NCBI GenBank assembly: GCA_031406385.1
Contig: JANOHI010000012.1
Location: forward strand, 7,110-71,109
Direction of reading: 5' to 3'
Length of the DNA stretch: 64,000 bases
DNA from: Acidimicrobiia bacterium
GTDB taxonomy: Bacteria; Actinomycetota; Acidimicrobiia; Acidimicrobiales; JANYDT01
Shown: positions 1-64,000 of the stretch, piece by piece
Numbering within the stretch: the first letter of the stretch is position 1
Layout of the letters: every line of letters begins with the position of its first letter
Translations under genes and position numbers: made by a program
The notes under the pieces: generated by a model
The model's input: the letters and a program-made list of their open reading frames with translations, nothing else
Database searches by the model: none
Told to the model about the DNA's origin: nothing

Positions 1-2
1 CC

Positions 3-941
3 TTGACGCGCCGCATCGCCGCTGATAACGGGCTTGGCGAGAAAGTCCACCATCATCACGCTCGGTCGACCGAGATCGCCCTCGACCGGCTGGCCGATGT
101 GGTTGTCTGCGATCAGATCGGCGGCCTCGTGCACGACGCCGGGATCCTTCGGTTCTTTGCCGATGCGCGCAAGCGTCTGTCATCACCCGGGGCAACGCTC
201 GTACCCGCTTCGTTCCGGATCTACCTCGCTCCGGCGTGTTTCGACGAGGGCCGCGAGGCAGTCGAGTTCTGGTCCTCACGACCGGGCAACATCGATGTCT
301 CCGCCGCACGTGTGTTCGCCGTTAACACCGAGTGGCACTATGCACGAGTCGCGGGTTCGTTTCCGCTGGCCGACGGAGCCGGCATTGCCGAGTTCTCTTC
401 CGATCACGACGAACCGATCTCGGGGAAAGCAACCTTCACCATTCATACCAAAGGGCGTATGGATGGTCTGATGGGTTGGTTCGACGCTCAGATGTCGCCG
501 TCGGTTCGGCTGAGCAATGACCCTTGGTCGCCCGAGCGCTTCGACAGGTGGTGCAATTTCTACCCGATCGAATCATCTGTCGATCTCACACCTGGCGACC
601 GAGTGGAGGTCTCGCTCGAAATCCGACCGAAGCTCAACCTCGTTGCCTGGGACATCACGGTCCGGCCCGAAGGTGGGCAAGCACAGCGATTCCGCCATTC
701 CACGCTCACCGGCACCTTCGTCACCAGAGCCTCGTTCGATCGACGGACCGAGGAGAAGGCTCCGGTACCGTCGGGCCGAGTGGAGATTGTGCGCGAGGTC
801 CTTGCCTTCATCGATGGAAGTCGTTCCCGGGCGGACATCGTGCAGGCGCTCGCTGGTCGAGTGGGTACCGACTTCTCAACGGAAGCGCAGCTGGACAGGT
901 TTGTGGGCAACTGCATTGAGCTCACGAGAGCGTTGACGTGA
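3..941 (+). CDS. PRMT-like class I SAM-dependent methyltransferase (5' end cut by window edge) with a C-terminal PqqD/RRE-like winged-helix extension
   Basis: The ORF is open from the window edge. Segments LADVVVCDQIGGLV, GATLVPASFRIYLAPA and DRWCNFYPIESSVDLTPGDRVEVSLEIRP align by eye with the post-I/double-E region, the following strand and the THW-loop/beta-barrel of protein arginine methyltransferases. The last ~55 aa (EIVREVLAFIDGSRSRADIVQALAGRVG..AQLDRFV) resemble the helical half of PqqD-type recognition elements. Confidence 0.6.
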   Translation: MTRRIAADNGLGEKVHHHHARSTEIALDRLADVVVCDQIGGLVHDAGILRFFADARKRLSSPGATLVPASFRIYLAPACFDEGREAVEFWSSRPGNIDVSAARVFAVNTEWHYARVAGSFPLADGAGIAEFSSDHDEPISGKATFTIHTKGRMDGLMGWFDAQMSPSVRLSNDPWSPERFDRWCNFYPIESSVDLTPGDRVEVSLEIRPKLNLVAWDITVRPEGGQAQRFRHSTLTGTFVTRASFDRRTEEKAPVPSGRVEIVREVLAFIDGSRSRADIVQALAGRVGTDFSTEAQLDRFVGNCIELTRALT

Positions 942-963
942 TCGTTCGCCGGCGGCGGTAGCA

Positions 964-1869
964 GTGAGAGTCGACGCCACGGTCATCGGCGCCGGTGGAG
1001 TTCACATCGCGCAACGCGGCGCAGCTGCTCCCGAGCGGAAGGGCGCGCTCCGTGTGGGTCCCGTCGCCGCTGTTCGTCAGCCGATCGACGCCCCGATCGA
1101 ATCGCAGCGCGCAGACCATGTCGTGTGGCGTCGCCTCTGGGCAGGCTCTGGTCGCCTGGTCATCGACTTTGTAGGACTTGCGATCGTGCAGATCGACGAT
1201 GCTGACGGACTGGTGACGTTCGACCGCGCCTTGCCTGCCGACGTTGAGCAACATCTTCTGCTCGATCAGGTACTGCCCCTCGTGCTCGCACGGCGCGGAC
1301 ACCTCGTGTTGCATGGGGCACTGATCAGCCTTGCGGGACGCGGGGTCGTGCTCATCGGCGCATCAGGCGCGGGAAAGTCGACTCTCTCTGCGTTTGCGTG
1401 GACGCGGGGTTGGTCGGTCGGGGGAGATGACGGAACTGTTCTCAGCACAACTCGGCCGCCTCGCGCCGAGCCAACGTACGCCACCGTGCGCCTCACGGAC
1501 GAAGGCGCAGCTCTCCTGGGATTCGACCAAAGTGGGGCGCCCACCGTCGTTGGGAAGACTCGCTTCCAAGGAGATTCGGAGCGTGGACTGCTGTCAGACA
1601 GCGTCACGGTCGATCTGATCGCGGCCATTGAGCCGACGACCGACGGCTCCGCTGCTCGGATGGAATCCATCCGCGGAGTTGCTGCCCATGCGATGCTTTT
1701 TTCATCGACGTTCCATGCCGACGTCGCGATAACGGGCAATCTGCCGACGGTCATGGCTGACCTCGGCCACGTCGTCGAGACGACACGGATTGGGCGGTTG
1801 TTCGTGCCCCGCGGAATTGACGGCCTATCGGCTGCGGAACGCGTTCTGCGCCTCGAGCTCGCGCGCTGA
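964..1869 (+). CDS. HprK-related kinase-like P-loop protein (lasso-cluster kinase type), copy 1
   Basis: A GTG start lies 22 nt after the previous stop. The P-loop GASGAGKSTLSAF followed by GGDDG matches the HPr-kinase C-terminal domain layout. The stop overlaps the next start (TGATG at 1867-1871). Confidence 0.7.
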   Translation: MRVDATVIGAGGVHIAQRGAAAPERKGALRVGPVAAVRQPIDAPIESQRADHVVWRRLWAGSGRLVIDFVGLAIVQIDDADGLVTFDRALPADVEQHLLLDQVLPLVLARRGHLVLHGALISLAGRGVVLIGASGAGKSTLSAFAWTRGWSVGGDDGTVLSTTRPPRAEPTYATVRLTDEGAALLGFDQSGAPTVVGKTRFQGDSERGLLSDSVTVDLIAAIEPTTDGSAARMESIRGVAAHAMLFSSTFHADVAITGNLPTVMADLGHVVETTRIGRLFVPRGIDGLSAAERVLRLELAR

Positions 1870-2327
1870 TGTTGTTGCCGCGTTGGGTGGCCGTCAAACG
1901 ATTCGTCCACGAACTATCCAAAACGACCCGGATGAGCGCGGTCCGCGCCGTCGGCGATGGATGCGTTGTCGCCGTCACGATGAAGCGCCGGGGAGTGCGA
2001 CCACTTCTGACCGGTTTGGGCAGTCGCGGCGACGTCATCGATCCGCTCCGGGCACGGCGTGTCGCCCACGCGGCTGATGCGGGGCTGGGCCTCGTTCCCG
2101 TGCGCCCGACCTGTCTGCGACGCTCCTTGGTGCTGCTTCGGGAGTTGCGGCGGCTCGGGCTGGCCGGGACCTTGCATGTCGGCGTGAGGAGCGAGAATGG
2201 AGTGGTGCTGGCGCATGCGTGGATACAGGTCGGCGACGAAGTGGTCAACGATGACCGCGCAGTCACGGACCGTTTCTCGTCGATCGCAGCCGGGGAGCTC
2301 GAAGACCTTCTGCCCCGGTTCACATGA
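1869..2327 (+). CDS. lasso peptide biosynthesis B2 protein (transglutaminase-like leader peptidase), copy 1
   Basis: 152 aa. The Cys/His/Asp signature PTCLRRSL...LAHAWIQVGDEVVNDD is typical of lasso B2 proteases. An ATGA overlap with the cyclase gene lies at 2324-2327. Confidence 0.85.
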   Translation: MLLPRWVAVKRFVHELSKTTRMSAVRAVGDGCVVAVTMKRRGVRPLLTGLGSRGDVIDPLRARRVAHAADAGLGLVPVRPTCLRRSLVLLRELRRLGLAGTLHVGVRSENGVVLAHAWIQVGDEVVNDDRAVTDRFSSIAAGELEDLLPRFT

Positions 2328-4048
2328 GCTTCACGATCGCGACGGCGCGGGGGAGCCGGGCCGTGGAGGCGCTGAGGACCACCAACGCCCAGCAGGTGGA
2401 CCAGGGAAGTGTCGCCGTTGTGCAGCACGGAGACGCGGCGGTCGCGTGGTCGACGACCTGTCTTTGGGTCGACGTTCACGACGACGGCGACGTGCTCGTT
2501 CTGGTTGACGGCATCTTTCACGGCCAGATCGCCCGACGTGGGCGCGCGGCAGCGGTTGCCGAGCGTTTTCGGGCCGTCGGTGACCGCTTCGCCGCCGGTC
2601 TTCTTGGCGATTTCGTCGTCGTCGTGCTCGACAAGAACCGACGACGCATGCTGGAGGCCAGGGATCCCCTGGGCGTACGACCCTGGTATCAGTCCGACAG
2701 CGGCCGTCTGCACGCTGCCGCATCTGACGTTGCGTCGCTCGTCAACCTCTCCTGGGTGAACACGCAGATCAACGAACGACAGGCGATCGAATATCTCGCG
2801 AATGTCTGGCTGAGCCGTGGCGAAACGCTGTATGCCGGCGTCCGGACGCTCGCGCCCGGCGCCACGTGGGTGTCGCGGACGGACGGAGGCGACACGTTCG
2901 CGCACCATCGTTGGGATGTGGAGCCCGATGTTGCCATCACTTGGGACGATGCCGCAGAACGGTGCCGGTCCGTGCTGGATGAGGTCGTGAAGGATCGATT
3001 GGATGGATCGTTCCCGGCGACATGCGAGCTGAGCGGCGGTCTCGATTCGTCAGCAGTTGTCGGAACCGTTGTTGGCTTGGACCAACCCGATCTTTTGGCG
3101 GGCAGGCTGCTGTTCGACGGACCGACTGCCGACGAACGGGAATACTCGACTGCCGTGATCGACCACTGGCACGTGGACTCGATTGGGATGCCGCCGTGGA
3201 TACCGACGCCTGCGGAATGGGACCAATTGACGCGTCAGCTCTGTCGACCTGCTCCGGCGCCGAACTTCGTGATGTTCGAAGGCCTGCATGGAGCCATGCT
3301 TGCCAAGGGCCGCCCGGAATGCCTGACAGGGCTCGGTGGCGACGACGCGTTTGTCGCCATGGGGAACGGGAGCCGGATCGTCAGCTCGTTCCAATTGCGT
3401 CAATACAGAACGTTGCGCCAAGTCGCTGCCTGGACGGTGCGCAATCCGCGCGAGTCGTGGCGTGAGGCCGTTCGTCCGACGTTGCGTCGCTTCTTTCCCA
3501 ACGACAGCACGCCTCCGTGGGTTCGTAAGGAGGCCGCCGAAGAGGCCGGAATCACCGAACTGCTCCGGCAGCGACCCCGCGCTGTCAGCGGCATCGCCGC
3601 CATCGACGAGCGCCTCGCCAACGTGACATCGGGGTATGACGCCTCGATCCTGGAAGAAGCGGCGGCCATTCAGGATGTGACCGGCCGTCGAGCCTCACAC
3701 CCGTTCCTCGACCCTCGAATGATTACGGCGACTTACGGCCTCAATCCATGGTGGCCGACGTATGGGGGACATACCAGAGCGCTTGAGGTCGCGGCGTTCG
3801 CCGACCTCCTCCCCCCGCTCGTCAGCGGAAGGCGGACAAAAGCCGAGTTCTCCGAGGTCTTCTGGGCGCTGCGCCCGGACGAGGCTGAGGCTTTGAAACT
3901 CCGCGACGGAGTGCTAGCGGCCGCCGGTTGGCTCGATCGGACAGGCTTTGATGCGCTGTTGCGCAGCGCCTACGCCGGCGACCCATGGTCTGCGATACCA
4001 CTTGCCCAGTGTGTTGCCTTGGACCGGTGGCTGACACAAACCCTGTAG
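2324..4048 (+). CDS. lasso cyclase (asparagine synthetase B-like, McjC type), full length
   Basis: 574 aa. It carries the PP-loop motif CELSGGLDSSAVVG. The N-terminal domain is present but lacks the Cys2 glutaminase nucleophile (MSFTIA..), as in lasso cyclases. Confidence 0.85.
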   Translation: MSFTIATARGSRAVEALRTTNAQQVDQGSVAVVQHGDAAVAWSTTCLWVDVHDDGDVLVLVDGIFHGQIARRGRAAAVAERFRAVGDRFAAGLLGDFVVVVLDKNRRRMLEARDPLGVRPWYQSDSGRLHAAASDVASLVNLSWVNTQINERQAIEYLANVWLSRGETLYAGVRTLAPGATWVSRTDGGDTFAHHRWDVEPDVAITWDDAAERCRSVLDEVVKDRLDGSFPATCELSGGLDSSAVVGTVVGLDQPDLLAGRLLFDGPTADEREYSTAVIDHWHVDSIGMPPWIPTPAEWDQLTRQLCRPAPAPNFVMFEGLHGAMLAKGRPECLTGLGGDDAFVAMGNGSRIVSSFQLRQYRTLRQVAAWTVRNPRESWREAVRPTLRRFFPNDSTPPWVRKEAAEEAGITELLRQRPRAVSGIAAIDERLANVTSGYDASILEEAAAIQDVTGRRASHPFLDPRMITATYGLNPWWPTYGGHTRALEVAAFADLLPPLVSGRRTKAEFSEVFWALRPDEAEALKLRDGVLAAAGWLDRTGFDALLRSAYAGDPWSAIPLAQCVALDRWLTQTL

Positions 4049-4076
4049 GAGTCAGCGAGACGACGGTAATTGTCGG

Positions 4077-4220
4077 CTACGGCCCGCTTTGGCCACAGTC
4101 GCTCATTCCGCCGACCTGAGTGACGTTCATACCGCCGCCGTCCGGGCAGCTGCCGCCCTGACCAAGGGTGAGGCTGCTGAGGGTACCGAACCGCTTCAGT
4201 GTGGGTGTCTTATATACCAT
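4077..4220 (-). CDS. lasso precursor peptide A1 (47 aa: MVYKTPTLKRFGTLSSLTL / GQGGSCPDGGGMNVTQVGGMSDCGQSGP)
   Basis: This is an internal ATG (4220) of the 74-aa ORF, with GGAG 6 nt upstream (4227-4230). The leader fits YxxPxLx3Gx5Tx exactly (Y3,P6,L8,G12,T18). The core starts with Gly and has Asp at position 8. It lies between the cyclase and ABC exporter genes. Confidence 0.75.
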   Translation of the reverse strand: MVYKTPTLKRFGTLSSLTLGQGGSCPDGGGMNVTQVGGMSDCGQSGP

Positions 4221-4327
4221 GAGAGTCTCCTGGTCGACGATGATGAAACGACCATACCTGAACCGGCCACTCTCCGCAACTGATTTTTGTTGTTCAAGCA
4301 CACACTGCGTTCCGACGCAGCCTCATA

Positions 4328-6280
4328 TCAGACCGGCTGTTCGGGCTGGTAGGCCGCCGCCTGGAGATTGAACAACCGGGCGTAGGTGCCATCGAGTTCG
4401 AGCAGCGCCCGATGCGTTCCCGACTCCACGATGTGTCCGGCGTCCAACACATAGATGCGGTCGGCGCTCGAGACGGTGCTGAACCGATGGGAGATCACAA
4501 TGACGGCCTTGCCCGCGCACAGCTGCCGAAGGCTGCCGAACAGCGCGGCTTCAGCGTCGGGGTCAAGCGACGATGACGGTTCGTCCAAGACGACCAGTGC
4601 AGCCTTGCGGAAGAAGGCTCGGGCAATTGCGACCCGCTGCCATTGGCCCAACGAGAGGTCGCGTCCGCCCGTGAACTGGGGGGCAAGAAGTGTGTCGTAT
4701 CCGGCCGGGAATTCCTCGAGGAAGTCAGCCGCTCCGGCGTCGCGTGCGGCCTCCCTCACCGCTTCTCGATCATCGGCGTGCTGCCACCGCCCGAAGCCGA
4801 TGTTCTCCGCTGCCGAGAAGAAGAAGCGGGTGTAGTCCTGGAAGACGAAGGCCACATGTTCGCGGACGCTCACGTCGTCCATCTGCTGAACATCTGAACC
4901 GTTCCACGACACCGTTCCGCGGTCTGCGACATACAGGCCGCCGAGCAGCTTGGCGAGGGTGGTCTTTCCAGACCCATTGGCCCCGACCAGTGCGATGACT
5001 TCACCCGTTCGAACGGTGACGTTCACGTCGACGACAGCGTCGTTCGGAGCATTGGGATAGCGAAACCCGAGTCGGTCGCTGCGAACGGTGAGCGGTTCGT
5101 CGGCGGCAAGATCGAAATGTGCTCGAGCGCTCATCTCGGCCTGACGATTGGCGGCGTCGCCGAGGAATCGGTCGACCTCGTGGAGGAAGGTTGTGCACTC
5201 GAAGATCATGCCGAATCCGCCGATGAGTGATTGCGCTCGTTGCGCCAAGAGCACGATGGCAGCGGCAGCGACCGCACTTTCGGCGATGGTAATCGTGCCC
5301 TCGTCGAGGAGGCGGATGAGGATCGCAAGCGTGCCGCCCATCACCACTGCGCTGATCAGCCGAGCGATCGTTCCGATCGCGAAGCGGCGGCGCCCAACTT
5401 CGCGAAGCCGCTTGATTCGGGCCGACCACAGCCCTGAGTGTCGGCTGGTGAGGTACGACGCAAGGTTGTAGCCCCGGACCTCCTTGGCGGTGTCCTTCTG
5501 ACTCAAGAGGTGAAGGAGGTAGTGGCGCTGTCGCGAGACTTCGGTCTGCTCGACCTCGAAATCGATGTTCAACAGTGTTGCCGCACGCGTCGCCAGCACG
5601 ATCGGAAGCGATCCCGCAAGGGCCACGAACAACAGCGCGGGTTGGATCATCGCCAGCGTGATGGCCACGGCAACCATGGCCAGCAGCGACCCGACCATGC
5701 CGATCAACGCCGTTGCGAGTTGCATAGGCCGAAACGTCGAGTTGGCGAGGACTCGCTCGAGCCGGTTGTGAAACGCCGAGCGGTCGAAGTCGATCAGGTC
5801 GGCTGCGGACGCAGCGCGCACAACGTCCTCCTGTGCCTCGCGAGCGAGCAGATCGGTGACCACCTTTTGCAGCTCCCCGCGCGCCAAGTTGATGATCGCC
5901 GAGATCGTGAGCAGGACAACGACGACCATGGCCCATGGCAGAGCGTCGCCGGCATCGGCGGTCTTGCCGAGGTTGACAACTCTGGTGAGGAGTTGACGAA
6001 TCGCTAGGAGCTGAGCGGCCGCCAGCAGCGAGCTGACGAGCTGAAGGACGGCGACAGCGACGAACTCCCGCCTCGCGGCGCGCATGATCAACCGTAGGGA
6101 CGACCGGAGCAAGGCAGGGAACGCTCGGAGCGAGCGTTTCTGCCGAAGGTCGACGAGCTCGTCGTACGTGAAGGTGTCTAGGTCCAACGGTTCGGGTGCG
6201 GCCGCGGTAGTCGCGCCTGAGGAATTGGCCGAAGCATCCTCGGCAGTTCCGGAGACGCCGCTTTTCATAACGTTCGTCAC
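4328..6280 (-). CDS. ABC exporter, fused permease-ATPase (McjD-like lasso exporter candidate)
   Basis: 650 aa with a multi-TM N-terminal half. It carries Walker A GANGSGKTT, signature LSLGQWQRV and Walker B LVVLDEPSSSLD. Confidence 0.9.
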   Translation of the reverse strand: MTNVMKSGVSGTAEDASANSSGATTAAAPEPLDLDTFTYDELVDLRQKRSLRAFPALLRSSLRLIMRAARREFVAVAVLQLVSSLLAAAQLLAIRQLLTRVVNLGKTADAGDALPWAMVVVVLLTISAIINLARGELQKVVTDLLAREAQEDVVRAASAADLIDFDRSAFHNRLERVLANSTFRPMQLATALIGMVGSLLAMVAVAITLAMIQPALLFVALAGSLPIVLATRAATLLNIDFEVEQTEVSRQRHYLLHLLSQKDTAKEVRGYNLASYLTSRHSGLWSARIKRLREVGRRRFAIGTIARLISAVVMGGTLAILIRLLDEGTITIAESAVAAAAIVLLAQRAQSLIGGFGMIFECTTFLHEVDRFLGDAANRQAEMSARAHFDLAADEPLTVRSDRLGFRYPNAPNDAVVDVNVTVRTGEVIALVGANGSGKTTLAKLLGGLYVADRGTVSWNGSDVQQMDDVSVREHVAFVFQDYTRFFFSAAENIGFGRWQHADDREAVREAARDAGAADFLEEFPAGYDTLLAPQFTGGRDLSLGQWQRVAIARAFFRKAALVVLDEPSSSLDPDAEAALFGSLRQLCAGKAVIVISHRFSTVSSADRIYVLDAGHIVESGTHRALLELDGTYARLFNLQAAAYQPEQPV

Positions 6281-6399
6281 GGTAGTTCACGAAGGTCGAA
6301 TGGCACAGGCGACGGGAACCCGAGGAATGAGCAGCCGTGCCTCTTAAGTGAAGAGCGGGTGTCGCCGATGTTGCCTTCACCTGCGTTGGAACGAGTGGT

Positions 6400-9300
6400 A
6401 TGAGCATCGATAGGCGAACCGGAAACCCACTGTCGAAAGCGCCGAGAGGCCTATGGCTCGGTGTGATCACCTTGGTTGCCCTGGCCACGCTCATTCCTGT
6501 CATTGACTCAATCGTCAGCACAGTTCGCGTCTCCGCAGCGGCGCCTGAGAGCACTCAGGCTTCACCGGCGGTGTTGACTCCCTCGCCCTATTCGGTCGCC
6601 CCATGCGGTGTGCTTCGTCCTGCAGATGAGCCCAGTTCCCCGACAATCGTTCTGAAACCCCGTGTCGTATCGGCGTCGATACGCCCCGATGCGATGGTGT
6701 CGTTCGACTCCGGCCTCGTCCTCGTCGATGGTGCAGGTTCGAAGATGATGGGACTCGCCACCGACGGTACGGTGCGCTGGTCCTATGCGACCAACACCGA
6801 TTCTTCAGCCGGGGATAGAGGTTCGCTCGCAGTCGACCCATCCGGTTCGACCTACCGGGTGAAGTACCCGAACGAAGTGCTGAAGCTGAGCCCGACCGGA
6901 CAAACGCTGTGGACCGCCACCCTCAGCTCGCCAATCGCACGAATCTTCGGAACAGTAGTGCAGGGAACGTGGCGTGTTGTAGTCGTCACTTCAACATCGA
7001 CCCGAGTGCTTTCGATGGCAGGCGCTGACGTTGGCTCAGCACCCGTCAGCGGACGCAGCTCTACACCGACCGGGGACGGCGGACTGTTGGTCAGCGACGG
7101 TACGTACGTCCGAAAGTACCGTCCATCATTCGTCCCTCAATCGGTGTTCGGGTCCCCATACAAGGACAACGACCCCATGCCTGAAGGGGCTCCGTTGCAC
7201 TTCTACCAGCAAGGTGACGCGGTCGAGCTGCTTGACGGCCGAATCCTCGTGGGCGACGGAGGTTGGGGAGTTTGGTTGGTGGACAGCCGAGGGCTCGTTC
7301 TCGGTCTCGTGCCCACCGCCGAGCTCGGTGGACTGACGGAACAGCCGAAACTCGTCATCATCGGAAGCGAGCTTTACTACACGGCGGGCGCCAAGTTCAC
7401 AAACGATCAAAAGGTGCTGGCGCTGCCGATCAGCGACCTTGTTGCCCGCGCCGTCCAAAATGGTGGAGGCGCCCGACTGGGTTTCGGAGCTGGGCTCGTT
7501 ACCTCGGTCGCAGGAAACTACTTCGCACCTGGATCGCCTGCGACGGTAGAGCTCGAGCTCGACGCATGGTGGGGGAGCATCGGCGCCGCAAGCCTCCAGT
7601 ACACCGTTCGTCGATCTTCCGAAGTGGCGGCCGACGCTCCCGCGATCACGCAATCCATGGCAATCGCGCCAGGAGCTCGGCAAGCGTTAGCGCTTCCACC
7701 GCCCGTTCCGGGAGCATACGAAGTGGATGCTCGTTTGCTCGTCGACGGAACACCGGTTGGAGCTACCTGCCTCCACTACGCGATCGGTGCACCGGGACAT
7801 TCACTGAACATGGCAACGCTTCCGCCCGGCGCAGATGCCGGTGGACCGAGTGGTCCCCGGGGTGTCGCTTTGGCTGATGAGCTCGGAACTGGCTCGCACC
7901 GGATTACGTTGCATTGGAACCGGTTGCTCGACCCCGCCGGCCTCACGACATTTGACAACTATGACGCCGAGATCAAGGCCGCCGCAGCCGAGTCGGCAAG
8001 GCGGGGAGTGCCATTTAGCGTTCAGCTGGGTGAGGGCGGCGTTGAACGAGCATTCGTCGACAACGGCACATGGGAGAACCGGACCCGCGAGGTCGTGGCT
8101 CATTGGGCGCCGTACGTCGACTATTGGGAGGCCTGGAACGAACCGAACATCACCTTCGGGTCAGCCGCGGCGTATGTGGATCAAGTTCTCGTACCCTTTC
8201 GGCGAGCTGTTCGAGCAGCAGATCCCGGGGCAAGAGTGATCGGCGGCTCTCCGGTCGGCATGTCGATTCAGTATTTTCGCGAGATTGGCCAGGCTGGCGG
8301 TTTCAATTCGATGGATATCGTGGCCATCCATCCATACACCGGGCACAATAGATCCTGGGAAGAGGAGGGCGTGCCGGGTCGGATCCAAGAGCTCAAGGCG
8401 ATTCTGACAAGTAACGGCAAGAGTGCGATGCCGATCTGGATAACCGAGTTTGCATTTTGGTCGAATGGTCCGGCCAACTGGTTCGCCCAAGCAGATAAGA
8501 GTGCGCGTGTTGTCATCTGGAACAAAGCACTGGCCAGCGGCGTGTGGCAGTATTTCCTCCCCGAAGGTAGTTGGGGAAATGATGGTGTGACGTTTTCGGC
8601 AATCGAGACCGGTGGCCCGGTGAAGCCAGCCGCTCTTGCGCTCATGGAGACGAAGAACCAATTGACTGGACGCACCTTCTCCGGGTGGATTACGACGAAC
8701 ACTCCGCACACCTATGCTGCCCGCTTCGGTCCGGCGCCCGGCGGGAACGATCAGTTGGTTGTGCTCTGGGCGGACGACCAATCGTTGGATGGCACGCTGA
8801 GCACCGATCGAGCGCTCGACGCAACGCTCATCGACCAGTACGGAGCGAGCGGACCCCTCGCCCTATCGGAAACGGAAACGAAGCTTACGTTCCGGTCATC
8901 GGTGCAGTATGTGCGACTTCCCGCCGACGCCGATCTGAGTATCAGCGCGGGGTCCGCATGGGGCAAGAACCTGGCCGCAACCGAGGCGGGCGGCGTGGCG
9001 GTCGCCTCGAGTAGCAGCCCTTGGAACCCGCCGTCGGCCGCCATCGACGGCATCGCTGACGCTCGCGGCGTTGGAGAATTCCCTGGTTCACCCGCGTGGG
9101 CGTCGGCGGTTGGCGATCCGCTGCCAACGTTGACGGTCACGTTGTCACCATCGGCTTCTGTGAACACGGTGTTGTTCTCGACTGCCGGTTTGGGGAGCGT
9201 GCTTTCCGGTGTGCGCGACATCGATGTTGAGGTCCAAGCGTCTGACGGCACGTGGGCGTATGTCGGCGGTGTGCGCGATCTGTTCTTCGAGCGCGCCTCT

Positions 9301-10404
9301 GCCATCACATTCCCAGCGAGAACCGCCAAGGCCGTGCGTCTCAAAGTCTTGCGGGTGAACTTCAGTGGTTATGCGGGAGGCGCAAAGCCTTGGTTCTGGC
9401 CGCCGCCGGGCAGCCCGGATCTCGAACTTCCGGGATACGCGCTCTATGGCCCGGCGATCATCCGAGAGCTCGAGGTGTATGCCGCGACAGCTACAGGCCC
9501 GGCGCCTGCGACGACCACGTCATCAAGCTCTACGACTACGACCTTCGGAACATCGACCACGACGTCGCTGATCCCGCCGAGCACCACGAGCAGCACTGTG
9601 GCCCCTGCACCTTCTACGAGCGTGCTCACGGTTCCGGGTGTGGTGAGCACGATCGGACCGACGAGCTCTGTGGCGCCGTCAGTCACGCCGTCATCCATAC
9701 CCTCGACAACGTCCACTTCGCTCACGCCGAGCAGTTCCACGTCAGCTCCACCGACCACGACCACTGCACCGAGCTCGTCGACCACGACCACACCACCGAC
9801 CACCACCACTGCACCGAGCACCACCACTGCACCGACCACGACCACACCGACCACGACCACTCCACCGACCACGACCACTCCACCGACCACCAGCGCACCG
9901 ACCACGACCACTCCGCCGGCCACGAGCGCACCGGCCCTGACAGTCCCGGTGTACGTGTACACGCCGCCCCCGGGACAGACGTCACTGAGGCTGCCGCCAC
10001 TTTCGCCTCCCGAGCCCGTCGGGAATCCTGCTCCGCCATCCTCGACCAGTACGCCAACGACGATCACGAGCATTCCCGAGCCTCTGGTCTTTGCCACGGG
10101 CCGTACCGATGTGATTGTGACAAACACCTTAAATGCCGCGGGAGTGACTTCGGCGGTGCCGACCTCCACCAGCGCCAAGCGAAGGACATCCACGACGATT
10201 CCGTCGTTGCTCCCCCTGGTTCCGGCGCGCAAGGAATCCGCAAGCAAAACTCTTCCTCGCAAAGCGAGCCCGACAACGACGGCCCCGAAGGCCAAGAGGA
10301 AGGCCGCAGCGACCTCATCGCGCGCTGCGTCCCGCAAAGCCGTTCGCCAGACGACCCGGACCACGTCTCGTTCAACAACACGCGTCTCCACTCCGAATCG
10401 CTGA
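6400..10404 (+). CDS. large secreted multidomain protein: clan GH-A-like glycoside hydrolase + discoidin (F5/8 type C)-like domain + Thr/Pro/Ser-rich tail
   Basis: It has an N-terminal TM/signal (LWLGVITLVALATLIPVI). The motifs YWEAWNEPN and PIWITEFAF match the acid/base and nucleophile Glu contexts of clan GH-A. A discoidin-like segment ends at VRLKVLRVNF. A ~300-aa T/P/S-rich tail ends in a Lys/Arg-rich stretch. Confidence 0.8.
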   Translation: MSIDRRTGNPLSKAPRGLWLGVITLVALATLIPVIDSIVSTVRVSAAAPESTQASPAVLTPSPYSVAPCGVLRPADEPSSPTIVLKPRVVSASIRPDAMVSFDSGLVLVDGAGSKMMGLATDGTVRWSYATNTDSSAGDRGSLAVDPSGSTYRVKYPNEVLKLSPTGQTLWTATLSSPIARIFGTVVQGTWRVVVVTSTSTRVLSMAGADVGSAPVSGRSSTPTGDGGLLVSDGTYVRKYRPSFVPQSVFGSPYKDNDPMPEGAPLHFYQQGDAVELLDGRILVGDGGWGVWLVDSRGLVLGLVPTAELGGLTEQPKLVIIGSELYYTAGAKFTNDQKVLALPISDLVARAVQNGGGARLGFGAGLVTSVAGNYFAPGSPATVELELDAWWGSIGAASLQYTVRRSSEVAADAPAITQSMAIAPGARQALALPPPVPGAYEVDARLLVDGTPVGATCLHYAIGAPGHSLNMATLPPGADAGGPSGPRGVALADELGTGSHRITLHWNRLLDPAGLTTFDNYDAEIKAAAAESARRGVPFSVQLGEGGVERAFVDNGTWENRTREVVAHWAPYVDYWEAWNEPNITFGSAAAYVDQVLVPFRRAVRAADPGARVIGGSPVGMSIQYFREIGQAGGFNSMDIVAIHPYTGHNRSWEEEGVPGRIQELKAILTSNGKSAMPIWITEFAFWSNGPANWFAQADKSARVVIWNKALASGVWQYFLPEGSWGNDGVTFSAIETGGPVKPAALALMETKNQLTGRTFSGWITTNTPHTYAARFGPAPGGNDQLVVLWADDQSLDGTLSTDRALDATLIDQYGASGPLALSETETKLTFRSSVQYVRLPADADLSISAGSAWGKNLAATEAGGVAVASSSSPWNPPSAAIDGIADARGVGEFPGSPAWASAVGDPLPTLTVTLSPSASVNTVLFSTAGLGSVLSGVRDIDVEVQASDGTWAYVGGVRDLFFERASAITFPARTAKAVRLKVLRVNFSGYAGGAKPWFWPPPGSPDLELPGYALYGPAIIRELEVYAATATGPAPATTTSSSSTTTTFGTSTTTSLIPPSTTSSTVAPAPSTSVLTVPGVVSTIGPTSSVAPSVTPSSIPSTTSTSLTPSSSTSAPPTTTTAPSSSTTTTPPTTTTAPSTTTAPTTTTPTTTTPPTTTTPPTTSAPTTTTPPATSAPALTVPVYVYTPPPGQTSLRLPPLSPPEPVGNPAPPSSTSTPTTITSIPEPLVFATGRTDVIVTNTLNAAGVTSAVPTSTSAKRRTSTTIPSLLPLVPARKESASKTLPRKASPTTTAPKAKRKAAATSSRAASRKAVRQTTRTTSRSTTRVSTPNR
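9745..9925 (+). repeat. imperfect short tandem repeats (ACCACGACCAC / CCGACCACC units) encoding the (T)nP(P) linker
   Basis: Reiterated ccgaccacgaccac(t/a)cc units are visible. They translate to TTTTPPTTTTAPSTTTAPTTTTPTTTTPPTTTTPP. Confidence 0.8.
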
Positions 10405-10488
10405 CGATCCACCAGCCGAGTTCGAAGGCAACTACTATGCACACCTACGGACTGGAATCAACCTGCCAACCCTAAACACCTAGATGTC

Positions 10489-11619
10489 TCATGTTCGCGC
10501 CTCGAGCAGTCTCTCGATTTGCCTCATAATCTCCGTCCACTCGTACGGTGCGGCTGCTTGAGGTGCCTTCGACGACCACGCTGCGAGGGTGTCGCCACTC
10601 AGTGCGTCGCCGAGCAGCAGCGCCAATTCATCTACATCGTCGGGGTTTTGTTGGAGCAGTCCCGCACCAGAACCGGCGATCGCTGAAGCCGCTCCTGCAA
10701 GGCTGGTCGTTATCACTGGTATCCCCATGGCGAGTGCTTCGACGATCACGATGCCGAACGGCTCGTACTGGGTCGGGAGTAGAAAGAGATCGGCAGCGGC
10801 GAAGGACTTCCCGACGTCGTTGGTCGGGCCGTGCCAACGCACGCGGCCCTCGAGGCCGAGCTGCTGGATAAGCCGGGCGTAGTCGGAGATGTCGGCCTTG
10901 CCCACCACGTGGACCTCGACGCGTTGATCGGCGGTGAGTGCGACCGCCCGCAAGAGCACCCCGAAACCCTTTCGGTGAAGTTCGTTGCCGACGAAGAGCA
11001 CTGCGATGGCTTCGTCGGCGATGCCCATGGCTGCCCGGGAGGACGCACGTTCGCTGACGCGTCGCTCGGCCGAGAACTCGGAAGCACTGAATCCGTTGGG
11101 TATCACCACGATCGCTGATGGATCGACCCCGTAGTGCGCGATCAGGTCCGCCTTCACCTGTTCGCCGACGACCACGACCTTTCGAGACCCAGAGGCCCTG
11201 AAGTAGATCCGCTCGAGGCGCAGAAGGGTTCGGTGGCGAGGCATCAAGAATCGAACCCATGCGGGTATCGACAGTCCTTTGACCGGGATAGGTCGGCCTG
11301 CCCGGAGCCACGCTCGGTGCACGCTTCCGACCATCAACAAATCACCGGGGGGGCAGTTCGCACCGAGAGTCACCACGCGATCGACCCCGATCGTGCGCAA
11401 CGCCTCGGCGGCAAGATTGCGGAACTTCGCCGGGCGTTGAGCATCGGCGCGCTCAATCTCGATATGGCGGATTCCGGCCGGCAGGAGTTCGGGCGACTCC
11501 AGTTCCCCTCCGACGAACCACGTGGTGTGTCGTTCGCCGAGATGCCGCAACAACTCCCAGGCGACGCGTTCGACCCCGCCCCGTCGGTGGGCGCCACTGA
11601 ACACCACGGCGACCTTCAC
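10489..11619 (-). CDS. glycosyltransferase family 4
   Basis: 376 aa with a GTG start. It has the N-terminal MKVAVVFSGAHRRGGVERV and the C-terminal GT-B motif EPFGIVIVEALAMGIPVITT. A GTGA overlap with the upstream GT4 gene lies at 11616-11619. Confidence 0.9.
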   Translation of the reverse strand: MKVAVVFSGAHRRGGVERVAWELLRHLGERHTTWFVGGELESPELLPAGIRHIEIERADAQRPAKFRNLAAEALRTIGVDRVVTLGANCPPGDLLMVGSVHRAWLRAGRPIPVKGLSIPAWVRFLMPRHRTLLRLERIYFRASGSRKVVVVGEQVKADLIAHYGVDPSAIVVIPNGFSASEFSAERRVSERASSRAAMGIADEAIAVLFVGNELHRKGFGVLLRAVALTADQRVEVHVVGKADISDYARLIQQLGLEGRVRWHGPTNDVGKSFAAADLFLLPTQYEPFGIVIVEALAMGIPVITTSLAGAASAIAGSGAGLLQQNPDDVDELALLLGDALSGDTLAAWSSKAPQAAAPYEWTEIMRQIERLLEART

Positions 11620-12701
11620 GCGCAGACCGACCGATAGAGCGCGGCGAGCTTGTCCGCGTGCGTCTCAATCGAGTAGCGCTCGCGCTGAACTGCCTGGAGC
11701 CGGGCACCCAGTTGGGGCCGGTCCGGGCGCTCGGCCGTGTGGCGCAGCGCAGCCCCCAACGCGTCGGGATCACCTGCCGGGTAGAGCAGTTCGGGGAAAT
11801 CCCGAAGTATCTCCCGGTGGCCTCCACCGTCGGCGGCCAGCACCACAAGACCGTCGGCCATCGATTCGGCGACGCTGAGCCCAAATGGTTCGTCTGATCG
11901 GGGGGCGAGTTGAAACGCCGATGCCGCCCGGATCGGACAAAGGTCGGTCTGAGCTCCAACGAACTGAACCGAACCTTTCACTCCCAAGGTGCCGGCCAGT
12001 CGTTCCAGCGATGGGCGCTCTGCTCCATCGCCGGCGATGACCAGTCGCCAACCTTCGCTCCCGAGCTGGGAGCGCGCCCATCCACGGATCGCTTCATCGG
12101 TTCGCTTCTCGCGTTCGAGGCGCTGCGCAACCAGCACCTGTCTTCCGGCGTTCGGGACGAGTTCGGCGCTCGCAACGCCGTTTGGGATGACGATTGTGGT
12201 TCCCGGGACCCGTTGAGCCACATAGTCGCTGATTGCGATCTGCGCAGACAGCCGTGACGAAATGAAACGATCGGCGGAGCGGGGAATTCCGCGTGACTGA
12301 GCAAAGTGAAGTGTCGCAACCACCCGTGATCGCCGCAGTGCGCTCACTCCCACGGCAACCATCTCTGCTGCGGTCATGTGGGCGTGGATGACATCCGCCC
12401 GACCGCTTCGCAGCAGCGCGTACGCAACTGCTGGGGAACTCGTCGCCTCCCGGTGTTTGACGCTCTGGGGCAGTGCTGAACGCATGCGGACGGGATCTCC
12501 CCCGATCACTTCCACGGCGAACCCGCGTGCGACCAGTGCCGGGGCCACCATCGTTATGTACCGTTCGACACCGGCAAATGCGTCGGATCGCACGACGTGG
12601 ACTACTCGCATGGACGGATGCTTCTCATCCCCGTCGTCGTCGTCTGCCCGGCCCTGCCACGTTCGCACGCTATCGGGGCTTCGGTATTCGTCGGACAACA
12701 C
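11616..12701 (-). CDS. glycosyltransferase family 4 (start may be the internal ATG at 12611, MRVVHVV..)
   Basis: It carries MRVVHVVRSDAFAGVERY and EPFGLSVAESMADGLVVLAADGGGHREIL. The longest start lies 3 nt after the stop of the cyclase-like gene. Confidence 0.85.
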   Translation of the reverse strand: MLSDEYRSPDSVRTWQGRADDDDGDEKHPSMRVVHVVRSDAFAGVERYITMVAPALVARGFAVEVIGGDPVRMRSALPQSVKHREATSSPAVAYALLRSGRADVIHAHMTAAEMVAVGVSALRRSRVVATLHFAQSRGIPRSADRFISSRLSAQIAISDYVAQRVPGTTIVIPNGVASAELVPNAGRQVLVAQRLEREKRTDEAIRGWARSQLGSEGWRLVIAGDGAERPSLERLAGTLGVKGSVQFVGAQTDLCPIRAASAFQLAPRSDEPFGLSVAESMADGLVVLAADGGGHREILRDFPELLYPAGDPDALGAALRHTAERPDRPQLGARLQAVQRERYSIETHADKLAALYRSVCA

Positions 12702-12704
12702 CGG

Positions 12705-13883
12705 CTAGTGACGGATCGCCGACTTGGTCGTAGCCAAGGTCGATAGCCACGCCAGGTGCAGCAACATCGAGGTGTTGGCGTGCGGCTCGGATTCGGTTGA
12801 CCAGTGAGTCTTCAACCACGACGCGTCGATGCCTTCGGGGAGTCCGGTGCCGTCCCAGCCACGTGCGAACTCGCGAACAGCCGGCCCAAACATCGCGCGG
12901 GTGAGGTGGGATTTCGTTTCCCGGCGGAGCAGTGCCGGCGGGAGCCGATCTCGGAAAGCAGTTTCTATGAGTCTTCGGCGTCCGGAGTGCCGATAGGGCG
13001 GTAGAACGAAAGCCGCCTCCTTGACGATATCCGGGTCCATGAGAGGACTTCTCACCTTGAGTCCACACCACTCCCCGAACGCACCCATGTTGTGACGGAT
13101 CGTCTGGACACTTGGTCTGCCGAGGTAATACGTGACCCAGCTACGAGCCGAGAGGGGCTCTCTCGCCGCCTCAATCGAGCCCTTCTGTATCGCCTCAGAC
13201 AGCAACTCTTCGCTGAGCCAAGGAAGATCCCATCCGAATCGATTCTGACGTTCGATCATCCTCGCCCGTAGGGAAACTGGCGCAACCATGAAGGCAAGAT
13301 CTCGTGGCACCGAGCGAAGGTCCCAAGCGAAAATCTTCGCCTTCATCTCCGGCAGAGCCCCTAGCCGCCGAGGACCAAAGACTTCATCGCCACCTTCGCC
13401 CGTAAGCAGAACACCCGGCGCTAGTGAGCGCCAAATGTCAGCCCTGGTCAGTAGCCCTGGCGGCCAAACTGCGCCAAGGTCACGAAGCGCTTGTTGTGGT
13501 CCCGGCCCGAGCAGATCCAGATCCGGGTTCGTCCGAACGATCGCATCGGTGATCCCGAGAAAACCCAGGACCAATTCCTGGTAGCGCGTCTCGTGCGTTT
13601 CCGTCAGGTCGGGAAAACGGAAGGTGACCGGAACCGGAGGATCATGGGAGGAGGAGCGGCAAGCTTCGGCTGCGGCAGCGAGCACAACGGACGAGTCGCA
13701 GCCGCCGGAGAACTCGACGTATAGCGGTTGGTCGGTGAGTTCACGAGCGACGCGCTCGACCAAGCACGCCCAAAGATCGCCACACCGCTCTTCGCCCGCC
13801 GGCGGGAAGGCAACGCCACCGGCCCAAGAGAACGGGTAGTTGAAGAGCTGTTGGTCACGGTCAGGCGACAGAACCGAGACCAC
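12705..13883 (-). CDS. asparagine-synthetase-domain protein: lasso cyclase homologue lacking the N-terminal domain
   Basis: 392 aa with a GTG start. The PP-loop YVEFSGGCDSSVVL is already at residue ~55, so there is no room for the ~200-aa N-terminal domain. It lies 31 nt downstream of precursor A2. Confidence 0.8.
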   Translation of the reverse strand: MVSVLSPDRDQQLFNYPFSWAGGVAFPPAGEERCGDLWACLVERVARELTDQPLYVEFSGGCDSSVVLAAAAEACRSSSHDPPVPVTFRFPDLTETHETRYQELVLGFLGITDAIVRTNPDLDLLGPGPQQALRDLGAVWPPGLLTRADIWRSLAPGVLLTGEGGDEVFGPRRLGALPEMKAKIFAWDLRSVPRDLAFMVAPVSLRARMIERQNRFGWDLPWLSEELLSEAIQKGSIEAAREPLSARSWVTYYLGRPSVQTIRHNMGAFGEWCGLKVRSPLMDPDIVKEAAFVLPPYRHSGRRRLIETAFRDRLPPALLRRETKSHLTRAMFGPAVREFARGWDGTGLPEGIDASWLKTHWSTESEPHANTSMLLHLAWLSTLATTKSAIRH

Positions 13884-13914
13884 TGCGACGGACTCGTGGC
13901 GTGAACGTCAGGCG

Positions 13915-14103
13915 CTACGACGCAAATTGAAACCCGCCAACACCATTGGGAAGATCTCCTGGCTGCAAGGGTCCGCCCTGGACCGAGTAGAAACCGTCGG
14001 ATTTCGGGAAGAGCGGAGACTGCGCCAGCGTGAGGTCCTGCACAGACCCGAGGGTCTGGATCGCGGGAGCTTCGTAGGGCAGCTTGCTAGAGGAGTTGTT
14101 CAT
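13915..14103 (-). CDS. lasso-type precursor peptide A2 (62 aa: MNNSSSKLPYEAPAIQTLGSVQDLTL / AQSPLFPKSDGFYSVQGGPLQPGDLPNGVGGFQFAS)
   Basis: The leader fits YxxPxLx3Gx5Tx (Y10,P13,I15,G19,T25) and aligns position by position with the A1 leader, including the shared LTL(G/A)Q junction. It sits directly upstream of the cyclase-like gene. The C-terminal residue is Ser. Confidence 0.7.
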   Translation of the reverse strand: MNNSSSKLPYEAPAIQTLGSVQDLTLAQSPLFPKSDGFYSVQGGPLQPGDLPNGVGGFQFAS

Positions 14104-14145
14104 ATACCCAGTCTACCGAGCAGGGGACCATGACCGGCATGCCCG

Positions 14146-14664
14146 GTGTCCCCTAGGGGATTGCGCTATCCACTAGGCCGAGGAGCCGGGCCTAGGGTGC
14201 TCCAGGTGGAGCTCGTCGAGACCCTTTCCGCGTTGTGCCGAACCTGTGGCTCGTGCTGCGATGGCTCACTGTTCGAGCTCGTAGTGCCGTCGGAGGGGGA
14301 CCTCTTCGAGGTTCGCCAGCCGTGCGAATTCCTTGCGGACCTGACGTGTCAACGGTACCTCGAGCGCCCTCGGTCGTGCCGGAAGTTCCACTGCGGCGTT
14401 CTCGGCAGATTCGCAGATGGGAGCAGTTCCGCAGACGAGGCTGGAGATGCGATCCGGAAGTTTCGTGAGGTCGTTTCCGACTTGTCCGCTCGCCTTCCGG
14501 GCGATCCCGGGAAGGCATTGGCTCGCCGTATCTATGAGTCCGAGCCAGAGTTGATGCTGAGGGCGCGAAACGGTGAGTCCGTTGCCGTCGATACGCTGTT
14601 TCTCGTCGCCGGCTACCGCGAACTCAGGCTGCGATTCATTGGTTCCTCTGACTGGAACGGATGA
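14146..14664 (+). CDS. YkgJ/CxxCxxCC-family cysteine-cluster protein (start possibly GTG at 14197)
   Basis: CRTCGSCCDGSLF ... CEFL..CQRYLERPRSCRKFHC matches the putative zinc/iron-chelating CxxCxxCC domain pattern. AGGAG at 14181-14185 favours the 14197 start. Confidence 0.7.
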   Translation: MSPRGLRYPLGRGAGPRVLQVELVETLSALCRTCGSCCDGSLFELVVPSEGDLFEVRQPCEFLADLTCQRYLERPRSCRKFHCGVLGRFADGSSSADEAGDAIRKFREVVSDLSARLPGDPGKALARRIYESEPELMLRARNGESVAVDTLFLVAGYRELRLRFIGSSDWNG

Positions 14665-15634
14665 TCCCGCCGGACGGTGAACCGCTCACGATGTTCGCCA
14701 CTGCCTCGAACAGCTCCGCGTTGCGCTCTCGATCGTAAGCATCAGCCCACGGCACGTCCATCACGGCGACCGGCAACCGTGCGGACAGCGCAGTCGCCGC
14801 TTGGAACTCCTGCATTTGATAGGTCGGTCCGCTCCACCCGATGAGACGAGACGACGGGAGCAACCAACGAAGTGCCTCGAGGGGGTCGGCAATCCGCAAG
14901 GTCACTTCAGAGGCGTCTCGGGACGCCCGAGGGATCACAATGCCAGCGAGCTCACCCGAACCGTTGTCGATCGCCTCTGGTCTAACGGCGATCCGGCCAT
15001 CGGCGGTACGGCGCACGACCCCGCGTATGTGATCCGCCAGGTAGCCTGCCCTTTCGCGGAGGCGAAGTTCGACGAGACCGGTCGACACGGTGAGCGAGCC
15101 GATGCCTTGGATGTTCTGAACGCAGGAAACATCGTCGGCGACCAGTTTCGCACCTTCGGATATCAGGGTTGCGGCCACCGTGCTCTTGCCGACCCCCGAA
15201 GGACCGGCGATGGCCACTCGAAATCCGTTGATCGCGACCGTCGTTGCGTGGAGGCAGTACGCACCCCTCAGGGTGGTGAGCGCGGCGAAGACCGCCCCCT
15301 GGAGTAGCACTGCGGCGAAGTCCGCATCATCGCCTGGCGTGAGCACCACCCGGACGGAGCGCAATTGCTCGTCCACCCAGAAGTCCGCATGGCCCGCATA
15401 GCGCATGCAGTATCCGCTCGTCGGTGTGCGAGTGATCGTGAGTGGCCAGTGCAGCGGCGAGTCGAACAACTGCTCGCCGACGGGCGGGTCCTCCGGTACT
15501 TCGGCCCATTCGATCGGCCCTACCGAAACGTCCGCTGGGCCCGACGTCTCCAGCGCGGAGATGCGAAGGCTTGATGTAACGGCCAAACCGTGCAACGAAT
15601 ACGTCGACGGTTCGTCCGAGAGGTCAGTTCTCAC
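14636..15634 (-). CDS. HprK-related kinase-like P-loop protein, copy 2
   Basis: 332 aa. The P-loop IAGPSGVGKSTVAATL followed by VADDV gives the same architecture as the 964-1869 product. Confidence 0.75.
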   Translation of the reverse strand: MRTDLSDEPSTYSLHGLAVTSSLRISALETSGPADVSVGPIEWAEVPEDPPVGEQLFDSPLHWPLTITRTPTSGYCMRYAGHADFWVDEQLRSVRVVLTPGDDADFAAVLLQGAVFAALTTLRGAYCLHATTVAINGFRVAIAGPSGVGKSTVAATLISEGAKLVADDVSCVQNIQGIGSLTVSTGLVELRLRERAGYLADHIRGVVRRTADGRIAVRPEAIDNGSGELAGIVIPRASRDASEVTLRIADPLEALRWLLPSSRLIGWSGPTYQMQEFQAATALSARLPVAVMDVPWADAYDRERNAELFEAVANIVSGSPSGGIIRSSQRNQ

Positions 15635-15949
15635 GTAGCGACGTCTGAGCGGCGGGAACGAAGTTCCACCCTGGGTTCGTGCCGATCGGCGCAGTCAACC
15701 GCGGGACGCTTTCCACTCTGTCATCTTTGCTCACTCCGTCGCGGGCCGGGGCATCAACAAGCCGGTCCACAGGAAATGGCAATTCCCCGAGTGGGCCCCT
15801 AGGAATTCTGATTTTCGCGATTCGGCTGGCACTTGGCGTCCGCGACCTGCGACTTCGCATAAACTGCCCCTGAGACAAGAGGCATTTCCCTCTCCAGTTT
15901 CGCGATCGCGCGGTCGACATCAAGGTAGGCAAGCGCCGATGGAGTCATT

Positions 15950-16222
15950 GTGGAACGCACGTATCAACTGAGGAAGGCCGAACTCACCTGGCGCGAAGTC
16001 GGCGACGCCATCGTGATCTTGGATCTGTCCGATTCTTCGTACCTGTCGGTCAGCGGAGCGGGACGCGTGATTTGGGACCGCCTCGACAGCGGCGCAACGC
16101 TCGCCGAACTGGTGGCCGCCGTGGTGGAAGTGTTCGACGTGAGCGAAGCGTTGGCCGCCTCGGACACGTCGTCGTTCCTCGATGCGCTGGAGGATCGCAA
16201 ACTCCTTGTTGCCCGGGCCTAG
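15950..16222 (+). CDS. PqqD-family protein (stand-alone RiPP recognition element / lasso B1)
   Basis: 90 aa with a GTG start and GGAG 5 nt upstream (15941-15944). AIVILDLSDSSYLSVSGAGRVIWDRLDSGATLAELVAAVVEVFDV..A..D..SFLDALEDRKLL is the classic PqqD pattern. Confidence 0.8.
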   Translation: MERTYQLRKAELTWREVGDAIVILDLSDSSYLSVSGAGRVIWDRLDSGATLAELVAAVVEVFDVSEALAASDTSSFLDALEDRKLLVARA

Positions 16223-16833
16223 TTCTTCGCCTTGGCGTCAGGCTCGGCCAAGAGTCCGAGCTCGTGCGCCCGTGCCATCGCTTGGGCCCGGTTGCGCACG
16301 TCGATCTTGCGGAACAACAACCGTTGGGTGTTCTCGACCGTCTTGATGGCGATACCCAGCGTCCGAGCCGTCTGCTTGACCGATTCGCCCCTTTCGATGG
16401 AACGGAGCAGGTCGAGCTCACGCCCCGAGATCGAGATCGGTGAGATCGGTTCTGGATTGCCGCTCCGCAGCGCACCGCACAGCGAATCGACCTGCAACTC
16501 GGTCAGCACGGCCCGACCATCCGCAGCAGTGTGAACCGCCCGAATCAGCGCCTCGACGGTTTCGTCGTCTGCGACCACTGCGAGGGCGCCGGAGCGAACG
16601 GCTCGGAGGAGTTCGGCACCATCCGGTGCGGACCGAACAGCGAGGACGGCCTTCGGGGAACGCGGAGTCAACCCGGCGAGAAGATCAGTGCCTTCAGTGC
16701 CTGTCACGACCACGACATCAGCTGCGTCGGCATCGGCCAGGACCACGTGCTCATCCAACACGCGCGCCAGCAGTGCGACCAGCAGAGGTTGGTTGCCAAC
16801 GACTGCCGCCGATGGCCGCGCCGGCCTCGTCAC
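16219..16833 (-). CDS. LuxR/NarL-type HTH regulator with degenerate receiver-like N-terminal domain
   Basis: The C-terminal HTH reads ISGRELDLLRSIERGESVKQTARTLGIAIKTVENTQRLLFRKIDVRNRAQA. The proposed GTG start at 16833 overlaps the upstream stop (GTGA, 16830-16833). The longer 282-aa ORF would overlap the upstream gene. Confidence 0.75.
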   Translation of the reverse strand: MTRPARPSAAVVGNQPLLVALLARVLDEHVVLADADAADVVVVTGTEGTDLLAGLTPRSPKAVLAVRSAPDGAELLRAVRSGALAVVADDETVEALIRAVHTAADGRAVLTELQVDSLCGALRSGNPEPISPISISGRELDLLRSIERGESVKQTARTLGIAIKTVENTQRLLFRKIDVRNRAQAMARAHELGLLAEPDAKAKN

Positions 16834-17471
16834 GAAGCAACCTCGGTCTGGGTGAGCAGCCCGAGCCGAATTGCTGTGGCGACAGCCTGTGACTGACTCT
16901 GAACCCCGAGGCGTCGGAATACGCGCTGCTTGTGGTTCTCGATGGTTCGGTGACTTACCCCGAGCGCTTCGGCCATGTGCCTGGAGGTGTGCCCCCGGGC
17001 CAGCAGGTGCAATACCTCGAGCTCCCGGGCGGTGAGCGGGACAGGGCCGAGACGGGGCGCCTCCCATCGGCGCAGCGTGCGCTGAGCCGGATCGATCACT
17101 GCCCTCACTAGGACAGCTTCCCCGGAGGCCTCGTCGACGAAGGAGTCGAAACCATCAGACAGCGCGCTCGCCAGTTCGGCGACGGACAGGCTGGCGTGCA
17201 CGCCGACGATACGTGCGGCCGGCGCGGCGGACCGAACCGCCCGGGCTGCAGCTCGCCACTGCGCCTCCGATCCAGTTCGCTGCCCGCCTTGATGGATCAC
17301 CACGATGTCGGGTTCGAGAGCTGCGAGATCGGCCATGGACGTCGGCTCGGTGGCGGCGACGACCTGCAGCCCGGCCGCAACGTCGAAGAGCAACTCGAGG
17401 CCTCGCCGCCACCAGTGAGAAGGGTCGACGATTGCGAGACGGAGGGGAGGCGCCACCGATGACTCTTTCAT
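16830..17471 (-). CDS. LuxR/NarL-type response-regulator-like protein lacking the canonical phospho-acceptor Asp
   Basis: The HTH reads LTARELEVLHLLARGHTSRHMAEALGVSHRTIENHKQRVFRRLGV. The receiver-like N-terminus reads RLAIVDPS..PDIVVIHQGG, where DIVVIH replaces the usual D-x-V-L-x-D. Confidence 0.8.
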   Translation of the reverse strand: MKESSVAPPLRLAIVDPSHWWRRGLELLFDVAAGLQVVAATEPTSMADLAALEPDIVVIHQGGQRTGSEAQWRAAARAVRSAAPAARIVGVHASLSVAELASALSDGFDSFVDEASGEAVLVRAVIDPAQRTLRRWEAPRLGPVPLTARELEVLHLLARGHTSRHMAEALGVSHRTIENHKQRVFRRLGVQSQSQAVATAIRLGLLTQTEVAS

Positions 17472-17478
17472 CCGAGCA

Positions 17479-17830
17479 TCATTCCATGCGTGGTCGACGG
17501 GACGCCCAGCGCGAGGAATTCAGCCGACGGCGTAGAGCGGCGAGTCCTGAGTGGTCCCGCGCATCGGAGCCACCAGAACCAGGTCGATGACTGGGGGCGG
17601 TTGGGCCTGCCCAGACTTCCGGAGCCTGCTCAGGTTCAGGCTGCGTGCGCGCGAAGGGCAGCTGAATGAAGTGTCTCAAATCAGCCGGCTTCAGCCAGTT
17701 GTTCTACGACGCCTCGCTGATTCCGAGATCCTTCACGATCTCTTGGAACGACGCTTCGCCTCCGGGCGACAAAAACCAGGTCACGACGGAACTCCAACGG
17801 CTTGGCTTCGGCGAGACGACTCACTCTCTC
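17479..17830 (-). pseudogene. remnant of an IS3-family orfA (HTH transposase subunit) with an in-frame stop
   Basis: The minus-strand translation ..SPGGEASFQEIVKDLGISEAS*NNWLKPADL.. resembles the IS3 OrfA HTH (..ARELGIS...LRNW..). A TAG lies at 17704-17706 where Leu is expected. The boundaries are approximate. Confidence 0.45.
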
Positions 17831-17998
17831 GCGTGAAGACAACGTCTCCACTCGTTGGGTTCACCTAAAACCTGGGCGGGCCCACCCCGCCTAGCTCGAA
17901 TCGCCACGATGCTCGAAACGGTAGGCGTCCCTTGTGGTGTTGGGGTTTCAGGGGGTTCGGAGGATCCACCCGCGGGCGAGCCATCGGCGTGATCCTCG

Positions 17999-19279
17999 GT
18001 GTGTTCCTGCAAGAACGCACTCCAAGGCGAACGACCGGTGGCTCTTCCGGAGTCTGCCCTGTCCGAGCTCTTCGACGCGTTTCGCACTGGTGGTGACGGT
18101 GTCGCCCTGACACGAGACGCGGTGCGTCTCGTGATGCAGGAGTTGATCGAGTCCGAAGCGACCGGCGTGATCGGCGCCGAAGCCCATGAACGCGCGGCCA
18201 CACGCACGAACGAACGTAACGGGCACCGTGACCGGCTGCTGTCGACCAAGGCCGGTGAAGTGGAGCTGCGCATCCCGAAATTACGCCGTGGCTCGTTCTT
18301 CCCGAGCATCTTGGAACCCCGCCGCCGTATCGACCAGGCCCCGTACGCGGTAGTCATGACCGCTTACGTGAACGGTGTATCGACTCGCGCCGTCGACGAC
18401 CTGGTCGCCGCGTTGGGCGTCGATACGGGCATCTCCAAGTCGGAGGTGTCCCGGATCTGCAAACGCCTCGACGAACATGTCGACGCGTTCCGGAACCGGC
18501 CCGTGGGCCACACTTCCTTCCCGTACGTCTACCTCGTTGCCACCAACGTCAACGTCCGCGACACCGCCCTCGGCCAGGTCGTGTCCAAGGCCATCGTGAT
18601 CGCCACCGGCATCACTGCCGGCGGTGACCGTCAAATCCTCGGCCCCGCCGTCGGTGACTCGGAATCCGAAGCGTGCTGGGGCGAGTGCTGCCGGTCGTTG
18701 CGCCGCCGCAAGCTGGACGGGGTGCGGCTCGTCATCTACGACGCCCACGAAGGCCTCAAAGCGGCGATCCGCAAACACTTCACCGGCGCGTCATGGCAAC
18801 GCTGCCGGGTGCATCTCGCCCGCAACCTGCTGCCGCGCGTCCCGAAAGGCCCACCAGGACACGGTCGCCGCAGCGTTCCGGATGGTGTTCATGCATCCCG
18901 ACCCGGCCGCCGTCACCGCGGCGTGGGCGACACCACCAAACTCCTCACGAAACAGTTCCCCCGCGTCGCGGAACTCATGACCTCGGCCAAGACCGACGTC
19001 CTCGCATTCTGTCCGTTCCCGCCCGAACACTGGCGCAAGATCTGGTCAAACAACCCGCTCGAGCGACTCAACAAGGAAGTGAAACGACGCTCGAACGTCG
19101 TGCAGATCTTCCCCGACGAAGCCTCCGTGATCCGACTCGTCGGCGCCATACTCGCCGAACAACACAACGAATGGACCACCGCCCGCCACTACCTCTCCGA
19201 AGGCTCAATGGCGAAACTCAACCTCGAGCGCGAAACTCCATCCCTGTCAGTCGGCGAACTCATCAACGGCCAACCGTAA
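17999..19279 (+). mobile_element. IS256-family (mutator-type) transposase gene, apparently degenerate
   Basis: It has strong family motifs (ERNGHRDRLLSTKAGEVELRIPKLRRGSFFPSILEPRRR, VSTRAVDDLV, IWSNNPLERLNKEVKRR). The first catalytic Asp context reads YVYLVATNVNVR instead of YLDAT. The conserved segment KAHQDTVAAAFRMVFMHPDPAAVTAAW lies in another frame between ~18845 and ~18935, which implies two compensating frameshifts. Confidence 0.8.
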
Positions 19280-19608
19280 CGAGGACCACACCTCGAAGCC
19301 CACCAGCCCCGGGGACGGAATCGGCAGCCCCAAGGGTCCGCAGGAAGGTCAAGAGAAGCAACGTGAACTGGACGCACCGGTTGCACCAATCGAAGACCTT
19401 TCGAACTGCCCTCGGCGCGTGGGGACCCGCCGTACGAACCCTCGACCCACAGATCCGTCGTCGGCTACGTACGGATCGGGCCCAGTCCCGAACCGCAGCG
19501 AGGATCTATCGCTTCGGCGATGCGGAGCGGGTGAGGCGACCTGATCAGGCGACTCTGCCCTCTAACTGGCCGAGATCGTCTGGCTACTCCCTCCCTCAAC
19601 CGTTCGTG

Positions 19609-20532
19609 ATGGTTCATCGGGACGTCTGGCTCGTCGGAGAACACGCGACGCCGGTCACATCGACCGGAGAGATCCTTCTCGGTCCGTACCGAAACCTCCC
19701 ATGGTCATACGCCGCGGAACCTCATCCGGACGTCGACGATTTCATCCGCCGCGGCGACTACGGATCACAAGCAGAACAGGCCCACGATGGGCCAGTCTTC
19801 AGCACAGTTGGGCGCTTCGACCGGAACTACTTCCACTGGCTGACCGAAACCTGTGCCCAGCTCGAAGCACTCGAGGCACTGCGCTCAGTCAGCTCACTGG
19901 AGCCGGAGCTACTCACGAGGGCAAGCCCGCTGCCCTTCCAACAGCAGTCACTGAACCTCTTCGCGCCGTCGGCTCGCACGTTTGCTTGGAATCCGGCAGA
20001 CGGACCCCTCCGAGTGACCGAACTGATTGTTCCCTGGCAACCAGGAGTTCCCTCCGGTTGCAGCCCTCGAAGCCTCAGATGGCTGCAGCGGGCCGCGGAT
20101 TCAGAAATCAGTTCAACGCGCCGGACTCGGCGGCTCCACATCCAACGCAGCGTCCAAGGGTGGCGGTCTATCGCGAACCATGCGGATTTGAACGCGGCCC
20201 TCGACAAGTTCGGATTCGAATCGATCGATCCTGCATCGCTGACGCTCCGGCAGCAGATCCGGCTGTTCTCCGAGGCGAACTGGATTCTCGGGCAACACGG
20301 CGCGGGCCTGACAAACATGATCTGGGCCGACCGACCTCAGGTCATCGAGATCAAGGGCACGTATGGTGCTGCGGAGTTCGTCAACCTCTGCGCGTGCGTG
20401 GGCGCGATGCACCACGGCGTCGCTGCAAGCGAACAAGTCGAGGACTCTCTGTATGTTCACCCGAAGGCGGCGGTCGACATACTCACTCGGCTTTCCACGG
20501 CCGAGCGGCGACAGAATCAGCGTGGCGATTGA
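19609..20532 (+). CDS. glycosyltransferase family 61 / DUF563 protein
   Basis: NYFHWLTETCAQL and ILGQHGAGLTNMIWA are the two signature blocks of DUF563/GT61. The long upstream extension of the ORF (from 18673) overlaps the transposase in another frame and is not counted. The true N-terminus is uncertain and may have been truncated by the IS. Confidence 0.7.
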   Translation: MVHRDVWLVGEHATPVTSTGEILLGPYRNLPWSYAAEPHPDVDDFIRRGDYGSQAEQAHDGPVFSTVGRFDRNYFHWLTETCAQLEALEALRSVSSLEPELLTRASPLPFQQQSLNLFAPSARTFAWNPADGPLRVTELIVPWQPGVPSGCSPRSLRWLQRAADSEISSTRRTRRLHIQRSVQGWRSIANHADLNAALDKFGFESIDPASLTLRQQIRLFSEANWILGQHGAGLTNMIWADRPQVIEIKGTYGAAEFVNLCACVGAMHHGVAASEQVEDSLYVHPKAAVDILTRLSTAERRQNQRGD

Positions 20533-20682
20533 CCAACCAGGCGGTGCCTGAACAGGGTGAAGAATCGCCCGGCGGTGTTCTCAGCAGGCCGAACGGCCGG
20601 GCCGCTTTCGTCAAGCACTACGCTTCATTCGGTGGTTCTTGCTGACGATCGCTCGGCTCGTGGAAGCGGAAGGGGCGGCTCG

Positions 20683-22329
20683 ATGACCCAGGAGCGGGTG
20701 TTCCGGTGGATCGGCGTGCTGCGCCGCCACGTGTGGTGGCTGATGATCCCGGCCGTGATCATCGCCAGCGCCGCATTGTTTGCCGCATCCCGGGATGGTG
20801 CAACGACGTACCAAGCGAAGACCATCCTCTACGCCCAGTCGCAACTTCCGTCAGCCTCGTCAAACCTCCAGAACCAAACTGAGGACTGGGGACCGTTCCT
20901 TCGAGCGCAGGCGCAACTTGCGAAGAGCAGCGGCGTCCTGACAAAAGCCGCGGCTGCGGCCGGCAACACCAGCGGCTCGGATCTGCGGGGCAGCATTTCG
21001 ACATCCACCGACGGTGCGAGCAACACCCTCACGCTCAGCGCCGTCAGTGCGAGCCCGGGACGAGCCATCTCTGTTGCCAATACCGTTGCCCAAACGTTGT
21101 CGGAGACGGGCCTGCAGGAACTCGCTGCCCGCCTCAAGGTCCGATCCGCTGACCTTCAACGCCAAATCGACCGCCTCGACCAGACCGTGCAGAAACTCAA
21201 TGCCGATCTGTTGGCGGCCCGTTCCTCCCTGCAGGACACCACAACGATCGAAGCTCGTCGGAACACTGCCACCAACCAGTACGGCTCCCTCGTGTCGAGC
21301 CAACAGGAACTCCTGAACGAGGTTGCACTCCAGCGCGCGCCCCTCGCCATCCTCGAGCCGGCGTCAAAAGCCGAGCGGACCGCTCGGCCATCGCTACCGC
21401 TTCGCGGCGTGCTCGGGGCGCTCATCGGACTCGTTCTCGGCGCCGCAGCGCTGTGGATTCGTCAACTGCTCGACGACACGGTTCGACGGGTCGAACAGGT
21501 CGAAGAGCTCATCGACGCGCCACTGCTTGCCGAGCTTCCGAGCGAGAAGCTCCGCCGGGGCTCCACCCTTCCGACGCTCGATCACCCGAGCGGAGGTCTC
21601 GCCGAAAGTTTCCGCGGACTACGAACGGCGCTGAAGTTCGTCGACCACGGGGAACGGCTACGGAGTTTCGCGATCGTGAGCTCCGAACCGCGCGACGGCA
21701 AGACGTTCACCGCAGCGAACCTGGCAATCAGCTTTGCGCAAGCGGGAGCGGAGGTATGTGTTGTGTCAGCCGACCTCCGCAACCCCGCCCTCGACAGTGT
21801 GTTCGGAGTGGCCGACTTGCCGGGACTCGCCGAGCTGCTCGGCGAACCGACCAGTCGTGACGAGGTACCCGTCATCGAGATCACCCGCTACATCCGTTCC
21901 ACCCAGGTCGAAGGGCTCTCGGTGCTCCCTGCCGGGAAGGTTCCGTCGAACCCGTCGGAGCTCCTTGCCGGTTTTCGCGCCACCTTGGTGATGGCTGAAC
22001 TGCATCAGAGCTTCGATGTGGTGATCGTGGACTCACCTCCTTTACTTGTCGCTGACCCCGAGATCATCGGTGATCTCGTCGATGGCCTCGTGCTCGTGGT
22101 GTCGGTCAACAGCACGAGGATCCGTCGCCTTCGCCGAGCGGCCGAACGGCTCGCCGACAGCCCGCTCCGACTCGCCGGCGTCGTCGTGAACCGGACCGAG
22201 CCAAGCAAGGGTTACTACGGTCCGTACGGATCGGCGTACTCGCCGTATACCAAGGGAAGCGGACGAGGTGGCCGGACCAAATCCGAGAGCACCGCCGCAA
22301 CTGACCCGGTGGCGGCCGGGAACACGTGA
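20683..22329 (+). CDS. polysaccharide co-polymerase / BY-kinase (Wzc-like), copy 1, with C-terminal Tyr cluster
   Basis: ATG at 20683 is preceded by GGAAGGGG. It has an N-terminal TM plus a coiled periplasmic region. It carries Walker A SSEPRDGKTFTAANLA, A' CVVSADLRNP and B DVVIVDSPP. The tail is KGYYGPYGSAYSPYTKG. Confidence 0.85.
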   Translation: MTQERVFRWIGVLRRHVWWLMIPAVIIASAALFAASRDGATTYQAKTILYAQSQLPSASSNLQNQTEDWGPFLRAQAQLAKSSGVLTKAAAAAGNTSGSDLRGSISTSTDGASNTLTLSAVSASPGRAISVANTVAQTLSETGLQELAARLKVRSADLQRQIDRLDQTVQKLNADLLAARSSLQDTTTIEARRNTATNQYGSLVSSQQELLNEVALQRAPLAILEPASKAERTARPSLPLRGVLGALIGLVLGAAALWIRQLLDDTVRRVEQVEELIDAPLLAELPSEKLRRGSTLPTLDHPSGGLAESFRGLRTALKFVDHGERLRSFAIVSSEPRDGKTFTAANLAISFAQAGAEVCVVSADLRNPALDSVFGVADLPGLAELLGEPTSRDEVPVIEITRYIRSTQVEGLSVLPAGKVPSNPSELLAGFRATLVMAELHQSFDVVIVDSPPLLVADPEIIGDLVDGLVLVVSVNSTRIRRLRRAAERLADSPLRLAGVVVNRTEPSKGYYGPYGSAYSPYTKGSGRGGRTKSESTAATDPVAAGNT

Positions 22330-22429
22330 TGGACCGGCCGGTCGGTCGACGCCGCATCCTCATCGGTGTCGGGAGCCAACTCGGCAACGGCGCGGTGGCC
22401 ACCGTGCTCTAGACGCTCGTGCTCCTCAT

Positions 22430-22684
22430 CGACTGCGGTCGAATCACCGTCGCATTGGTTCGATGTTGGAGAGCGCGCCGTTCCTCTTCGCTGACCTGCG
22501 CTCGCTCTGCGTTGGATAAGCCGTGCTGGTGATCTCCCACCGATTCAGCACCGTGTCGAGCGCCGACCGGATCTACGTGCTCGACGCCGGCCGAATCATC
22601 GAGCACGGCACCCACGCTGACCTACTGGCAGCCGACGGATCGTATGCACGCTTGTTCAAGCTGCAAGCCGCTGCCTACACCTGA
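22430..22684 (+). pseudogene. 3' remnant of a second ABC exporter gene (paralogue of 4328-6280)
   Basis: Positions 22520-22684 translate to [54 protein letters not shown]. The C-terminus of the 4328-6280 product reads [54 protein letters not shown]. An in-frame TAA lies at 22517-22519 where Lys is expected, and the upstream similarity decays quickly. Confidence 0.65.
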
Positions 22685-22737
22685 TTCGTTCGAAATCTCT
22701 AGCGGACAAGGCGGGTCGCAGGAGAGAAGGGGAACGG

Positions 22738-23913
22738 TCAAGGACGAAGCGCGGACCGATACTGCTCGATGTAGACGTCGGCGATAGCCGACCAGTCGAA
22801 GGCTTCCGCTCGCGTTCGACCAGCAGCGCCGAGCGCCAATCGAAGCGCAGGGTCGTTCGCGAGGTGACGAAGCGCACCGGCAAGAGCGCCGACATCATCT
22901 GCAGTGACGAGAATGCCCGTCACTCCGTCGAGCACGATCTCCGGAACACCACCGACGCGCGACGCGATCACGGGACGTCCTGATGCCATCGCTTCGAGGT
23001 TCACGATCCCCATCGGTTCATGGCGAGAGGGTAGGACGAAGATGTCGCAGCCTCGGAACAGTTCGGCGGTTCGCCTCCGATCCGTTCTGCCCACGAGAGA
23101 GACCGAATCATCAAGGCCGAGTTCGGCCGCAAGGGCAGCGAGTTCTGATCGTGCCGGGCCATCGCCGGCGAGAACCAACTCCCGTGTGTCGGCCAACCCC
23201 GACTCGGCGAAGGCACGAAGCAGAACATCGAAGCCTTTGTTATTGACGTGACGTCCGATTGCCAGGAGATAGGGGCGTGACCGCCGTTCCGGAGCAGCGC
23301 TGTCGAACTCGGACAGCGTGATCCCGTTGTAGACGACGTGTCCGCGATCACCGAGATCGACTCCGCCGAACGAGGTGCCCTCCGCGAGGGTTTGTGCGCT
23401 GCAACCGGTCACGACGTCGGCATGTCGCAGCAGGTGGCGCAGGAGCTTGGGCAGGAAAGGCGTCCGCTGATACACGCCGGTCGCATCCATCGTGAGCTCA
23501 CCCTGCATCGACACGACCAATGGCAGCCGCAACAGTCGGGCGGCGATGAGAGCATAGAGTCCGTTGTTCGACACGCACTGCACGTGGACGATTTCGCTCT
23601 GATGCTCACGAAGCGAGCGCACGATGCTGATCACATCGGGAACGAGATGGACGACGAATCGGACTGTCGTCTTCCACGATCCGATAGGTGGAAGGAAGCG
23701 CCAGCGGCGCACCTCGATGCCGTCGAGGATCTCTCGGCCGGGGAGGCTTTTTGGATAGCGCGTGGTGGCAACAACGACGTTCGAACCGCGATTGGTCAAC
23801 TCGATGGCGAGGCGTCTCGTGAGCTCCTCCACCCCGCCAAGGTGCGGATGGAAGGCACTCGAAAAGATCGCGACGTTCGGGACGGGCGAGCCAACGTGGG
23901 GTTCAGCCATCAT
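22738..23913 (-). CDS. glycosyltransferase family 4
   Basis: 391 aa. It carries VAIFSSAFHPHLGGVEELTRRLA and HEPMGIVNLEAMASGRPVIASRVGGVPEIV. Confidence 0.9.
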   Translation of the reverse strand: MMAEPHVGSPVPNVAIFSSAFHPHLGGVEELTRRLAIELTNRGSNVVVATTRYPKSLPGREILDGIEVRRWRFLPPIGSWKTTVRFVVHLVPDVISIVRSLREHQSEIVHVQCVSNNGLYALIAARLLRLPLVVSMQGELTMDATGVYQRTPFLPKLLRHLLRHADVVTGCSAQTLAEGTSFGGVDLGDRGHVVYNGITLSEFDSAAPERRSRPYLLAIGRHVNNKGFDVLLRAFAESGLADTRELVLAGDGPARSELAALAAELGLDDSVSLVGRTDRRRTAELFRGCDIFVLPSRHEPMGIVNLEAMASGRPVIASRVGGVPEIVLDGVTGILVTADDVGALAGALRHLANDPALRLALGAAGRTRAEAFDWSAIADVYIEQYRSALRP

Positions 23914-24188
23914 GACTGCTTGATCGGCGTCGATGTCGACTGTCCGACGAACATCCCAGGTGCAAAGTCCATGAGGGCCCCAGAGGCCGCGGCAATCGTG
24001 ACGCCGTCATCGAGCTCACGTCGAGCGACCAAATGGATCGTGCCGCCGCGATCGATTTGGATGCGGTACCAACGACCAACTTGCACTCCACCCGGTGCTG
24101 ACCAACCCGGCTGGGTCGCATGCAGTGTTTGAGCGAACACGCGAGCGATCAACCGCTTCGCCCATGAGCGGTGCAATCGAAGGTTCAT
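23910..24188 (-). CDS. hypothetical small protein (92 aa)
   Basis: The ORF overlaps by 4 nt both the upstream giant GT gene (24185-24188) and the downstream GT4 gene (23910-23913). I recognise no motif. Confidence 0.45.
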   Translation of the reverse strand: MNLRLHRSWAKRLIARVFAQTLHATQPGWSAPGGVQVGRWYRIQIDRGGTIHLVARRELDDGVTIAAASGALMDFAPGMFVGQSTSTPIKQS

Positions 24189-27100
24189 TGCCCCATGTTT
24201 TCCGCCGCGCCGCGACGAAGTGGCCCTGTTGGAACGGTTACACGGCGGTAGATCGCTTCGACCTGTGCGGCAATCCGCTCCGGAGCGAACTCAGCCGCGG
24301 TCACTCGCCCACCATCGCCCAGTCGCCGACGACGGCCCGGGTCTGCCTCGAGCATTCGCAACGTCCGTGCCAGCGCGCCCACGTTGCCAGGTTCGACCAG
24401 GATCCCATCGACACCTTCGGTAATGATCTCGGCCGGACCGCCAGCGTTGGAGGCGACCACGGCGATCCCCGCAGCCATACCCTCGACCACGACCTGACCG
24501 AATGGCTCCGGGATGACCGACGCATGCACCAACACGTCGAACTCACCTAGGAGCGTTGCCACGTCGTCGACGAAGCCGCGGAAGCTGACGCGATCCGTGA
24601 TGCCAAGCTCTTCGGCAAGCGGGGCGAGCGTGTTCGCGAAATCATCCTCTCCGAACATGGCCGAGCCGGCGATGACTGCCCGGGCCGGGCCATTCGGGAA
24701 GGCCTCAGCAAAGGCACGCAGGAATATGTCCTGACCCTTCCACGGGGCGAGACGTCCGACCATCCCCACCGTGAACGGTCGATTCTCGGAGGCACGCGGT
24801 TGGAATGATCCAGGGACAGCGTCGAACACCACTGTGCTGGGCGCCACGTAGCGGGTCCGCCCTGCCGCCCCCATCGTTCGCATCGTTGCCGTGGAATTGG
24901 CGATGATCGCATCGGGCACGAAGCGGGACATGGCGCGAATGGCGACGACCGCGACGCGGGGCAGATAGTCGTCGGCAATCCGGTCACGGACATGCCAGAT
25001 CAGCTTTGACCGAAGGCCGATGCTGACGATCGACCCGTACACCATCGCTTTGAGCGAGTTCGTGTGGATGATATCGGGATCGAGCTCTCGCACGCGGCGA
25101 CGCAGAACCCGGCAGTAGCGAAGGGTTCCGAAGATGGCGCCAAAGGGCAGTCGTCCCGGCACGACGGCGGCTCGGTGCAGATCGTTCGTCCGAGGATCGA
25201 GTGGAATCACCTCGACCGGGACGCCGGCCTCGCGGAGAAGTCCAACGAAGTCGCCGTCCTCGGCGAGCAGCACGGTCGGCGAAACCGATGTGAACCCCGA
25301 AAGTAGCCGAAGCAACGCGAGCTCACCGCCCGAACGTTTGGCGCAGTGGTCCAGGTAGACGACACGGAACGTGTCGACCGCATCGGTGTCGATCGTCGCA
25401 TCTCTCGCCTCTTCAAGCACGGCAGCAAACTCCGTTGCCCGTCCGCGCCATGACGGCGCTTCGCGATCGGTTCGCGGTGGCGGATTTTCCAGCGTGCGCG
25501 CGACTGCATCGGCGAACGACGATCTATCGGCAATGGTCACGTGTTCGGCGATTTCACGGAATCCGGCGACCGGAGTCGCCACACACGGGCGGCCGACGGC
25601 CAGCACCTCGTAGGCCTTGATCGGATCGAGGCTCTCGGTGAACGGGCTCACGACATGCGGAATGATGATCACGTCGGCGTGCTGCAGGTATGCCGGGACA
25701 TCGTCATAGGGTCGCGGACCAAGGAGAGCAACGTTCCTCACAGTCGCCAGCAATGCTCGGTCCTGTCGTCGAAGCGAGTCCGGTCCGACAAACACGAATG
25801 ACACGGCCGGTAGTTCGCGAGCTGCGTTCACCACCAGCTCGACATCGACTCGTTCTCGATGCAGAGAACCGACATAGACCGCTGTCTGCATCCCGCTCGG
25901 AGGGAGATCCGTTGGGCGCGGACGAGGCCGCTGGAAGTGCTGAGTATCTACTGCGTTCGGAATCAAGACAACGGAGCGGCTGGACCCTCGGCGCGCTGCG
26001 AGTTCGGGAGAGCAGACAACCACGCGGTTCGCTCGCCGGAGCAAGATCGATTCATACGTCCGGAGTCGATCGAGGTTCCGATCGGTGCCTCCGAAGTCGA
26101 GCCAATCGTCGGTGATGTCGTAAACGACTGGCCACACGGTCTCGTCGGTCAACGGAGTGAGGGACGAATCGTTCAGCCACAAGACCGGATCGACGAAGCC
26201 GAGCTGATTGGCAACTCTCCGAACCTGGCGGGAGAGACCTCGATCCGTCCACGGCCAAACTCGTCGTGGGAGGAGCTTCGTTGGCTGGAACAGCGTGACC
26301 TGCTGGTAACCCTCGGGAGATGCGAGGCGGCCACGAGGGCGCGAACGACGAAACCCTGACCGAACCGCGTGGAGAGCATCGTGCGCCGGTTCCACCCAGA
26401 GGACACGAGTAGCGGGATCGGCTTGCGTCAGTTCGCGGACGAGGAACTGGTTGCGGCGCCACACGTCGTCCCACGGCTCGAGGCTGGCGAGGATGATCTC
26501 GTTTCCTCTCTTGATGTCGGGAACGTGGACGAGAGTCGGATGGTGCCGTAAGGCATGCGCCGAGCGTCGGAGGTTGGCGCGGTCGACGTCACCCGTCGGT
26601 CCACGTCGGACGATGGAACGCAACCCATGGCGAACGACGGCTCCCAGCCGATAGCTCACCAGGCCAGCGGTCCCGTGGTGCTTGAACACGAAGCGTTCGG
26701 AGCCGCGCACGAAGTGCTCGAACGTGGCCTCCCCGAGTGCCTTTCCACTGACACCGCCAATGTGGTCGACGGCCGCAGCCTCGACCAGTTGCGCGCGGTA
26801 CCCGAGATCAAACGCGCGACGGCAGAAATCCGCCTCCTCGCCGTAGAGCCAGAAACTCTCGTCGAGTCCGCCCAACTTGTCCCAGAGCGAGCGAGTGGTG
26901 AGAAGACAAGCGCCGACGACGAAACCGGGGCCATCTCGGCGCGAACGTGGACCGGGAGCGAGAGCCGTGCGCCATTGGCGACGCGGCGACGGGAACGGCC
27001 AGAACGGCCGCTGCTCAGAACCGTCGGGCATGATCAGACGAGGACCGGCGATCCCAACGCCGTCCTCCTTGAGCGCTTCGACCAGCAACGTGAGGTTTGC

Positions 27101-27421
27101 CTCGTCGACGACGGCGTCCGGGTTGAGAAGGAGCACGAGTTCCCCATCACCGAGCGCGACACCTTGGTTGGCTGCGACAGCGAACCCACGGTTGGTGGTG
27201 TTGCGCACAACTGTTGCCCCAAAGCGATCGGCCACCGATGCGGACTCGTCGTTCGAGGCGTTGTCGACGACGATCACCCGCACCCAACCCGGCAACGAAC
27301 GCAGGCACGCCGGAAGATCGACAGCGCTTTCGTAGGTAACGATGACGACGTCACAGGATCGTGTCTTGACGCGAGCACTGTCTCGTAGAACTCGAGTTGG
27401 CGGCGAGCGATCTCCGACCAT
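24185..27421 (-). CDS. three-module glycosyltransferase fusion (GT2 + GT-B/GT4-like + GT4)
   Basis: 1078 aa. The N-terminal module reads CDVVIVTYESAVDLPACLRSL..VIVVDNASNDES (GT2). The middle module has TESLDPIKAYEVLAVGRPCVATPVAGFREI. The C-terminal module has EPFGQVVVEGMAAGIAVVASNAGGPAEII. The start is uncertain because the annotated 5' end overlaps the upstream GT4 ORF. Confidence 0.85.
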   Translation of the reverse strand: MVGDRSPPTRVLRDSARVKTRSCDVVIVTYESAVDLPACLRSLPGWVRVIVVDNASNDESASVADRFGATVVRNTTNRGFAVAANQGVALGDGELVLLLNPDAVVDEANLTLLVEALKEDGVGIAGPRLIMPDGSEQRPFWPFPSPRRQWRTALAPGPRSRRDGPGFVVGACLLTTRSLWDKLGGLDESFWLYGEEADFCRRAFDLGYRAQLVEAAAVDHIGGVSGKALGEATFEHFVRGSERFVFKHHGTAGLVSYRLGAVVRHGLRSIVRRGPTGDVDRANLRRSAHALRHHPTLVHVPDIKRGNEIILASLEPWDDVWRRNQFLVRELTQADPATRVLWVEPAHDALHAVRSGFRRSRPRGRLASPEGYQQVTLFQPTKLLPRRVWPWTDRGLSRQVRRVANQLGFVDPVLWLNDSSLTPLTDETVWPVVYDITDDWLDFGGTDRNLDRLRTYESILLRRANRVVVCSPELAARRGSSRSVVLIPNAVDTQHFQRPRPRPTDLPPSGMQTAVYVGSLHRERVDVELVVNAARELPAVSFVFVGPDSLRRQDRALLATVRNVALLGPRPYDDVPAYLQHADVIIIPHVVSPFTESLDPIKAYEVLAVGRPCVATPVAGFREIAEHVTIADRSSFADAVARTLENPPPRTDREAPSWRGRATEFAAVLEEARDATIDTDAVDTFRVVYLDHCAKRSGGELALLRLLSGFTSVSPTVLLAEDGDFVGLLREAGVPVEVIPLDPRTNDLHRAAVVPGRLPFGAIFGTLRYCRVLRRRVRELDPDIIHTNSLKAMVYGSIVSIGLRSKLIWHVRDRIADDYLPRVAVVAIRAMSRFVPDAIIANSTATMRTMGAAGRTRYVAPSTVVFDAVPGSFQPRASENRPFTVGMVGRLAPWKGQDIFLRAFAEAFPNGPARAVIAGSAMFGEDDFANTLAPLAEELGITDRVSFRGFVDDVATLLGEFDVLVHASVIPEPFGQVVVEGMAAGIAVVASNAGGPAEIITEGVDGILVEPGNVGALARTLRMLEADPGRRRRLGDGGRVTAAEFAPERIAAQVEAIYRRVTVPTGPLRRGAAENMGQ

Positions 27422-28518
27422 CGGTACTGGCCTGCGTGAGCAATCCCGTCATCGCGCATCTTCTCCCGGCGAGCGGGGTCTGCGGCCACGGCGTTCATTG
27501 CGTCAACCCACGCGTCGACCGATCCGGGCGTCACAAGGAGCCCCGCAGCTCCGACCACGTCGGGCAGTGCTCCGCTGTTCGATGCAATCACCGGCACGCC
27601 GCAGGCCATGGCTTCGACGGCGACGCGCCCGAACTGTTCCACCCAGGACGGGGTGTCGAGCGAGGGGACAACGAGAACGTCGAACGAGCGGTAGACCTCG
27701 GCGACCTCATCGGGTGGACAGAACCCGTGCACCGTGACTCGGGCCTCAAGACCGAGACGAACGATTTGGTCCTGGAGCGAAGGCGTCATGGGACCGTCGC
27801 CGACGATCGTGAGTTGTGCATCCTCGAGACGAGACATCGCCTCTATCACGATGTGCACACCCTTGTGCTGTTCGAGCCTGCCGACGTAGCCGAACATGAT
27901 CGATGAGCCAGAGGACCGCCCGCGCGTCGACGGGTGAAACCGGTCGACGTCGACACCGAGGCCGAGCAGACAGACTTCGCCGCGAAGACCGCGTTTGACG
28001 AACAACTCGCCGGCACGCACATTGCACACATGGACACCATCGGCTCGACGCAAGGCCAAGCTCTCGATCCAGCGGAACGGCATCGGAAACCTCTTGTCCA
28101 AATTCTGTGCCCCGTAAAACACCAGCTTCGCCTTCGACCGTGTGACTGCCATTAACATCATGATTTCGAGGGCGGCAAGGCTGGCCGGCTCTTCGTGGAC
28201 ATCGACGAGATCGGGATGCCGACGCAACTCGCGCAGAAGCGGCAGCGGGTTGTACACAAAGACATAGGGGTGACGGCCGACAGTTCGAGCCGGAACAACG
28301 AACACCGCATCCTCTTTGGCCTCGAGCGCCACGTCGCGTCCGCCTTCGTTCCACCGGCGCGGCGCAATGGTGTTCAGATCAATACCGCGGCCGCGCAACT
28401 GGCGGTCACGTTCCCGCCAGGCTCCGACCACTGCGGAGTGGTAGATCCGCAGCACTCGAGTGGCGCGATCCGTCGAAGCATTCGTCACAGCGCAGGCAAA
28501 TGACGGTTGTGTTCTCAT
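27274..28518 (-). CDS. glycosyltransferase family 4
   Basis: The start is ATG at 28518 (MRTQPSF..). It carries RVLRIYHSAVVGAWRERDR and PSWVEQFGRVAVEAMACGVPVIASNSGALPDVV. The 3' end overlaps the next gene by up to 148 nt. Confidence 0.8.
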   Translation of the reverse strand: MRTQPSFACAVTNASTDRATRVLRIYHSAVVGAWRERDRQLRGRGIDLNTIAPRRWNEGGRDVALEAKEDAVFVVPARTVGRHPYVFVYNPLPLLRELRRHPDLVDVHEEPASLAALEIMMLMAVTRSKAKLVFYGAQNLDKRFPMPFRWIESLALRRADGVHVCNVRAGELFVKRGLRGEVCLLGLGVDVDRFHPSTRGRSSGSSIMFGYVGRLEQHKGVHIVIEAMSRLEDAQLTIVGDGPMTPSLQDQIVRLGLEARVTVHGFCPPDEVAEVYRSFDVLVVPSLDTPSWVEQFGRVAVEAMACGVPVIASNSGALPDVVGAAGLLVTPGSVDAWVDAMNAVAADPARREKMRDDGIAHAGQYRWSEIARRQLEFYETVLASRHDPVTSSSLPTKALSIFRRACVRCRVGCG

Positions 28519-28544
28519 GAAAAGACCTGTGGCGTTGCCAGTCG

Positions 28545-29999
28545 ATGAGTCGAGGACGCAAGAATCAGCCTCGGCTTCTCCCTGCCCGAGTGACGGACCC
28601 CCTTCGCTACAGTAGTGGCGTGCTCGCTGGTGCCCTATCCGGATGGAACCGGACCAACCAGTGGCGCATTCGTCGGGCAGGCACACTCGCCGCAGCGATT
28701 GTGGCGCTGCAAGTCACGGTCGGTTGGTTGCTCTCCAACGACATGAATGCGGCGATCGCCGCTTCGGTTCTCATTCCCGCAGTTGCCGTGCTCGTCATTC
28801 GTCCGCAGTGGTTGTGGATTACTGCCTTCCCGGCGAACTTTCTTTACTGGCGTGTCGGCCCGACACGCATCGACCTCAGCCTTGCGGACGTTACCCTCGT
28901 CCTGGCCGCTATCGCCGCGCTCCCGTCCGTCCCCTGGCGGTCCCCGATGTTGCACCGGATCGAACGGCTCTACGCCGCGTACCTGGGGATCATGTCGATC
29001 GCGTTCTTCGCTGTGCCGGAGCGCGAGACCCTAATTTCGTTGATGCAGCGAAGCTCAATTTTTCTGGGTGCGGTTCTCATCGGGGCCGCAGTTGGCAACC
29101 GCGGCAAGGCGAAGGCCGCGCTGGCCGCGCTGCTCCTCGGTTCGAGTGCTGTCGCAATCGAAGCAGTACGCCGCTCCGTTCAGTCTGATTTCGAGCCCGC
29201 CTATCCGTTCGGAATCCAAAAGAACGCGGCCGGCGCCATAATTGGTATGAGCATTATCGTGTCGTTGGCGGCATTCACCATCTTCCGTCGCACAGCGACC
29301 AACCGAGTAGCCATCGGACTCTGCCAATTGCTTCTGATCTGCGGGCTCCTCGCTACAGGAGCACGAGGTGCCGCCGTCGCCCTTCTGGCAACGCTCCTCG
29401 TCGCCGTGTTGCGCAATGAGCCAGGCGCTCGTCGGCCGATCGCTATTGCAGTCCTCGGATGTGTCACCGTCGTGGCCATGGCAACCATAAGATCGGTGGA
29501 CTCGGAAAAGACGAACGATCGCTTCTCCAGTGGCAATAGCCGCTTGATCACGTACGAAGCGGCAATCAAGCTGTGGCAACAGGAGAAGCTCACCGGTATC
29601 GGGATCAAGTACTGGCGAAATCCGGCATATGCCGACAACACGGGCTTCGGCGAGCCCCACAACGTCTTCGTCTCATCGCTGACCGAGACTGGCGTGGTCG
29701 GACTCGTTGCGATCCTCCTGCTGATGGGCGGCACGCTCTTGATCGCGATGCGTCCACGAACCCCGCTCCATCGAATGGCATTCTTGCTCATCGTGTACCG
29801 ACTTGTTGAGAGTCAGTTCGGGATCCTCTGGGTTGCCGTCGGAGGGTCCCTTCCCTGGCTTGTTCTCGGTGCGGCGATCGGCGCAGCGTATGCCGATACC
29901 GATCGACAACGCCTCGCGGCGGAGTCGGAAACAGTTTCAACAAACGTGCTGCGCCCGCGAATCTACCGACCGCGCACCCTGCCAACTGCGGCGAGATAA
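28545..29999 (+). CDS. O-antigen ligase / Wzy-like polytopic membrane protein, copy 1 (start uncertain)
   Basis: It is predicted to have about 10 or more TM segments. The characteristic loop reads LLICGLLATGARGAAVALLATLL and the periplasmic loop reads ITYEAAIKLWQQEKLTGIGIKYW. Confidence 0.8.
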   Translation: MSRGRKNQPRLLPARVTDPLRYSSGVLAGALSGWNRTNQWRIRRAGTLAAAIVALQVTVGWLLSNDMNAAIAASVLIPAVAVLVIRPQWLWITAFPANFLYWRVGPTRIDLSLADVTLVLAAIAALPSVPWRSPMLHRIERLYAAYLGIMSIAFFAVPERETLISLMQRSSIFLGAVLIGAAVGNRGKAKAALAALLLGSSAVAIEAVRRSVQSDFEPAYPFGIQKNAAGAIIGMSIIVSLAAFTIFRRTATNRVAIGLCQLLLICGLLATGARGAAVALLATLLVAVLRNEPGARRPIAIAVLGCVTVVAMATIRSVDSEKTNDRFSSGNSRLITYEAAIKLWQQEKLTGIGIKYWRNPAYADNTGFGEPHNVFVSSLTETGVVGLVAILLLMGGTLLIAMRPRTPLHRMAFLLIVYRLVESQFGILWVAVGGSLPWLVLGAAIGAAYADTDRQRLAAESETVSTNVLRPRIYRPRTLPTAAR

Positions 30000-31153
30000 G
30001 CCTCTCGAAAGGCAGACGAACCTCCGTGGGGTTGGGGAGCGGGGAGAGCGATCAGTTCGGTGGTCGAAGGAAACCGTCGCCGCCATGGGTGCCCCGAATC
30101 CGTTCGGAACACACCGACTTCCGTCTTCACGCGACCGACAAGTTGTCGAACGGATTCACGGGAGTTTGCTCTGGTCGCGCCACAGAGCAAGTGACCGGTG
30201 AGCGAACCGCCATGCCAACGCTCGGGCGGACGGACTCGGTCGAGGCCGGCAACGACATCTGGCCAACGCCCCCGACCGCACATCGACGCTTCCAGGCGCT
30301 GGTCCCACGGCACCACGCCGAGAGCCCGGCGGACCTTGCCGAGCATGACGCCGACGGGTAATCCGATTCGTTGTTGGTGCGCCCGCCGCACAACCTCGTC
30401 GAAGTCCATCGCCGGAATCGCACCGGCGAGGCTGAGGTCGCGCATCCACGAAAGCTTTTGCCCGCCGGCAAGACATGCATGGAGCGCGAGGTGGAGGAAG
30501 GTATCGACCGGGTCGAGCGTCGGCACATCAATCCGGGGGAGGAGATGAGCCCTGACTCGACGCTCCAGTGCCGCACCATCGCTGAACGCGAATTGCGAAC
30601 GAAGGGTCGAGTCGTAGAGAAGGCTCCAGTGAAGGTCGACAACGACGCGCGTTGAGAGAGCGAAGTTGAGCTCACCCTTCAACTCGTGCAGGACAAGCTC
30701 CCAATCCGTTTCCAGCCCAGAACCGCCGAGGTTCTCGATCGCCTCTACCGCGGTAGTGAAATCAGCACGTTCGACAAGGACGTCGAGATCGGCGTAGCTA
30801 CGCAAGTCGTTGCGTCGGTAGAGACGCTCGGACAGCACAGGGCCCTTCAGCGTCAGCCATCGAACCCCGGCGCCATCGAGCACCTTCGCAAGTCGAGCCA
30901 ACTCGAGGATCATCACGAGGTGGTGCATCTTCCAGAACTCGTAGATCGACCGGAGCTGTTCTCGTAACGACTCCGGAATGTCCGCGTCGACGAGGCCCAG
31001 GTGCACGGCCATCGAGATGCCGTGATGGCTGGCCGCTTCAGCCACGTGTTGCAGACTGCCCCGTGCGTCGTCAACCAGTTCGGAGGGGACGGGCTCGCCA
31101 TCGCTCATCGTGCACGCGACGAGCAGACGGCCGAGGGCGCGTGCTTCACCCAT
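29963..31153 (-). CDS. nucleotidyltransferase family protein (NTP_transf_5 / PsmN-like type)
   Basis: WLTLKGPVLSERLYRRNDLRSYADLDVLV is the hallmark block of the uncharacterised nucleotidyltransferase family often seen next to HprK-like kinases. The start overlaps the upstream GT4 stop by 8 nt. Confidence 0.75.
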   Translation of the reverse strand: MGEARALGRLLVACTMSDGEPVPSELVDDARGSLQHVAEAASHHGISMAVHLGLVDADIPESLREQLRSIYEFWKMHHLVMILELARLAKVLDGAGVRWLTLKGPVLSERLYRRNDLRSYADLDVLVERADFTTAVEAIENLGGSGLETDWELVLHELKGELNFALSTRVVVDLHWSLLYDSTLRSQFAFSDGAALERRVRAHLLPRIDVPTLDPVDTFLHLALHACLAGGQKLSWMRDLSLAGAIPAMDFDEVVRRAHQQRIGLPVGVMLGKVRRALGVVPWDQRLEASMCGRGRWPDVVAGLDRVRPPERWHGGSLTGHLLCGATRANSRESVRQLVGRVKTEVGVFRTDSGHPWRRRFPSTTELIALPAPQPHGGSSAFREAYLAAVGRVRGR

Positions 31154-32192
31154 GCGAAGCCAACTCCGACTCGATCAGCGCGACGTAGGAATTGGCGACC
31201 GTGGCGAAGTCGTATCGCTCGATTTGTCTCAGGCCGTGCGTCTCGAGAGTCGCTCGGAGGTCATCGTCGACAAGCAGTTCGACCAATGCCCGACCGAGCT
31301 CCTTGTCGGATGCAAGCCGTCCGAGGCGGCCGTCTTCGAGGACTTCACGTGACCCTTGGTTCGGCGTGGCGACGACGGCTGTGCCGCTGAGAAGCGCCTC
31401 GATGTAGGGAACGCCGAAACCCTCGTACGTGCTCGGCAGACAGAACACCCACGCGCGTCGGTACCGATCCGCGAGCTCAGCATCGTCGATCCGCCCGAGT
31501 ACCGAGACCCCTGGCGATTCCGGAGCGTCGGTGCACACCATCCACAGCTGGGCGTCGGGGACACGAGGACGCACGTAGTTCGTGAACGTCTCCACCAGAA
31601 GCCGCCCACGTTTGCGGCTGTCGTAGGTTCCGACGAACAGAATCGTCGGAACCGCTTCCTTCTCCTGCGGCCGATCGCCAGCACCACCGACGCCGAACAG
31701 CGAGGTGTCAACGCCGTTGGGGATCACCCGATGAAGCCAGGGGTAGAACCGTATCGAGTTCTTCGAAACCCCGACGACGATGGGCGTGCGAACCGACGAG
31801 ACGGCCTCGGTGACGCCGAGCGCAAACATGCGCAGCCGACCGAGCCACGTTGACTGGTACCGGGCCTCGTCAAAGCACGAGCCGTGCATCGTCCGAATGT
31901 GCACCGGAACGGCATGGCGCCGCACGAAGTGGTCGTCACCTTGCGCAATGAGGGCGTCGAACCCGCTGAGGTCGATACGTCGCATCGCGAGCCCCCACCG
32001 GAAGCTCCGCATCCGGCCGTGCTGCTCGAGCTGCCGATGTTCGTACAACGCGTCAACAGTCTTCGCCGCCGGGCTGAACATCGTGACGTCATGGCCGGCG
32101 GACAGAAGGGCGTTCGCCAGCCGGTGGGCCATCCACCCGACGCCGATCTTGCTGCTCGATGGGAGGTAGAGCGAGGTCATCGCGATCTTCAT
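31146..32192 (-). CDS. glycosyltransferase family 4
   Basis: It carries MKIAMTSLYLPSSSKIGVGWMAHRLA and YEGFGVPYIEALLSGTAVVATPNQGSREVL. Confidence 0.85.
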   Translation of the reverse strand: MKIAMTSLYLPSSSKIGVGWMAHRLANALLSAGHDVTMFSPAAKTVDALYEHRQLEQHGRMRSFRWGLAMRRIDLSGFDALIAQGDDHFVRRHAVPVHIRTMHGSCFDEARYQSTWLGRLRMFALGVTEAVSSVRTPIVVGVSKNSIRFYPWLHRVIPNGVDTSLFGVGGAGDRPQEKEAVPTILFVGTYDSRKRGRLLVETFTNYVRPRVPDAQLWMVCTDAPESPGVSVLGRIDDAELADRYRRAWVFCLPSTYEGFGVPYIEALLSGTAVVATPNQGSREVLEDGRLGRLASDKELGRALVELLVDDDLRATLETHGLRQIERYDFATVANSYVALIESELASHG

Positions 32193-32205
32193 CGGTCGTG
32201 TGCCG

Positions 32206-34014
32206 TCACTGCGTGGTCAGAGCGGCGCTCTCCGTCGCCGGGTCGCCACCTGGTTCCGACTTCGATGCATCCGGGCGAACCATCGAGGTCGCTGCAGGAT
32301 GGCGAGAGGGTGCGCGTGCGACGCCTCGCACGGGTTGCTTCTCGCTCTCGCATCGAGTGACAACGACGCCGATTGGTGAAGCACCGGCGAGGCGGAGTTG
32401 TTTGACCGCTCGCTCGGCGTCCGCCGCTCGCGTCACGTTTCGAGACAGCACAACAAGCGTTGCGTCGGCGAGCGACGCAACGACCGCGCCATCGGCCGTC
32501 GACATCGGGGCACAGTCGAACACCACGATGTCGGCCATCGAGGCCAGTTGCGAGACCAGTGAAACGGCATCGGGCGAGGAGAGGCGCTCCGCGCTGGCCA
32601 CCGCTGTTCGAGACGCCGGGAGAAGGCGCAATCGGGCGACTGTCGGCGAGCGGAGGAGGTAGGAACCGACCACGTCCTCCGCGTCGTCCTCAGGCGTCGC
32701 ATCCTCGCCAAGCTCGAGGAGGTTCCGAACTCGAAGACTCTTCGCCGCCGAACCCAGTTCGAGAACGTCCGCCCGCTCGCTGAACTGCTCGCGGCGCTTG
32801 AGCTCGGTCCAGTCGCCCAGCAACTCATGGAGCCCTGGCTGATCAACGATGCTGAACCAGCGGCCGAGGTCCGAGCCGCGGATGTCGGCCGACACCAGGA
32901 TGGTCCGAAGACCCGAGCCGGCGAATGCCGCCGCCAGATTGGCGGCAACCGCGGTCTTATCGCCGCCGGCATCGGGGCTCGTGATCGCCAGTGTCGCCAA
33001 CCGGTGATCGGCACGCTGAAACAGGACCGCAGTACGGAGCTTGCGAAAGGCTTCTGCTCCCGCACCAGTGGGATCGTGGAGAACGAGGAGGCGACGCTGG
33101 TGGGCGCGGCGGCGACGCCGATCACTTCGTCGAAGACGGCTCCGCGGCGTCAGGCGCGGAAGCTCACCGAGGACCGGCAAACCGATGAGCTCCTCGGCCT
33201 GTTCAACGCTGCGCAGCCGACCATCGAGCAACGTCCGAAGGGCAACGAGTCCGGCGCCTAGCACGAATCCGATCGACGCCCCGAGCAGCCCACGGCGCAC
33301 CGGCGACGGGCTCGCATCGCGCGTCACGGTGCCCGCATCGAGGATCACCATCGGCCGACGCTGCACGGCAATCTGGTTCAGCAGCCGCTGCTGACTGGCG
33401 AACAGTGCGGTGTATTGCGCCAACGCCGTGGACTGCTGCGCAGTAAACAGCGACGTGTCTCGGCCGTTGGTGGTGGCGTCGAGGAGGCGCTGATTGATCT
33501 TCTCGAGCCGCGTTTCGAGGCTGGTGATCTGCGTGTCGAGCTCGACCGAGCGTTCCCGAAGGCTTCGGGAAATGTCGTTGTACTTCGAACCCTCGAACAC
33601 CGAGGCCACGGTGGTCACGCGGGCGAACGCCTGTTGGGGGTTGACGCTTTGCGAACGGAGATTGATCAGTCCGCTCCGAACATCGACGGAAGCCCTGACC
33701 GATCTCCGCAGACCGTCGACCGTCTCGCCGGGCAGCTCCTTGACCACCGTCGAGAGGAATTCACTCCCTCCGAGCACCAGGGTCTGGCGCCGCAGGAACG
33801 GCTCGGTCAGTCCAGAGGTCGGGTCGGCGACGCTTGGATCAGCGGTCGTGCTGCGGACGTCGTACACCAGCGAAGCCGTGGCGACATACGGAGGATCGGG
33901 AGCGCGGGACGCGAAATATGCCGCAGCTACAGCGACGGTGAGCACGGACTGCACGAGGATCCATCCGTGGCGTCGGAGGACGGCGAGCAGCTTGAGTAAC
34001 TGTTCTTGATCCAT
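32206..34014 (-). CDS. Wzc-like co-polymerase / P-loop ATPase, copy 2, without C-terminal Tyr cluster
   Basis: The ATG at 34014 overlaps the upstream stop (TGATG). It has an N-terminal TM plus a coiled region. It carries Walker A TSPDAGGDKTAVAANLA, A' LVSADIRGS and B DIVVFDCAPM. The C-terminal 50 aa contain no Tyr. Confidence 0.8.
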   Translation of the reverse strand: MDQEQLLKLLAVLRRHGWILVQSVLTVAVAAAYFASRAPDPPYVATASLVYDVRSTTADPSVADPTSGLTEPFLRRQTLVLGGSEFLSTVVKELPGETVDGLRRSVRASVDVRSGLINLRSQSVNPQQAFARVTTVASVFEGSKYNDISRSLRERSVELDTQITSLETRLEKINQRLLDATTNGRDTSLFTAQQSTALAQYTALFASQQRLLNQIAVQRRPMVILDAGTVTRDASPSPVRRGLLGASIGFVLGAGLVALRTLLDGRLRSVEQAEELIGLPVLGELPRLTPRSRLRRSDRRRRRAHQRRLLVLHDPTGAGAEAFRKLRTAVLFQRADHRLATLAITSPDAGGDKTAVAANLAAAFAGSGLRTILVSADIRGSDLGRWFSIVDQPGLHELLGDWTELKRREQFSERADVLELGSAAKSLRVRNLLELGEDATPEDDAEDVVGSYLLRSPTVARLRLLPASRTAVASAERLSSPDAVSLVSQLASMADIVVFDCAPMSTADGAVVASLADATLVVLSRNVTRAADAERAVKQLRLAGASPIGVVVTRCESEKQPVRGVARAPSRHPAATSMVRPDASKSEPGGDPATESAALTTQ

Positions 34015-35444
34015 CAGCGACGTGCTTCCTCGACGAGCGGAGAGGGGAGAGTCACGGACTCCCACCGTTGGAACAGGTTAGGTGGTGACGGTCGCTCCTG
34101 ATTCGCCTCGCCGATCCCGATGGCCAGCCAGCTGATCGCGCCGAGTTGAATGGCGAGGACCTGGAGAGGGAAATCGATCAGTGCGTGCACGCCTACGACG
34201 CCGAGCGCGACCTGCGAGGCGATGAGAAGGAGTGATGGTCGACCGCTCGACGATCGAAGGGCCCGAACGGCGCAGAACAAGGCGAACCCGGCGAACACTG
34301 CGCCCGGCAGACCCCATTCGAGGAGGAACTGGAGTGGGTCGTTGTGGGCGTTCATCCACATTCCCGTCGGATTTCCGGGTCTCCATGGGGTCACGATCCA
34401 GCGGCGAAAGACGCCGGGGTCGCGGTATCCGATCTCGGTCGGGAAGACGATCTTGAAGCCTCCCGGTCCCACGCCACCAGAAGCGTCTCGCCAGATCGAG
34501 GCAGCGACGCGCCACACGGCGAACCGAGCTGACACGCCGTCCGGTTCCGCGGCTGCAGCCCGCCACCGTTCCAGGTTGGCCAGAAACGCCGCAAACCCAA
34601 TGAGCGCGATGGCGAGGACGCCGGCACGGTCAGTCGTCCTCGTCGGCACCGGGCCAGCCCTTCGGCGGAGCCTCGCCCCGAAAACGATGGCGAGAAGGGC
34701 GCTCAGCACGATGCCCGCCTTCGAAACGTGGAAGACGCAACCGAAGGTCGTCGCCGCAACCAGACCCATGGCAACCCGTCGCTTCACCCCGGTCGAGGAA
34801 AGCGCGAGCACGATGCCCGCCGGCAGACAGAGGTTGAGGTACGCCGCAGCGTTGGCGTGGTAGGCGAACGGGCCGAAATGAGAACCCTCGCCCGGTAGCT
34901 GAGGGAAGGCGACCGGGCCGACGCCGAATCGGTCCAGGGTCCCGAAAAGGCCCAGCACGGCACCGTTGGCCGCCAACACCAAGACGAGGGCCCGGCGGAA
35001 CTCGACGCGTTGGGAAAGATCGATCAGCACGGCGGCCCCCAGAGCGAGGAGTGTCAACGTCCGCAGAACCGCCACACTCGCGTTGCGGTCGACACTGCCG
35101 GGCCATTCGGCGAGCAGTGGTTGCCGCTCGATGAGTCGCAGGGTCACCGGGTCATAGACGGTCCGAGCGTTCAGAGCGAGAAACCAACCCCACGCCAGGG
35201 CGAGGGTGACCCCGACAAAGACGCCGAATGGCCCGCGAGGCCATCGTTGCCTGAGGAGAAGTGCGAGGACCCACAGCCCGAGGCTCACGCCCAGCCCGAT
35301 CTCGATGAGTTTCGTCCGCGTTGGGGTGATGGGCGTCTGCAACCAGGGTGCCGTTGCGACCGTCGCGGCGAGGGCCGCGAACGACGCACCTTCGACCCAG
35401 CCCGCAACCCGAACACGAGCCGCCACGTCGGCAGACAGGTTCAT
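34014..35444 (-). CDS. O-antigen ligase / Wzy-like polytopic membrane protein, copy 2
   Basis: The ATG at 35444 lies 1 nt after the B2 stop (TGAcATG). It is multi-TM, with the loop VFHVSKAGIVLSALLAIVFG and NAHNDPLQFLLEWGLPG. Confidence 0.75.
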   Translation of the reverse strand: MNLSADVAARVRVAGWVEGASFAALAATVATAPWLQTPITPTRTKLIEIGLGVSLGLWVLALLLRQRWPRGPFGVFVGVTLALAWGWFLALNARTVYDPVTLRLIERQPLLAEWPGSVDRNASVAVLRTLTLLALGAAVLIDLSQRVEFRRALVLVLAANGAVLGLFGTLDRFGVGPVAFPQLPGEGSHFGPFAYHANAAAYLNLCLPAGIVLALSSTGVKRRVAMGLVAATTFGCVFHVSKAGIVLSALLAIVFGARLRRRAGPVPTRTTDRAGVLAIALIGFAAFLANLERWRAAAAEPDGVSARFAVWRVAASIWRDASGGVGPGGFKIVFPTEIGYRDPGVFRRWIVTPWRPGNPTGMWMNAHNDPLQFLLEWGLPGAVFAGFALFCAVRALRSSSGRPSLLLIASQVALGVVGVHALIDFPLQVLAIQLGAISWLAIGIGEANQERPSPPNLFQRWESVTLPSPLVEEARR

Positions 35445-35445
35445 G

Positions 35446-35892
35446 TCAGCCGAGCAGGGGCTGATCGAACGCGTGGAGCTGCGCCACGTGCTGGGGGTCT
35501 TCGTTGATGTCGGTTCCGGCCACCCGGACCCACGCATGTGCACCGAGACCTTCCTGCGTCGGGTCGACGCCGAGCAGCACCTGGGCGTCGACGCCTCGGC
35601 GACGCAGAAGCGTCCAGAGGGTGAGTGATCGGGGCAGACAGACTACGTTTGCCGGAGCGAGCCGGGTGGCGAGGAGCACGCCCGTTCCGATCCTTCGGGC
35701 GCGGTGAACGTCGTAGCGGTCCGACGGGTGGATCCTCCCGCGTCCGCCCAGCCGGACGGCGAGTTGACGTGCTGGGATCGTCCCTCGCCGGTGAAGCACG
35801 CGTTCGAACAGCGGGTTGAGGGCGAGGGCGGCGAGGAACGCGAGCTGGCTCCCCCGGGGCAGCGCGACGAAGCGACGGAGGCGTGAACGCAT
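35446..35892 (-). CDS. lasso peptide biosynthesis B2 protein (transglutaminase-like protease), copy 2
   Basis: VVCLPRSLTLWTLLRRRGVDAQVLLGV...GAHAWVRVAGTDINED gives the same Cys/His/Asp layout as the 1869-2327 product. ATG at 35892 gives 148 aa, and longer starts up to 35988 are possible. Confidence 0.8.
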   Translation of the reverse strand: MRSRLRRFVALPRGSQLAFLAALALNPLFERVLHRRGTIPARQLAVRLGGRGRIHPSDRYDVHRARRIGTGVLLATRLAPANVVCLPRSLTLWTLLRRRGVDAQVLLGVDPTQEGLGAHAWVRVAGTDINEDPQHVAQLHAFDQPLLG

Positions 35893-36077
35893 CCTGGTCT
35901 GAGGGACCGAAGGGTCGGTCGACCCGACGTTTCTCATGCCCGGGCAACGGTAGTCGCCGGAATTCCGCCGGTACGATGGGCCGAGCATGAGTTCCCCTCA
36001 ACGCATCGGGTACTCGCCGGTAGGAACCGAACCGCCTGTTCCTCGGCCGACCCCCCGCCGATGACCGAGGGGCAACG

Positions 36078-38372
36078 ATGACCGAGGGGCAACGACACCG
36101 AGCCATCGTGGTGTCGACCGCGGTTGGCGGAGCTCTCGGCGCAGCGACCCGAGGGATGGCTCCGACCGGTTCGCCGGTCATCGACACCATCGAGGCCGCT
36201 GCCCTCGGCGCGTTCGTGGCCGTTGCCGCAGTCTCGTGCCCTTGGTTGCTGCTCGTCGCGGCGGCGATGATCGGCACGCTCGTTGCGCCGACCGGGGTGG
36301 TCGCGGCCGTGGTTGTCGTCGGTGGTCTCGCCGCGTTGGCGTCGGCGACCCGACGAGCGGTCGGGTGGCCGGCGGTGTCGGTCGGTCTTCGGGGAGTGGC
36401 CGGCGCCGCGCTCGTGTTCGCCTTCTGCCGGATTCGCATCTCCGTGTTTCATGGTGCTTCGGCGCTCGTCGCCGGCGCGGTGTTCGTCTTGATCAGTTGT
36501 TTCGCGGTCGCTCGTGGTCGGCGTTGGCGACGTGCGTCGGTGGCGGCCGCGCTCTCCGGCCTGGCCGCCGGACTTGCCGTTGCACTGTTTCTCCTCGGGG
36601 GGCTCGCCACCCGAGACGACCTCAACGGGGCAAAGGTCGCCGCCGAGCGAGCCCTCGACGAAGTCCGCTCCGGCGATTTCCCGCGAGCAAAGTCGTCGCT
36701 TGCCGTCGCCACAGCTTCGTTCCGTCGCGCCGATCGCCGGCTCCGGCACTGGTCCGTGGCGCCGGCCGCCGCCGTTCCCTTCGTCGGCCGGTACCGCGCT
36801 GCCTTGGTCGACCTCACCCGGGCCGGTCGACGACTCGGTGATGACGTCGGGCGAACTCTCGGGGAAGCGGATCTCGATCGGCTCAAACCCCGAGGTGGGC
36901 GCGTCGATCTGGCCGAGCTGCGGCGGATCACCCCGGCCCTCGATGCCAGTGACCGGGCGATCAGTGATCTCGACCGCCTGCTGGTGCGGACCATGGCCGA
37001 CCCGTGGATGGTTCCACCGGTCCGGCAACGCCTGGGTCCGCTGGCTGAGCGCGCCGCGAAGGCACGCTACGACTCGGCCACTGCGGCAATGGCGGTGCGA
37101 TCCGGCCGGGCCCTTCTCGGCGGCGACGGATTGCGGCGCTACCTGGTGCTGTTTACGACACCGGCGGAGGCGAGAGGCTTGGGTGGCTTCGCCGGAAACT
37201 TCGCCGAGCTCACGGCGGAGAACGGCCAGCTGACCATCACCCGCTTCGGTCGCAGCGAGGAACTGTTCCCTCCGGTCGGTGGCCCGGCGTTGACCATCAC
37301 GGGTCCCCCTGGATGGGCGGCTTCGTGGGCGAGATTCGGCGGAATCAGCCCGGAGAACGGGAAGATGCTGCGGGACTACTGGCTTGCCATCACCATGCCT
37401 CCGAGTCTCTCTGACGTCGGCGAACTGGCGGCGGAGATCTACCCGCAGGTCGGCGGCTCGCCTATCGACGGAGTGATCGCCGTGGATCCGTTCGGCTTGA
37501 GTGCGCTCCTGGCACTGACCGGGCCGATCAACGTGCCGAGCATCGGGACGAACCTCGACTCGTCGTCCGTGGTCGAATACCTCGTGCGGACGCAGTACCG
37601 CGACTTCGATACCAACGAGACCCGTGTTGACGGCCTGGAAGCGGTGGCACTGGCAACCACCGAAGCGCTTCTCGGCACCGGTTCCTCGCTTCCCTCTCCC
37701 CCGGACATTGCGAAGATTCTGAGTCCGGCAGCGCGGGCGAACCATCTCACGATGTGGTCGCGCCGAAGGGACGAGGAGGCGCTCCTTGGACGCATCGGGG
37801 CCGACAACGCTCTTCCACCGGTCAACGGGGATTCGCTTGCCGTCGTGTTTCAGAGCATCTCGTCGTCGAAGCTCGACGCCTTCACGAGGCGCTCCATCGA
37901 CTACGAAGCGACGGTGGACCCGAAGACCGGGGCGGCAAGAGGCGACATCACGGTCACCATCCGCAACGATGCCACCGAGACTGGTCTGCCCCCGTATGTC
38001 TACGGATTCAAGCCGGCGACCGGCGAGACCTCCTACGGCGAGCATATGCTCTATGTGACGGTGTACACGGCGTATCCCGTCGTCACCGCAACTGTGAACG
38101 GGGCGACCACGAACGTGTGGCGGTGGACTGAGCACGGACGCAATGCCACGACCGCGTTCATCCGGATTCCGGCTGGGCGGACGGAGGAGGTCCGGTTTTC
38201 GCTCCGGGGCTACCTGCCGCCGAACAGCACGTATCGCCTCGCCGTTCGTGCCCAAACCTCGGGGACCACCCCGGACCGGTACCGGATCCGGGTCAACGCC
38301 GGGGGGGCGGATGCTCTCGCCGTTGACGAGGAAATCGAGGGTGTACGGCGGTTCAAAGAAGGGGTACGATGA
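36078..38372 (+). CDS. DUF4012-like membrane protein
   Basis: The N-terminus is multi-TM. RYLVLFTTPAEARGLGGFAGNFAELTAENGQLTI resembles the core block of DUF4012 proteins common in actinobacterial polysaccharide loci. Confidence 0.75.
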   Translation: MTEGQRHRAIVVSTAVGGALGAATRGMAPTGSPVIDTIEAAALGAFVAVAAVSCPWLLLVAAAMIGTLVAPTGVVAAVVVVGGLAALASATRRAVGWPAVSVGLRGVAGAALVFAFCRIRISVFHGASALVAGAVFVLISCFAVARGRRWRRASVAAALSGLAAGLAVALFLLGGLATRDDLNGAKVAAERALDEVRSGDFPRAKSSLAVATASFRRADRRLRHWSVAPAAAVPFVGRYRAALVDLTRAGRRLGDDVGRTLGEADLDRLKPRGGRVDLAELRRITPALDASDRAISDLDRLLVRTMADPWMVPPVRQRLGPLAERAAKARYDSATAAMAVRSGRALLGGDGLRRYLVLFTTPAEARGLGGFAGNFAELTAENGQLTITRFGRSEELFPPVGGPALTITGPPGWAASWARFGGISPENGKMLRDYWLAITMPPSLSDVGELAAEIYPQVGGSPIDGVIAVDPFGLSALLALTGPINVPSIGTNLDSSSVVEYLVRTQYRDFDTNETRVDGLEAVALATTEALLGTGSSLPSPPDIAKILSPAARANHLTMWSRRRDEEALLGRIGADNALPPVNGDSLAVVFQSISSSKLDAFTRRSIDYEATVDPKTGAARGDITVTIRNDATETGLPPYVYGFKPATGETSYGEHMLYVTVYTAYPVVTATVNGATTNVWRWTEHGRNATTAFIRIPAGRTEEVRFSLRGYLPPNSTYRLAVRAQTSGTTPDRYRIRVNAGGADALAVDEEIEGVRRFKEGVR

Positions 38373-38824
38373 CCACTGTGAGCATTTTGGACGGGAAGGT
38401 GAACAAAGGCTTCGGGCCACTGACCAGCGCGAAACGATTGGCCACCCGGTGTGTGGCTGTCGGTCTGTTCGCTCTTGCATCGGCCGGACCTGCTTCCGCC
38501 CAGAGCGCGACAAGCCAGTTACCGATCCCACCGGTCGTTCCGCCGTCGCTCGTCCCCGTCCCCGCCTCCGCAGCCCCAGCGGCCGCCGGTCCGACGATCA
38601 GCGTGCAAGGGGCAACCCTGGTGTCAAGCACGACGCCGACGACGACGCCCACGACATTGGCGATCAAACCATCAGTCCTCGGCGAGGCCCTGGTTGCCCC
38701 TCAAGTCAGTCCCGCAGTCGCATTCACCGGCTCCGACGTCGCTGGGCCGCTTCGGCTCGCGTTCACCTTGGGGTTGGCCGGTGCCGGGCTCGTCCTGGTT
38801 ACCCGCCGACGCCGCTCGGCCTGA
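38369..38824 (+). CDS. small secreted protein with C-terminal sorting-signal-like tail
   Basis: It has an ATGA overlap with the DUF4012 gene. The signal peptide reads RLATRCVAVGLFALASAGPASA/QS. The C-terminus is AVAFTGSD followed by a hydrophobic stretch (LRLAFTLGLAGAGLVLV) and then TRRRRSA. Confidence 0.65.
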   Translation: MTTVSILDGKVNKGFGPLTSAKRLATRCVAVGLFALASAGPASAQSATSQLPIPPVVPPSLVPVPASAAPAAAGPTISVQGATLVSSTTPTTTPTTLAIKPSVLGEALVAPQVSPAVAFTGSDVAGPLRLAFTLGLAGAGLVLVTRRRRSA

Positions 38825-38855
38825 TCGGGCGCCGAACCGCCCGATTTGGGGCGCC

Positions 38856-39308
38856 CTACATCCAGACCGGGGCGTCGGTCCGGCCCAAGTCCTTGCGTGC
38901 TCCCGGCCCGGCCGGCTCGCCCGGCTGGTCGACGACCGTCCCGCAGGTCGGGCACCACGGACGCCATGACAGCGACGACCCGCACACGTCGTGGGTTCGG
39001 TGCTCGGGGAGGCCGTGCATGCGAGCGCCCCACGAGGAGAGCGCGCCGAGCACCGTGGCCAGTTCCCGGCCTGTCGTCGTGAGCTCGTAGGCCAGCCGTC
39101 GGGGCCGTTCCTGATACGGGCTCGACGTCAGCAGCCTCTCCGTTTCGAGGTGCCGGAGCCGGGCGGCCAACACGTTCGGAGCGATGCCGGGCACATCGCC
39201 GGCGAGTTCGTTGTAGCGACGCGGCCCGCTGAGCAGGGCCCGGACAACGAGGAGCGACCAACGGTCACCGACCTGATCGAGGGCCAGCGCGAGAGCTTGA
39301 TCGTGCAC
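38856..39308 (-). CDS. HxlR-family winged-helix transcriptional regulator
   Basis: ALDQVGDRWSLLVVRALLSGPRRYNELAGDVPGIAPNVLAARLRHLETERLL is the HxlR core. A GTG start is proposed at 39308. The longer ORF would run through the operator and the divergent gene start. Confidence 0.75.
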   Translation of the reverse strand: MHDQALALALDQVGDRWSLLVVRALLSGPRRYNELAGDVPGIAPNVLAARLRHLETERLLTSSPYQERPRRLAYELTTTGRELATVLGALSSWGARMHGLPEHRTHDVCGSSLSWRPWCPTCGTVVDQPGEPAGPGARKDLGRTDAPVWM

Positions 39309-39342
39309 AACGAAGAGTCTTGCAGTTGGGTGCCGAGATGAT

Positions 39343-39365
39343 GTAACTTGCAATCTGCAAGTTAC
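39343..39365. promoter_or_regulatory. perfect 10-bp inverted repeat GTAACTTGCA-atc-TGCAAGTTAC (candidate HxlR operator)
   Basis: It is seen directly in the AT-richer divergent intergenic region between the HxlR gene and the protease gene. Confidence 0.6.
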
Positions 39366-39424
39366 TAGTCGCGAACACCACCCCGCCAACACCAACCCCG
39401 CCCACACCTTCGAAGGACAACCCC

Positions 39425-40330
39425 ATGGCTTCCCCACTGCACGAACTCAACACCGCACTCGCCACCGTCTCCGCCAAAGCGGCAGCCGCAACCGTCGCCA
39501 TAGGTCGCGACGGCCGAGGCTCCGGAGTGGTCATCGCCGAAGGGGTCGTCATCACGAACGCCCACTCGCTGCGCGCCCGCACCACCCAGGTCCGCTTCGC
39601 CGACGGCCGCATCGAGCAGGCCGAGGTGCGCGGCTCGGACACCGACGGGGACCTCATCGCCCTCACCGTCGACACCGGTTCCGTGAAACCCCTCGAGGCC
39701 GCGGAAGCAGCACCGCAACCCGGCCACTTCGTCGTGGCCGCCCACGGCGACGGCTCCGTCGGGGTTGGCACGGTGGCCGCCGTGAACCGCACGTTCCCCG
39801 GTCCGCGTGGACGCTCGATCGACAACGCCATCGAGCACACCGCCGCCTTGGCACGCGGTGCATCAGGCGGACCGCTAGTCGATGTCGACGGCAACCTCAT
39901 CGGCATCAATACCAATCGGTCCGACGTCGGATACCAAGCGATTGCCTATGCCGGGGCGACACGCGCCCGCATCGACGCGCTTATCACCGGAACATCGTTC
40001 CATCGACGCCAACTCGGCGTGGCCCTCGCACCGGCAGCGGCAACTGCAGCAGTGCGTCGTGCCGCAGGACTGCCCGAGATCACCGGGCTGCTGGTCCGTG
40101 GGGTGGCTGAGGACTCTCCGGCCCATCGCGCCGGCCTGGCCCAGGGGGATGTGATCGTGTCGGCCGGACCGGTGGCGATCGACAGCCTCGATGCGCTCGC
40201 TCGCGCCCTCGACACGAACGAGGACACCATCGTGCTCACCGTGGTCCGGGGTGTCGATGAGCGCACCGTCTCGGTGAGTTTCGCCGCGCCGGCGGAGCCG
40301 ACTACGACCGCCGACGCCGCAACCGCCTGA
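39425..40330 (+). CDS. trypsin-like (S1C/HtrA-type) serine protease with PDZ domain
   Basis: It has GSGVVIAEGVVITNAHS (His), DGDLIAL (Asp) and GASGGPLVDVDGNLIGINT (Ser). The PDZ-like segment reads LLVRGVAEDSPAHRAGLAQGDVIVS. Confidence 0.85.
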   Translation: MASPLHELNTALATVSAKAAAATVAIGRDGRGSGVVIAEGVVITNAHSLRARTTQVRFADGRIEQAEVRGSDTDGDLIALTVDTGSVKPLEAAEAAPQPGHFVVAAHGDGSVGVGTVAAVNRTFPGPRGRSIDNAIEHTAALARGASGGPLVDVDGNLIGINTNRSDVGYQAIAYAGATRARIDALITGTSFHRRQLGVALAPAAATAAVRRAAGLPEITGLLVRGVAEDSPAHRAGLAQGDVIVSAGPVAIDSLDALARALDTNEDTIVLTVVRGVDERTVSVSFAAPAEPTTTADAATA

Positions 40331-40367
40331 ACCCCGAAGACCCTGTGGCGGCGAGCCGCGCGTTGCG

Positions 40368-41708
40368 TCAGGAGGGGACGTCGAGGATGTGGTCGAGCCA
40401 GTCGTGGTAGTGCTGCACGCGGGACTCGTCAGCCGACAGAAGCGCGGTGCTGAACCCGCGTGAGCGCATCCCCCGCTGCACGTCACGGATGAGATGGATG
40501 TCCTGATCGATGGTGATGGTCATCGTCTTCCGCCCGGCGATCACGTCGTCCTGGGTGAACTCGTCGTGCTCCGGTCGAGACGGTTGTTCGAAGAGCGTCG
40601 ACGGATGCGGCGTGAACGCAACGCCGGCACGGTCGGCGACCGCTTCGCTCGGAGCGAGTCGGAATGTGAACTTGTCCCACAGACATCGACCCGGATCGGT
40701 CGGGTGCGGCCGTGCCCGCATGACCAACGCGCTGTCGGGCTGGACGGTCAGCATCATGTTCGGGAAGACGTTGTATTGCTCCACGTCGCTGAGCCGATCG
40801 TCGGACAGCGCGTCGAAGTCGAAGCCGAGCTGTGGGGCGCGCTCGCGTCGGAGCTTCTGGATGTCGTGACGGATGTCGAGCACCCGCCCGACGTAGTCCT
40901 CGGGGTCGAGTCCCCACACCTTCAGTTGCTGCGTGAGGAACGGCGTCGGCTCGTCGGGAATCGGCAGACGGGTGTTCACGGTGTGCCCGTCGATGGTCAC
41001 ACTGGAATGCCCGTTGCCGAACAGGTCGACCTGCGCGGTGGGACAGTCGAACAGGGTCTTGTGCTGCGGATGGATGTGCTCGACGTGGTACAGCTCTCCG
41101 AAGTTGTCGAACACGGCCTTCCAGTTGCAGTCGAGATGCACGGTCTGATCGCCGATGAGCGTCATCTCCTCGAGCCGGTACGGATCAACGAGCTCGGCGA
41201 CACCGGCGAGGTAGTCGCGCAGCGGCACCGCATCCGGATCCATGCACACCCACACGAGGCCGGCCCAGGTGTCGACGCGCAGCGGTTGCAGCGATCGCGT
41301 CGACCGGTCGACTCCCCCGTCGAATCGGGCATTGTCGGGAACGACGATCAGTCGCCCATCGTTGCGGTACGTCCAACCGTGATAGCCGCACTCGAAGCTC
41401 TTCGCACATCCCCGTTCACCGGTCACGAGGCGCATGCCGCGGTGCTGGCACACGTTGTACATCGCCGCGAGTTCACCGGCGTCGGTGCGCACGATCAGGA
41501 TCGACTCGTCGGCGATGTCGAACCTTGCGAACTCCCCCGGCGTGGCAACGTCGCGCTCCAAGCACGCGAAGATCCAGACGCGGTCCCAGAGCGACTCCGC
41601 CTCGCGTGACATCCACACCGGCGACACATACCGGTCGGCCGAGATCGTCACGGGCCCCCGGGGCGCGGCCTGGTGGACGATCGTTGGTCGGGCCTGCACT
41701 CTCTCCAC
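40368..41708 (-). CDS. Rieske (2Fe-2S) aromatic-ring-hydroxylating oxygenase alpha subunit
   Basis: The Rieske motif is CQHRGMRL...CGYHGWTY. The catalytic-domain His/Asp region reads YHVEHIHPQH. Confidence 0.9.
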   Translation of the reverse strand: MERVQARPTIVHQAAPRGPVTISADRYVSPVWMSREAESLWDRVWIFACLERDVATPGEFARFDIADESILIVRTDAGELAAMYNVCQHRGMRLVTGERGCAKSFECGYHGWTYRNDGRLIVVPDNARFDGGVDRSTRSLQPLRVDTWAGLVWVCMDPDAVPLRDYLAGVAELVDPYRLEEMTLIGDQTVHLDCNWKAVFDNFGELYHVEHIHPQHKTLFDCPTAQVDLFGNGHSSVTIDGHTVNTRLPIPDEPTPFLTQQLKVWGLDPEDYVGRVLDIRHDIQKLRRERAPQLGFDFDALSDDRLSDVEQYNVFPNMMLTVQPDSALVMRARPHPTDPGRCLWDKFTFRLAPSEAVADRAGVAFTPHPSTLFEQPSRPEHDEFTQDDVIAGRKTMTITIDQDIHLIRDVQRGMRSRGFSTALLSADESRVQHYHDWLDHILDVPS

Positions 41709-41767
41709 GCGCTTCCTCTCGCTTCGGTTCGGCTTACGGCTTACGGCAGCGTCGCCCTCACGAGATC

Positions 41768-41920
41768 GTGGCCGGATCGACCCCGCACCCGCAAACTACA
41801 GCAGCGTTGCTCTGCTCGATCATCACCGGACCGACGCCGCGCCAGCGAGCAACAGCAGCGCGGCTCTGCTCGATCATCACCGGATCGACGCCGCGCCGCG
41901 AGCTACAGCAGCGTTGCCTC
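41768..41920. repeat. ~54-bp tandem repeat (about 2.5-3 copies) reiterating the 3' end of ilvA
   Basis: Copies start at 41796, 41850 and 41903 (ctacagcagcg..gctctgctcgatcatcaccgga.cgacgccgcgcc..gag). The third copy contains the actual ilvA stop codon, and a partial copy lies at 41768-41795. Confidence 0.75.
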
Positions 41921-43129
41921 GAAACCCTCGGCGCGGAGGGTGTCGATCACGTTGTTGCGATGCTCGGGGTTGCGGGTCTCGAGGACCATGAGGACCTCGA
42001 CCTGATCGACACCGATCTGCACGCCGGTGCGGTGGTGCTCCACGTCGAGGACGTTGAGTCCGAGGCGGGCGATGACCGCGGTCAACGCGGCGAGCGAGCC
42101 GGGGCGGTCACGGAAGACGATCCGCAGGCGTAGATACCGGCCCGCGGCCGACAGTCCGCGCGTGACGATCGAGGTGAGCAGCATCGGATCGACGTTGCCG
42201 CCCGACAGCACCACCACCGCCGGGTGGGCACCGCTGATCCTGCCGGCCAGCAGAGCCGCCAGGCCGACCGCACCGGAAGGCTCGACAACGGCCTTGGCCC
42301 GCTCCATGAGGAACAGCACAGCCTCGGCGATCTCGTCCTCCGTCACGGTGATCACGTCGTCGACGAGCGTTCGGGTCATTTCGAAGGTGATGTCGCCGGG
42401 CGCACGCAGCGCAATGCCGTCGGCCATCGTCGACGTGGAATCGAGGGTCACCACATGACCGGCGTCGAGCGACAGCCGCATCGACTTCGCCCCTTCCGCC
42501 TCCACCCCGACGATGGTCGCGTTCGGCATCGCATGCCGCAGCGCGAAGGCCGAGCCGGCGACCAACCCGCCACCACCGACGGGGATCAGGATCACCGGAT
42601 GGTCCGAGGCGTTGGCGGTTTCGGCATACTCCTCGGCCACTTCGACGCCGACCGTTGCTTGGCCGGCGATGATCAGCGGATCGTTGAAGGGCGGCACGAA
42701 CACCGCGCCGTGTTCCGCGGCATATGCACGCGCCAGACCGAGGCAGTCGTCGAGGCTCGGCCCGCCGATGATCACCTCAGCGCCATAGCCCTCCGTGGCC
42801 TTGAGCTTGGGCAGCGACACCGACTCGGGCATGAAGATCACCGAGCGACGGCCCGTCAGCGACGAGGCGAGAGCGACACCCTGGGCATGGTTTCCCGCTG
42901 ACGCGGCCACCACGTCGACACCCGGGTCGAGTCGGCTGATCCGGTTGTAGGCACCACGGATCTTGAACGATCCAGCCCGCTGAAGATGCTCGGGCTTCAG
43001 GTAGACCGGCCGCCCGAGGGCCCGCGACACCGCGTCGGCGAGACGTGTCGGTGTCTTGCGGATCACCCCGTCGAGTCGACGGCGCGCGTCGATGACATCG
43101 TCGTGGGTGATCGGTGAGGGGTCGTTCAT
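41903..43129 (-). CDS. ilvA: threonine ammonia-lyase (threonine dehydratase) with C-terminal ACT-like domain
   Basis: 408 aa. It carries the PLP-Lys block LQRAGSFKIRGAYN and a glycine-rich loop PVGGGGLVAG. Confidence 0.9.
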   Translation of the reverse strand: MNDPSPITHDDVIDARRRLDGVIRKTPTRLADAVSRALGRPVYLKPEHLQRAGSFKIRGAYNRISRLDPGVDVVAASAGNHAQGVALASSLTGRRSVIFMPESVSLPKLKATEGYGAEVIIGGPSLDDCLGLARAYAAEHGAVFVPPFNDPLIIAGQATVGVEVAEEYAETANASDHPVILIPVGGGGLVAGSAFALRHAMPNATIVGVEAEGAKSMRLSLDAGHVVTLDSTSTMADGIALRAPGDITFEMTRTLVDDVITVTEDEIAEAVLFLMERAKAVVEPSGAVGLAALLAGRISGAHPAVVVLSGGNVDPMLLTSIVTRGLSAAGRYLRLRIVFRDRPGSLAALTAVIARLGLNVLDVEHHRTGVQIGVDQVEVLMVLETRNPEHRNNVIDTLRAEGFEATLL

Positions 43130-43144
43130 GGTGAGCGAAGCGCT

Positions 43145-44377
43145 TCAGCCGAGGACAACGCCGGGAGGAAGGTCGGCGAGCAGAGCGTCGCTGATCCACA
43201 TCTCGGTGAGGTGCAACGTCGAGCGGATCCGGACGACGCGTTTCGGTTCGTGGACCGGTCGGCCGCACATCGAAAGCGCAGCTTTGATCGCGTCTTCCCC
43301 GGTGGGCAGCGCCATCGGCATGCGCGAACGACGAACGCCCGCGGGGCCGGCGGTGAAGCAATTGATGTAGGTCTTGTGCCAATCGACCTTGGCGGCGACC
43401 TCGGTGGTGATGAAGTCGGCGAGACCAATACCCAACGCGTTGCCGTGGCCCCCGTCGGTGAGGCCGAGCGCCACGATGGTCGCCGTTGTCGACTGACCAT
43501 CGAGCCCGTTGACCCAGTAGCGGCCCGTGACGTTCGGGTCCATCATCACGCCGCTGATGTCCTTGCCGATCTCGTTGATGATGAGCACATCGATCGGTTC
43601 GAACGCCAAGCGAGTCACGTGCGTCTTGGCAAGATCGGTGAGGGCGATCTCGCGCGCCGCGCCGATCTCCGATCCGAGCAGGGCCTCGGCCACGACAACG
43701 TCACCGGCGGCGTTCTCGATACTGGCGAATCCACCGAGGAGTCGACCGGTGGTCCGATGCGCGACGATACCGTCGATGATCATCTGACGCATCACCTCGG
43801 GGCCGGACGCATGGATCTGAGCAGCGCCGGGCTGCTTGCCGAATCCGACCACGCACATCTTCGACAGTCCGCTCTCCAGCGGACCGGTGAAGCACGTGTG
43901 CGGCTTGATCCGATTGACCGGAAAGAAGTGGTCGGCACCGGCGGCATGGCGGTCGAGGAACATCGGAACACCGCCGGGCGTGCGGGCCACTTCGACGGTC
44001 TCCATCGTCGCCCGGATGGGTGCGCCCACGGCGTCCTCGGTGATCCCGTAGCCGGTCAGCACTTCGAGCTGTCCCTCGGCCGTCCCACCGCCATGGCTGC
44101 CCATCGCTGGGACGATGAACGGATCGGCGCCTACGGAGCGAAGCCCCTCGATCACGCCGGCGAGCATCTCGACGCGGGCCGTGAGACCACGACTGCCGGC
44201 ACCCACCGCCACGGTTGCTCCGGGGCGGACCACGCCGTCGAAGCGAGCCTTGACGGACGCGGCGGCAGCGGATCGCACGTCGTCGATCGGCACGCCGAAA
44301 GCAGCCGGGAGCACGACCCGGTGGAGTTCGGGGATCGTCAGGTCAGGGTGGAACGGGAGCTTCACACCGCGAAGCAT
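43145..44377 (-). CDS. conserved hypothetical protein (possibly LarA/DUF2088- or DUF362-like; function not assigned)
   Basis: The start is ATG at 44377 (MLRGVKLPF). The conserved-looking blocks IVPAMGSHGGGTAEGQLEVLTGYGI and VNRIKPHTCFTGPLESGLSKM are present. Family recognition is only from memory. Confidence 0.6.
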   Translation of the reverse strand: MLRGVKLPFHPDLTIPELHRVVLPAAFGVPIDDVRSAAAASVKARFDGVVRPGATVAVGAGSRGLTARVEMLAGVIEGLRSVGADPFIVPAMGSHGGGTAEGQLEVLTGYGITEDAVGAPIRATMETVEVARTPGGVPMFLDRHAAGADHFFPVNRIKPHTCFTGPLESGLSKMCVVGFGKQPGAAQIHASGPEVMRQMIIDGIVAHRTTGRLLGGFASIENAAGDVVVAEALLGSEIGAAREIALTDLAKTHVTRLAFEPIDVLIINEIGKDISGVMMDPNVTGRYWVNGLDGQSTTATIVALGLTDGGHGNALGIGLADFITTEVAAKVDWHKTYINCFTAGPAGVRRSRMPMALPTGEDAIKAALSMCGRPVHEPKRVVRIRSTLHLTEMWISDALLADLPPGVVLG

Positions 44378-44672
44378 CGCGGCGAAGTTCGCAGGATCAC
44401 TCGGCGTTGTGGGCACCTTCGCAGCGTATGCCGCTTTCGCGCTGACGACGAGGGCGAGCCGTCGGTGGCGGCTTAGCTCTCGAGGATGTCGGCGTTGCGC
44501 GTCCGGTTGGCGCCACGTTGTCGAGTTGACGACACGCTCAACCAGCCACGCAAGTCGCCAACCAACCACACAATCCGACAGTCCGAACGCCAACCCGGGC
44601 GCGAACGGCTTGGCGGAAGAACTAACCACCCGATTAGATTTCGCTCACACAACACCACCGATGGAGGACACC

Positions 44673-45197
44673 ATGGCCCGGATCGACGTACCGGAGGGCG
44701 AAGGACTCGAAGCAACCCGCATGTGGATGCTCGCTCCGCACATCGGAGCGGGGGTGGGTGCGCTCGGCAAGGCCACCTATGTGGAGAGCAGCCTGCCGAT
44801 CCGCGAGCGCGAAGTCGCCCGCATGCGGATCGCTCAGCTCAACCAATGCGTTGTTTGACTGAATACTCGAGCCGCATCGGCGATGCGGCAGGGACTCTCC
44901 GATGAGCTGTACAACGCTGTCGCCGACTACCGGACCGACGAGCGATTCACCCCCCGCGAAAAGCTGGCCATCGAGTTCGCCGAATGGTTCGCCATCGACC
45001 ACACCGCCATCGACGACGCGTTCTTCGTCCGGCTGCGCGAACTGTTCTCCGACCCCGAGGTGTTGGAGTTGACGATCACCATCGGTTACTGCGTCGGGAT
45101 CGGCCGGGCATTTCACGTGCTCGACGTCGCCCGCGACTTCGAGGTGCTGTGGAGCAAGGAACCGAAGCCGGTCGAAGCAGCGGAGCCCAGCGCGTGA
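44673..45197 (+). CDS. carboxymuconolactone decarboxylase (CMD/AhpD-like) family protein with in-frame TGA at 44856-44858 (candidate selenocysteine, CxxU)
   Basis: GGAGGA lies 4 nt upstream of ATG 44673. The two ORF-track pieces (..REVARMRIAQLNQCVV* and MRQGLSDELYNAVADY..) are in the same frame, and joined they give a 174-aa CMD-family protein. The TGA sits where the second Cys of CxxC is expected. Confidence 0.6.
44871..44889 (+). promoter_or_regulatory. SECIS-like hairpin: GCCGCATC-ggc-GATGCGGC, 12 nt downstream of the TGA
   Basis: It is a perfect 8-bp stem with a 3-nt G-rich loop. Its spacing from the UGA is comparable to bacterial SECIS elements. Confidence 0.5.
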
Positions 45198-46438
45198 GCG
45201 ATACCACGATCACCGAGCGAAACAACGGCGTCTCATACGACCCGTTCGCACCGGAGACTCTGGCCGACCCCATGGCTGCGTACGCCGAGCTGCGCGAGAA
45301 GTGCCCCGTCCACCGGTTCGAAGACTTCACCCCCTCGTTCGCCACGATCACGCGCTACGACGATGTCGTCGCCGTGCTCAAGGACACGGCGCAGTGGAGC
45401 AGCCGCTACGGACAGACGCCGCAGTTCACCCGCGGCACCGGGCTGAACCAGGACCCGCCCGACCACACGGAGTTCCGCAAGCTCTTCCAGAAGGGCTTCA
45501 CGCCGCGCATGATCGGTCGCCTCGACGATGAGGTGCACGAGCTGGCCGTCGCTCTGGTCGACGACATGGCGGCCGTTGCGAAGCGTCGCGGCGATCTTCA
45601 CGATCTCCTCGCCTGCCCGCTCCCGGTGATCGTTATCGCCAAACTGCTCGGTGTCCCGCCGACCGAGCTCGTGCAGTTCAAGCAGTGGTCCGACGATCTC
45701 GTCGCGTGCTTCAACAATCCCGATCCACGCGCGCCCGACAAGATCCGGGCCGAGCTCAACGCCTACTTCCAAGGGTTCATCGACGATCGACGCGCCCTGC
45801 TGGCAGCGGCCGGCGTCGACGAGCCGGACGAATCACACCTCGGCACGGTCGTGCCGAACGACCTCATCGGCGGCTTCGTGGTCGCGACCTATCAAGGCCG
45901 ACGGCTCAGCGACCCGGAACTCCATCAGGTGCTCATCCAGCTCCTCGCCGGCGGCAACGAGACCACCACCTCGCTCATCACGAACTGCGTCCTCCGCCTG
46001 TTGGAGGACCGCACTCGCTGGGAGGCGCTTTGCGCCGACCCATCGCTGGTCGACACGGCGCTCGAGGAGAGCCTCCGCTTCGACCCACCGGTTCTGGGCT
46101 TGTTCCGCACGAACAACGAAGCGGTGGAGATGCACGGCGTGTGCCTTGGCGAGAAGACCAAGGTCATGGTCACCTACGCCTCGGCGAACCGTGATGCGTC
46201 GGTGTTCTCCGACCCCGACACGTTCCGCCTCGATCGTCCCGCGGAAGAACTGCGCCGTCACCTGTCCTTCGGTCTCGGTCACCACTACTGCCCGGGCGCG
46301 TCGCTGTCGCGGCTCGAAGCACGCACTGCACTGCGTCTACTTGTCGAACGCTTCCCCGACCTCCGGCTCGATGGTGCACCGGTGCGCATTGCCCCGTTCA
46401 ACCTGTGGGGACGTCGCTCGCTCCCCGTGGCATGGTGA
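45194..46438 (+). CDS. cytochrome P450
   Basis: The GTG start overlaps the upstream stop (GTGA 45194-45197). It carries the EXXR block and the heme-binding FGLGHHYCPGASLS. Confidence 0.9.
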   Translation: MSDTTITERNNGVSYDPFAPETLADPMAAYAELREKCPVHRFEDFTPSFATITRYDDVVAVLKDTAQWSSRYGQTPQFTRGTGLNQDPPDHTEFRKLFQKGFTPRMIGRLDDEVHELAVALVDDMAAVAKRRGDLHDLLACPLPVIVIAKLLGVPPTELVQFKQWSDDLVACFNNPDPRAPDKIRAELNAYFQGFIDDRRALLAAAGVDEPDESHLGTVVPNDLIGGFVVATYQGRRLSDPELHQVLIQLLAGGNETTTSLITNCVLRLLEDRTRWEALCADPSLVDTALEESLRFDPPVLGLFRTNNEAVEMHGVCLGEKTKVMVTYASANRDASVFSDPDTFRLDRPAEELRRHLSFGLGHHYCPGASLSRLEARTALRLLVERFPDLRLDGAPVRIAPFNLWGRRSLPVAW

Positions 46439-46443
46439 TCCCC

Positions 46444-46827
46444 ATGGAACAACTCACTCCTCTCGAAACCGTCCGGGCCTTCATCGCCGCCATCGAGCGA
46501 CGAGACATCGAAGCCGCCCTCGTCTTTGTCGACGAGCACTGCGAATACGACAACGTGCCCATGGGCAAGAACTTCGGCCGCGAATCGATCGGCAAGGTGC
46601 TCGGCCCGTTCATCACTGGTTGTTCCGAGGTCGAGTGGGTCACCCATCGTGAGGCGGCCACAGGGCCGATCGTGTGCAACGAACGGACCGACCGGTTCCG
46701 TCTCCCCCACGGCTGGGTGGAGATGCCAGTGACGGGAGTCTGGGAGGTACACGATGGCCTCATCACCTTGTGGCGCGACTACTTCGATGCCGCAACGTTC
46801 ACGTCGCAGATGCCGGGGCGGTCGTGA
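46444..46827 (+). CDS. limonene-1,2-epoxide hydrolase / SnoaL-like (NTF2 fold) protein
   Basis: LETVRAFIAAIERRDIEAAL..NERTDRF..VTGVWEVHDGLITLWRDYFD matches the LEH-family pattern. An alternative start lies at 46432. Confidence 0.75.
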   Translation: MEQLTPLETVRAFIAAIERRDIEAALVFVDEHCEYDNVPMGKNFGRESIGKVLGPFITGCSEVEWVTHREAATGPIVCNERTDRFRLPHGWVEMPVTGVWEVHDGLITLWRDYFDAATFTSQMPGRS

Positions 46828-47279
46828 CGGCTGTTGCTGCTGCGCTGTACGCCGAACGACTCGGCCATGCTCCCGACGTCGCCGCCACACTCGACGCAGC
46901 CTGGGATGCGGCCTGGTCGTCGGTCGACCCGTGCCTGCTCGAGCTCTGCCGACTCGAGATCGCCACGATTCTGCGCAACCCCGCAGAGTTCGAGTCGCGC
47001 ACACCGGCGGCGATCGCCGCCGGTTTCGACGACCGCAAGGTCGCCGCACTCGCATCGTGGATGCGCTCTCCGATGATCACCGCGGCGGAGCAGGCATGCC
47101 TGGCCTTCACCGACGCCTTCGTCATCGACGTTGCGTCGCTGCCGGATGAGACCGCGGCCGCCGTTCGCGAACACCTGGGTGACGCCGGACTCGTCGACTT
47201 CGCATCTGCGCTGCTCGTGCTCGAACAGCGCCAGCGGCTCGCCCTCGTGTGGACATCGTTGTTCGCGCGGGCGTCATGA
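46824..47279 (+). CDS. CMD/AhpD-like family paralogue without the CxxC/CxxU motif
   Basis: The GTG start overlaps the upstream stop (GTGA 46824-46827). LLELCRLEIATILRNPAEF..ITAAEQACLAFTDAFV resembles the CMD fold but lacks redox Cys residues. Confidence 0.6.
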   Translation: MTAVAAALYAERLGHAPDVAATLDAAWDAAWSSVDPCLLELCRLEIATILRNPAEFESRTPAAIAAGFDDRKVAALASWMRSPMITAAEQACLAFTDAFVIDVASLPDETAAAVREHLGDAGLVDFASALLVLEQRQRLALVWTSLFARAS

Positions 47280-47776
47280 GCCGGGCACGCCGAGTAGCTC
47301 CGGGCACGCCGACCGCGCCGGCGCTGCGCCGATCGCTCGGTGACCTGGCGGCGGCGACGGTCCGCATGGACGCCATGGATCCGGTCATCACCGAACTCGT
47401 CCGCATGCAATGTGCCCGACACCACGATTGCGGCACTTGACTGTCCGTTCGCCTGGCAGTTGCCAGGGATCAAGGACTCGATGAAGCAACCATCGCCAAA
47501 GGTGACCCGCGATCACGGGCGGAGCTCGCACCGGCGCAGCGTGCCGCCCTCGACCTCGCGGATGCACTGATGACGATGCCTGCGCTGGTTCCGGCCGAGC
47601 TGATCGAACGTATGCACACACACTTCTCGCCGGAACAGATCGTCGAGCTCACCCTCGACGTGATGAAGTGGAACGCTCAGAAGGTCCCCGTGGCCCTCGG
47701 CATCGACGACTGGGTCCGCCCGGGCGAGCTATCCGACCTCGTCTTCGACACCGACGGCCGATGGGTCCGTGGCTGA
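47276..47776 (+). CDS. CMD/AhpD-like family protein with in-frame TGA at 47438-47440 (candidate selenocysteine, CxxU)
   Basis: The ATG overlaps the upstream stop (ATGA 47276-47279). The ORF-track pieces 47249-47440 (..ELVRMQCARHHDCGT*) and 47570-47776 are in the same frame with no other stop between them. The joined protein is 166 aa. The TGA is at the second Cys position of the CxxC motif (CGT-TGA). Confidence 0.6.
47452..47467 (+). promoter_or_regulatory. SECIS-like hairpin: CCTGGC-agtt-GCCAGG, 11 nt downstream of the TGA
   Basis: The inverted repeat CCTGGCA/TGCCAGG is seen directly. G and U in the loop lie about 22-23 nt from the U of UGA. Confidence 0.5.
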
Positions 47777-47808
47777 CCGAAGCCGCCGCTGCTTGCGCGC
47801 TCTGCTAA

Positions 47809-47889
47809 CGGTAGGGAGAACACGCTGCTGTTGGTAGCGTAAACCTGCTGCGAATGGTAGCGTGAATGATCGGCGTTTGGTAGCGTAAA
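47809..47889 (+). repeat. phased direct repeats TGGTAGCGT(A/G)AA at 23-bp spacing (3 good copies + 1 degenerate)
   Basis: Copies lie at 47832-47843, 47855-47866 and 47878-47889. A degenerate copy cGGTAGgGaGAA lies at 47809-47820. The last copy ends 3 nt before ATG 47893. Confidence 0.75.
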
Positions 47890-47892
47890 GGC

Positions 47893-49164
47893 ATGTCCTA
47901 TCAACGTCGGATCATCGACGATGAGCTCGATGCCCTGTTTCCGCACCTCGCCGCCATCGCGCTTGAAGGTCCGAAGGGTGTTGGAAAAACAGCTACCGGC
48001 CTAGAGCGGGCGCGCTCGACGCTTCACCTCGATGACCCGTTGCAGCAGTCTCTCTTGGGCGCCGACCCGGCTCGCCTTGACCGGCTGGAAACGCCCGTGT
48101 TGTTGGACGAATGGCAGCGCTACCCCCGGTCATGGGACCTGGTGCGTCGATCGGTCGATGCCGACTCGACAGGGGGACGATTCCTCCTCGCCGGGAGCGC
48201 CACACCGCCAGAGCTTCCGATGCACTCGGGCGCAGGTCGAATCGTTCGGCTGAAGATGCGCCCGCTCAGCTTGGTTGAACGCAACATCGCCGAACCTTCG
48301 GTCAGCCTCGCGGCGTTCCTGACCCAAGGTGTCAATGCCGTTGGTGGCGATTCACCGGTGCGCCTCGTTGACTACGTCGACGAGATCGTCGCATCGGGAA
48401 TGCCGGCAATTCGAGGCCTCCCGCCTCAGCCACGGGCCAAGCAACTCGACAGCTACCTCGAGCGCATTGCCGACGTCGAGTTCGCGGAGCAAGGTGTGCG
48501 CGTGAACCGCCCGGCGTCACTCCGAGCTTGGATGATGGCGTACGCGGCAGCAACCGCATCGACTGCGTCGTACGCAACGATCCTCGACGCCGCGACACCG
48601 GGCGAGTCGGACAAGCCGGCAAAGACCACTGCAATGCGCTACCGCGACGTGCTGTCTCGACTGTGGATTCTTGATCCCATTCCCGGTTGGTACCCGGCCG
48701 GGAACCTGCTGACTCGACTCGCCCAAGCACCCAAACATCACCTGGTCGATCCTGGCTTTGCCGCCAGGCTGGTTGGGGCAACGGCGTCGTCGCTGTTGAG
48801 CGGTCAAGTTCTTCGAGGTGCCAAGAACACCGACGAAGGATTTGTAGGTGCACTGTTTGAGTCGCTTGTCGCTCAGTCGGTCCGTGTCTATGCCCAGCGC
48901 GCGTCGGCAACGGTCCACCACCTCCGAACTCGCAACGGGGACCACGAGGTGGACCTGATTGTCGAAGGCGAAGACCGACGCATCGTGGCGATCGAAGTCA
49001 AGCTCGCACCCGACATTTCGGATCGAGACGTCAGGCATCTCCACTGGGTGCAATCACAGCTCGGCGACCGCGTCGCGGCAGCGGTGATTGTGACAACTGG
49101 TCAGTATGCATACCGACGGAGCGATGGCATCTTTGTTGTTCCAGCAGCGCTCCTCGGTCCGTAG
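47893..49164 (+). CDS. AAA-type ATP-binding protein with DUF4143-like C-terminal domain
   Basis: It carries the Walker A LEGPKGVGKTATG and Walker B-like VLLDEWQRYP. The C-terminal nuclease-like block reads HHLRTRNGDHEVDLIVEGEDRRIVAIEVK. Confidence 0.85.
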   Translation: MSYQRRIIDDELDALFPHLAAIALEGPKGVGKTATGLERARSTLHLDDPLQQSLLGADPARLDRLETPVLLDEWQRYPRSWDLVRRSVDADSTGGRFLLAGSATPPELPMHSGAGRIVRLKMRPLSLVERNIAEPSVSLAAFLTQGVNAVGGDSPVRLVDYVDEIVASGMPAIRGLPPQPRAKQLDSYLERIADVEFAEQGVRVNRPASLRAWMMAYAAATASTASYATILDAATPGESDKPAKTTAMRYRDVLSRLWILDPIPGWYPAGNLLTRLAQAPKHHLVDPGFAARLVGATASSLLSGQVLRGAKNTDEGFVGALFESLVAQSVRVYAQRASATVHHLRTRNGDHEVDLIVEGEDRRIVAIEVKLAPDISDRDVRHLHWVQSQLGDRVAAAVIVTTGQYAYRRSDGIFVVPAALLGP

Positions 49165-49260
49165 CGCTGTTCAAAATGGCTGCAGTGGGTCCGAGTTCGA
49201 GCGGGTCAAAGGCTGAAGCAACGGCGCCCGAAGGGTGCCGACACACACCAAGATGGGTCG

Positions 49261-49983
49261 ATGAGTGATCCATCGACTGCGACTGCCGGGCCTATCGCAC
49301 TTGTCGGGAGTGGCGAGTTCCTGCCGCAGATGGTCGACGTGGATCGGTGGCTCCTCACGGGGCGACGTCCGCGTGCTGCGTTCCTCCCGACCGCGGCCGG
49401 GGAAGAAGGGGCCGCATCGGTGAACCGATGGCTGAAGCTCGGCACCGACCACTACACGGCGATGGGTATCGAACCGGTTGCTGTCCCGGTACTCAACGCC
49501 GAGGACGCCAACCGGGAAGACCTGGCGGCGTTGATCGACGACGTCGGTCTGATCTACCTGTCCGGCGGGAATCCCGGCCACATCGCCCGGTCGCTGCGCA
49601 ACTCACTGGTGTGGGACGCGATCGTCCGGGCGTGGCAGAAGGGCGCCGCTCTAGCCGGATGCAGTGCAGGTGCGATCGCGCTCACCGCAAGCGCCATCGA
49701 CGTGCGCCGCGGAGGGCGAACCAGCGAGCCGGCCACGAATCTGATCGAACACGTCACCGTGATCCCACACTTCGACCGAATGGCGCACTGGTTCCCGAAC
49801 ATGGTGGAACAGGCACTGGCCCAGCTCCAGCCCGGCTTCCATCTCGTCGGGGTCGACGAGGACACCGCACTCGTCGGTGGTATGACCGAGTGGACCGTGA
49901 TGGGTCGTCAGCGGGTCACTGTGTTCGGGCCCGGTGGTCCGATCGAGTTCACCCACGGGCAACGGCTCAGCCTGCCCCGCTGA
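49261..49983 (+). CDS. peptidase S51 family (cyanophycinase / dipeptidase E-like) protein
   Basis: It carries IYLSGGNPGHI and LAGCSAGAIALTA (the Ser nucleophile context). Confidence 0.75.
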   Translation: MSDPSTATAGPIALVGSGEFLPQMVDVDRWLLTGRRPRAAFLPTAAGEEGAASVNRWLKLGTDHYTAMGIEPVAVPVLNAEDANREDLAALIDDVGLIYLSGGNPGHIARSLRNSLVWDAIVRAWQKGAALAGCSAGAIALTASAIDVRRGGRTSEPATNLIEHVTVIPHFDRMAHWFPNMVEQALAQLQPGFHLVGVDEDTALVGGMTEWTVMGRQRVTVFGPGGPIEFTHGQRLSLPR

Positions 49984-50179
49984 CCAACGAATGCGGGGCA
50001 CCACGCCCGTGAACCGATCGGCGGGATCGATGAGTTGGGTGGGCCTCCGCTGGCGTCCGGAAACGTTCGCAACGACATTCGGCGCAGGCTCCGATGAACG
50101 TTCACCTCACAAGTGCGTTGACCTACCGTCGGGCGAGAGCGACGGGGAGATTCGAAATCGGTGATGCGGGTCTGTACGT

Positions 50180-50428
50180 ATGTATGATACGTACGTGCCG
50201 AACAAAACGATCAGTGTTCCCGACGACGTCGTGCCGATCATCGAAAGCCTCGGCGTACCGTTCTCCACCTGGGTTGCCAATCAGCTGCGACATCACGCGG
50301 CCACACACTCCGAGCTCGGCCTCTCCGAGCAATTGCTGGCTGACGGCGAGCTCGCTGGGATCAAACCGCCGACTGCAGCGGAGTCGTTGCAGTCGTTGAA
50401 ACGTATGGAGCGTTCAGCGCCATGGTAG
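50180..50428 (+). CDS. putative antitoxin of the MazF-type toxin
   Basis: This 82-aa ORF overlaps the toxin start by 7 nt. An inverted repeat overlaps its start codon. I recognise no family motif. Confidence 0.55.
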   Translation: MYDTYVPNKTISVPDDVVPIIESLGVPFSTWVANQLRHHAATHSELGLSEQLLADGELAGIKPPTAAESLQSLKRMERSAPW

Positions 50429-50739
50429 CGAGGGGCTCGGTGTATTGGATCGGGCTCGACAAACGCAGACCCTGTGTGGTGGTGTCCTCCGAGGAGGTAC
50501 TCCGGGTGAATGTCTGGCAGACCCACGTCGTGCCCGTCACCTCGAACGTCGCCCGAGCGGGTATCGCCGGCAATGTCTTGCTCCCTGCCAGAGCGAGCGG
50601 GCTACCCCAAGATTCCGTAGCGGTTCCCCTCGGTCTCGAACTCATCGACCGATCGCTACTCGGCGAACAAGCCGGCCGCCTGCCCAAGGTCTTGGTTGAC
50701 GATATCGACGAGGGACTCCGAGCCATCCTCGGGATCTGA
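50422..50739 (+). CDS. mazF: MazF/PemK-family type II toxin (mRNA interferase)
   Basis: RGSVYWIGLDKRRPCVVVSS...HVVPVTSNVARAGIAGNVLLPA..GLPQDSVAVPLGLELIDRSLL matches the PemK/MazF pattern. Confidence 0.8.
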   Translation: MVARGSVYWIGLDKRRPCVVVSSEEVLRVNVWQTHVVPVTSNVARAGIAGNVLLPARASGLPQDSVAVPLGLELIDRSLLGEQAGRLPKVLVDDIDEGLRAILGI

Positions 50740-50927
50740 GTTCTTGCGTCCGTTGATGCCAATCCACGCGCTGGACGCTCGTCACATCGTGCGCATTCAC
50801 CGAGGGCTGGGAACTGGGAGAGAGGCCGATGCGCGAACCAACGCGTTTCGGCCGTGCTGGAGTCCGACGGGCCCACCTACGGACTTCTCCCGGGTGCCGA
50901 TTCGGACAGACGGTAGGCTTCACCTCC

Positions 50928-51719
50928 TCAGTTCGAGACAGTAAGCACACGTTCCATGGAGATGCGGACGGCTCGGGCTCGTTCGACCGGGTCGGGGAAC
51001 GCGGTCCGGAGCGACTCCGAGCGGAGCTCGAGCGAGATAGGAACTTGGGGGACCACGGCAAGAAGCTCGCTGATCGGAAGCGAACCATCGCCCGGCAGCA
51101 GACGACCGTGGAGTGCTTCGTGGAGCAGCGTCGGAATCGTGGTGTCGGCCGGCGCGCCCGGCGCGTCGCACACCTGGATGTAAGGGAGCAGATGTGCATC
51201 GACCGCGGCGAGGTCGCTGGGTTGGTGCCCGGCGCGAGACAGATGGAGGCTATCGATGAGAACGCCGAGACACCGATGATCGGCGGCGCGCACAATCGAC
51301 AACGCCTGGGGAAGCGTGCGCACGGCCATGATCGGAAGAAACTCGAGCGCGAGTCGGATGTCGGATCCTTCGAGACGTTGTGCGAGAACACGGAGACGCG
51401 CAGCCACTCGGCCGTCGTCGGGGTCTCGACTGGCCACGAGGATGTTGCGGGCGCCGATCCGCAGCGCGGCGTCGACGATCGCCTCTCCGTTGTCCGAGCC
51501 TGAGCTTCCCTCCGGCACCATGATGATCGGCTCGATGTCGAGAAGGATCATTCCGCGGCGAGTCGCCCGTTCGCGGACATCGTCGGCAACGGCATCGGTC
51601 CACGTTGCCGGATCGAACCAAATCCCGACGGCGAGGAATCCCGCATCGGCCGCAACGTCAACAGCGTCCGCCGGGCCAACGTCGAGGATGGTGCCGGCAG
51701 CAAGTGAGATCATCCGCAT
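50928..51719 (-). CDS. sugar phosphate isomerase/epimerase (xylose isomerase-like TIM barrel) family protein
   Basis: AADAGFLAVGIW..ILLDIEP..LALEFLP..GVLIDSLHLSRAG is the typical AP_endonuc_2 pattern. The start is ATG at 51719 (MRMISL). Confidence 0.75.
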   Translation of the reverse strand: MRMISLAAGTILDVGPADAVDVAADAGFLAVGIWFDPATWTDAVADDVRERATRRGMILLDIEPIIMVPEGSSGSDNGEAIVDAALRIGARNILVASRDPDDGRVAARLRVLAQRLEGSDIRLALEFLPIMAVRTLPQALSIVRAADHRCLGVLIDSLHLSRAGHQPSDLAAVDAHLLPYIQVCDAPGAPADTTIPTLLHEALHGRLLPGDGSLPISELLAVVPQVPISLELRSESLRTAFPDPVERARAVRISMERVLTVSN

Positions 51720-51942
51720 GGATACTGACGCTATCGGCTGTCTTGCGCCGATGTTCGGCACCACGGCCGCCGTTGGAACGGTGCCGAGGATGACGACGAC
51801 CAATCAATCCCAGACCGAGGGAAAGGGCATGCCACAGTGACCAACCCCGACGAAAAATGACCGAGTCCAGGGCTATCCGGGATGCCGAGACGGGCGGTGT
51901 GGGATGCCTCGTGAACAGGAACGAGCGTTACCCGGCGATCCG

Positions 51943-53229
51943 TCACCAGCGGACGGGGAGAGCCCAACAGGTGTGAACCTCGCCCACGCGCAAAGCCCGG
52001 CGCACGGGGACGACGCCACCGGCCAGTGCGATGCCCGGACACTCGTCGAGAAGCACCCGCGAAACCGTGATGGCGAGGTCACGGGTCAGCGCGTATGCCG
52101 ATCTCGGACGATCCTCCGGCACCGCGGGATGCTTCGACGGGGCACCCGTACCGAAGGAGACGCCACTCGCCAGACCATCGGCACGGTACGTCCCGCGCGG
52201 TTCGCGCTGGCAGACGTCCTTACGGAGGAGATCGAACCTGTCGGGATCTTCAAAGATCCTCGGGTCGCGGTTGGCCGCGGCGGCTGAACACCGAAGGAGC
52301 GCGCCGTCGGGAAGCAATCGCCCGAAGCGCTCGACCTCGTGCCGTGCGAATCGATCGGCCGACAGGATCGGCGGGCTGTGCCGGAGCGTTTCCGCCCATG
52401 CCGACTTGACGAGGCGGGGGTTGCGGCGAACCTCATCGAACTGGTCGGGGTTGGTGAGCAGCAGGCTCCACATGTTGGCGAGACCGCCGTGGAGCGTCTC
52501 GTGGTCGGCTTCGAGAAGGGTGGCCACGACATCATCGACAGTCCCGCCGAGACCGGCGATCACCGCCGCCAACCCCTCACCCTGATCCGTAGGTGCGCGT
52601 AGGAGTTCACGAAGTTCATCGATAGCTCTACGAGCGGCCTGTCGCGCTTGGGGCTCCCAACCGACGCCCCGCTGCATGGTGAGAAACGCCGCGACGAAGC
52701 GCTCCTCTTCTGCGTCGTCGACACCCAGAGTGCGGGCGAGCAGACGGATCGGGAATCGAGCGCAGAGCTCGATCGAAAGGTCGCGGGTCGTCCCTTCGAC
52801 CATCTCGCTGACGAGTTCGCGGGCGACCCGCTCACCGTGCTCGTCGGCATAGGCGGTGACGAACGATCGGACCGCGAGGTCGCTGCCGAAGTCGTTGGCC
52901 CAGCGATCGAGGCCGCTGCGCCAACGACGGGTTCGTGTCTCGTAGTTGGCCTCGTCGACGAACACCGACGTGACATCGTCGTAGCGGGTGACCCAGAACG
53001 CGTTGCCCGGCCAGTCGCGGTAGCAGGGATAGTTCTCGCGAAGGATGCCGACGAGCGTGAACGGGTCGTCGAGATAGGCCGACGACGAGAGTTGACGCGG
53101 TTTGATCAGCGGAGTTGTTTCTCGAACCCGCATGCGCTGGTACACCTCATACGAGCGGAAACCGGTCTTTGCTCCGCGCGGTGCGCTGACCGCAGGCTCA
53201 TCGACGGCGTAGCCGTCGGTCACGGTCAT
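51943..53229 (-). CDS. cytochrome P450 homologue lacking the canonical heme-ligand cysteine
   Basis: ATG 53229 has GGAG upstream, 1 nt after the stop of the upstream P450. It is paralogous to the 53231-54697 product (shared ..WVTRYDD.. and the unusual loop before the heme site). However, the FxxGxxxCxG position reads FGTGAPSKHPAVPEDRPRSAY. Confidence 0.7.
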   Translation of the reverse strand: MTVTDGYAVDEPAVSAPRGAKTGFRSYEVYQRMRVRETTPLIKPRQLSSSAYLDDPFTLVGILRENYPCYRDWPGNAFWVTRYDDVTSVFVDEANYETRTRRWRSGLDRWANDFGSDLAVRSFVTAYADEHGERVARELVSEMVEGTTRDLSIELCARFPIRLLARTLGVDDAEEERFVAAFLTMQRGVGWEPQARQAARRAIDELRELLRAPTDQGEGLAAVIAGLGGTVDDVVATLLEADHETLHGGLANMWSLLLTNPDQFDEVRRNPRLVKSAWAETLRHSPPILSADRFARHEVERFGRLLPDGALLRCSAAAANRDPRIFEDPDRFDLLRKDVCQREPRGTYRADGLASGVSFGTGAPSKHPAVPEDRPRSAYALTRDLAITVSRVLLDECPGIALAGGVVPVRRALRVGEVHTCWALPVRW

Positions 53230-53230
53230 C

Positions 53231-54697
53231 TCAGGTGCTCCGACGAAGGTGCAGCCACAGCGAACGGATCGCCCCGAGCCCGATCGGGGCGAGTGAGACG
53301 CCGTCGATGTCTTTGGGCATGCGGTCCACGTCGATGCGCATCTCGTAGCCCCGTCGGGCCATCGTCTCGGAGAGAACCTTCGAACCGACCACCGTCTCCT
53401 GCTGGGAGATCCACGCGCCGGGACACAGGTGCGGGCCGACACCGAACGCCATATGACTGGCGCGGCCGTCCTTGCGGTACCCGCTGCGCAGGATCTTGCC
53501 GGTGTAGAGATCGCGTCGGCTGATGTCGAATCGCTCCGGTTCAGCGAATACGCGATCGTCGTGGTTGGCGGAGAAGTCGACCATCTGCATCAGTGAGCCG
53601 GCCGGGACCCGCACGCCGTGCATCTCGAGATCGAAGCTGTTGTGACGGGGTTGGCCTCCGATCGACGACGAGTGTCGAAGCATCTCGTGGAACGCCGCGT
53701 CCCACAGAGATTCGTCAGCGCGCAGACCTTCGTATTGATCGAGATTGGTGAGCAGGAGATACCACAGGTTCATGATCGCACCCCGGGTCGTCTCCCCACC
53801 GCCACCGACGATGAGCGCGATGTTGGACGTGATCTCCTCGGTTGACAGCAGATCTCCGTCGACCCGGCTGGCACAGAGCTCGGAGATGATGTCGGGGCCG
53901 ATCGGGTCGCCGTTGTCGTCGAGAAGCATCGTCGGACGCGCCCGACGTTCGGCGACAAGGCTCTCGACGAAGTCCTCAAGGTCTTGACGGGCCTCGATAC
54001 CGCGGTGCGCCGACTCGGAGCCGCCGAGGCCGTTCATCATCGACGAGTACCAGTAGAAGAACTGCGAACGTGCCTCGTCCGGAAAGCCGAGCACCTGGCA
54101 GACAACGCGGATCGGGAACTCGTTGGCAAAACCGGCGCCCAGCTCGACGGAGAACTCGCGCGTCGAGTCGTTGGGGTCGGCCGGCACGACCGCTCCATCG
54201 GGCGCCGTGCCGGAGGTCCAGGTGTCGATCATCTCAGCGGCCAGGCGTTCGATGACGCCAAGTCGGCGGTCCAGTGCTTTGCCGATGAGGTGGCGTCCAT
54301 AGAGGTTGCGGCGACGGCGATGCTCGATCCCCGAGAGCTCCAACTGCGTGTTCCCGAGCACACCCGAAGACATGCCCTTCGGAATCGTGTTGAACCCTTC
54401 CTCGTCCATGTAGCACGCCGTGATGTCGTCGTAGCGGGTGACCCAGTAGGCGTTGTGCAGGGGATCGTGGAAGACCGGATAGTGATCGCGCAAGATCCGG
54501 TAGTACGGGTACGGGTTGCGCTGGAACTCCGCGGAGTCGAAGATCCGGGGATCAACGAGTGGGACGCCGTTCGCATCGGTGCCCATGTCACACGGCTGCC
54601 CCAGGGGCATGAGGGGGAACTGCACGCGGGTGTCGGAAAACGCGTCGTCGAGGCCGAGGGCGTCGTCGAGGACGTTGCGGAACGGGCATGCACTCAT
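53231..54697 (-). CDS. cytochrome P450
   Basis: 488 aa with the heme-binding block MAFGVGPHLCPGAWIS. Confidence 0.9.
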   Translation of the reverse strand: MSACPFRNVLDDALGLDDAFSDTRVQFPLMPLGQPCDMGTDANGVPLVDPRIFDSAEFQRNPYPYYRILRDHYPVFHDPLHNAYWVTRYDDITACYMDEEGFNTIPKGMSSGVLGNTQLELSGIEHRRRRNLYGRHLIGKALDRRLGVIERLAAEMIDTWTSGTAPDGAVVPADPNDSTREFSVELGAGFANEFPIRVVCQVLGFPDEARSQFFYWYSSMMNGLGGSESAHRGIEARQDLEDFVESLVAERRARPTMLLDDNGDPIGPDIISELCASRVDGDLLSTEEITSNIALIVGGGGETTRGAIMNLWYLLLTNLDQYEGLRADESLWDAAFHEMLRHSSSIGGQPRHNSFDLEMHGVRVPAGSLMQMVDFSANHDDRVFAEPERFDISRRDLYTGKILRSGYRKDGRASHMAFGVGPHLCPGAWISQQETVVGSKVLSETMARRGYEMRIDVDRMPKDIDGVSLAPIGLGAIRSLWLHLRRST

Positions 54698-54833
54698 CGT
54701 TGTCTCCTTGGTCGATCTCGCTTATGCGCTCGGGGTCGCCGCCCAGCAGGGCGGGCGGGACACCGGCCGGGCCCGGTTCACGAGGTCGCCTGAACGGTCC
54801 AGTAGTTCTGGCGCCGCAACAGGCCAAGACGGT

Positions 54834-56372
54834 TCATGAGCTCGCCTCGACGGTCCAGTAGGGCGCTCGCAATGCTCGCTTGTTGACCTTGCCCATGGTC
54901 GTACGGCCGATGTCGTCGACGAACTCGACACTGCGCGGACACTTGAACGTGGAGAGGCGCTCGCGGCAGAACGCCACGAGCTCCGATGCCGGCGGCGGGT
55001 TGGCCGGATCGCGCAGCACCACCAACGCCTTGAGCTCCTCGCCCATCTCGTGGTGCGGCACACCGATGCAGGCGACGTCGAGCACGGCCGGATGTTCGGC
55101 CAGAACGTGCTCGGCTTCGGCGGGATAGATGTTCACCCCACCGGAGACGACCATGTCGCTGAAACGATCGGTGATGTAGACAAACCCGTCGGGGTCGACG
55201 TAGCCGATCTCGCCGAGCGTGAACACACCGGGTTCGATGTGAGCGGCAGCGCTCTTGGCTGGATCGTTCGGGTACACCACGCCGCGTCCGGTGGCGTCGG
55301 CGAAGAACAGCCGCCCTTCGGTGTTCGGAGGGAGGAGCTTGCCGTCGTCGTCATACACCCGGGCACTGAACGGCGGGATGCACCTTCCGACGGAACCCGG
55401 GTGTATGAGCCACTCGGTGCTGGAGATCGAACAGGTCGTGCCGACTTCGGTTGCGCCGTATGCGTCGGTGAAGACGGGTCCCCACCACTCGATCATCGAA
55501 CGCTTCACGTCGATCGGACACTTCGCTCCGGTGTGGGCGACGCTCTTCATCGACGACACGTCGTAGCGTGCCTTCACGTCGTCGGGCAGCGCGAGCAGGC
55601 GGACGAAATGCGTCGGCACCATCACCGCGCTCTCGGTCTGGTAGGTGTCGATGACGCGGAGTGTTTCTTCGGCGTCGAACTTCGCCAGGATGACCGAGGG
55701 GATGCCAGCGACGAGCAACCGCATGCCGCTCAGAGGACCGGTGTGATACATCGGCCCGACGACCAGATGCGTGCCGAACTGGGCGAAGCGATTGGCGCGA
55801 AGTCCGTCGAGGTGCTCGGCCATCGTGGCACCGCCGGCGAACATCGTGGGCGGCAGTTCGGTGCCCTTGGGGAGCCCCGTGGTGCCCGACGTGTAGAGCA
55901 GGTTCGGGCGCGGTGCGATGTCGAGCGACGGTGCGCCCGTCGGGGAAGCGGCGAGCCACTCGTCCCAGTCGAGTACGCCGGCGACACCACCGCAGCGCCA
56001 GCCGATGATCGTCTCCACCCCGGCCTGCGCGGCAGCCGCCACGCCGCGCTCCACCGTTTCCGGTCCGACGAAAAGCACCTTCGTCTGGGAGTCCGCCAAG
56101 ATGTAGGCCGCCTCGTCGGCGGTGAGATGAAAGTTGACGGGGACGGTCGATGCTCCGCCGAGCAGCGCGCCGAGATGAGCGAGTGCAGTTTGGGCAGCGT
56201 TCTCAGCGAACACGGACACCCGTTTGGCCGGGCCCAGGTCGATCCGCGCGAGGCCGTTGGCCACGCGGTCCAAGGCGTCGTCGACATCGGCCCACGTCAT
56301 CGCCACGAGGGGATCCCGGAGCGCGATCTCGTCGGGGCGTTCCTCAGCCAGGCGTTGGGCAAACAGCGGCAT
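54834..56372 (-). CDS. acyl-CoA synthetase / AMP-dependent ligase
   Basis: The start is ATG at 56372 (MPLFAQRL). It carries the AMP-binding motif LLYTSGTTGLPKGT and the later YGATE and GEIGYVDPDGFVYITDR blocks. Confidence 0.9.
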   Translation of the reverse strand: MPLFAQRLAEERPDEIALRDPLVAMTWADVDDALDRVANGLARIDLGPAKRVSVFAENAAQTALAHLGALLGGASTVPVNFHLTADEAAYILADSQTKVLFVGPETVERGVAAAAQAGVETIIGWRCGGVAGVLDWDEWLAASPTGAPSLDIAPRPNLLYTSGTTGLPKGTELPPTMFAGGATMAEHLDGLRANRFAQFGTHLVVGPMYHTGPLSGMRLLVAGIPSVILAKFDAEETLRVIDTYQTESAVMVPTHFVRLLALPDDVKARYDVSSMKSVAHTGAKCPIDVKRSMIEWWGPVFTDAYGATEVGTTCSISSTEWLIHPGSVGRCIPPFSARVYDDDGKLLPPNTEGRLFFADATGRGVVYPNDPAKSAAAHIEPGVFTLGEIGYVDPDGFVYITDRFSDMVVSGGVNIYPAEAEHVLAEHPAVLDVACIGVPHHEMGEELKALVVLRDPANPPPASELVAFCRERLSTFKCPRSVEFVDDIGRTTMGKVNKRALRAPYWTVEASS

Positions 56373-56401
56373 TGGGGCGTGGTCCCTGGTTCTCGTAGTG
56401 C

Positions 56402-56854
56402 TTACGCCGACGGGGCCGCGGGCGCGGCGGTATTGAGGAACCGGGCGGAGAGGTCCGGTGGTCCCTGGTAGTGCGGGAACAATTGACGGCTGGTGAACAG
56501 CCAGTCTCCGTCGACGCACGCATAGGTGTCCTGGTAATGCGCCAGCAGGATCCCCGGCGTTCCGTCGGCCCGGAGGAAGTGTTCGCCGATGTACCAGCGG
56601 CCGGTCGCGGTGAGGCCGTGGACTTTGACTTCGCCGTTGTAGACGTTCTGCACGACCGCCGTCATTCCGGTCATGGCTTTGGTCCACAAGCTGACGATTG
56701 CGTCTCGACCGACCACGTCGCGGTCGGCGGACAGGATCCACCGTGACTCGAGGGCCCAGCAGTTCCCCCACTGCTCACCGTCGCGGTGCACCACTGCGTC
56801 GGCGTAGCGATGGACCAATTCGGCGATGGCTTCTCTTGTTGTGGGCTCACTCAT
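56402..56854 (-). CDS. SnoaL-like / NTF2-fold family protein
   Basis: 150 aa. REAIAELVHRYADAVVHRDGEQW...DTYACVDGDWLFTSR is typical of the SnoaL_4-type pattern. Confidence 0.8.
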   Translation of the reverse strand: MSEPTTREAIAELVHRYADAVVHRDGEQWGNCWALESRWILSADRDVVGRDAIVSLWTKAMTGMTAVVQNVYNGEVKVHGLTATGRWYIGEHFLRADGTPGILLAHYQDTYACVDGDWLFTSRQLFPHYQGPPDLSARFLNTAAPAAPSA

Positions 56855-56990
56855 GATCCAACCCCAAACAAAACCGGCGAAACATCAACAAGCACTGTGG
56901 GCTCACTCATGATCCGGCCCCCAAACAAATCGGCGAAACATCAACAAGCACGGTGGGCTCACTCATGGTGGGTTCTCCTGTCGGAATCTG
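56841..56990 (-). repeat. 56-bp tandem triplication that includes the start codon of the SnoaL-like gene
   Basis: GTGGGCTCACTCAT (the reverse complement of ATGAGTGAGCCCAC) recurs at 56841, 56897 and 56953. Only the most upstream copy is preceded by AGGAGA. Confidence 0.85.
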
Positions 56991-57104
56991 CTGAACGGTG
57001 CGATCGTAGGAGACGGGCGCAGGAATTGATCAATCGGTAGATTCCGTGTCCTATCGCCTGCCGAGGTCGTTCCGCGCCCTTGAACCGACCACCCGAGGAG
57101 CCCC

Positions 57105-58190
57105 ATGTCCATCCCCCTCCAATCCACCGATATCGCTCCCGGATGGCTCAACGAGGTGCTCGCCGGACGTGACGATGTCGGGACGATCGCTGGCGTCCGC
57201 GTCGAGAACCTCGGCGAAGGCGTCGGCATCCTTGGCGAGGTCGCCCGGATCCACCTCACCTACGATCCCGGCCAGACCGGCCCCGCCACCATGGTGGCGA
57301 AGTGCCAATCGCTCTTTCCGGCCAACGTGTTCGTGAGCCAGATGATGGGCTTCTATGTGCGCGAAGTGAACTTCTACAACGATCTTGCGCCTTCGCTCTC
57401 GCTGCGGGTCCCCCATTGCTTCCATGCATCAGCGGACCCCTCGGGCGCCCCGTTCGTGATCCTGATGGAAGAGGTCACTGGCGCACGGATGATCGACCAG
57501 ATCGTCGGCGCGACGCTCGACGATTGCGAGCGCATCGTCGACATCGGTGCCACCCTGCACGCCACGTTCTGGGAGAAGCCCGAGCTCTACGCCATGGAGT
57601 GGCTTCCACCGTGGAACAACCCGGCGTACAAGGGCGCCAAGGAGTTGGTCGAGTCGAAGATCGGTGCGTTCGAAGACCGGTGGGCAGCCAAGCTGCCGGC
57701 CGAAACGATGGCTTGGGCGAACGAGCTCACGGCGCGCTATCCCGACATGCTTGATTGGTGGGTCGAGCGGGGCAACGTCACCCTGACCCACACCGATTTC
57801 CGGGCCGACAACTTCCTGTTCGGCGGTTCGGCCGGCGACGGTGTCGTGACGATGCTCGACTTCCAGATCATGACCCGCCATGTCGGCGTGTGGGACGTCG
57901 CCAACTTCCTCGGGATGTCGGTCACCCCGGAGCATCGCCGCGAGTGGCAGGACGGCCTGCTGCAGCGGTATCACGCGGCGCTCGTCACCCAGGGGGTCAC
58001 CGGGTATTCGTTGGAGCGTTGCGTCGAGGACTACCGCTTCTGCACGCTGCAGCAGGCCTGGGCCCAGATCGCCATCAGTGACGCCGACCCGGGGAACGAA
58101 CGCGGTCGGACCCTGCTCGACGCCATGATCACCCGATCGTTCGAAAGCGCTCAGGACAACGCTGCCGGCGAGCTCTTCGACCACCTGTAG
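57105..58190 (+). CDS. phosphotransferase (APH/choline-kinase-like, DUF1679/EcKL type) family protein
   Basis: LTHTDFRADNFLFGG (Brenner/catalytic loop) and VTMLDFQ are present. Confidence 0.85.
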   Translation: MSIPLQSTDIAPGWLNEVLAGRDDVGTIAGVRVENLGEGVGILGEVARIHLTYDPGQTGPATMVAKCQSLFPANVFVSQMMGFYVREVNFYNDLAPSLSLRVPHCFHASADPSGAPFVILMEEVTGARMIDQIVGATLDDCERIVDIGATLHATFWEKPELYAMEWLPPWNNPAYKGAKELVESKIGAFEDRWAAKLPAETMAWANELTARYPDMLDWWVERGNVTLTHTDFRADNFLFGGSAGDGVVTMLDFQIMTRHVGVWDVANFLGMSVTPEHRREWQDGLLQRYHAALVTQGVTGYSLERCVEDYRFCTLQQAWAQIAISDADPGNERGRTLLDAMITRSFESAQDNAAGELFDHL

Positions 58191-58285
58191 AGCGACCCCC
58201 ACAACGCCTCGCCGCCGCTCTCGGCGTCGACATCGGCTGAAACCCGCCCCCATTTCGCTCGGTTATGTAAGACGGGTGGGTTAAC

Positions 58286-58549
58286 ATGTACTACATGCCC
58301 GACAAGACGGTCACTCGGTCCGTGCGCCTCGATGAGCAGACGAACAACAGTCTCGAAGCGCTGGCTGCCGGCGCCGAGATGACGGTATCGGAATACATCC
58401 GCTGGGCCATCACCGAGCTCGCGCTGCGAGAGCCCCGAGTGACCGGCCGTCGACGTGCGCTCGCCGCGCTCGCGCTGCTCCCAACGCCGGATGACCCTGA
58501 TGCCGAGCGCGAGCAGATGTGGGGACACGGTTCGCGTGTTCCTCGTTGA
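58286..58549 (+). CDS. vapB: ribbon-helix-helix antitoxin (VapB-like)
   Basis: VTRSVRLDEQTNNSLEALAAGAEMTVSEYIRWAI has an RHH pattern. It overlaps the PIN gene, and the short palindrome CATGTAcTACATG (58285-58297) spans its ATG. Confidence 0.65.
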   Translation: MYYMPDKTVTRSVRLDEQTNNSLEALAAGAEMTVSEYIRWAITELALREPRVTGRRRALAALALLPTPDDPDAEREQMWGHGSRVPR

Positions 58550-58937
58550 CACCTCGGTCTTCACACGGATTCGGAGGCCGACGATTTCCGCGGCGCTCGA
58601 ACCGCTTCTGTCGTTCGACATTCGCTATTCGGCACTCACCGCATTGGAAGTTCGGCATTCGGCGAGCAGCAGCGACGAATGGCATGCGTTCGCAGACGCG
58701 CTGGCCGAGTTCACCCGTGAGCCTCCCGCAGCCGAGGACTTCGACCGAGCCGACGATGTGCAGCGGATGCTGGCCGGTGCCGGTCTGAAGGGCCGCAAGC
58801 CCGTCGATCTCATCATCGCCGCGCAGGCCGAACGGCTCCGTTTGGTAGTCGTCCACTACGACCACGACTTCGAGCTCATCGCCAGGGTCACCGGCCAGGT
58901 CCACGAGTGGATCGTCCCGCGCGGAACCGTCGACTGA
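58536..58937 (+). CDS. vapC: PIN-domain toxin (VapC-like)
   Basis: VFLVDTSVF... ...DLIIAAQAERLRLVVVHYDHDFELIA shows the PIN acidic residues. A GTG start is proposed and earlier in-frame ATGs exist. Confidence 0.75.
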   Translation: MFLVDTSVFTRIRRPTISAALEPLLSFDIRYSALTALEVRHSASSSDEWHAFADALAEFTREPPAAEDFDRADDVQRMLAGAGLKGRKPVDLIIAAQAERLRLVVVHYDHDFELIARVTGQVHEWIVPRGTVD

Positions 58938-59050
58938 TCGACCCACCGCCGAGCTCGACGTCCGCACGTGGATCGTCCGCTCGACCTTCGGTATCTCGGT
59001 TGCTCTCCCAGCGACCGAGACTCCGAGACCTACCTCGGTGCGACCGGTCG

Positions 59051-60364
59051 ATGCGTCAGGTCGGGAGTACGGGTCACGAAGCCTCCATCAGTAGCGTGCC
59101 CCTCGTGTCTGTGACAACACCCCTCGGCGGTCCTCGCAAGTTCTTCTACGGATGGGTGATCGTCGGCGCGGTGTTCGTGCAGCTGATGTTCGCCGCCGGC
59201 CTCACGTTCTACGGGCTGCCGCTGTTTCTCAACACGCTCACCAAACAGCGCGGGTTCTCGGTGTTCGAGGTTTCGCTGGCAACATCGGCCTTTTGGGTCG
59301 CGTCCGGTTTCACCGGTGTGGTGGTCGCCCGGCTGCTCGCCCGTTTCGATCCGCGGCTGTTCGTCGTTGTCGGCGCCGCCGTTGCGTCCATCTGCATGGT
59401 GCTCATCGGCCACCTCACGAAGCTGTGGCAGCTCTATCCCGTCTATGCGCTCTTCGGCGCGGGCTTCACGTGTACCGCCGTGCTCGTTGCCAACACCGTG
59501 ATCACCCGCTGGTTCCATCGACGCCGCTCGGTTGCGCTGTCGATCGCCACGACGGGCCTATCCGTCGGCGGCATCGCCCTCACCCCGATCGCCGCCCGCC
59601 TGCTCAAGGACCACAGCCTTCCATCGGCAATGACAACCATCGCGGTCGTGTTCTTCCTCGGCGTCGTAGTGATCCCCGTGCTCGCGCTCCGGCCGGACCC
59701 GGCCCGGATGGGTCTTGCTCCCGACGGTGATCCGGTCGTCGTATCGACGACGGCCACCGTCGCTCCCGGATTCCCATTTGGTGACGCGATTCGGTCTCTC
59801 GCCTTCACCGCCATTACCGGTTCGTTCGCTCTCGGTCTTCTCGGACAGGTCGGCGGGATCTCCCAACTCGTGAAGTTGGCGAACGAGCGGGCGGGCGAGT
59901 CGACCGGCACCAAGGTCGTGAGCCTTCTGGCCGCGTGCAGCGTCATCGGTCGCCTCGCCGGTGGAGCGATCGTGACCCGCTTCTCCAGCTATCGCTTTGC
60001 CATATGCGCGCTGTCGATTCAATCGTCAGGCCTCGCCGCGCTCGCCTTCGCCCAATCGTCAACGAGCATTTACCTCGGCGCAGTGCTCTTCGGGCTCGGC
60101 GTCGGGAATGTGCTGCTCCTCCATCCGCTGCTCCTCGCCGAGGTCTTCGGCGTACGCGACTATGCACGGATCTATGGCCGCTCGGCGATCTTCATCGCCG
60201 CTGGCAACGCCATCGGCCCCCTCTCCATGGGGTGGCTCCGCGACAACGGCGGCGGGTACCGCACCGCGTACCTGATGGCCGCCGGACTCAACCTCGTCGG
60301 CCTGGCGATCTACGCCACCCGCGGCGCATCAGCCCCGGAGGTTCTGCGACAACGCGTCGCGTGA
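59051..60364 (+). CDS. MFS transporter (OFA-like)
   Basis: It is predicted to have about 12 TM segments. It carries KFFYGWVIVGAVFVQLM and an MFS loop RLLARFDPR. The start is ATG 59051, and a GTG alternative lies downstream. Confidence 0.85.
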   Translation: MRQVGSTGHEASISSVPLVSVTTPLGGPRKFFYGWVIVGAVFVQLMFAAGLTFYGLPLFLNTLTKQRGFSVFEVSLATSAFWVASGFTGVVVARLLARFDPRLFVVVGAAVASICMVLIGHLTKLWQLYPVYALFGAGFTCTAVLVANTVITRWFHRRRSVALSIATTGLSVGGIALTPIAARLLKDHSLPSAMTTIAVVFFLGVVVIPVLALRPDPARMGLAPDGDPVVVSTTATVAPGFPFGDAIRSLAFTAITGSFALGLLGQVGGISQLVKLANERAGESTGTKVVSLLAACSVIGRLAGGAIVTRFSSYRFAICALSIQSSGLAALAFAQSSTSIYLGAVLFGLGVGNVLLLHPLLLAEVFGVRDYARIYGRSAIFIAAGNAIGPLSMGWLRDNGGGYRTAYLMAAGLNLVGLAIYATRGASAPEVLRQRVA

Positions 60365-60517
60365 TCTAGGTCCATCTTCGCAAAAGTTCCTCTCACGTCG
60401 ACATGCTCCGATTCCTTGTGCTTCGTGCACTGTACGAAGGATCGAAGGGAAAGGAACTTCCGACTCAGTGCACTAGGGCCGCATGTCGGGCCGGCGCCGA
60501 AATCCACTGCGCAGGTT

Positions 60518-61135
60518 CTACGCCACGTGGGCGCGTCCTTCGAAGGTCCAGCCGAAGGGCTTGGGTTCTTTCGGGTGCTGGAACGTCGACATGGTGTCGA
60601 TCACGAAACCGGCGTCCGTGATGAGGGCGGGAATGTCACGAGTGAGATGGCATCCGCCGAAGAGGACCTTGCTCACGGGTTCGATGCGACCCTGACGCCG
60701 CAGCACCTTTGGATCAGGAGAGAGCCCGTGCTCGACGAAGTGCAAGACGCCGTCGGGCTTGAGGATCCGACGGATCTCGGCGAGCGCGGCAGCGACGTCT
60801 GGGATCGAGCAGAGCGTCCAGGTAGACAGGACAGCGTCGGCCGAGCTACCTGGGAGATCGATGCGTTCGCCGTTGAGACCGGCGTGATGGACGTTCGCAT
60901 GGCCAGACTCGATGCGGTCCGCCGCTTTGGCGACGGAGCGGGCGAGTGGCTCGACGGCATGGACGGTATGCACGCCGGCCGGGTAGTGCGGGACGTTCAG
61001 GCCTGATCCGAACCCGATCTCGACGACCGTACCTTCGAGGTCGGCACACACACGGGTTCGGATCTCGCGGTTCTCTTCGGAGCTCATGGCGGCGTTCATG
61101 ATGTGCGGGAGGATTCGGGAGCGGTAGATGCCCAT
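60518..61135 (-). CDS. class I SAM-dependent methyltransferase
   Basis: It carries motif I VVEIGFGSGLN and the post-II LKPDGVLHFVEH. Confidence 0.85.
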   Translation of the reverse strand: MGIYRSRILPHIMNAAMSSEENREIRTRVCADLEGTVVEIGFGSGLNVPHYPAGVHTVHAVEPLARSVAKAADRIESGHANVHHAGLNGERIDLPGSSADAVLSTWTLCSIPDVAAALAEIRRILKPDGVLHFVEHGLSPDPKVLRRQGRIEPVSKVLFGGCHLTRDIPALITDAGFVIDTMSTFQHPKEPKPFGWTFEGRAHVA

Positions 61136-61381
61136 GCTGGCAGTTTGCGCCGATGCGAGGTCCAGCGCAACCGGAGCATCCCGAGAACTTCCGAATGCAC
61201 CGGCCGAACACGACCAGCCAACCCAGATGAGACGGCATCCGCCGAAGATCCTGGGACTTTCGACAAAACCGCGCGGCGAAAATGAACTGTCTGGGATGGC
61301 GATCGGGGCGGTCTGGGATGCCTGGTCCCCCTGCGGTGCGACCGGAGGGGCGCAGTAGTTGCGGGGTCGGACGGGGGGTTG

Positions 61382-61786
61382 CTACTGGCGCGGCGGCCAC
61401 CACTCGGCAATATGGGCGGCGAAGCGCTGGGCGTACTTGGCCGTGAGCTCGTCGGCATCGGCCGGCACATCCTGCGACGCGGTGGGCGGCAGGGTCGACG
61501 CGCCCTGGATCGGGTCGACCCATTCGAGGCGCATGGCCTCGATGCACCCACCGAGTGCCGGTGACGCTATCTCGTGGTGGTCACTTGTCTGGTGGTTGAT
61601 GAAGTCGAGGAAGCTGTCGAAGGCGAGGACCGTGTAGTACGTGCGAGGTTCGCTTCCGCGCCAGTATCCGTAGGCGCGCAGATGAGGTTCGGTGGCGTGC
61701 GACGCCGCATGAAGTGTTTGCGCGATCGTTTCGAATTCGGCTTCCTTGCCGGCCCTGATGGTGATGTGGGCGAGGATCGTGGCCAT
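61382..61786 (-). CDS. antibiotic biosynthesis monooxygenase (ABM) domain protein
   Basis: ILAHITIRAGKEAEFETIAQTL...EPHLRAYGYWR..YYTVLAFDSFLDFINH is a ferredoxin-like ABM pattern. Confidence 0.8.
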   Translation of the reverse strand: MATILAHITIRAGKEAEFETIAQTLHAASHATEPHLRAYGYWRGSEPRTYYTVLAFDSFLDFINHQTSDHHEIASPALGGCIEAMRLEWVDPIQGASTLPPTASQDVPADADELTAKYAQRFAAHIAEWWPPRQ

Positions 61787-61889
61787 GTGTTAACTCACTT
61801 TCGTTGTGCCGGGCGTGCGGGAGAAAGCACGTGCGGCGGAGCGAACGCCAGGTTGACGTGCGGGCAGGACATGAGATCCACCGTTTCCG

Positions 61890-62354
61890 TCAGCCCCGGC
61901 CGACGAAACCCCACTCGCCCATGATCTCTACCTCGGTGGCACTTCGAGCGGCAAGGAGTGCTGCACCGCGATCCGCAAGTTCGCCGTGACCACCGCCCAA
62001 CGCCGCTTCGATCGCACACGAGAATGCTTCGCCAGCAAGGCTGTAGACCTTGGCGACATCATCGAGGTGGAGGCTCTGATGCGGACCCGCTTCGAGAGCG
62101 GCGAGGGCAGCGCTGATCGCCGACGTGCCGGGAGCGGCGGCGAGTGTGTCCCGGGCGAACGTTTCCATCGAGATCGTTTCCCCGCGCATCCATGCGATCT
62201 CGTGCGCCGCGCGGGTGGCGACGTTGCGGAGGATGTTCTCCAACATCTGCACGCTTACTTTCCCGGCATCTGACTGCACCTCAGGACCGATGACCTCAAG
62301 TAGCTCGCGTCGGCAGTCGAGGATGATCTGGGCAGTGGTGGGAAGAGCGATCAC
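61890..62354 (-). CDS. hypothetical protein downstream of the APH-type kinase (start uncertain)
   Basis: It is an open frame with good GC3. GTG 62354 is proposed, and the longest ORF (62525) would overlap the kinase 3' end by 89 nt. I recognise no motif. Confidence 0.45.
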   Translation of the reverse strand: MIALPTTAQIILDCRRELLEVIGPEVQSDAGKVSVQMLENILRNVATRAAHEIAWMRGETISMETFARDTLAAAPGTSAISAALAALEAGPHQSLHLDDVAKVYSLAGEAFSCAIEAALGGGHGELADRGAALLAARSATEVEIMGEWGFVGRG

Positions 62355-62436
62355 GGGTTGACTCCCGGGGTGGCGAGATGACCGGTGTTGCGAGCAGTGA
62401 AGCGAAGCGAAGCAGCGCAGCGCAATCGGCTTTCCA

Positions 62437-63537
62437 TCACTGCGCACCTCCCGCTGAGGACGCGAGCTGTTCGTGCATGGCCCGCAACGCGTCAATCGGT
62501 TCGGCCAGCGCACTACAGGCGGCAAGGAAGTTCATGTGCCCGACGGTCGCCGCGTTGATGTTGTACGTCGTCAGCACACCTCCCGTCTTCCCCTCCGCCA
62601 TTGTCGACATGGCCTGCACGATCTGGCTGAACACCTTCACCGCCGAGACCACCGAGAAGTAGCCGACGGTCGCCTGGTTGACGTGGAGTTCTGACGTTCC
62701 GGTCTTCTCCCGGTATCGGGCGAGGAAGCCCTCCGGATCAGCACCGTAGAGCTGCGGGCCGGAAGCGGCCGAGTAGGTCACGTACCAGCCGAGGTCTTCG
62801 CGGGGGTCGCCGATGTGGGCGTACTCCCAGTCGATGAGGCGGTGGCCGCCGTCGGACGGGTCGATCAGGATGTTGGCTGGTTGCAGGTCGCCGTGCTGAA
62901 GCACGAGAGGCATCGGCGGCGGGCGGTGTGCGTCGAGCCATGCGGCCAGGTACCGCATTGTCGGGTTCGACTCGGCAAGGAGCCTCTCGTTGTCCGCCCA
63001 CGAGCGGTTCACGCTCGACATGTAGGCATCCCAATCCGCCGGACGCTCGAGTACGGACGGGAGTGCGTCGAGATCGACCTTCGGCACCGTGGCAATGGTG
63101 TCGACGAATGCGTCGCGGATCGCCGTGAACCGAGCGTCGTCGGGTGCCGCCCCTTCGGCGACGAGCGCGTTGAGCTCGGCTTGCAGCGAGGGGCCGGCAC
63201 AGAACTCGAGCACGATGGCCTTGGTGCCGAGGTGCTCACCCGTGCCGTCGTAGTGCAGTGCAGCGGGCATCGGGATCGACGGCTGACTGGAGAGGCTTTG
63301 CAGAACAGCCCACTCGGTGTCGCGGTCGGTGACCAGCATGGTCTTGTCGGGCGGCGGGTCGCCGCGAAGGACCAGCGTTTGCACAACGCCGTCGCTCCAC
63401 TCGACTTCGGCGCGCGCCATGATCCGGCTATAGCCACCGGTCATCAACGCATAAGAACGCACCGTTGCCGTCCGTCCAGTCCGTTGGGCGTTGAGGAACG
63501 CCGATACCCGGGCGGGCATGGCTTCGAGATCATGCAT
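62437..63537 (-). CDS. phosphotransferase (aminoglycoside phosphotransferase/APH) family protein
   Basis: LVLQHGDLQPANILID and LIDWEYAHIGDPREDLGW are the catalytic and Mg-binding loops. Confidence 0.85.
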   Translation of the reverse strand: MHDLEAMPARVSAFLNAQRTGRTATVRSYALMTGGYSRIMARAEVEWSDGVVQTLVLRGDPPPDKTMLVTDRDTEWAVLQSLSSQPSIPMPAALHYDGTGEHLGTKAIVLEFCAGPSLQAELNALVAEGAAPDDARFTAIRDAFVDTIATVPKVDLDALPSVLERPADWDAYMSSVNRSWADNERLLAESNPTMRYLAAWLDAHRPPPMPLVLQHGDLQPANILIDPSDGGHRLIDWEYAHIGDPREDLGWYVTYSAASGPQLYGADPEGFLARYREKTGTSELHVNQATVGYFSVVSAVKVFSQIVQAMSTMAEGKTGGVLTTYNINAATVGHMNFLAACSALAEPIDALRAMHEQLASSAGGAQ

Positions 63538-63587
63538 GCGGTGTTCCGTTCATGCGCTCGCTTGAGCCAGAGCTGAAAGTGCCGACC

Positions 63588-63995
63588 TCAAGCGAGCGCA
63601 CCGCCGGCGAACCACCGCTGGAACATCGGCTCGATTGCACTCCACACGAGCTCGACGATCAGCCCACTCGGGGGTACGACATAGGTGAACGCACCGAAAC
63701 CGTCTTCGGGTGCTTTGCCGGCAGCAGCCAGTGTCCAGCCCTTGGCCAGCAGAGACCGTGTTTCTCCGGCCACGTCGTCGACCCACACCCCGGTGTGGTG
63801 GATGCCCGGGTTGATGCGTCCGTCCCAGATCGATCCGCTCGCCCCTTCGAGGAGCTCGAGATGCTGAGGTCCCTCGGCCGAGTACGTGAACCGCAACGGC
63901 ACCTTGATCGCGCCGGTCGAAGGGGTCCAAACATCTTGTTCACGCTCTTGGAGCGAGCACCAGGTGAGCCCGAGGTTCGCTCCCAACTCGCTCAT
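63588..63995 (-). CDS. VOC (glyoxalase/bleomycin-resistance/dioxygenase) family protein, probably 5'-incomplete at window edge
   Basis: HLELLEG...GIHHTGVWVDDVAGETRSLLAKGW...GLIVELV has a VOC-like pattern. The first Met is 5 nt from the window end, so the true start may lie outside. Confidence 0.65.
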   Translation of the reverse strand: MSELGANLGLTWCSLQEREQDVWTPSTGAIKVPLRFTYSAEGPQHLELLEGASGSIWDGRINPGIHHTGVWVDDVAGETRSLLAKGWTLAAAGKAPEDGFGAFTYVVPPSGLIVELVWSAIEPMFQRWFAGGALA

Positions 63996-64000
63996 GGCGA

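Follow-up and report, generated by a model that had tools for sequence, protein, structure and literature searches.

A candidate ten-residue lasso-type ring and a short putative cyclase in an actinobacterial polysaccharide locus

Two lasso-type precursors in one window

In the 64-kb stretch of DNA that we analyzed (the window), a small gene on the reverse strand (13915..14103) encodes a 62-residue peptide, A2, with a lasso-type leader and a 36-residue core: MNNSSSKLPYEAPAIQTLGSVQDLTLAQSPLFPKSDGFYSVQGGPLQPGDLPNGVGGFQFAS. Its start codon is the first ATG past an in-frame stop. Residues 1–26 (nt 14026-14103) form the leader and residues 27–62 (nt 13918-14025) form the core; the stop codon is at 13915-13917. 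Leader residues Tyr10, Pro13, Ile15, Gly19, and Thr25 give the pattern Y..P.I...G.....T, with YxxPxI at positions -17 to -12 and Thr at -2. Because both markers of the cleavage register are in place (YxxPxL at -17 to -12 and Thr at -2; PMC10368454), we expect A2 to be cut before Ala27, which is Ala1 of the core. The only acidic residues of the core are Asp10 (codon 13996-13998) and Asp24. Glu is absent, and there is no Asp or Glu at position 7, 8, or 9, which is where the acceptor lies in all natural lasso peptides described up to 2025–26 (PMC12214591). The 26 residues after the ring segment are rich in Gly and Pro, include few bulky residues, and end in Ser36. The first-pass annotation had read the leader, the core, the acidic residues, and the C-terminal Ser correctly throughout.

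The window contains a second precursor, A1 (4077..4220, reverse strand), whose leader MVYKTPTLKRFGTLSSLTL is followed by a canonical Gly1-Asp8 core that begins GQGGSCPD. The claim that the two leaders align was borne out: A1 is in the same register as A2. Near A1 are a B2 peptidase (1869..2327, forward strand; 62.7 bits to lasso_biosyn_B2), a full-length lasso cyclase of 574 amino acids, C1 (2324..4048, forward strand), and an ABC exporter (4328..6280, reverse strand). No other intact exporter lies near A1 or A2, and this one is 48% identical to the exporter of L171, a compact cluster from another assembly that we will use for comparison.

Judging from the sequences, A2 is a genuine conserved lasso-type precursor and more than a chance ORF, since its leader matches a family model at the cut-off, two such peptides occur in the window, and it diverges from its orthologue as a coding sequence would. 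The NCBIfam model lasso_leader_L3 gives A2 19.2 bits (the cut-off is 19). A strict leader pattern, run over the six-frame translation of the whole window, picks out A1 and A2 and nothing else, and a DNA-level pattern encoding LTL(G/A)Q has two matches versus 0.09 expected. A2 and its orthologue in locus L001 differ by 13 synonymous and 11 non-synonymous codons. From Lys7 onward the leaders are the same except for Ala14Val; Ala1 and the residues around the ring Asp (Pro7-Gly11) are also unchanged. The GC3 of A2 is 0.71; the GC content of the window is 64.5%. A2 is probably unannotated in the source record, since a search of a protein collection found no identical entry, although both neighboring genes have entries at 99–100% identity. 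A scan for promoters and terminators around A2 found nothing beyond shuffle expectation.

Sequence comparisons indicate that the genes of the A2 pathway are dispersed across about 25 kb of a polysaccharide-biosynthesis locus. Just 31 nt downstream of A2 is a gene for a short asparagine synthetase-like protein, C2 (12705..13883, reverse strand), followed directly by a GT4 glycosyltransferase (11616..12701, reverse strand; 46% identical to the glycosyltransferase of L171) and, by domain match, a second one (10489..11619, reverse strand). Divergent from A2 is a gene for a Cys-rich protein of the CxxCxxCC type (14146..14664, forward strand; the public annotation uses a later start, for 155 amino acids). 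It is present only in the lineages of the window, L001, and L165-167, and the protein collection held just three homologues, all of them close, which gave no functional lead. An HprK-like kinase (14636..15634, reverse strand) lies 0.5 kb from A2 and is a candidate to phosphorylate Ser36; it scores 39.4 bits against Hpr_kinase_C, matches HprK-related NCBIfam models, and has the P-loop GPSGVGKST. Next are the only PqqD-type RRE (lasso B1) in the window (15950..16222, forward strand) and two LuxR/GerE-type regulators whose starts are uncertain (16219-17067 and 16830-17471, reverse strand) and which are also adjacent in L001. The RRE scores 50.9 bits with Pfam PqqD and is 51% identical to the PqqD of L171; it also matches NCBIfam models of lasso PqqD chaperones, but with scores below the cut-offs.

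The remaining candidates are 16–21 kb from A2. One is an NTP_transf_5 nucleotidyltransferase (29963..31153, reverse strand; Pfam 120.3 bits), which is homologous to a gene in L171 and is of the type found in the pseudomycoidin and paeninodin clusters. The other is a transglutaminase-like B2 leader peptidase (35446..35988, reverse strand; 73 bits for Transglut_core3, and 64.7 bits for lasso_biosyn_B2, whose cut-off is 33). This B2 has the Cys, His, and Asp motif residues and adjoins a DUF4012 gene, as in L171. Neither B2 in the window adjoins A2, and as the leaders of A1 and A2 are alike, the B2 at 1869-2327 is a possible alternative protease for A2. With relaxed patterns, we found no third precursor near the B2 at 35446-35988 or near the NTP_transf_5 gene. 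Between the dispersed genes are a Mutator-family (IS256-type) transposase (17999-19279) and a 65-amino-acid remnant of an ABC exporter (22484-22678).

In L171, a single operon encodes Wzy_C, NTP_transf_5, the HprK-like kinase, B2 (directly upstream of the precursor), the precursor, a short cyclase, and PqqD. Homologues of all of these genes except B2 were detected in the window, and the window's B2 genes were identified separately. L001 has the same arrangement of A2, C2, and glycosyltransferase, and the same PqqD, HprK-like, and Cys-rich neighbors; there is no transposase in the part that was recovered. The short C2 gene, the dispersed B2 and NTP-transferase genes, and the polysaccharide setting are additions to the first-pass annotation.

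The short putative cyclase and its family

C2 has 392 amino acids and consists of the PP-loop synthetase domain only. Pfam Asn_synthase (PF00733) matches residues 41–344 (55.8 bits), the alignment with AsnB begins at about residue 205, and the N-terminal domain is absent. The PP-loop is intact, and the motifs SGGxDS and GEGGDE are invariant. An AF2 model of C2 has a pLDDT of 88.7, and the best-matching folds are beta-lactam synthetase, AsnB, and TsnB9. C2 falls under all of the NCBIfam cut-offs for lasso or macrolactam cyclases (25.6 bits vs 300). We considered that C2 might be a truncated pseudogene. This was ruled out: there are 29 homologues of 326–433 amino acids in the protein collection and more than 160 loci, besides the invariant PP-loop and the confident model.

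We propose that C2 is likely the cyclase for A2. The sequence-based argument is that C2 adjoins A2, that its PP-loop is invariant, that its predicted fold is closest to relatives of asparagine synthetase that form amides or lactams, and that the short form is the only asparagine synthetase homologue in 63 of 70 large loci. In 48 of those 63 loci, all from Actinomycetota, PqqD and B2 are also present, usually with an HprK-like kinase. A literature search for short lasso cyclases returned nothing relevant and no characterized member of the family.

Most of the cores that adjoin short cyclases look conventional: 94 of 146 have Asp or Glu at position 7–9, and 73 of those 94 begin with Gly or Ala. 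In roughly one precursor out of three, the first acidic residue (counting from position 7) lies past position 9. Many cores in the family have an N-terminal extension of variable length and then a fixed K-x5-D unit. In sister clades of the A2 group, a Lys lies exactly six residues before the Asp in 53 of 145 cores, versus 3–11 at other offsets, and this enrichment does not depend on the N-terminal length. Some members of the family may therefore use a Lys amine for ring closure, if we read this spacing correctly. We also considered that the K-x5-D loci might lack B2, which would force a ring through the Lys amine. But a domain-level HMM search found B2 in 14 of 15 such large loci, which rules this out; the apparent lack of B2 with an earlier HMM came from a model contaminated by fusions of B2 to the kinase.

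Conservation of Ala1 and Asp10

In other assemblies, the orthologous cyclases are likewise preceded by small orthologous ORFs. Together with A2, those with Asp10 form a clade of six peptides from four lineages: the window, L001, and P0033; P0034; P0035 (from L165-167); and P0040 (from L171). All six share A-x8-D-G-F/Y-Y, with Thr(-2), Ala1, and Asp10-Gly-Phe/Tyr-Tyr at identical spacing. Across a broader alignment of ten peptides (A3), Tyr10, Pro13, Gly19, Thr25, and Asp36 (which is core Asp10) are invariant. The combination of a canonical leader with no acidic residue at core positions 7–9, which had been noticed in A2, is thus real and conserved across lineages, not a one-off.

Asp10 is the sole invariant acidic residue in the clade (Asp24 is replaced by Asn in L165). 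Ala1 is invariant as well, while position 2 is Gln in the window's peptide only, and Lys or Ser in the orthologues. P0040 has no Lys ahead of Asp10, so in that peptide no amine other than that of Ala1 precedes Asp10. The nearest outgroup peptides have Ala or Gly at position 1 and Asp9, and aligning them takes a gap of one residue within the ring. The most similar short cyclases (at least 46% identity) are all paired with Asp10 cores, and the next in similarity (36–44% identity) with Asp9 cores. In a simple neighbor-joining tree of the cyclases, the cyclase of L171 is not sister to the clade of the window.

Ser is the last residue in five of the six peptides and in 88 of 146 cores of the family. 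The tail of L165 has no bulky residue past Tyr13 except for Ile20/21. Given so few bulky residues, stable threading through a ten-residue ring is doubtful.

The proposed pathway and its alternatives

If A2 is processed as its neighbors suggest, the PqqD-type RRE (15950-16222) would bind the YxxPxI leader, and the HprK-like kinase (14636-15634) would phosphorylate Ser36 of the linear precursor. A B2 peptidase (35446-35988 or 1869-2327), guided by Thr(-2), would cut after Leu26 and expose Ala1. C2 would then adenylate the side chain of Asp10 and couple it to the amine of Ala1, to form a macrolactam of ten residues; the natural lasso rings described so far have at most nine. The NTP_transf_5 enzyme and the neighboring glycosyltransferases may decorate the phosphate, and an ABC transporter would export the product. 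The most likely product would thus be an Ala1-Asp10 macrolactam with a phosphorylated, and possibly glycosylated, C-terminal Ser. Overall, we give about even odds (a probability of roughly 0.5) to A2 being part of a paeninodin-like actinobacterial pathway for lasso-type RiPPs, with a kinase and an NTP transferase, in which C2 makes a ten-residue ring. A wider claim is more tentative: that A2 and its relatives are natural ten-residue lasso-type peptides made by a synthetase-domain-only cyclase; that they represent a large unrecognized HprK-associated branch in Actinomycetota, often within polysaccharide loci; that rings are not limited to 7–9 residues; and that the K-x5-D sister clades may close via Lys.

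A ten-residue macrolactam is feasible, as the enzymes for fusilassin, which are also actinobacterial, made an engineered 10-mer ring (bioRxiv 10.1101/2020.11.25.399105). In the literature that we searched, this engineered variant was the only ten-residue lasso ring, and we found no natural one. (Metanodin was considered as a precedent and rejected: the "unprecedented ring structure" in the title is about an Asn as the first residue rather than about ring size.) The first-pass annotation had listed a ten-residue ring as one option, and sequence comparison favors it, as the spacing of Ala1 and Asp10 is kept in four lineages. The same annotation had linked the C-terminal Ser to the substrate rule for HprK-like kinases, and this link is supported, though not as an absolute rule. 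In clusters of the paeninodin type, it is indeed the precursor's C-terminal Ser that the kinase phosphorylates (PMC8498205), and the nearby kinase gene and the prevalence of Ser in the clade and the family fit, but P0040 breaks the rule. Also, a kinase of the Bsf subfamily modifies a Ser in the ring instead, so the site in A2 is uncertain.

Another option had been that the core starts at a conserved Gln. This is weakened because Gln2 is not conserved and because the leader register and Thr(-2) indicate Ala1. Cleavage after Ala27, or later removal of Ala1, would give a nine-residue ring from Gln2 to Asp10, and the product would stay within the known range. The outgroups that pair position 1 with Asp9 are consistent with such a ring, and the variable extensions before K-x5-D could reflect extra trimming in the family. 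Yet it is Ala1, not position 2, that is invariant in the six peptides, the canonical cores of the family usually have Gly or Ala at position 1, and we found no conserved aminopeptidase gene in the clusters. A nine-residue ring therefore seems quite improbable. We also considered, and strongly doubt, that A2 is an intact gene in a pathway that was broken by rearrangement in this genome and yields no mature product. The operon of L171 is split in the window, with B2 and NTP_transf_5 far from A2, a transposase in between, and a second exporter reduced to a remnant. But the individual genes are all intact ORFs with conserved catalytic motifs, L001 has the same arrangement around A2, the substitutions relative to L001 spare the leader and the ring, and dispersal within one locus is compatible with function.

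The remaining first-pass option, that A2 is not closed by a conventional N-terminal macrolactam, is unlikely but a more substantial concern. A2 might be a linear phosphorylated and glycosylated peptide, or C2 might amidate a side chain or join two side chains in a lactam. C2 has no N-terminal domain and scores below the cut-offs of the lasso-cyclase models; the core is long and rich in Gly and Pro; and the Lys-x5-Asp enrichment hints at a Lys amine in some sister-clade members. Furthermore, pathways with an RRE, an HprK-like kinase, and an NTP transferase can have linear products, also in polysaccharide loci: the linear polyphosphorylated peptides (LPPs) of Bacillota (Popov et al. 2026, PMC13381572). 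LPP systems share these components with A2, as well as an exporter and a YxxP leader motif. However, they have a SipW-like signal peptidase and neither a cyclase nor B2, and their motif is YxxPxVLxHQxIxFETxxS; the leader of A2, YEAPAIQTLGSVQDLTL, has no HQxIxFET segment and has instead the Thr(-2) of lasso leaders. The asparagine synthetase homologue next to A2 speaks against membership in the LPP family, and B2 peptidases are present in the window. Also, 48 lasso clusters that are complete in other respects have a short cyclase as their sole asparagine synthetase homologue, mostly with canonical cores. The A2 clade has no Lys six residues before the Asp (and P0040 has none anywhere before it), and if the ring closes on the N-terminus, an invariant Asp at a constant spacing from the cut is to be expected.

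With the Ala1-Asp10 ring as our preferred reading, the closest known systems are those of the paeninodin/pseudomycoidin type from Bacillota and related proteobacterial clusters. Like A2, these have split B1 (PqqD) and B2 proteins, an asparagine synthetase-type enzyme, an HprK-like kinase, an NTP_transf_5-type nucleotidyltransferase, an ABC exporter, and a precursor that ends in Ser; placement in capsular or exopolysaccharide loci has been reported for Bacilli. The A2 system differs in its actinobacterial host, its 392-residue candidate cyclase with the synthetase domain only, its genes spread over about 25 kb, its 36-residue core, and its acceptor Asp at position 10 rather than 7–9. Canonical class II lasso peptides from actinobacteria, such as A1, share with A2 the leader motif, Thr(-2), Gly or Ala at position 1, and an aromatic residue shortly past the ring-closing Asp, but A1 combines Gly1-Asp8 with a 574-residue full-length cyclase, whereas A2 combines Ala1-Asp10 with a short one. 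The 10-mer of fusilassin (from Thermobifida fusca), a +1 ring variant, was formed enzymatically, but it is unnatural and the cyclase is full-length, while in the A2 clade the ten-residue spacing is the conserved native state. What appears to be new, then, is a conserved acceptor Asp10 together with a short cyclase; natural rings of 7–9 residues and the engineered 10-mer were known.

Structure predictors for lasso peptides build in the 7–9 rule for the acceptor. Genome-mining tools such as RODEO also assume an acceptor at these positions. Because of this rule, the Asp10 clade and its many neighbors with acceptors further out would be missed or mis-scored. If the ten-residue ring is real, it would widen the range of ring sizes for a scaffold that is widely used in peptide engineering, and it would raise the question of how, or whether, the thread is held. 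The short cyclases would also demonstrate that a lasso cyclase can do without its N-terminal domain, and they would be small, tractable enzymes for mechanistic and engineering work. Finally, these peptides turn up repeatedly in polysaccharide loci, alongside a kinase and an NTP transferase, which ties them to paeninodin-like and LPP systems, whose biology is still to be explained. This link to polysaccharides is recurrent but not universal, as far as single-seed searches of 85 large loci indicate: GT4 was found in 26 of them and Wzy_C in 4.

Conserved spacing of the putative acceptor in A2

The lasso precursor gene A2 (13915–14103, minus strand; 62 codons from the first ATG past an in-frame stop) encodes MNNSSSKLPYEAPAIQTLGSVQDLTL|AQSPLFPKSDGFYSVQGGPLQPGDLPNGVGGFQFAS, where the bar is the leader/core boundary. 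The first-pass annotation described a canonical leader in the same register as in A1, the precursor of cluster 1 (4077–4220, minus strand; MVYKTPTLKRFGTLSSLTL|GQGGSCPDGGG...), and this was borne out: A2 has the lasso pattern (Tyr10-x-x-Pro13-x-Ile15, Gly19, and Thr25) and reaches the NCBIfam lasso-leader model (19.2 bits versus a cut-off of 19). In a six-frame translation of the whole window, the strict leader pattern matches A1 and A2 only. Taking Thr as the penultimate leader residue (−2), the core has 36 residues. As was also claimed, it ends in Ser and has no acidic residue at positions 7–9: the first is Asp10 (codon 13996–13998), and Asp24 is the only other. A sequence search of the protein collection found no identical entry for A2, although its neighbors P0001 and P0041 have entries, so the source record probably lacks an annotation for A2.

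The closest relative of A2, at locus L001 from a MAG, is an ORF of identical length beside a cyclase that is 86% identical. The two ORFs show 13 synonymous and 11 non-synonymous codon differences (GC3 0.71). The leader is unchanged from Lys7 onward save Ala14Val, and Ala1 and Pro7–Gly11, around the ring Asp, are invariant. The other orthologues are P0033 (79% identity), P0034 (71%), P0035 (L165/L166; 46%), and P0040 (L171; 44%). In an alignment (A3) of six A2-clade peptides, from four lineages, with their four nearest outgroups, the invariant positions besides Met1 are Tyr10, Pro13, Gly19, Thr25, Asp36 (which is core Asp10), and a single Gly in the tail. The six A2-clade peptides also share Thr(−2), Ala1, and Asp10-Gly11-Phe/Tyr12-Tyr13, with a constant length from cleavage site to Asp. 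Asp24 is Asn in L165, and Lys8 is Pro in P0040; because P0040 has no Lys ahead of Asp10, Ala1 is its sole amine N-terminal of that residue. The outgroup peptides all have Asp at position 9, and they align only with a gap of one residue in the ring segment (cores: L002, ANNFASQSDGVF; L169, ANNFARDGDGVT; L170, GRKVFAPLDGVV; L168, AAQIFNSNDNIV).

The cyclases follow the same division. If short cyclases are ranked by similarity to C2, the short Asn-synthetase-like protein encoded beside A2, those with at least 46% identity go with Asp10 cores, and the next ones (36–44%) go with Asp9 cores. In a neighbor-joining tree, the cyclases of the window, L001, and L165 form one clade, and L171 is basal to the group that holds this clade and the Asp9 "A..." peptides. 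So, the ten-residue spacing is either old or arose twice. In both cases it is a stable, selected feature of the A2 clade rather than a recent slip.

A related cluster, L169 (1118–6047), encodes two precursors, ANNFARDGDGV... and ASSIGSRCDGA..., and between its glycosyltransferase and NTP_transf_5 (nucleotidyltransferase) genes it has one for a 2OG-Fe(II) oxygenase.

Short putative cyclases and their cores

C2 (12705–13883, 31 nt downstream of A2) has 392 amino acids and one Pfam domain, Asn_synthase (residues 41–344). When a profile of 25 C2-family members is aligned to E. coli AsnB, the match begins only near residue 205, where the synthetase domain starts, so the family lacks the N-terminal glutaminase-like domain of C1, the full-length cyclase (574 amino acids) of cluster 1. 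The PP-loop (F-S-G-G-x-D-S-S) and the GEGGDE motif are invariant across the family. C2 scores far under every NCBIfam cut-off for lasso or macrolactam cyclases. Its AlphaFold2 model is confident (pLDDT 88.7) and comes closest in structure to beta-lactam synthetase, TsnB9, asparagine synthetases, and carbapenam synthetase, all of which activate a carboxylate as an acyl-adenylate and form an amide.

The protein collection contains 29 homologues of C2 (326–433 amino acids), and pattern scans of genomes and metagenomes found 160 short-cyclase loci, nearly all from Actinomycetota. Cultured hosts include Isoptericola, Tessaracoccus, Microbacterium, Nocardioides, Luteimicrobium, Cellulosimicrobium, Amycolatopsis, and Occultella. 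We counted genes in the 70 loci that span 14 kb or more; 63 have only short Asn-synthetase ORFs, even at maximal start extension. Most of these 63 also encode a PqqD-type RRE with the leader peptidase B2 (48 loci), an HprK-like protein (59), an ABC exporter (52), or NTP_transf_5 (36), and the genes usually run PqqD, A, short C, B2, HprK. In 48 lasso clusters that are complete in other respects, a short form (about 350–450 amino acids, without the N-terminal domain) is the sole cyclase candidate, from which we infer that the short enzyme is their cyclase. A literature search found no characterised member of this family. The HprK-like protein might be an obligate partner of the short cyclase rather than a tailoring enzyme alone.

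For 146 distinct cores within 3.5 kb of a short cyclase, we scored where, from position 7 onward, an acidic residue first occurs. This is at 7–9 in 94 cores, at 10 in 23, and at 11–31 in 28, and one core has no such residue (the last groups include a few spurious ORFs). Asp10 also occurs outside the A2 clade, in several Gly/Ala-1 lineages; L135 and L026, for example, fall inside an otherwise Asp9 family. Of the other non-canonical cores, 34 of 51 have Lys exactly six residues before Asp (K-x5-D); overall, Lys is at Asp−6 in 53 of 145 cores, versus 3–11 at other offsets. In about 35 K-x5-D cores, the first ring-range acidic residue is at position 10–24, with an N-terminal extension of 3 to 17 residues. 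The extension often bears a Cys, matched by another near the C-terminus (for instance QIDKKFNATDGLTFMG and SHQGWCVPVLEKTIGPPDYFVWIPITTCST). Examples among L005–L164 are L048 (6803–7086), L072 (about 8081–8221), L063 (10013–10327), and L082 (9996–10420). K-x5-D cores pair with their own cyclase clade in the neighbor-joining tree, and B2 is present in their loci; two explanations would fit the pattern, a second cleavage or a lactam through the Lys side chain. Together, the variable acceptor positions and the K-x5-D cores suggest that ring geometry is unusually plastic in this family, which could be due to larger rings, extra trimming, or Lys-side-chain lactams. This family-wide plasticity supports taking the Asp10 anomaly of A2 seriously.

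Another entry, P0039 (199 amino acids), has four tandem lasso-leader-like units (YEPPRLxxLGSxxxLT) with a short stretch, acidic and rich in Ser, after each one, and may be a multi-core precursor.

Proposed processing of A2

Sequence features, gene content, and conservation were observed directly, and we take the chemistry from established lasso biochemistry. We propose that the RRE would bind the YxxPxI motif of the A2 leader and that the kinase would phosphorylate the linear precursor at its C-terminal Ser, as paeninodin-type kinases do (PMC8498205). B2 would cleave after the residue next to Thr(−2), and the synthetase would adenylate the Asp side chain for attack by the newly freed alpha-amine, giving an Ala1–Asp10 ten-residue macrolactam. 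The NTP transferase and glycosyltransferases may then extend the phosphate, as in pseudomycoidin. The A2 system is like the paeninodin-type lasso pathway in its leader, its RRE (B1), B2, the kinase and C-terminal Ser, and its polysaccharide-locus setting, but its candidate acceptor is not at 7–9. Natural lasso peptides have rings of 7–9 residues in all reports (PMC12214591; PMC10368454). An unnatural 10-mer ring was obtained with the fusilassin enzymes (bioRxiv 10.1101/2020.11.25.399105), so the chemistry is feasible, and we put the probability that A2 really yields a ten-residue ring at roughly one half. Threading of the tail seems doubtful because the tail is Gly/Pro-rich, and that of L165 is almost without bulky residues past Tyr13.

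A shifted cleavage, as the first-pass annotation suggested, or a secondary one would give a Gln2–Asp10 ring of nine residues and stay within the 7–9 rule. However, this is at odds with both register markers, and in the A2 clade it is Ala1 that is invariant while position 2 varies. The supposedly conserved Gln is found in the window peptide only, with Lys or Ser in the orthologues. We consider the shift improbable. It is also unlikely, if less strikingly so, that there is no N-terminal lactam, with the product a linear phospho- or glycopeptide or the short enzyme doing other chemistry. Bacilli do make linear RRE/HprK/NTP-transferase products, also from capsule loci, but those pathways use a signal peptidase and a different leader motif and have no Asn-synthetase homologue (PMC13381572), whereas A2 has one adjoining. 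Finally, decay of the system in this genome is very unlikely, as every A2-pathway gene is intact and L001 has the same local arrangement.

A dispersed locus

Near A2 are genes for the PqqD RRE (15950–16222), the HprK-like kinase (14636–15634; P-loop intact), and two LuxR-type regulators, and two GT4 glycosyltransferase genes lie downstream of C2. No B2 gene adjoins A2; the B2 proteins at 1869–2327 (cluster 1) and 35446–35988 both pass the lasso B2 model and have the Cys/His/Asp motif residues. Divergent from A2 is a gene for a Cys-rich CxxCxxCC-type protein (14146–14664, plus strand; CRTCGSCCDG...C...C...C..C) with a weak CxxCxxCC/YcgN-like match. It is kept only in the window, L001, and L165–167 lineages, is absent from L171, and has just three homologues among 5.8 billion proteins. 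The intergenic region includes a perfect palindrome, CCCCTAGGGG (14150–14159), in a 21-nt block (GCGCAATCCCCTAGGGGACAC) that the window and L001 share exactly, between divergent flanks; the adjacent LuxR-type regulators may use it as an operator.

The cluster at L171, which encodes the A-x8-DGFY peptide P0040, is compact: Wzy_C, NTP_transf_5, HprK-like, B2, A, short C, and PqqD are on one strand, adjoined on the opposite strand by an ABC exporter, a DUF4012 gene, and glycosyltransferases. A tblastn search finds homologues of all of these except B2 in the 4–38 kb part of the window (NTP_transf_5 is at 29963–31153), so the window holds the same system in dispersed form. Inside the locus are a Mutator-family (IS256-type) transposase (17999–19279, plus strand; Pfam 395.6 bits) and a 65-residue C-terminal remnant of a second ABC exporter (22484–22678, plus strand), 63% identical to the L171 exporter, which suggest that a compact ancestral cluster was broken up.

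The A2 genes lie within a large polysaccharide-type locus (10489–38372) with several GT4/GT2/GT61 glycosyltransferases, two Wzy_C proteins (28545–29999 and 34014–35543), two P-loop (CbiA/ParA-type) proteins (20557–22329 and 32206–34065) that are possible chain-length regulator/tyrosine-kinase homologues, and a DUF4012 gene (36078–38372). The association is also seen in L002, L165, L169, and L171, as recently described for paeninodin-like clusters of Bacilli.

In cluster 1, a protein whose C-terminal subdomain is of PRMT (arginine methyltransferase) type, by a weak match of 21.9 bits, adjoins the cluster's own HprK-like gene (the two at 3–941 and 964–1869, both plus strand). Because cluster 1 shows no PqqD gene of its own, the one at 15950–16222 may serve it as well. 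The two Cys of A1 (GQGGSCPDGGGMNVTQVGGMSDCGQSGP) are at 6 and 23, and this precursor does not end in Ser. A 1334-amino-acid predicted secreted protein (6400–10404, plus strand), with no Pfam match and a long C-terminal region rich in Thr/Pro/Ser, is encoded between the two lasso clusters.

Follow-up and report, generated by a model that had tools for sequence, protein, structure and literature searches.

Lasso peptide genes and polysaccharide genes lie intermingled in the 64,000-nucleotide stretch of DNA analysed here (the window), which raises the question of whether the encoded peptide and glycan pathways are only neighbours or act on a common product. A first-pass annotation had described a string of five genes, in which a lasso-type leader peptidase gene (B2) is followed by polysaccharide assembly genes and the gene for a PsmN-like nucleotidyltransferase, as the strongest evidence for functionally merged pathways.

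The five-gene string and its junctions

The family assignments proposed for the five genes all hold according to Pfam and NCBIfam profile matches:

29963..35937, minus strand: the whole string (NTP_transf_5, GT4e, Wzc2, Wzy_C-2, B2-2), a glycan operon with a lasso-type B2 gene first
35446..35937, minus: B2-2, transglutaminase-like Cys protease of the lasso leader peptidase type, 163 aa if read from ATG 35937 (PF13471 and NF033537)
34014..35444, minus: Wzy_C-2, O-antigen-ligase/polymerase-family membrane protein (Wzy_C 36.9 bits, cutoff 31.7)
32206..34014, minus: Wzc2, degenerate paralogue of a polysaccharide co-polymerase/tyrosine kinase (CbiA 31.3 bits)
31146..32192, minus: GT4e, family-4 glycosyltransferase (Pfam GT4 matches; Glyco_trans_1_4 73 bits)
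29963..31153, minus: NTP_transf_5 nucleotidyltransferase (NTP5), the family type of PsmN (PF14907 120 bits)

All four junctions proposed before (1-nt gap, TGATG, 13-nt gap, 8-nt overlap) were found to be exact when the minus strand was read directly. The B2-2 stop (TGA 35448-35446) is separated by the single base 35445 from the Wzy_C-2 ATG at 35444, and the Wzy_C-2 stop (TGA 34016-34014) shares its A with the Wzc2 ATG at 34014. The Wzc2 stop (32208-32206) is followed after 13 nt by the GT4e ATG at 32192, and the GT4e stop (31148-31146) lies within the 8-nt overlap ATGGGTGA with NTP_transf_5, which starts at 31153 and ends at 29963. TGATG, the 13-nt gap and ATGGGTGA all recur unchanged in the contig of a sister MAG (L024), in line with the single, tightly packed, co-directional unit described previously. 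A scan for control sites, of limited power in high-GC Actinobacteria, gave no promoter-like site, and no terminator-like one at any junction. Judged from its sequence, the string is a real operon of an uncultured Acidimicrobiia genome. Co-directional genes in the window usually meet in overlapping or tight junctions (964/1869/2324, 11616-11619, 12701-12705), and those of the string would indicate operon membership, being in themselves nothing unusual.

The concern that start codons might be mis-assigned was justified in part. For Wzc2 and NTP_transf_5, the alignments with orthologues open at query residue 1, whereas the B2 start previously placed at 35892 was wrong: ATG 35937 is the only B2-2 start kept in 4/4 related loci (the window, L007, L006 and L004), and L007 has neither ATG 35892 nor ATG 35988 further upstream.

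B2-2 itself is a bona fide lasso-type B2 with scores of 73 bits for PF13471 and 64.7 bits for NF033537 (lasso_biosyn_B2, cutoff 33) and with invariant Cys85 and His119. Its subfamily is restricted to Acidimicrobiia, in which the B2 proteins of compact lasso clusters are, by sequence comparison, orthologues of B2-2. Wzy_C-2 is predicted to contain about 10 hydrophobic (TM) segments and carries an H-N-x9-G-x-x-G motif at residue 367. Wzc2 is indeed a Wzc paralogue, as annotated before, with two TM segments and 34% identity to Wzc1 of the window, but it is degenerate: matches to tyrosine-autokinase and chain-length-determinant models are sub-threshold, about 35 aa are inserted in the ATPase domain, Asp replaces the Walker-A Gly (GGDKT vs DGKT), and the C-terminal Tyr cluster is not present in comparison with Wzc1. 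The missing Tyr cluster and the Gly-to-Asp exchange rule out Wzc2 as a usual working tyrosine autokinase.

Presumed partners of B2-2

The window encodes two sets of lasso-type genes:

13915..14103, minus: precursor-2, lasso-type precursor, leader MNNSSSKLPYEAPAIQTLGSVQDLTL and core AQSPLFPKSDGFYSVQGGPLQPGDLPNGVGGFQFAS (NF033521 lasso leader 19.2 bits, cutoff 19)
12705..13883, minus: AsnS2, truncated Asn-synthetase-like enzyme, putative lasso cyclase (PF00733 55.8 bits)
14636..15634, minus: HPrK2, HPr-kinase-like Ser kinase (Hpr_kinase_C 39.4 bits)
15950..16222, plus: PqqD2, leader-binding B1 chaperone (sub-threshold lasso PqqD matches)
16219..17471, minus: two LuxR-type regulators (GerE domains)
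4328..6280, minus: ABC exporter, MsbA/McjD-like (ABC_tran)
964..4220: set 1, comprising HPrK1 (964-1869, plus), B2-1 (1869-2327, plus), AsnS1 (2324-4048, plus) and precursor-1 (4077-4220, minus)

From the orthology to the loci of relatives we infer that B2-2 belongs to set 2 and acts as leader peptidase in a second pathway for a lasso-type peptide, whose other genes are located 20 kb to the left. Set 1, with a full-length cyclase-like AsnS1 and a precursor-1 that is a candidate only, has its own B2-1 coupled to its own kinase and cyclase, which shows that it would do without B2-2. B2-2 and its presumed substrate, precursor-2, are 21 kb apart, with an IS256-family transposase inside the locus between them, and part of the arrangement could therefore be recent scrambling.

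Precursor-2 is most likely the substrate of B2-2 cleavage. Its homologues adjoin orthologous short cyclases in L002, L003, L011-L013, L020, L021 and L023. Precursors across the related loci have the leader motif Y-x-x-P-x-[LIV]-x-x-x-G-x5-T-x in common, the core begins with Ala (Gly1 in the second L020 copy), [ST]-D-G occupies core positions 8-11 in loci carrying a window-type NTP5, and all copies but one end in Ser, including precursor-2. The Asp of precursor-2 is located at core position 10, the known range being 7-9. Ring formation by AsnS2 is not assured, since the enzyme is missing the N-terminal domain that characterised lasso cyclases possess, and its scores fall well short of the lasso cyclase models; it is 45% identical to the short enzyme of L021, 30% to the Rhodococcus enzyme and only 26% to AsnS1. 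Orthologues of HPrK2 occur in all related clusters, those of PqqD2 are 35-58% identical, the LuxR-type pair is also found in the compact clusters L003 and L011-L013, and the ABC exporter shares 54% identity with its L002 counterpart, whose gene is coupled to B2 on the downstream side.

Conservation of the peptide-glycan linkage

Further envelope and glycosyltransferase genes of the window are:

28545..29999, plus: Wzy_C-1, ligase/polymerase-family membrane protein (Wzy_C 64.3 bits)
20557..22329, plus: Wzc1, canonical co-polymerase/tyrosine kinase with Tyr cluster (profile matches and alignment)
36078..38372, plus: DUF4012 membrane protein, divergent from B2-2 (PF13196 103 bits)
38369..38824, plus: small secreted Pro/Thr-rich protein with LAXTG-like sorting signal (translation; called as a gene in L001)
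10489..12701, minus: glycosyltransferases GT4b and GT4a, directly downstream of precursor-2 and AsnS2 (Pfam)
22738..28686, minus: GT4c, a GT2-GT4-GT4 fusion and GT4d (Pfam; orthologues in L004, L018 and L024)

Neither a priming phosphoglycosyltransferase nor Wzx was found within the window. DUF4012 proteins are a typical part of actinobacterial EPS loci; in the EPS locus of Bifidobacterium longum the gene has the priming GT on one side and wzz on the other (PMC5412050).

The surroundings of B2 change with its relatedness to B2-2. At 42-47% identity, B2 is part of compact clusters (B2, kinase, PqqD, short cyclase, precursor, second kinase, two LuxR, ABC), and no glycan genes were found by Pfam or tblastn roughly 10 kb to either side. 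At 54-55% identity (L002, L009), it is coupled between Wzc1, whose orthologue is directly upstream, and ABC, and on the opposite strand PqqD is followed by a DUF4012 gene; in L002, the longer locus, the PqqD orthologue overlaps the DUF4012 start, with Wzy_C, NTP5 and GT4e nearby. Loci with B2 at 74-97% identity have the order B2, (Wzy_C-2), Wzc2, (GT4e), NTP5; the string of L004/L005 lacks both Wzy_C-2 and GT4, and that of L006 lacks GT4. Wzy_C-2 is lineage-specific (orthologues in L006/L007/L024 only), and the full five-gene order, envisaged before as a phylogenetic profile, is limited to the closest relative, the sister MAG. A smaller unit of B2, a Wzc-like gene and NTP_transf_5 is kept within the lineage, where, by comparison with related loci, B2 has moved into the glycan operon, which then gained a second Wzy_C and the degenerate Wzc paralogue. 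The DUF4012 gene adjoins B2 or PqqD in L001, L002 and L004-L009.

In other Actinobacteria, a unit of Wzy_C, GT4 and NTP_transf_5 is located beside precursor, cyclase, PqqD and kinase genes. GT4e is the conserved partner directly upstream of NTP_transf_5 (63% identity to the GT4 preceding NTP_transf_5 in L002 and L018, 60.5% to the L021 counterpart). Wzy_C-1 is the widely conserved Wzy_C partner; it is convergent with NTP_transf_5 and overlaps its 3' end, as also seen in L004 and L024, and is 38% identical to the Wzy_C adjoining NTP_transf_5 in L020/L021. In every context examined, the window-type NTP5 homologue has both glycan genes and either lasso or PqqD/kinase genes as neighbours. In L018, PqqD2, HPrK2 and AsnS2 orthologues are interleaved with orthologues of the same six GTs, those of GT4b and GT4a lying among HPrK2 and PqqD2; L020, L022, L023 (Rhodococcus), L025 and L026 show the same lasso-glycan theme, and in Rhodococcus NTP_transf_5 adjoins a Wzx flippase and other GTs. 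NTP_transf_5, the upstream GT4 and the convergent Wzy_C-1 are by this comparison an accessory module carried by relatives of the lasso subfamily in several Actinobacteria. Outside Actinobacteria, PF14907 enzymes are present in lasso clusters without glycan genes; glycan-free examples are a B2-NTase fusion (L014) and a distant NTase in the compact cluster L011.

The five-gene string is, however, not the strongest evidence for merged pathways, because precursor-2 and AsnS2 run straight into GT4b and GT4a (14103 to 10489; a 3-nt gap, then a 4-nt overlap) and because L021 combines Wzy_C, GT4, NTP5, precursor, cyclase, B2, kinase and PqqD in a single string with overlapping junctions. Since the smaller units recur within the lineage and in other Actinobacteria, the linkage, which persists over several different gene orders, is conserved and not accidental. 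The functional merging claimed before, and any chemical coupling of peptide and glycan, are what we infer from the gene neighbourhood.

A putative glycosylated lasso peptide

The most likely, though unproven, product is a lasso-type peptide with a glycan on its phosphorylated C-terminal Ser. This residue is the site that is phosphorylated by HPr-kinase homologues and carries PsmN-dependent hexoses (PMC8498205, PMC6993621). The description of NTP_transf_5 as PsmN-like is supported by its PF14907 membership and by its AF2 model (pLDDT 91), the predicted fold of which matches MenT1, LnuA, FKRP and ANT(2'')-Ia (4xje/5cfs), the latter entries having been reported by the PsmN authors for PsmN (PMC6993621); D122-x-D124 is invariant across 29 homologues.

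In the proposed pathway, PqqD2 and B2-2 would remove the leader after Thr-Leu, the short cyclase AsnS2 would close the ring from Ala1 to Asp, and HPrK2 would phosphorylate the C-terminal Ser. NTP_transf_5 would then put the first sugar on the Ser phosphate, as PsmN probably does in pseudomycoidin, and GT4e and probably other GT4s would extend the glycan. The ABC exporter would export the product, and on the outer side of the membrane a Wzy_C-family protein may attach more glycan to it by addition or ligation. Being transcribed together would keep the protease in step with the tailoring enzymes and the envelope machinery. For this explanation as a whole, including the second lasso pathway and the accessory module, we estimate a probability of roughly 0.6.

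It is conceivable, but in our view unlikely, that a polysaccharide locus and a lasso cluster were shuffled together, partly by mobile elements, so that peptide and glycan never meet and promoters and regulators are common since both serve, for instance, biofilm or competition. The transposase, a gene order that differs in every lineage examined, the standard actinobacterial EPS arrangement of DUF4012 beside a chain-length determinant and tight junctions as the default in the genome would all fit. Yet orthologous GT4e, NTP5 and Wzy_C-1 stay beside lasso genes through at least 5 rearrangements across distantly related Actinobacteria, from one lineage to another B2, PqqD, precursor and cyclase are each found coupled to a different glycan gene, and the NTP5 family has already been shown to be necessary for sugar addition to a lasso peptide (PMC6993621).

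Still less probable is that the Wzy_C proteins act as O-oligosaccharyltransferases on the LAXTG surface protein or other envelope proteins, with the lasso peptide as a separate, at most lightly modified product. A 4-nt overlap joins the DUF4012 stop to the gene for the secreted Thr/Pro-rich protein of LAXTG type, and similar small Gly/Thr-rich secreted proteins, 2/3 of them ending in an LPFTG/LAFTG-type signal, adjoin PqqD in L022, L025 and L026, which have NTP5, GTs and Wzy_C or Wzx, yet no B2. Both Wzy_C proteins carry the H-N-x9-G-x-x-G motif, and Wzy_C-1 matches the TfpM O-oligosaccharyltransferase model, but weakly and far under the cutoff (24.9 vs 600 bits). A protein acceptor would moreover leave unexplained why NTP5 and GT4e directly precede the precursor gene in L020/L021 and why PqqD, a leader-peptide binder, and the HPr-type kinase are retained.

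That B2-2 is a spare or decaying paralogue, or serves set 1, its operon position having no functional meaning, is very improbable: the window does contain another B2 (1869-2327) and another precursor candidate, but set 1 has its own coupled B2, to which B2-2 is only about 30% identical, and B2-2 keeps its catalytic residues, is 97% identical to the sister MAG copy and 74-76% to the next relatives, and has orthologues that cluster with those of set 2, not set 1.

Comparison with known systems

The closest lasso clusters are those of pseudomycoidin (psm, Bacillus pseudomycoides) and paeninodin (Paenibacillus dendritiformis) (PMC6993621, PMC8498205). They share with the window a split B1/B2, an Asn-synthetase-like cyclase, an ABC exporter, a precursor ending in Ser with an HPr-kinase homologue acting on it, and an uncharacterised nucleotidyltransferase needed to put hexose on the phosphate (PMC6993621, PMC8498205). 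In contrast, the window is actinobacterial, its cyclase is truncated, its genes are spread over >30 kb and interspersed with DUF4012, pairs of Wzy_C and of Wzc-like proteins and about ten glycosyltransferase domains, and the NTase is coupled to GT4 and B2 to the Wzy_C/Wzc genes.

The davasins (igt, Streptomyces davaonensis) are likewise actinobacterial lasso peptides, with several sugars on one Ser that are added by a membrane enzyme of polysaccharide type; however, this is one deacetylase/GT2 fusion protein, which works on the mature lasso, and the igt cluster is without kinase, NTase, Wzy_C, Wzc or DUF4012 (PMC11912497). Wzx/Wzy-dependent EPS/CPS loci such as that of B. longum 105-A resemble the window in DUF4012 beside a chain-length determinant/Wzc, many GT4/GT2 genes and Wzy-family membrane proteins (PMC5412050), whereas the window has no detected priming phosphoglycosyltransferase or Wzx flippase and carries lasso maturation genes in operon positions among glycan genes.

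HPr-kinase-like and PqqD-family proteins also share a conserved neighbourhood in the case of the HprK-related kinases A/B (TIGR04352/TIGR04355); membership of the window kinases in these families is ruled out by scores of 29-32 bits against cutoffs of 200. PilO/TfpO and TfpM are Wzy_C-family O-oligosaccharyltransferases that glycosylate the C-terminal Ser/Thr of pilin. By analogy, a Wzy_C-family membrane enzyme and an acceptor modified at its C-terminal Ser may come together here as well, but the acceptor would be a small RiPP, possibly modified via a phosphate-sugar, and not a pilin.

Operon structure of the B2-2 gene string

The junctions of the five-gene string that starts with the second lasso-type B2 peptidase gene (B2-2) were checked by direct reading of the minus strand from 29963 to 35988, and all four of the tight junctions reported in the first-pass annotation are present. 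The B2-2 stop codon (TGA, 35448-35446) is followed after 1 base by the ATG (35444) of a Wzy_C gene (Wzy_C-2), whose own stop (TGA, 34016-34014) has one base in common with the ATG (34014) of the Wzc-like gene (Wzc2) in the sequence TGATG. The stop codon of Wzc2 (32208-32206) and the ATG of the glycosyltransferase gene GT4e (32192) are separated by a 13-nt gap, and the GT4e stop (31148-31146) lies within ATGGGTGA, i.e. beyond the start of the nucleotidyltransferase gene NTP5 at 31153, which itself stops at 29963. All five family assignments were likewise borne out by profile searches. With regard to a possible mis-assignment of start codons, the starts of four genes are backed by orthologue comparison, as are the three downstream junctions by identical sequences in a contig of the sister genome, but the B2-2 start had to be moved from 35892 to 35937. 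The ATG at 35937 (163 aa) is the only one kept in four related loci; the start proposed earlier (35892) and that of the longest open reading frame (35988) are both absent in the closest relative.

A consensus scan, a method of little power in high-GC Actinobacteria, returned neither a promoter-like site nor a terminator at any junction; the terminator-like hairpins are located within coding sequences and have poor T-tails. An Rfam scan of the whole window gave no match. Touching or overlapping junctions are the rule among co-directional genes of the window. From this we conclude that operon membership of the five genes is established, but that their tight spacing is nothing exceptional. In an alignment with three related loci (L007, L006, L004), a TACNGT hexamer whose end is 9 nt 5' of the conserved B2-2 ATG is likewise conserved (window 35937-35960, minus strand), and no Shine-Dalgarno-like sequence precedes this ATG; judged from these features, a very short or missing 5' leader of B2-2 would be compatible with the sequence.

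Two lasso-type gene sets within one large locus

In the window, which belongs to an Acidimicrobiia metagenome-assembled genome, positions 1-38800 constitute one large locus with two lasso-type gene sets. Their features are as follows.

Lasso-type features of the locus.
964-1869 (+), set 1, HPr-kinase-like gene, part of a compact string
1869-2327 (+), set 1, B2-1 peptidase gene, part of the same compact string
2324-4048 (+), set 1, full-length cyclase-like Asn synthetase, part of the same compact string
4077-4220 (-), candidate precursor-1, MVYKTPTLKRFGTLSSLTL (leader side) and GQGGSCPDGGGMNVTQVGGMSDCGQSGP (core side), with Gly1-Asp8 and two Cys, flanked by the genes for the set-1 cyclase and the ABC exporter; without a profile match
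12705-13883 (-), set 2, truncated Asn-synthetase-like gene (AsnS2) without the N-terminal domain
13915-14103 (-), set 2, precursor-2, 62 aa; NCBIfam lasso-leader model 19.2 bits, cutoff 19
14636-15634 (-), set 2, HPr-kinase-like gene (HPrK2)
15950-16222 (+), set 2, PqqD-type gene (PqqD2)
set 2, two LuxR regulator genes

The interval between set 2 and the B2-2 operon contains an IS256-family transposase, a GT61 gene, Wzc1, three GT4 genes, a GT2-GT4-GT4 fusion and a Wzy_C gene (Wzy_C-1) converging on the nucleotidyltransferase gene, and a DUF4012 gene is divergent from B2-2. Within set 2, precursor-2, the short cyclase, GT4b and GT4a follow each other on the minus strand (14103 to 10489) with gaps of 31 and 3 nt and then a 4-nt overlap, and are thus a second peptide-glycan string, in which the peptide gene itself is coupled to two glycosyltransferases.

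Several further open reading frames were noted in and around the locus. The one just 5' of the set-1 kinase (3-941, +) gave weak matches to an arginine-methyltransferase oligomerisation domain; its C-terminal part looks PqqD-like by eye and may represent a fused B1 protein for set 1. A 1334-aa frame within 6400-10475 (+), which gave a weak glycosyl-hydrolase-core match only, is overlapped by a 407-aa frame in another frame. Between precursor-2 and HPrK2 lies a Cys-rich 172-aa frame (14146-14664, +) with a weak YcgN-family match and a 30%-identical counterpart at the same place in L002. The IS256/Mutator-family transposase (396 bits; 17999-19279, +) is located between the LuxR pair and GT61; its frame shows numerous apparent substitutions and is overlapped by that of GT61. 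To the right of the locus, an unrelated block (40368-63537) encodes a Rieske oxygenase, a threonine dehydratase, three P450-like proteins, an acyl-CoA ligase, two APH/EcKL-type kinases, an MFS transporter, a methyltransferase and an ABM monooxygenase.

B2-2 is the probable peptidase of set 2

B2-2 matches the lasso B2 models well above their cutoffs (NF033537 lasso_biosyn_B2, 64.7 bits, cutoff 33; PF13471, 73 bits, cutoff 26), and the catalytic Cys85 (VVCLPRS) and His119 (AHAW) of its transglutaminase-like core are invariant in 10 sequences including B2-1. Leader cleavage is its predicted activity. Close relatives of B2-2 are few and all belong to Acidimicrobiia. The genes associated with it, i.e. 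a PqqD-type B1 gene, an Asn-synthetase-like cyclase gene and a precursor gene with a Thr at the penultimate leader position, are 20 kb away in the window; the same partners directly adjoin the orthologous B2 genes of L003 and L011-L013, and in L021 and L023 they adjoin remoter B2 genes, with 34-39% identity in a short segment.

Related loci were mapped by tblastn with the window proteins and by pre-computed Pfam tables, which resulted in three grades of B2 identity. B2 genes at 42-47% identity (L003, L010-L013) are part of a compact cluster of B2, kinase, PqqD, short cyclase, precursor, second kinase, two LuxR genes and an ABC exporter, and no glycan genes were found by Pfam near the compact clusters of L003 and L011. 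At 54-55% identity (L002, L009), a Wzc1 orthologue, B2 and the ABC exporter are consecutive (1-nt gap, 11-nt overlap), PqqD extends into the start of DUF4012, and the 15-kb block also includes short cyclase, precursor, kinase, Wzy_C-1, NTP_transf_5 and GT4e. At 74-97% identity (the window, L004-L008, L024), B2 is divergent from DUF4012 and is followed by Wzy_C-2 (not always present), Wzc2, GT4e (not always present) and NTP_transf_5, on which Wzy_C-1 converges. The window's short cyclase shares 36-45% identity with those of the related clusters but only 26% with the set-1 enzyme, and B2-2 and B2-1 are no more than about 30% identical. Based on the orthologous clusters and these identities, we conclude that B2-2 is the set-2 peptidase and that its present position is derived.

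Precursors and short cyclases of the set-2 type

The precursors of the set-2-related loci have the leader Y-x-x-P-x-[LIV]-x-x-x-G-x5-T-x in common. Core residue 1 is Ala (Gly1 in the second copy of L020), and the C-terminal residue is Ser with one exception. Loci with a window-type NTP5 show [ST]-D-G-hydrophobic at core positions 8-11; in the compact clusters just the Asp of this motif is retained, at position 9. If cleavage occurs after the conserved Thr-x (Thr-Leu in the window), this Asp, the presumed ring-closing residue, is located at position 10 in the window (13915-14103, -), L002 (13994-14215) and the Rhodococcus locus L023 (13131-13271), and at position 9 in L003, L011-L013, L020 and L021. 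Precursor-2 of the window therefore has no acidic residue for an isopeptide ring at core positions 7-9 if cleavage follows Thr-Leu, and a 10-residue ring would exceed the known range of 7-9 unless cleavage takes place one residue later.

AsnS2 (392 aa) lacks the GATase-like domain of the canonical two-domain lasso cyclases; it did not match NF033535 and reached 25.6 bits with NF033561 (cutoff 300). It is part of a clade of 350-420-aa Asn-synthetase-like proteins without the N-terminal glutaminase-like domain, represented in the window (12705-13883, -), L002, L003, L011-L013, L018, L020, L021 and L023. Members are always encoded beside lasso-type precursors, in Actinobacteria, and possibly constitute a new cyclase subclass.

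Wzc2 is a co-polymerase paralogue and the Wzy_C proteins share a loop motif

Profile searches identified Wzc2 as a P-loop/chain-length-determinant protein, with all tyrosine-kinase matches below threshold. It has two transmembrane segments, a Wzz-like N-terminal domain and a cytoplasmic P-loop domain with Walker A' and B, its SADIRG and VVFDCAP motifs align with those of Wzc1, and the two proteins are 34% identical. However, whereas Wzc1 and the L002 protein are canonical in the alignment (DGKT), the Walker A sequence of the Wzc2 clade (GGDKT, SGDKT or GGDKS) departs from G-K-[ST], as Asp replaces the Gly before Lys in all three orthologues, which also carry an additional insertion of about 35 residues and are devoid of the tyrosine cluster. 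No Tyr is present in the last 40 residues of Wzc2 or anywhere in the C-terminal tail that follows the ATPase domain, compared to five in Wzc1 (YYGPYGSAYSPY). The earlier description as a Wzc paralogue is thus fair as far as the co-polymerase is concerned, but a tyrosine kinase label is unjustified.

Both Wzy_C proteins exceed the PF04932 cutoff of 31.7 bits (Wzy_C-2, 36.9; Wzy_C-1, 64.3) and have about 10 (Wzy_C-2) and 9 (Wzy_C-1) hydrophobic segments, with a gap at about residues 290-373 corresponding to a large loop before the last helices. This loop contains the motif H-N-x9-G-x-x-G in both proteins, which occurred in less than 1% of shuffles. It is typical of O-antigen ligases and of the O-oligosaccharyltransferases of pilins, and a C-terminal Ser is the target of some of these enzymes. 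By analogy, we regard the motif as a lead towards a putative ligase or O-oligosaccharyltransferase activity. PDB sequence searches with AsnS2, NTP5, Wzy_C-2 and B2-2 yielded nothing significant.

NTP5 resembles the nucleotidyltransferase of the pseudomycoidin cluster

NTP5 scored 120.3 bits with PF14907 (cutoff 31.2), and its D122 and D124 (metal-binding D-x-D; D134/D136 in the pseudomycoidin-cluster enzyme PsmN) are invariant in 29 homologues. The fold of its structural model (pLDDT 91) matches MenT1, LnuA, the phosphotransferase FKRP and ANT(2'')-Ia (4xje/5cfs), the last of which was likewise reported for PsmN (PMC6993621). NTP5 also co-occurs with an HPr-type kinase gene and with a precursor whose last residue is Ser. 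By profile, D-x-D motif, fold and context, NTP5 is accordingly of the PsmN type, for which the addition of a hexose to phospho-Ser is predicted.

The idea that the presence of NTP_transf_5 tracks perfectly with glycan genes was rejected based on two counterexamples. The compact cluster L011 has a very distant PF14907 gene before its ABC gene (Pfam), and the acidobacterial locus L014 encodes a 570-aa B2-NTP_transf_5 fusion (9766-11478, +) beside PqqD and an HPr-kinase-like gene, with large adhesin genes and a PBP gene but no glycan genes as neighbours. The association with glycan genes holds only for the clade of the window-type NTP5 and not for PF14907 at large.

Conservation of the gene order and of the wider module

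Among the related loci, the full five-gene order, with identical junction types, was seen in the sister MAG and only there, divided between its contigs L007 and L024. GT4e is missing from the string in L006 and L008, and both Wzy_C-2 and GT4e are missing in L004 and L005; the core at the lineage level therefore consists of B2, the Wzc-like gene and NTP_transf_5 beside DUF4012.

The contigs of homologues of the window NTP5 were examined for their context, and a metagenome scan with the NTP5 alignment delivered two loci, one of which is L018. Here, PqqD2, HPrK2 and the short cyclase are interleaved with orthologues of GT4a, b, c, d and e and of the GT2-GT4-GT4 fusion. The actinomycetial MAG locus L021 has the order Wzy_C, GT4, NTP_transf_5, precursor, short cyclase, B2, kinase-like gene and PqqD, with overlaps of 4 and 11 nt at the first two junctions and a convergent ABC gene after PqqD, and in L020 eight GT genes are followed by Wzy_C, NTP_transf_5, precursor, short cyclase and a second precursor. 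Cultured Rhodococcus strains (L023) carry Wzx followed by NTP_transf_5, adjoined by ABC, precursor, short cyclase, B2 and PqqD. In L022, L025 and L026, NTP_transf_5 and PqqD have GT, Wzy_C or Wzx genes on either side; a kinase-like gene is present in two of these loci, and no B2 gene is present within the stretch seen. GT4e, which shares 60-63% identity with the GT4 preceding the nucleotidyltransferase in L002, L018 and L021, exceeds all lasso genes in conservation. Between Wzy_C-1 and the Wzy_C of L020 and L021 the identity is 38%, and Wzy_C-2 has no counterpart in those loci. From these varied loci and their common precursor features we conclude that the link of this lasso subfamily to Wzy_C, GT4 and NTP_transf_5 is old and survived many rearrangements.

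Proposed pathway and alternative acceptors

In published work, lasso precursors are phosphorylated on their C-terminal Ser by HPr-kinase homologues, and the attachment of one or two hexoses to this Ser phosphate requires PsmN, a nucleotidyltransferase that is uncharacterised and has a D-x-D motif and an ANT(2'')-like fold (PMC8498205, PMC6993621). The best-supported reading of the locus, which builds on gene content, orthology and fold and in which we infer every chemical step, comprises seven steps. The leader would be removed by PqqD2 and B2-2, the ring closed by the short cyclase and the Ser phosphorylated by HPrK2, after which NTP_transf_5 would add the first sugar, GT4e and probably other glycosyltransferases would extend the glycan, the ABC protein would export the product, and a Wzy_C protein would possibly act in an extracytoplasmic step. 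Points against this scheme are the atypical cyclase far below cutoffs, the Asp at position 10, the distance of B2-2 from the precursor and the start of the glycan pathway, which is missing from the window: no scanned ORF of the 64 kb, in which the left edge of the locus is cut, matched Bac_transf, Glycos_transf_4 or Polysacc_synt (priming phosphoglycosyltransferase, Wzx). Wzx is present in L023 and L026.

A live alternative is that a protein rather than the lasso peptide is the glycan acceptor. A small secreted protein rich in Pro, Thr and Ser (38369-38824, +), with a C-terminal AFTG/LAXTG-like signal, a transmembrane segment and an Arg tail, is encoded with a 4-nt overlap with the DUF4012 stop, and similar secreted Gly/Thr-rich proteins with a twin-arginine-type signal adjoin PqqD in L022 (3716-4261), L025 (12464-13012) and L026 (13145-13729), two of the three with an LPFTG/LAFTG-type end. 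These three loci have NTP_transf_5 and glycan genes but no B2, and the small secreted proteins may be glycosylation acceptors.

An extension of the seven-step scheme, in which the product is a covalent peptide-polysaccharide conjugate, appears unlikely to us. A lasso-type peptide with a phosphorylated C-terminal Ser would receive a short sugar "core" from NTP_transf_5 and GT4e and would be exported by the MsbA-like ABC protein; the exported peptide would then serve as the acceptor, to which a WaaL/TfpO-like Wzy_C protein would ligate, outside the membrane, a polymer produced by the remaining glycosyltransferases together with the second Wzy_C protein and the Wzc proteins. If true, this would follow an LPS-like logic with a ribosomal peptide replacing lipid A-core, and would represent a new glycoconjugate class and a new role for lasso-type machinery.

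Relation to known systems

In the conserved actinobacterial set, the complete lasso toolkit is joined to the machinery of envelope glycans (Wzy_C, a battery of GT4 proteins, Wzc, DUF4012). If the chemistry matches the gene linkage, the scope of RiPP tailoring would include glycans that are long or ligated, a function would be assigned to the uncharacterised families PF14907 and DUF4012, and the short Asn-synthetase-like enzymes would be a new cyclase subclass. These predictions are testable at the bench with the related cluster of cultured Rhodococcus strains (L023), and the system would be categorically new only if a peptide-polysaccharide conjugate were demonstrated. A Sphingomonas exopolysaccharide system retrieved by keyword was set aside, being without a peptide or lasso component. 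The literature searched contained no description of lasso genes interleaved with Wzy_C, Wzc and DUF4012, and the glycosylated lasso peptides in it are of two kinds only, each with a single tailoring enzyme. Surveys have reported kinases, nucleotidyltransferases and GT2/EpsH genes near lasso clusters of Firmicutes. The closest known systems are the pseudomycoidin and paeninodin clusters, the davasin cluster, in which a polysaccharide-type GT2 glycosylates the mature lasso peptide, and ordinary EPS loci of Actinobacteria, in which DUF4012 is located beside wzz.

Follow-up and report, generated by a model that had tools for sequence, protein, structure and literature searches.

The open reading frame at 44673-45197 is, with high probability, a single gene that encodes a small redox protein and in which an internal TGA is read as selenocysteine (Sec). 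This gene (the CMD-Sec gene) lies in a 64-kb stretch of DNA from an Acidimicrobiia bacterium, all of which was analysed and is referred to below as the window. The original prediction of a CxxU selenoprotein candidate at this place is supported by the distribution of TGA and Cys codons among orthologues, by a covarying hairpin downstream of the TGA and by purifying selection on both halves of the frame.

An interrupted reading frame and its product

The frame running from the ATG at 44673 to the TGA at 45195-97 contains a single interruption, the TGA at 44856-58, which is found in the context RMRIAQLNQ-C-V-V-[TGA]-LNTRAASAMRQGLSDE. The original prediction had described two fragments in one frame, split by this TGA alone, and when the coordinates were re-read, all of them matched. 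The N-terminus of the product, MARIDVP, is kept in homologues. The coordinates of the gene, of its main features and of its neighbours are collected in Table 1.

Table 1. Positions in the window of the predicted selenoprotein gene, its features and neighbouring genes
Feature	Position	Strand	Remark
Rieske ring-hydroxylating oxygenase alpha subunit	40368-41708	-	Upstream of CMD-Sec
PLP plus ACT enzyme (PALP)	41903-43129	-	Upstream of CMD-Sec
494-aa protein, weak Lar_N match	43145-44629	-	Upstream of CMD-Sec
Shine-Dalgarno-like GGAGG	44663-44667	+	5 nt 5' of ATG 44673; direct sequence reading
Predicted selenoprotein ORF	44673-45197	+	174 codons including Sec62, plus terminal TGA; CMD/AhpD-like fold
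Glu47 codon	44811-44813	+	Invariant; equivalent of relay Glu36 of PA0269
Cys59 codon (TGC)	44847-44849	+	First residue of CxxU
In-frame TGA, predicted selenocysteine codon (Sec62)	44856-44858	+	Aligned with second Cys of CxxC
Arg66 codon	44868-44870	+	Invariant in subfamily; at AhpD/PA0269 relay His position
Predicted bacterial SECIS hairpin	44871-44889	+	8-bp stem GCCGCATC/GATGCGGC, loop GGC, 12 nt after UGA
Cytochrome P450 gene	45194-46438	+	GTG start overlaps selenoprotein stop (GTGA, 45194-97)
LEH/SnoaL_2-like gene	46432-46827	+	Directly after CMD-Sec gene in most Sec-form loci
Second, weak CMD-like gene, C-x4-C motif	46824-47279	+	Pfam CMD 21.6 bits versus cut-off 23; last of string
Second P450	53231-54697	-	

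Gene callers converted the ORF into separate products of 61 and 104 aa. The homologues found in a protein database included full-length Cys-containing proteins of about 168 aa and many C-terminal fragments of 95-110 aa (68-100% identity), the latter publicly named CMD or alkylhydroperoxidase family proteins. The presence of these fragments in the databases is explained by the fact that gene callers stop at the TGA; the splitting by automatic annotation that had been anticipated for this gene has thus taken place. The full-length Sec form was annotated by no source in the protein collection searched. The public records examined all cut the gene into two short "proteins", so that neither the whole protein nor its active-site residue is retained.

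When a Cys was put at the position of the stop, the joined product matched the Pfam CMD model (PF02627) with 38.6 bits, the cut-off being 23. In an alignment with the AhpD-like protein PA0269 of P. aeruginosa (PDB 2o4d; E 2.7e-11), INGC-AY-C-VNMH of PA0269 paired with LNQC-VV-[TGA]-LNTR, so that the TGA was aligned with the second CxxC cysteine. None of the NCBIfam cut-offs was reached: the scores were 61.6 (cut-off 310) for NF053654, 33.1 (81.8) for TIGR01926, 14.1 (110) for NF041047 and 18.8 (233) for TIGR04030, and NF041238 gave no match with the product. The fold was modelled on the closest Cys orthologue, P0001, which is 72% identical, and not on the Sec protein itself. The AlphaFold model of P0001 (pLDDT 88, pTM 0.83) superimposed on the AhpD-like structures of PA0269, Atu0492 and D. 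radiodurans AhpD with TM values of 0.68-0.87; by way of this orthologue, an all-helical AhpD-like fold is predicted for the CMD-Sec protein.

The relay of PA0269 is formed by Glu36, Cys48, Tyr50, Cys51 and His55, and both Cys and the His have been called invariant in AhpD-like proteins (PMC3141380). The equivalent residues of the CMD-Sec protein are Glu47, Cys59, Val61, Sec62 and Arg66, respectively. In an alignment of 49 family members, Glu47, Cys59, position 62 and Arg66 were invariant. The complete Glu...Cys-x-x-Cys...His relay is not found in the family, which keeps Glu and the first Cys and has Sec or Cys at the position of the second Cys, Arg at that of the His and Val at that of the Tyr. 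Since Arg66 takes the place of the relay His in Sec and Cys forms alike, a mechanism unlike that of classical AhpD is probable for the subfamily. The original prediction had recognised a CMD-family block; its CxxC-type character, with TGA at the second Cys, stands, and the motif itself is refined to C-x-x-U-x-x-x-R, with an invariant Arg for the relay His.

Codon 62 and the downstream hairpin among orthologues

A scan with one genome per species yielded 64 loci, of which 63 could be scored at codon 62; the other (L064, 30% identity, titled Chloroflexia) does not have the motif that locates the codon and was left out. By their titles, nearly all loci belong to metagenome-assembled genomes (MAGs) of Acidimicrobiia, Ilumatobacteraceae or unclassified Actinomycetota, and many of the source habitats are lakes, rivers or glacier-fed streams. 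Three records titled "Bifidobacterium breve" or "uncultured Bifidobacterium sp." (L022, L039 and L028) cluster with the Ilumatobacteraceae/Acidimicrobiia, and on this sequence grouping their labels are probably wrong.

Codon 62 is TGA in 53 of the 64 sequences (the window and 63 loci) and a Cys codon in the other 11 (TGC in 6, TGT in 5); TAA and TAG were never seen. This is the comparison of orthologous codons that had been proposed as a check, and it came out in favour of the prediction. The TGA forms span protein identities with the window from 99% down to 45%. That this copy could be a lone nonsense mutant, which had been named as one of two findings that would speak against a selenoprotein, is excluded by the 53 TGA forms and by a hairpin that shows constant spacing and covariation and that the Cys forms have lost. 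In a neighbour-joining tree, the Sec state was found on the deepest branches and a Cys clade (L007-L010 and L053) was nested within Sec clades; this nesting indicates a secondary replacement of Sec by Cys in that clade. The median pairwise dN/dS was 0.15 for the 60 codons 5' of the TGA and 0.24 for the part 3' of it, from which it follows that both halves are translated and selected. The codons on either side of the UGA (44853-44861 in the window and the corresponding columns of the loci) were frozen at synonymous sites, with GTT for Val at -1 in 45/45 and CTG for Leu at +1 in 38/40, which suggests a constraint on the context of the UGA that extends beyond the stem. Termination is weak at a UGA that has C as the next base.

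The perfect 8-bp hairpin with a GGC loop that the original prediction had placed twelve nucleotides past the TGA was found there on re-reading. Taken singly, this sequence is not striking: the minimum free energy of the 61-nt region was unexceptional when compared with shuffles (z = -0.69), in a DNA of 64.5% G+C. Perfect 8-bp hairpins with loops of 3-7 nt are found only 21 times in the 64-kb window, the chance that one begins 9-16 nt past a given point is P ~0.003, and 3 of the 801 TGA triplets in the window have such a hairpin. The decisive case against chance is provided by the comparison of the orthologous sequences.

All TGA forms have the stem in an identical register, with no indels and a constant spacer of 12 nt; it has 8 bp in most of them and 7 bp in L059 and L062. 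Among 39 distinct sequences, 99% of the cells were paired and compensatory double changes were observed in 7 of the 8 pairs, the stem variants including GCCGCATC/GATGCGGC, GCTGCATC/GATGCAGC, ATTGCGTC/GACGCAAT and GCTGTGC/GCACAGC. These covariation values were matched by 0 of 500 shuffles, and sliding the register by 1-3 nt destroyed the pairing. Synonymous sites were frozen exactly under the stem (TCG for Ser in 47/47, GCG for Ala in 45/45); at a distance of a few codons, four-fold sites showed an entropy of 1.4-2.2 bits. Cys forms that have the same RAASAM peptide encode it with different codons, and the hairpin is absent from them. A decayed remnant, GCGGCATC-GGC-GATGCAAC, was seen in one Cys form (TGC; L051:62-130), which from its sequence looks like a recent conversion of Sec to Cys.

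The apical loop has 3 nt (GGC or GUU) in most sequences and 5 nt in two distant members (the loops seen being GGC, GUU, AGUUG and AGUUC), and a G is always present at its first or second position. An apical-loop G is a highlighted feature of bacterial SECIS elements (PMC1088965). The hairpin therefore has what is looked for in such an element, namely a stem-loop just past the UGA, a G in the loop and covariation. Rfam was scanned at gathering as well as permissive thresholds, and no SECIS, tRNA-Sec or other RNA match was obtained at the site. These scans are uninformative for bacterial SECIS elements, as the Rfam SECIS models similarly gave no significant hits in Actinomarinales genomes with predicted selenoproteins (bioRxiv 10.64898/2026.04.03.716425).

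Selenocysteine machinery and alternative explanations

The search for selA, selB, selD and tRNA-Sec was negative in the 64-kb window and in the approximately 0.9 Mb of the 64 loci, which amount to about 20 kb per genome and a small part of each. The tblastn probes were E. coli SelA, SelB and SelD sequences validated against NCBIfam (621-921 bits). Their lone match in the window and loci, a 622-aa ORF in L061, was judged by its sequence to be TypA/BipA-like. ARAGORN detected no tRNA in the window and, in 60 loci, only tRNA-Ser and tRNA-Val. The genes selA, selB, selC and selD are reported in all 84 complete genomes of Actinomarinales, another order of the Acidimicrobiia (bioRxiv 10.64898/2026.04.03.716425). 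An enrichment of selA and selB has also been reported for bins of sponge symbionts from various phyla; the bins of that study included Acidimicrobiia, the bins that carry the genes being unspecified. The literature that we searched contained no description of selenocysteine use in Ilumatobacteraceae.

All in-frame TGAs in about 1 Mb were screened as well; out-of-frame noise dominated, and no second credible selenoprotein emerged. When we scanned for a TGA followed after 9-16 nt by a hairpin in a coding frame, we recovered the CMD-Sec family and five unrelated sites, which are probably in antisense frames. At position 2569 (+) of both L023 and L025, a TGA and, 14 nt past it, an 8-bp hairpin lie in a frame with high GC3 (EANTMMMR*PFFRSTPP) and without a redox motif; this site is probably an antisense-frame artefact.

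We considered the possibility that the TGA marks a pseudogene or an assembly error, i.e. that an ordinary CxxC CMD gene carries a lone nonsense mutation or a base-calling error. Such an origin would fit with the splitting of the ORF by gene callers and with the unremarkable single-sequence folding energy. Yet the same TGA is present in 53 independently assembled species-level sequences, never as TAA or TAG, purifying selection acts on both halves and the downstream hairpin covaries, all of which makes a defective gene or sequence extremely improbable. Still harder to credit is a genome-wide reassignment of TGA to a sense codon. The in-frame TGA would by itself be compatible with it, but TGA ends 25 of the 34 crudely called genes of the window, including the ORF under study (45195-97).

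Another possibility was that the gene is truly split: translation would stop at the TGA and restart at the ATG at 44883, the 61-aa and 104-aa products would assemble as subunits, and the hairpin would serve coupling or regulation. An in-frame ATG nine codons past the TGA is indeed conserved, and the 104-aa product is listed in databases. However, the Met is equally conserved in the uninterrupted Cys forms, which argues that it is structural, and these forms share length and architecture with the interrupted ones. The interval between TGA and ATG does not contain a Shine-Dalgarno motif, and the ATG sits within the 3' arm of the stem. Moreover, the stop is always TGA and always on the column of the catalytic Cys, so that a split would delete the active-site residue. 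We consider two cooperating subunits to be highly unlikely. Finally, the UGA could be read through in a non-canonical manner, by a near-cognate tRNA or a Cys-tRNA and with stimulation by the hairpin, in genomes devoid of Sec machinery. The failure to find this machinery in the window and in approximately 0.9 Mb of loci is in line with such a mechanism, though the search covered only a small fraction of each genome and related Acidimicrobiia possess selA, selB, selC and selD (bioRxiv 10.64898/2026.04.03.716425). Furthermore, the spacing, the stem length and the apical-loop G fit the rules for bacterial SECIS elements (PMC1088965), and the interchange of Sec and Cys at a redox Cys is the classic signature of a selenoprotein. 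Readthrough of this kind is thus also very unlikely, and recoding of the UGA as selenocysteine is the reading that we retain.

Possible role and comparison with known systems

The region around the CMD-Sec gene comprises many genes of oxidative metabolism (40368-44629 and 53231-54697). The gene heads a string with overlapping stops and starts that continues with the P450, the LEH/SnoaL_2-like and the weak CMD-like genes. The P450 gene is found between the CMD-Sec and LEH genes in the window's own clade only (L001-L006). The LEH-like gene is the conserved neighbour across the lineage, and most Ilumatobacteraceae loci have it directly 3' of the Sec gene; it is missing from the Cys-form loci. No ahpC was found among the nine neighbouring genes scanned, so the context does not support a role in AhpC recycling. 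A role in small-molecule oxidative metabolism would be a reasonable conjecture.

Beyond what is shown, namely the signature of recoding, the fold and the conserved residues, we infer that Sec is actually inserted, and we propose a substrate and a functional link to the neighbouring genes as follows. The ORF would be translated into one AhpD-like thiol/selenol oxidoreductase of about 174 residues, the UGA at 44856-58 being recoded as selenocysteine. When the ribosome reaches the UGA, the hairpin at 44871-89 would act as a bacterial SECIS and recruit SelB-GTP-Sec-tRNA(Sec), which would outcompete RF2. With Sec62 in place of the second Cys of CxxC, a C59-x-x-U62 redox pair would result. In M. tuberculosis AhpD, the second Cys of CxxC is the residue that attacks. 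Homology with AhpD and PA0269 suggests that the target of Sec62 would be an oxidised substrate or partner, i.e. a peroxide, or a sulfenate or disulfide on a partner protein, and that Cys59 would then resolve the selenenyl-sulfide. Glu47 would be kept from the AhpD relay, in which the invariant Arg66 would stand for the relay His.

A more specific proposal, which we regard as rather unlikely, is that the CxxU protein is the selenium-dependent part of an uncharacterised enzyme system conserved in Acidimicrobiia of Ilumatobacteraceae type. In this system, an AhpD-fold variant with Glu, Cys, Sec and Arg in its active site would work with the LEH/SnoaL-like protein and, in the clade of the window, with the P450. 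Its substrate would be a small molecule, for instance an epoxide, a hydroperoxide or a halogenated compound, as may be compared with the CMD-fold debrominase Bmp8. If this proposal is correct, the role of the protein would be unlike the recycling of AhpC by classical AhpD, and Sec use would be widespread in the lineage and masked by annotation. The gene points to Sec use, and hence to a selenium requirement, in MAGs of Acidimicrobiia/Ilumatobacteraceae. From the clean set of Sec forms, Cys forms and SECIS elements, a covariance or HMM model could be built with which such genes would be annotated automatically. The understanding of how selenoproteins work is unchanged by these findings.

The original prediction had referred to CxxU AhpD-like selenoproteins as a recognised family, and they do form an established class (PMC1088965, PMC2398784, PMC13188914). 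They were discovered in 2005 in the Sargasso Sea data, with 27 sequences belonging to COG2128, next to a separate CxxU family with a CMD domain in the same data (PMC1088965). In the GOS data, AhpD-like 1 (299 sequences) and AhpD-like 2 (PF02627; 70 sequences) were among the most abundant families, and AhpD-like 2 was commoner in non-marine samples (PMC2398784). A 2026 review lists at least five CxxU families of AhpD/CMD type (PMC13188914). The CMD-Sec protein shares with AhpD-like 1 and 2 the CMD/AhpD fold, Sec as the second residue of C-x-x-U, a SECIS with an apical-loop G, widespread Cys homologues and a function presumed to be redox (PMC1088965, PMC2398784, PMC13188914). By the descriptions of these families, it is set apart from them as an Acidimicrobiia/Ilumatobacteraceae subfamily with an invariant Arg and usually an LEH-like neighbour. 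Homologues at JGI are named "alkylhydroperoxidase family enzyme" and, going by this name only, resemble the COG2128 label. The novelty is therefore modest: the CxxU AhpD-like class has been known since 2005, and what distinguishes the present case is the Arg that stands for the relay His, the usual LEH-like partner and the clean record of Sec forms, Cys forms and SECIS elements.

PA0269 (2o4d, 2ijc and 7xw1) is the best match in both sequence and structure, and its Glu and CxxC are on the same two helices as those of the CMD-Sec protein. PA0269 has been demonstrated to act as a weak thiol-dependent peroxidase (PMC3141380). The two proteins differ in that PA0269 has Cys-Ala-Tyr-Cys...His and the CMD-Sec protein Cys-Val-Val-Sec...Arg; the latter is also about 25 residues longer, and the identity is approximately 23-25%. 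The best NCBIfam matches, namely the YciW-related family NF053654, the peroxidase-related family TIGR01926 and the GSU3128 (seleno)protein family NF041047, all belong to the CMD superfamily and have CxxU members, but the CMD-Sec protein falls outside these three families, its scores being far under their cut-offs. M. tuberculosis AhpD is associated with ahpC, in contrast with the CMD-Sec gene, which has none beside it. As for the recoding element, the SECIS of E. coli fdhF is a stem-loop located within the coding sequence about 11-12 nt past the UGA, with a G in its apical loop. The predicted SECIS described here differs from it in its perfect 8 bp, its shorter loop of 3 nt and the lack of an evident bulged U, and shares with it the position past the UGA and the apical-loop G.
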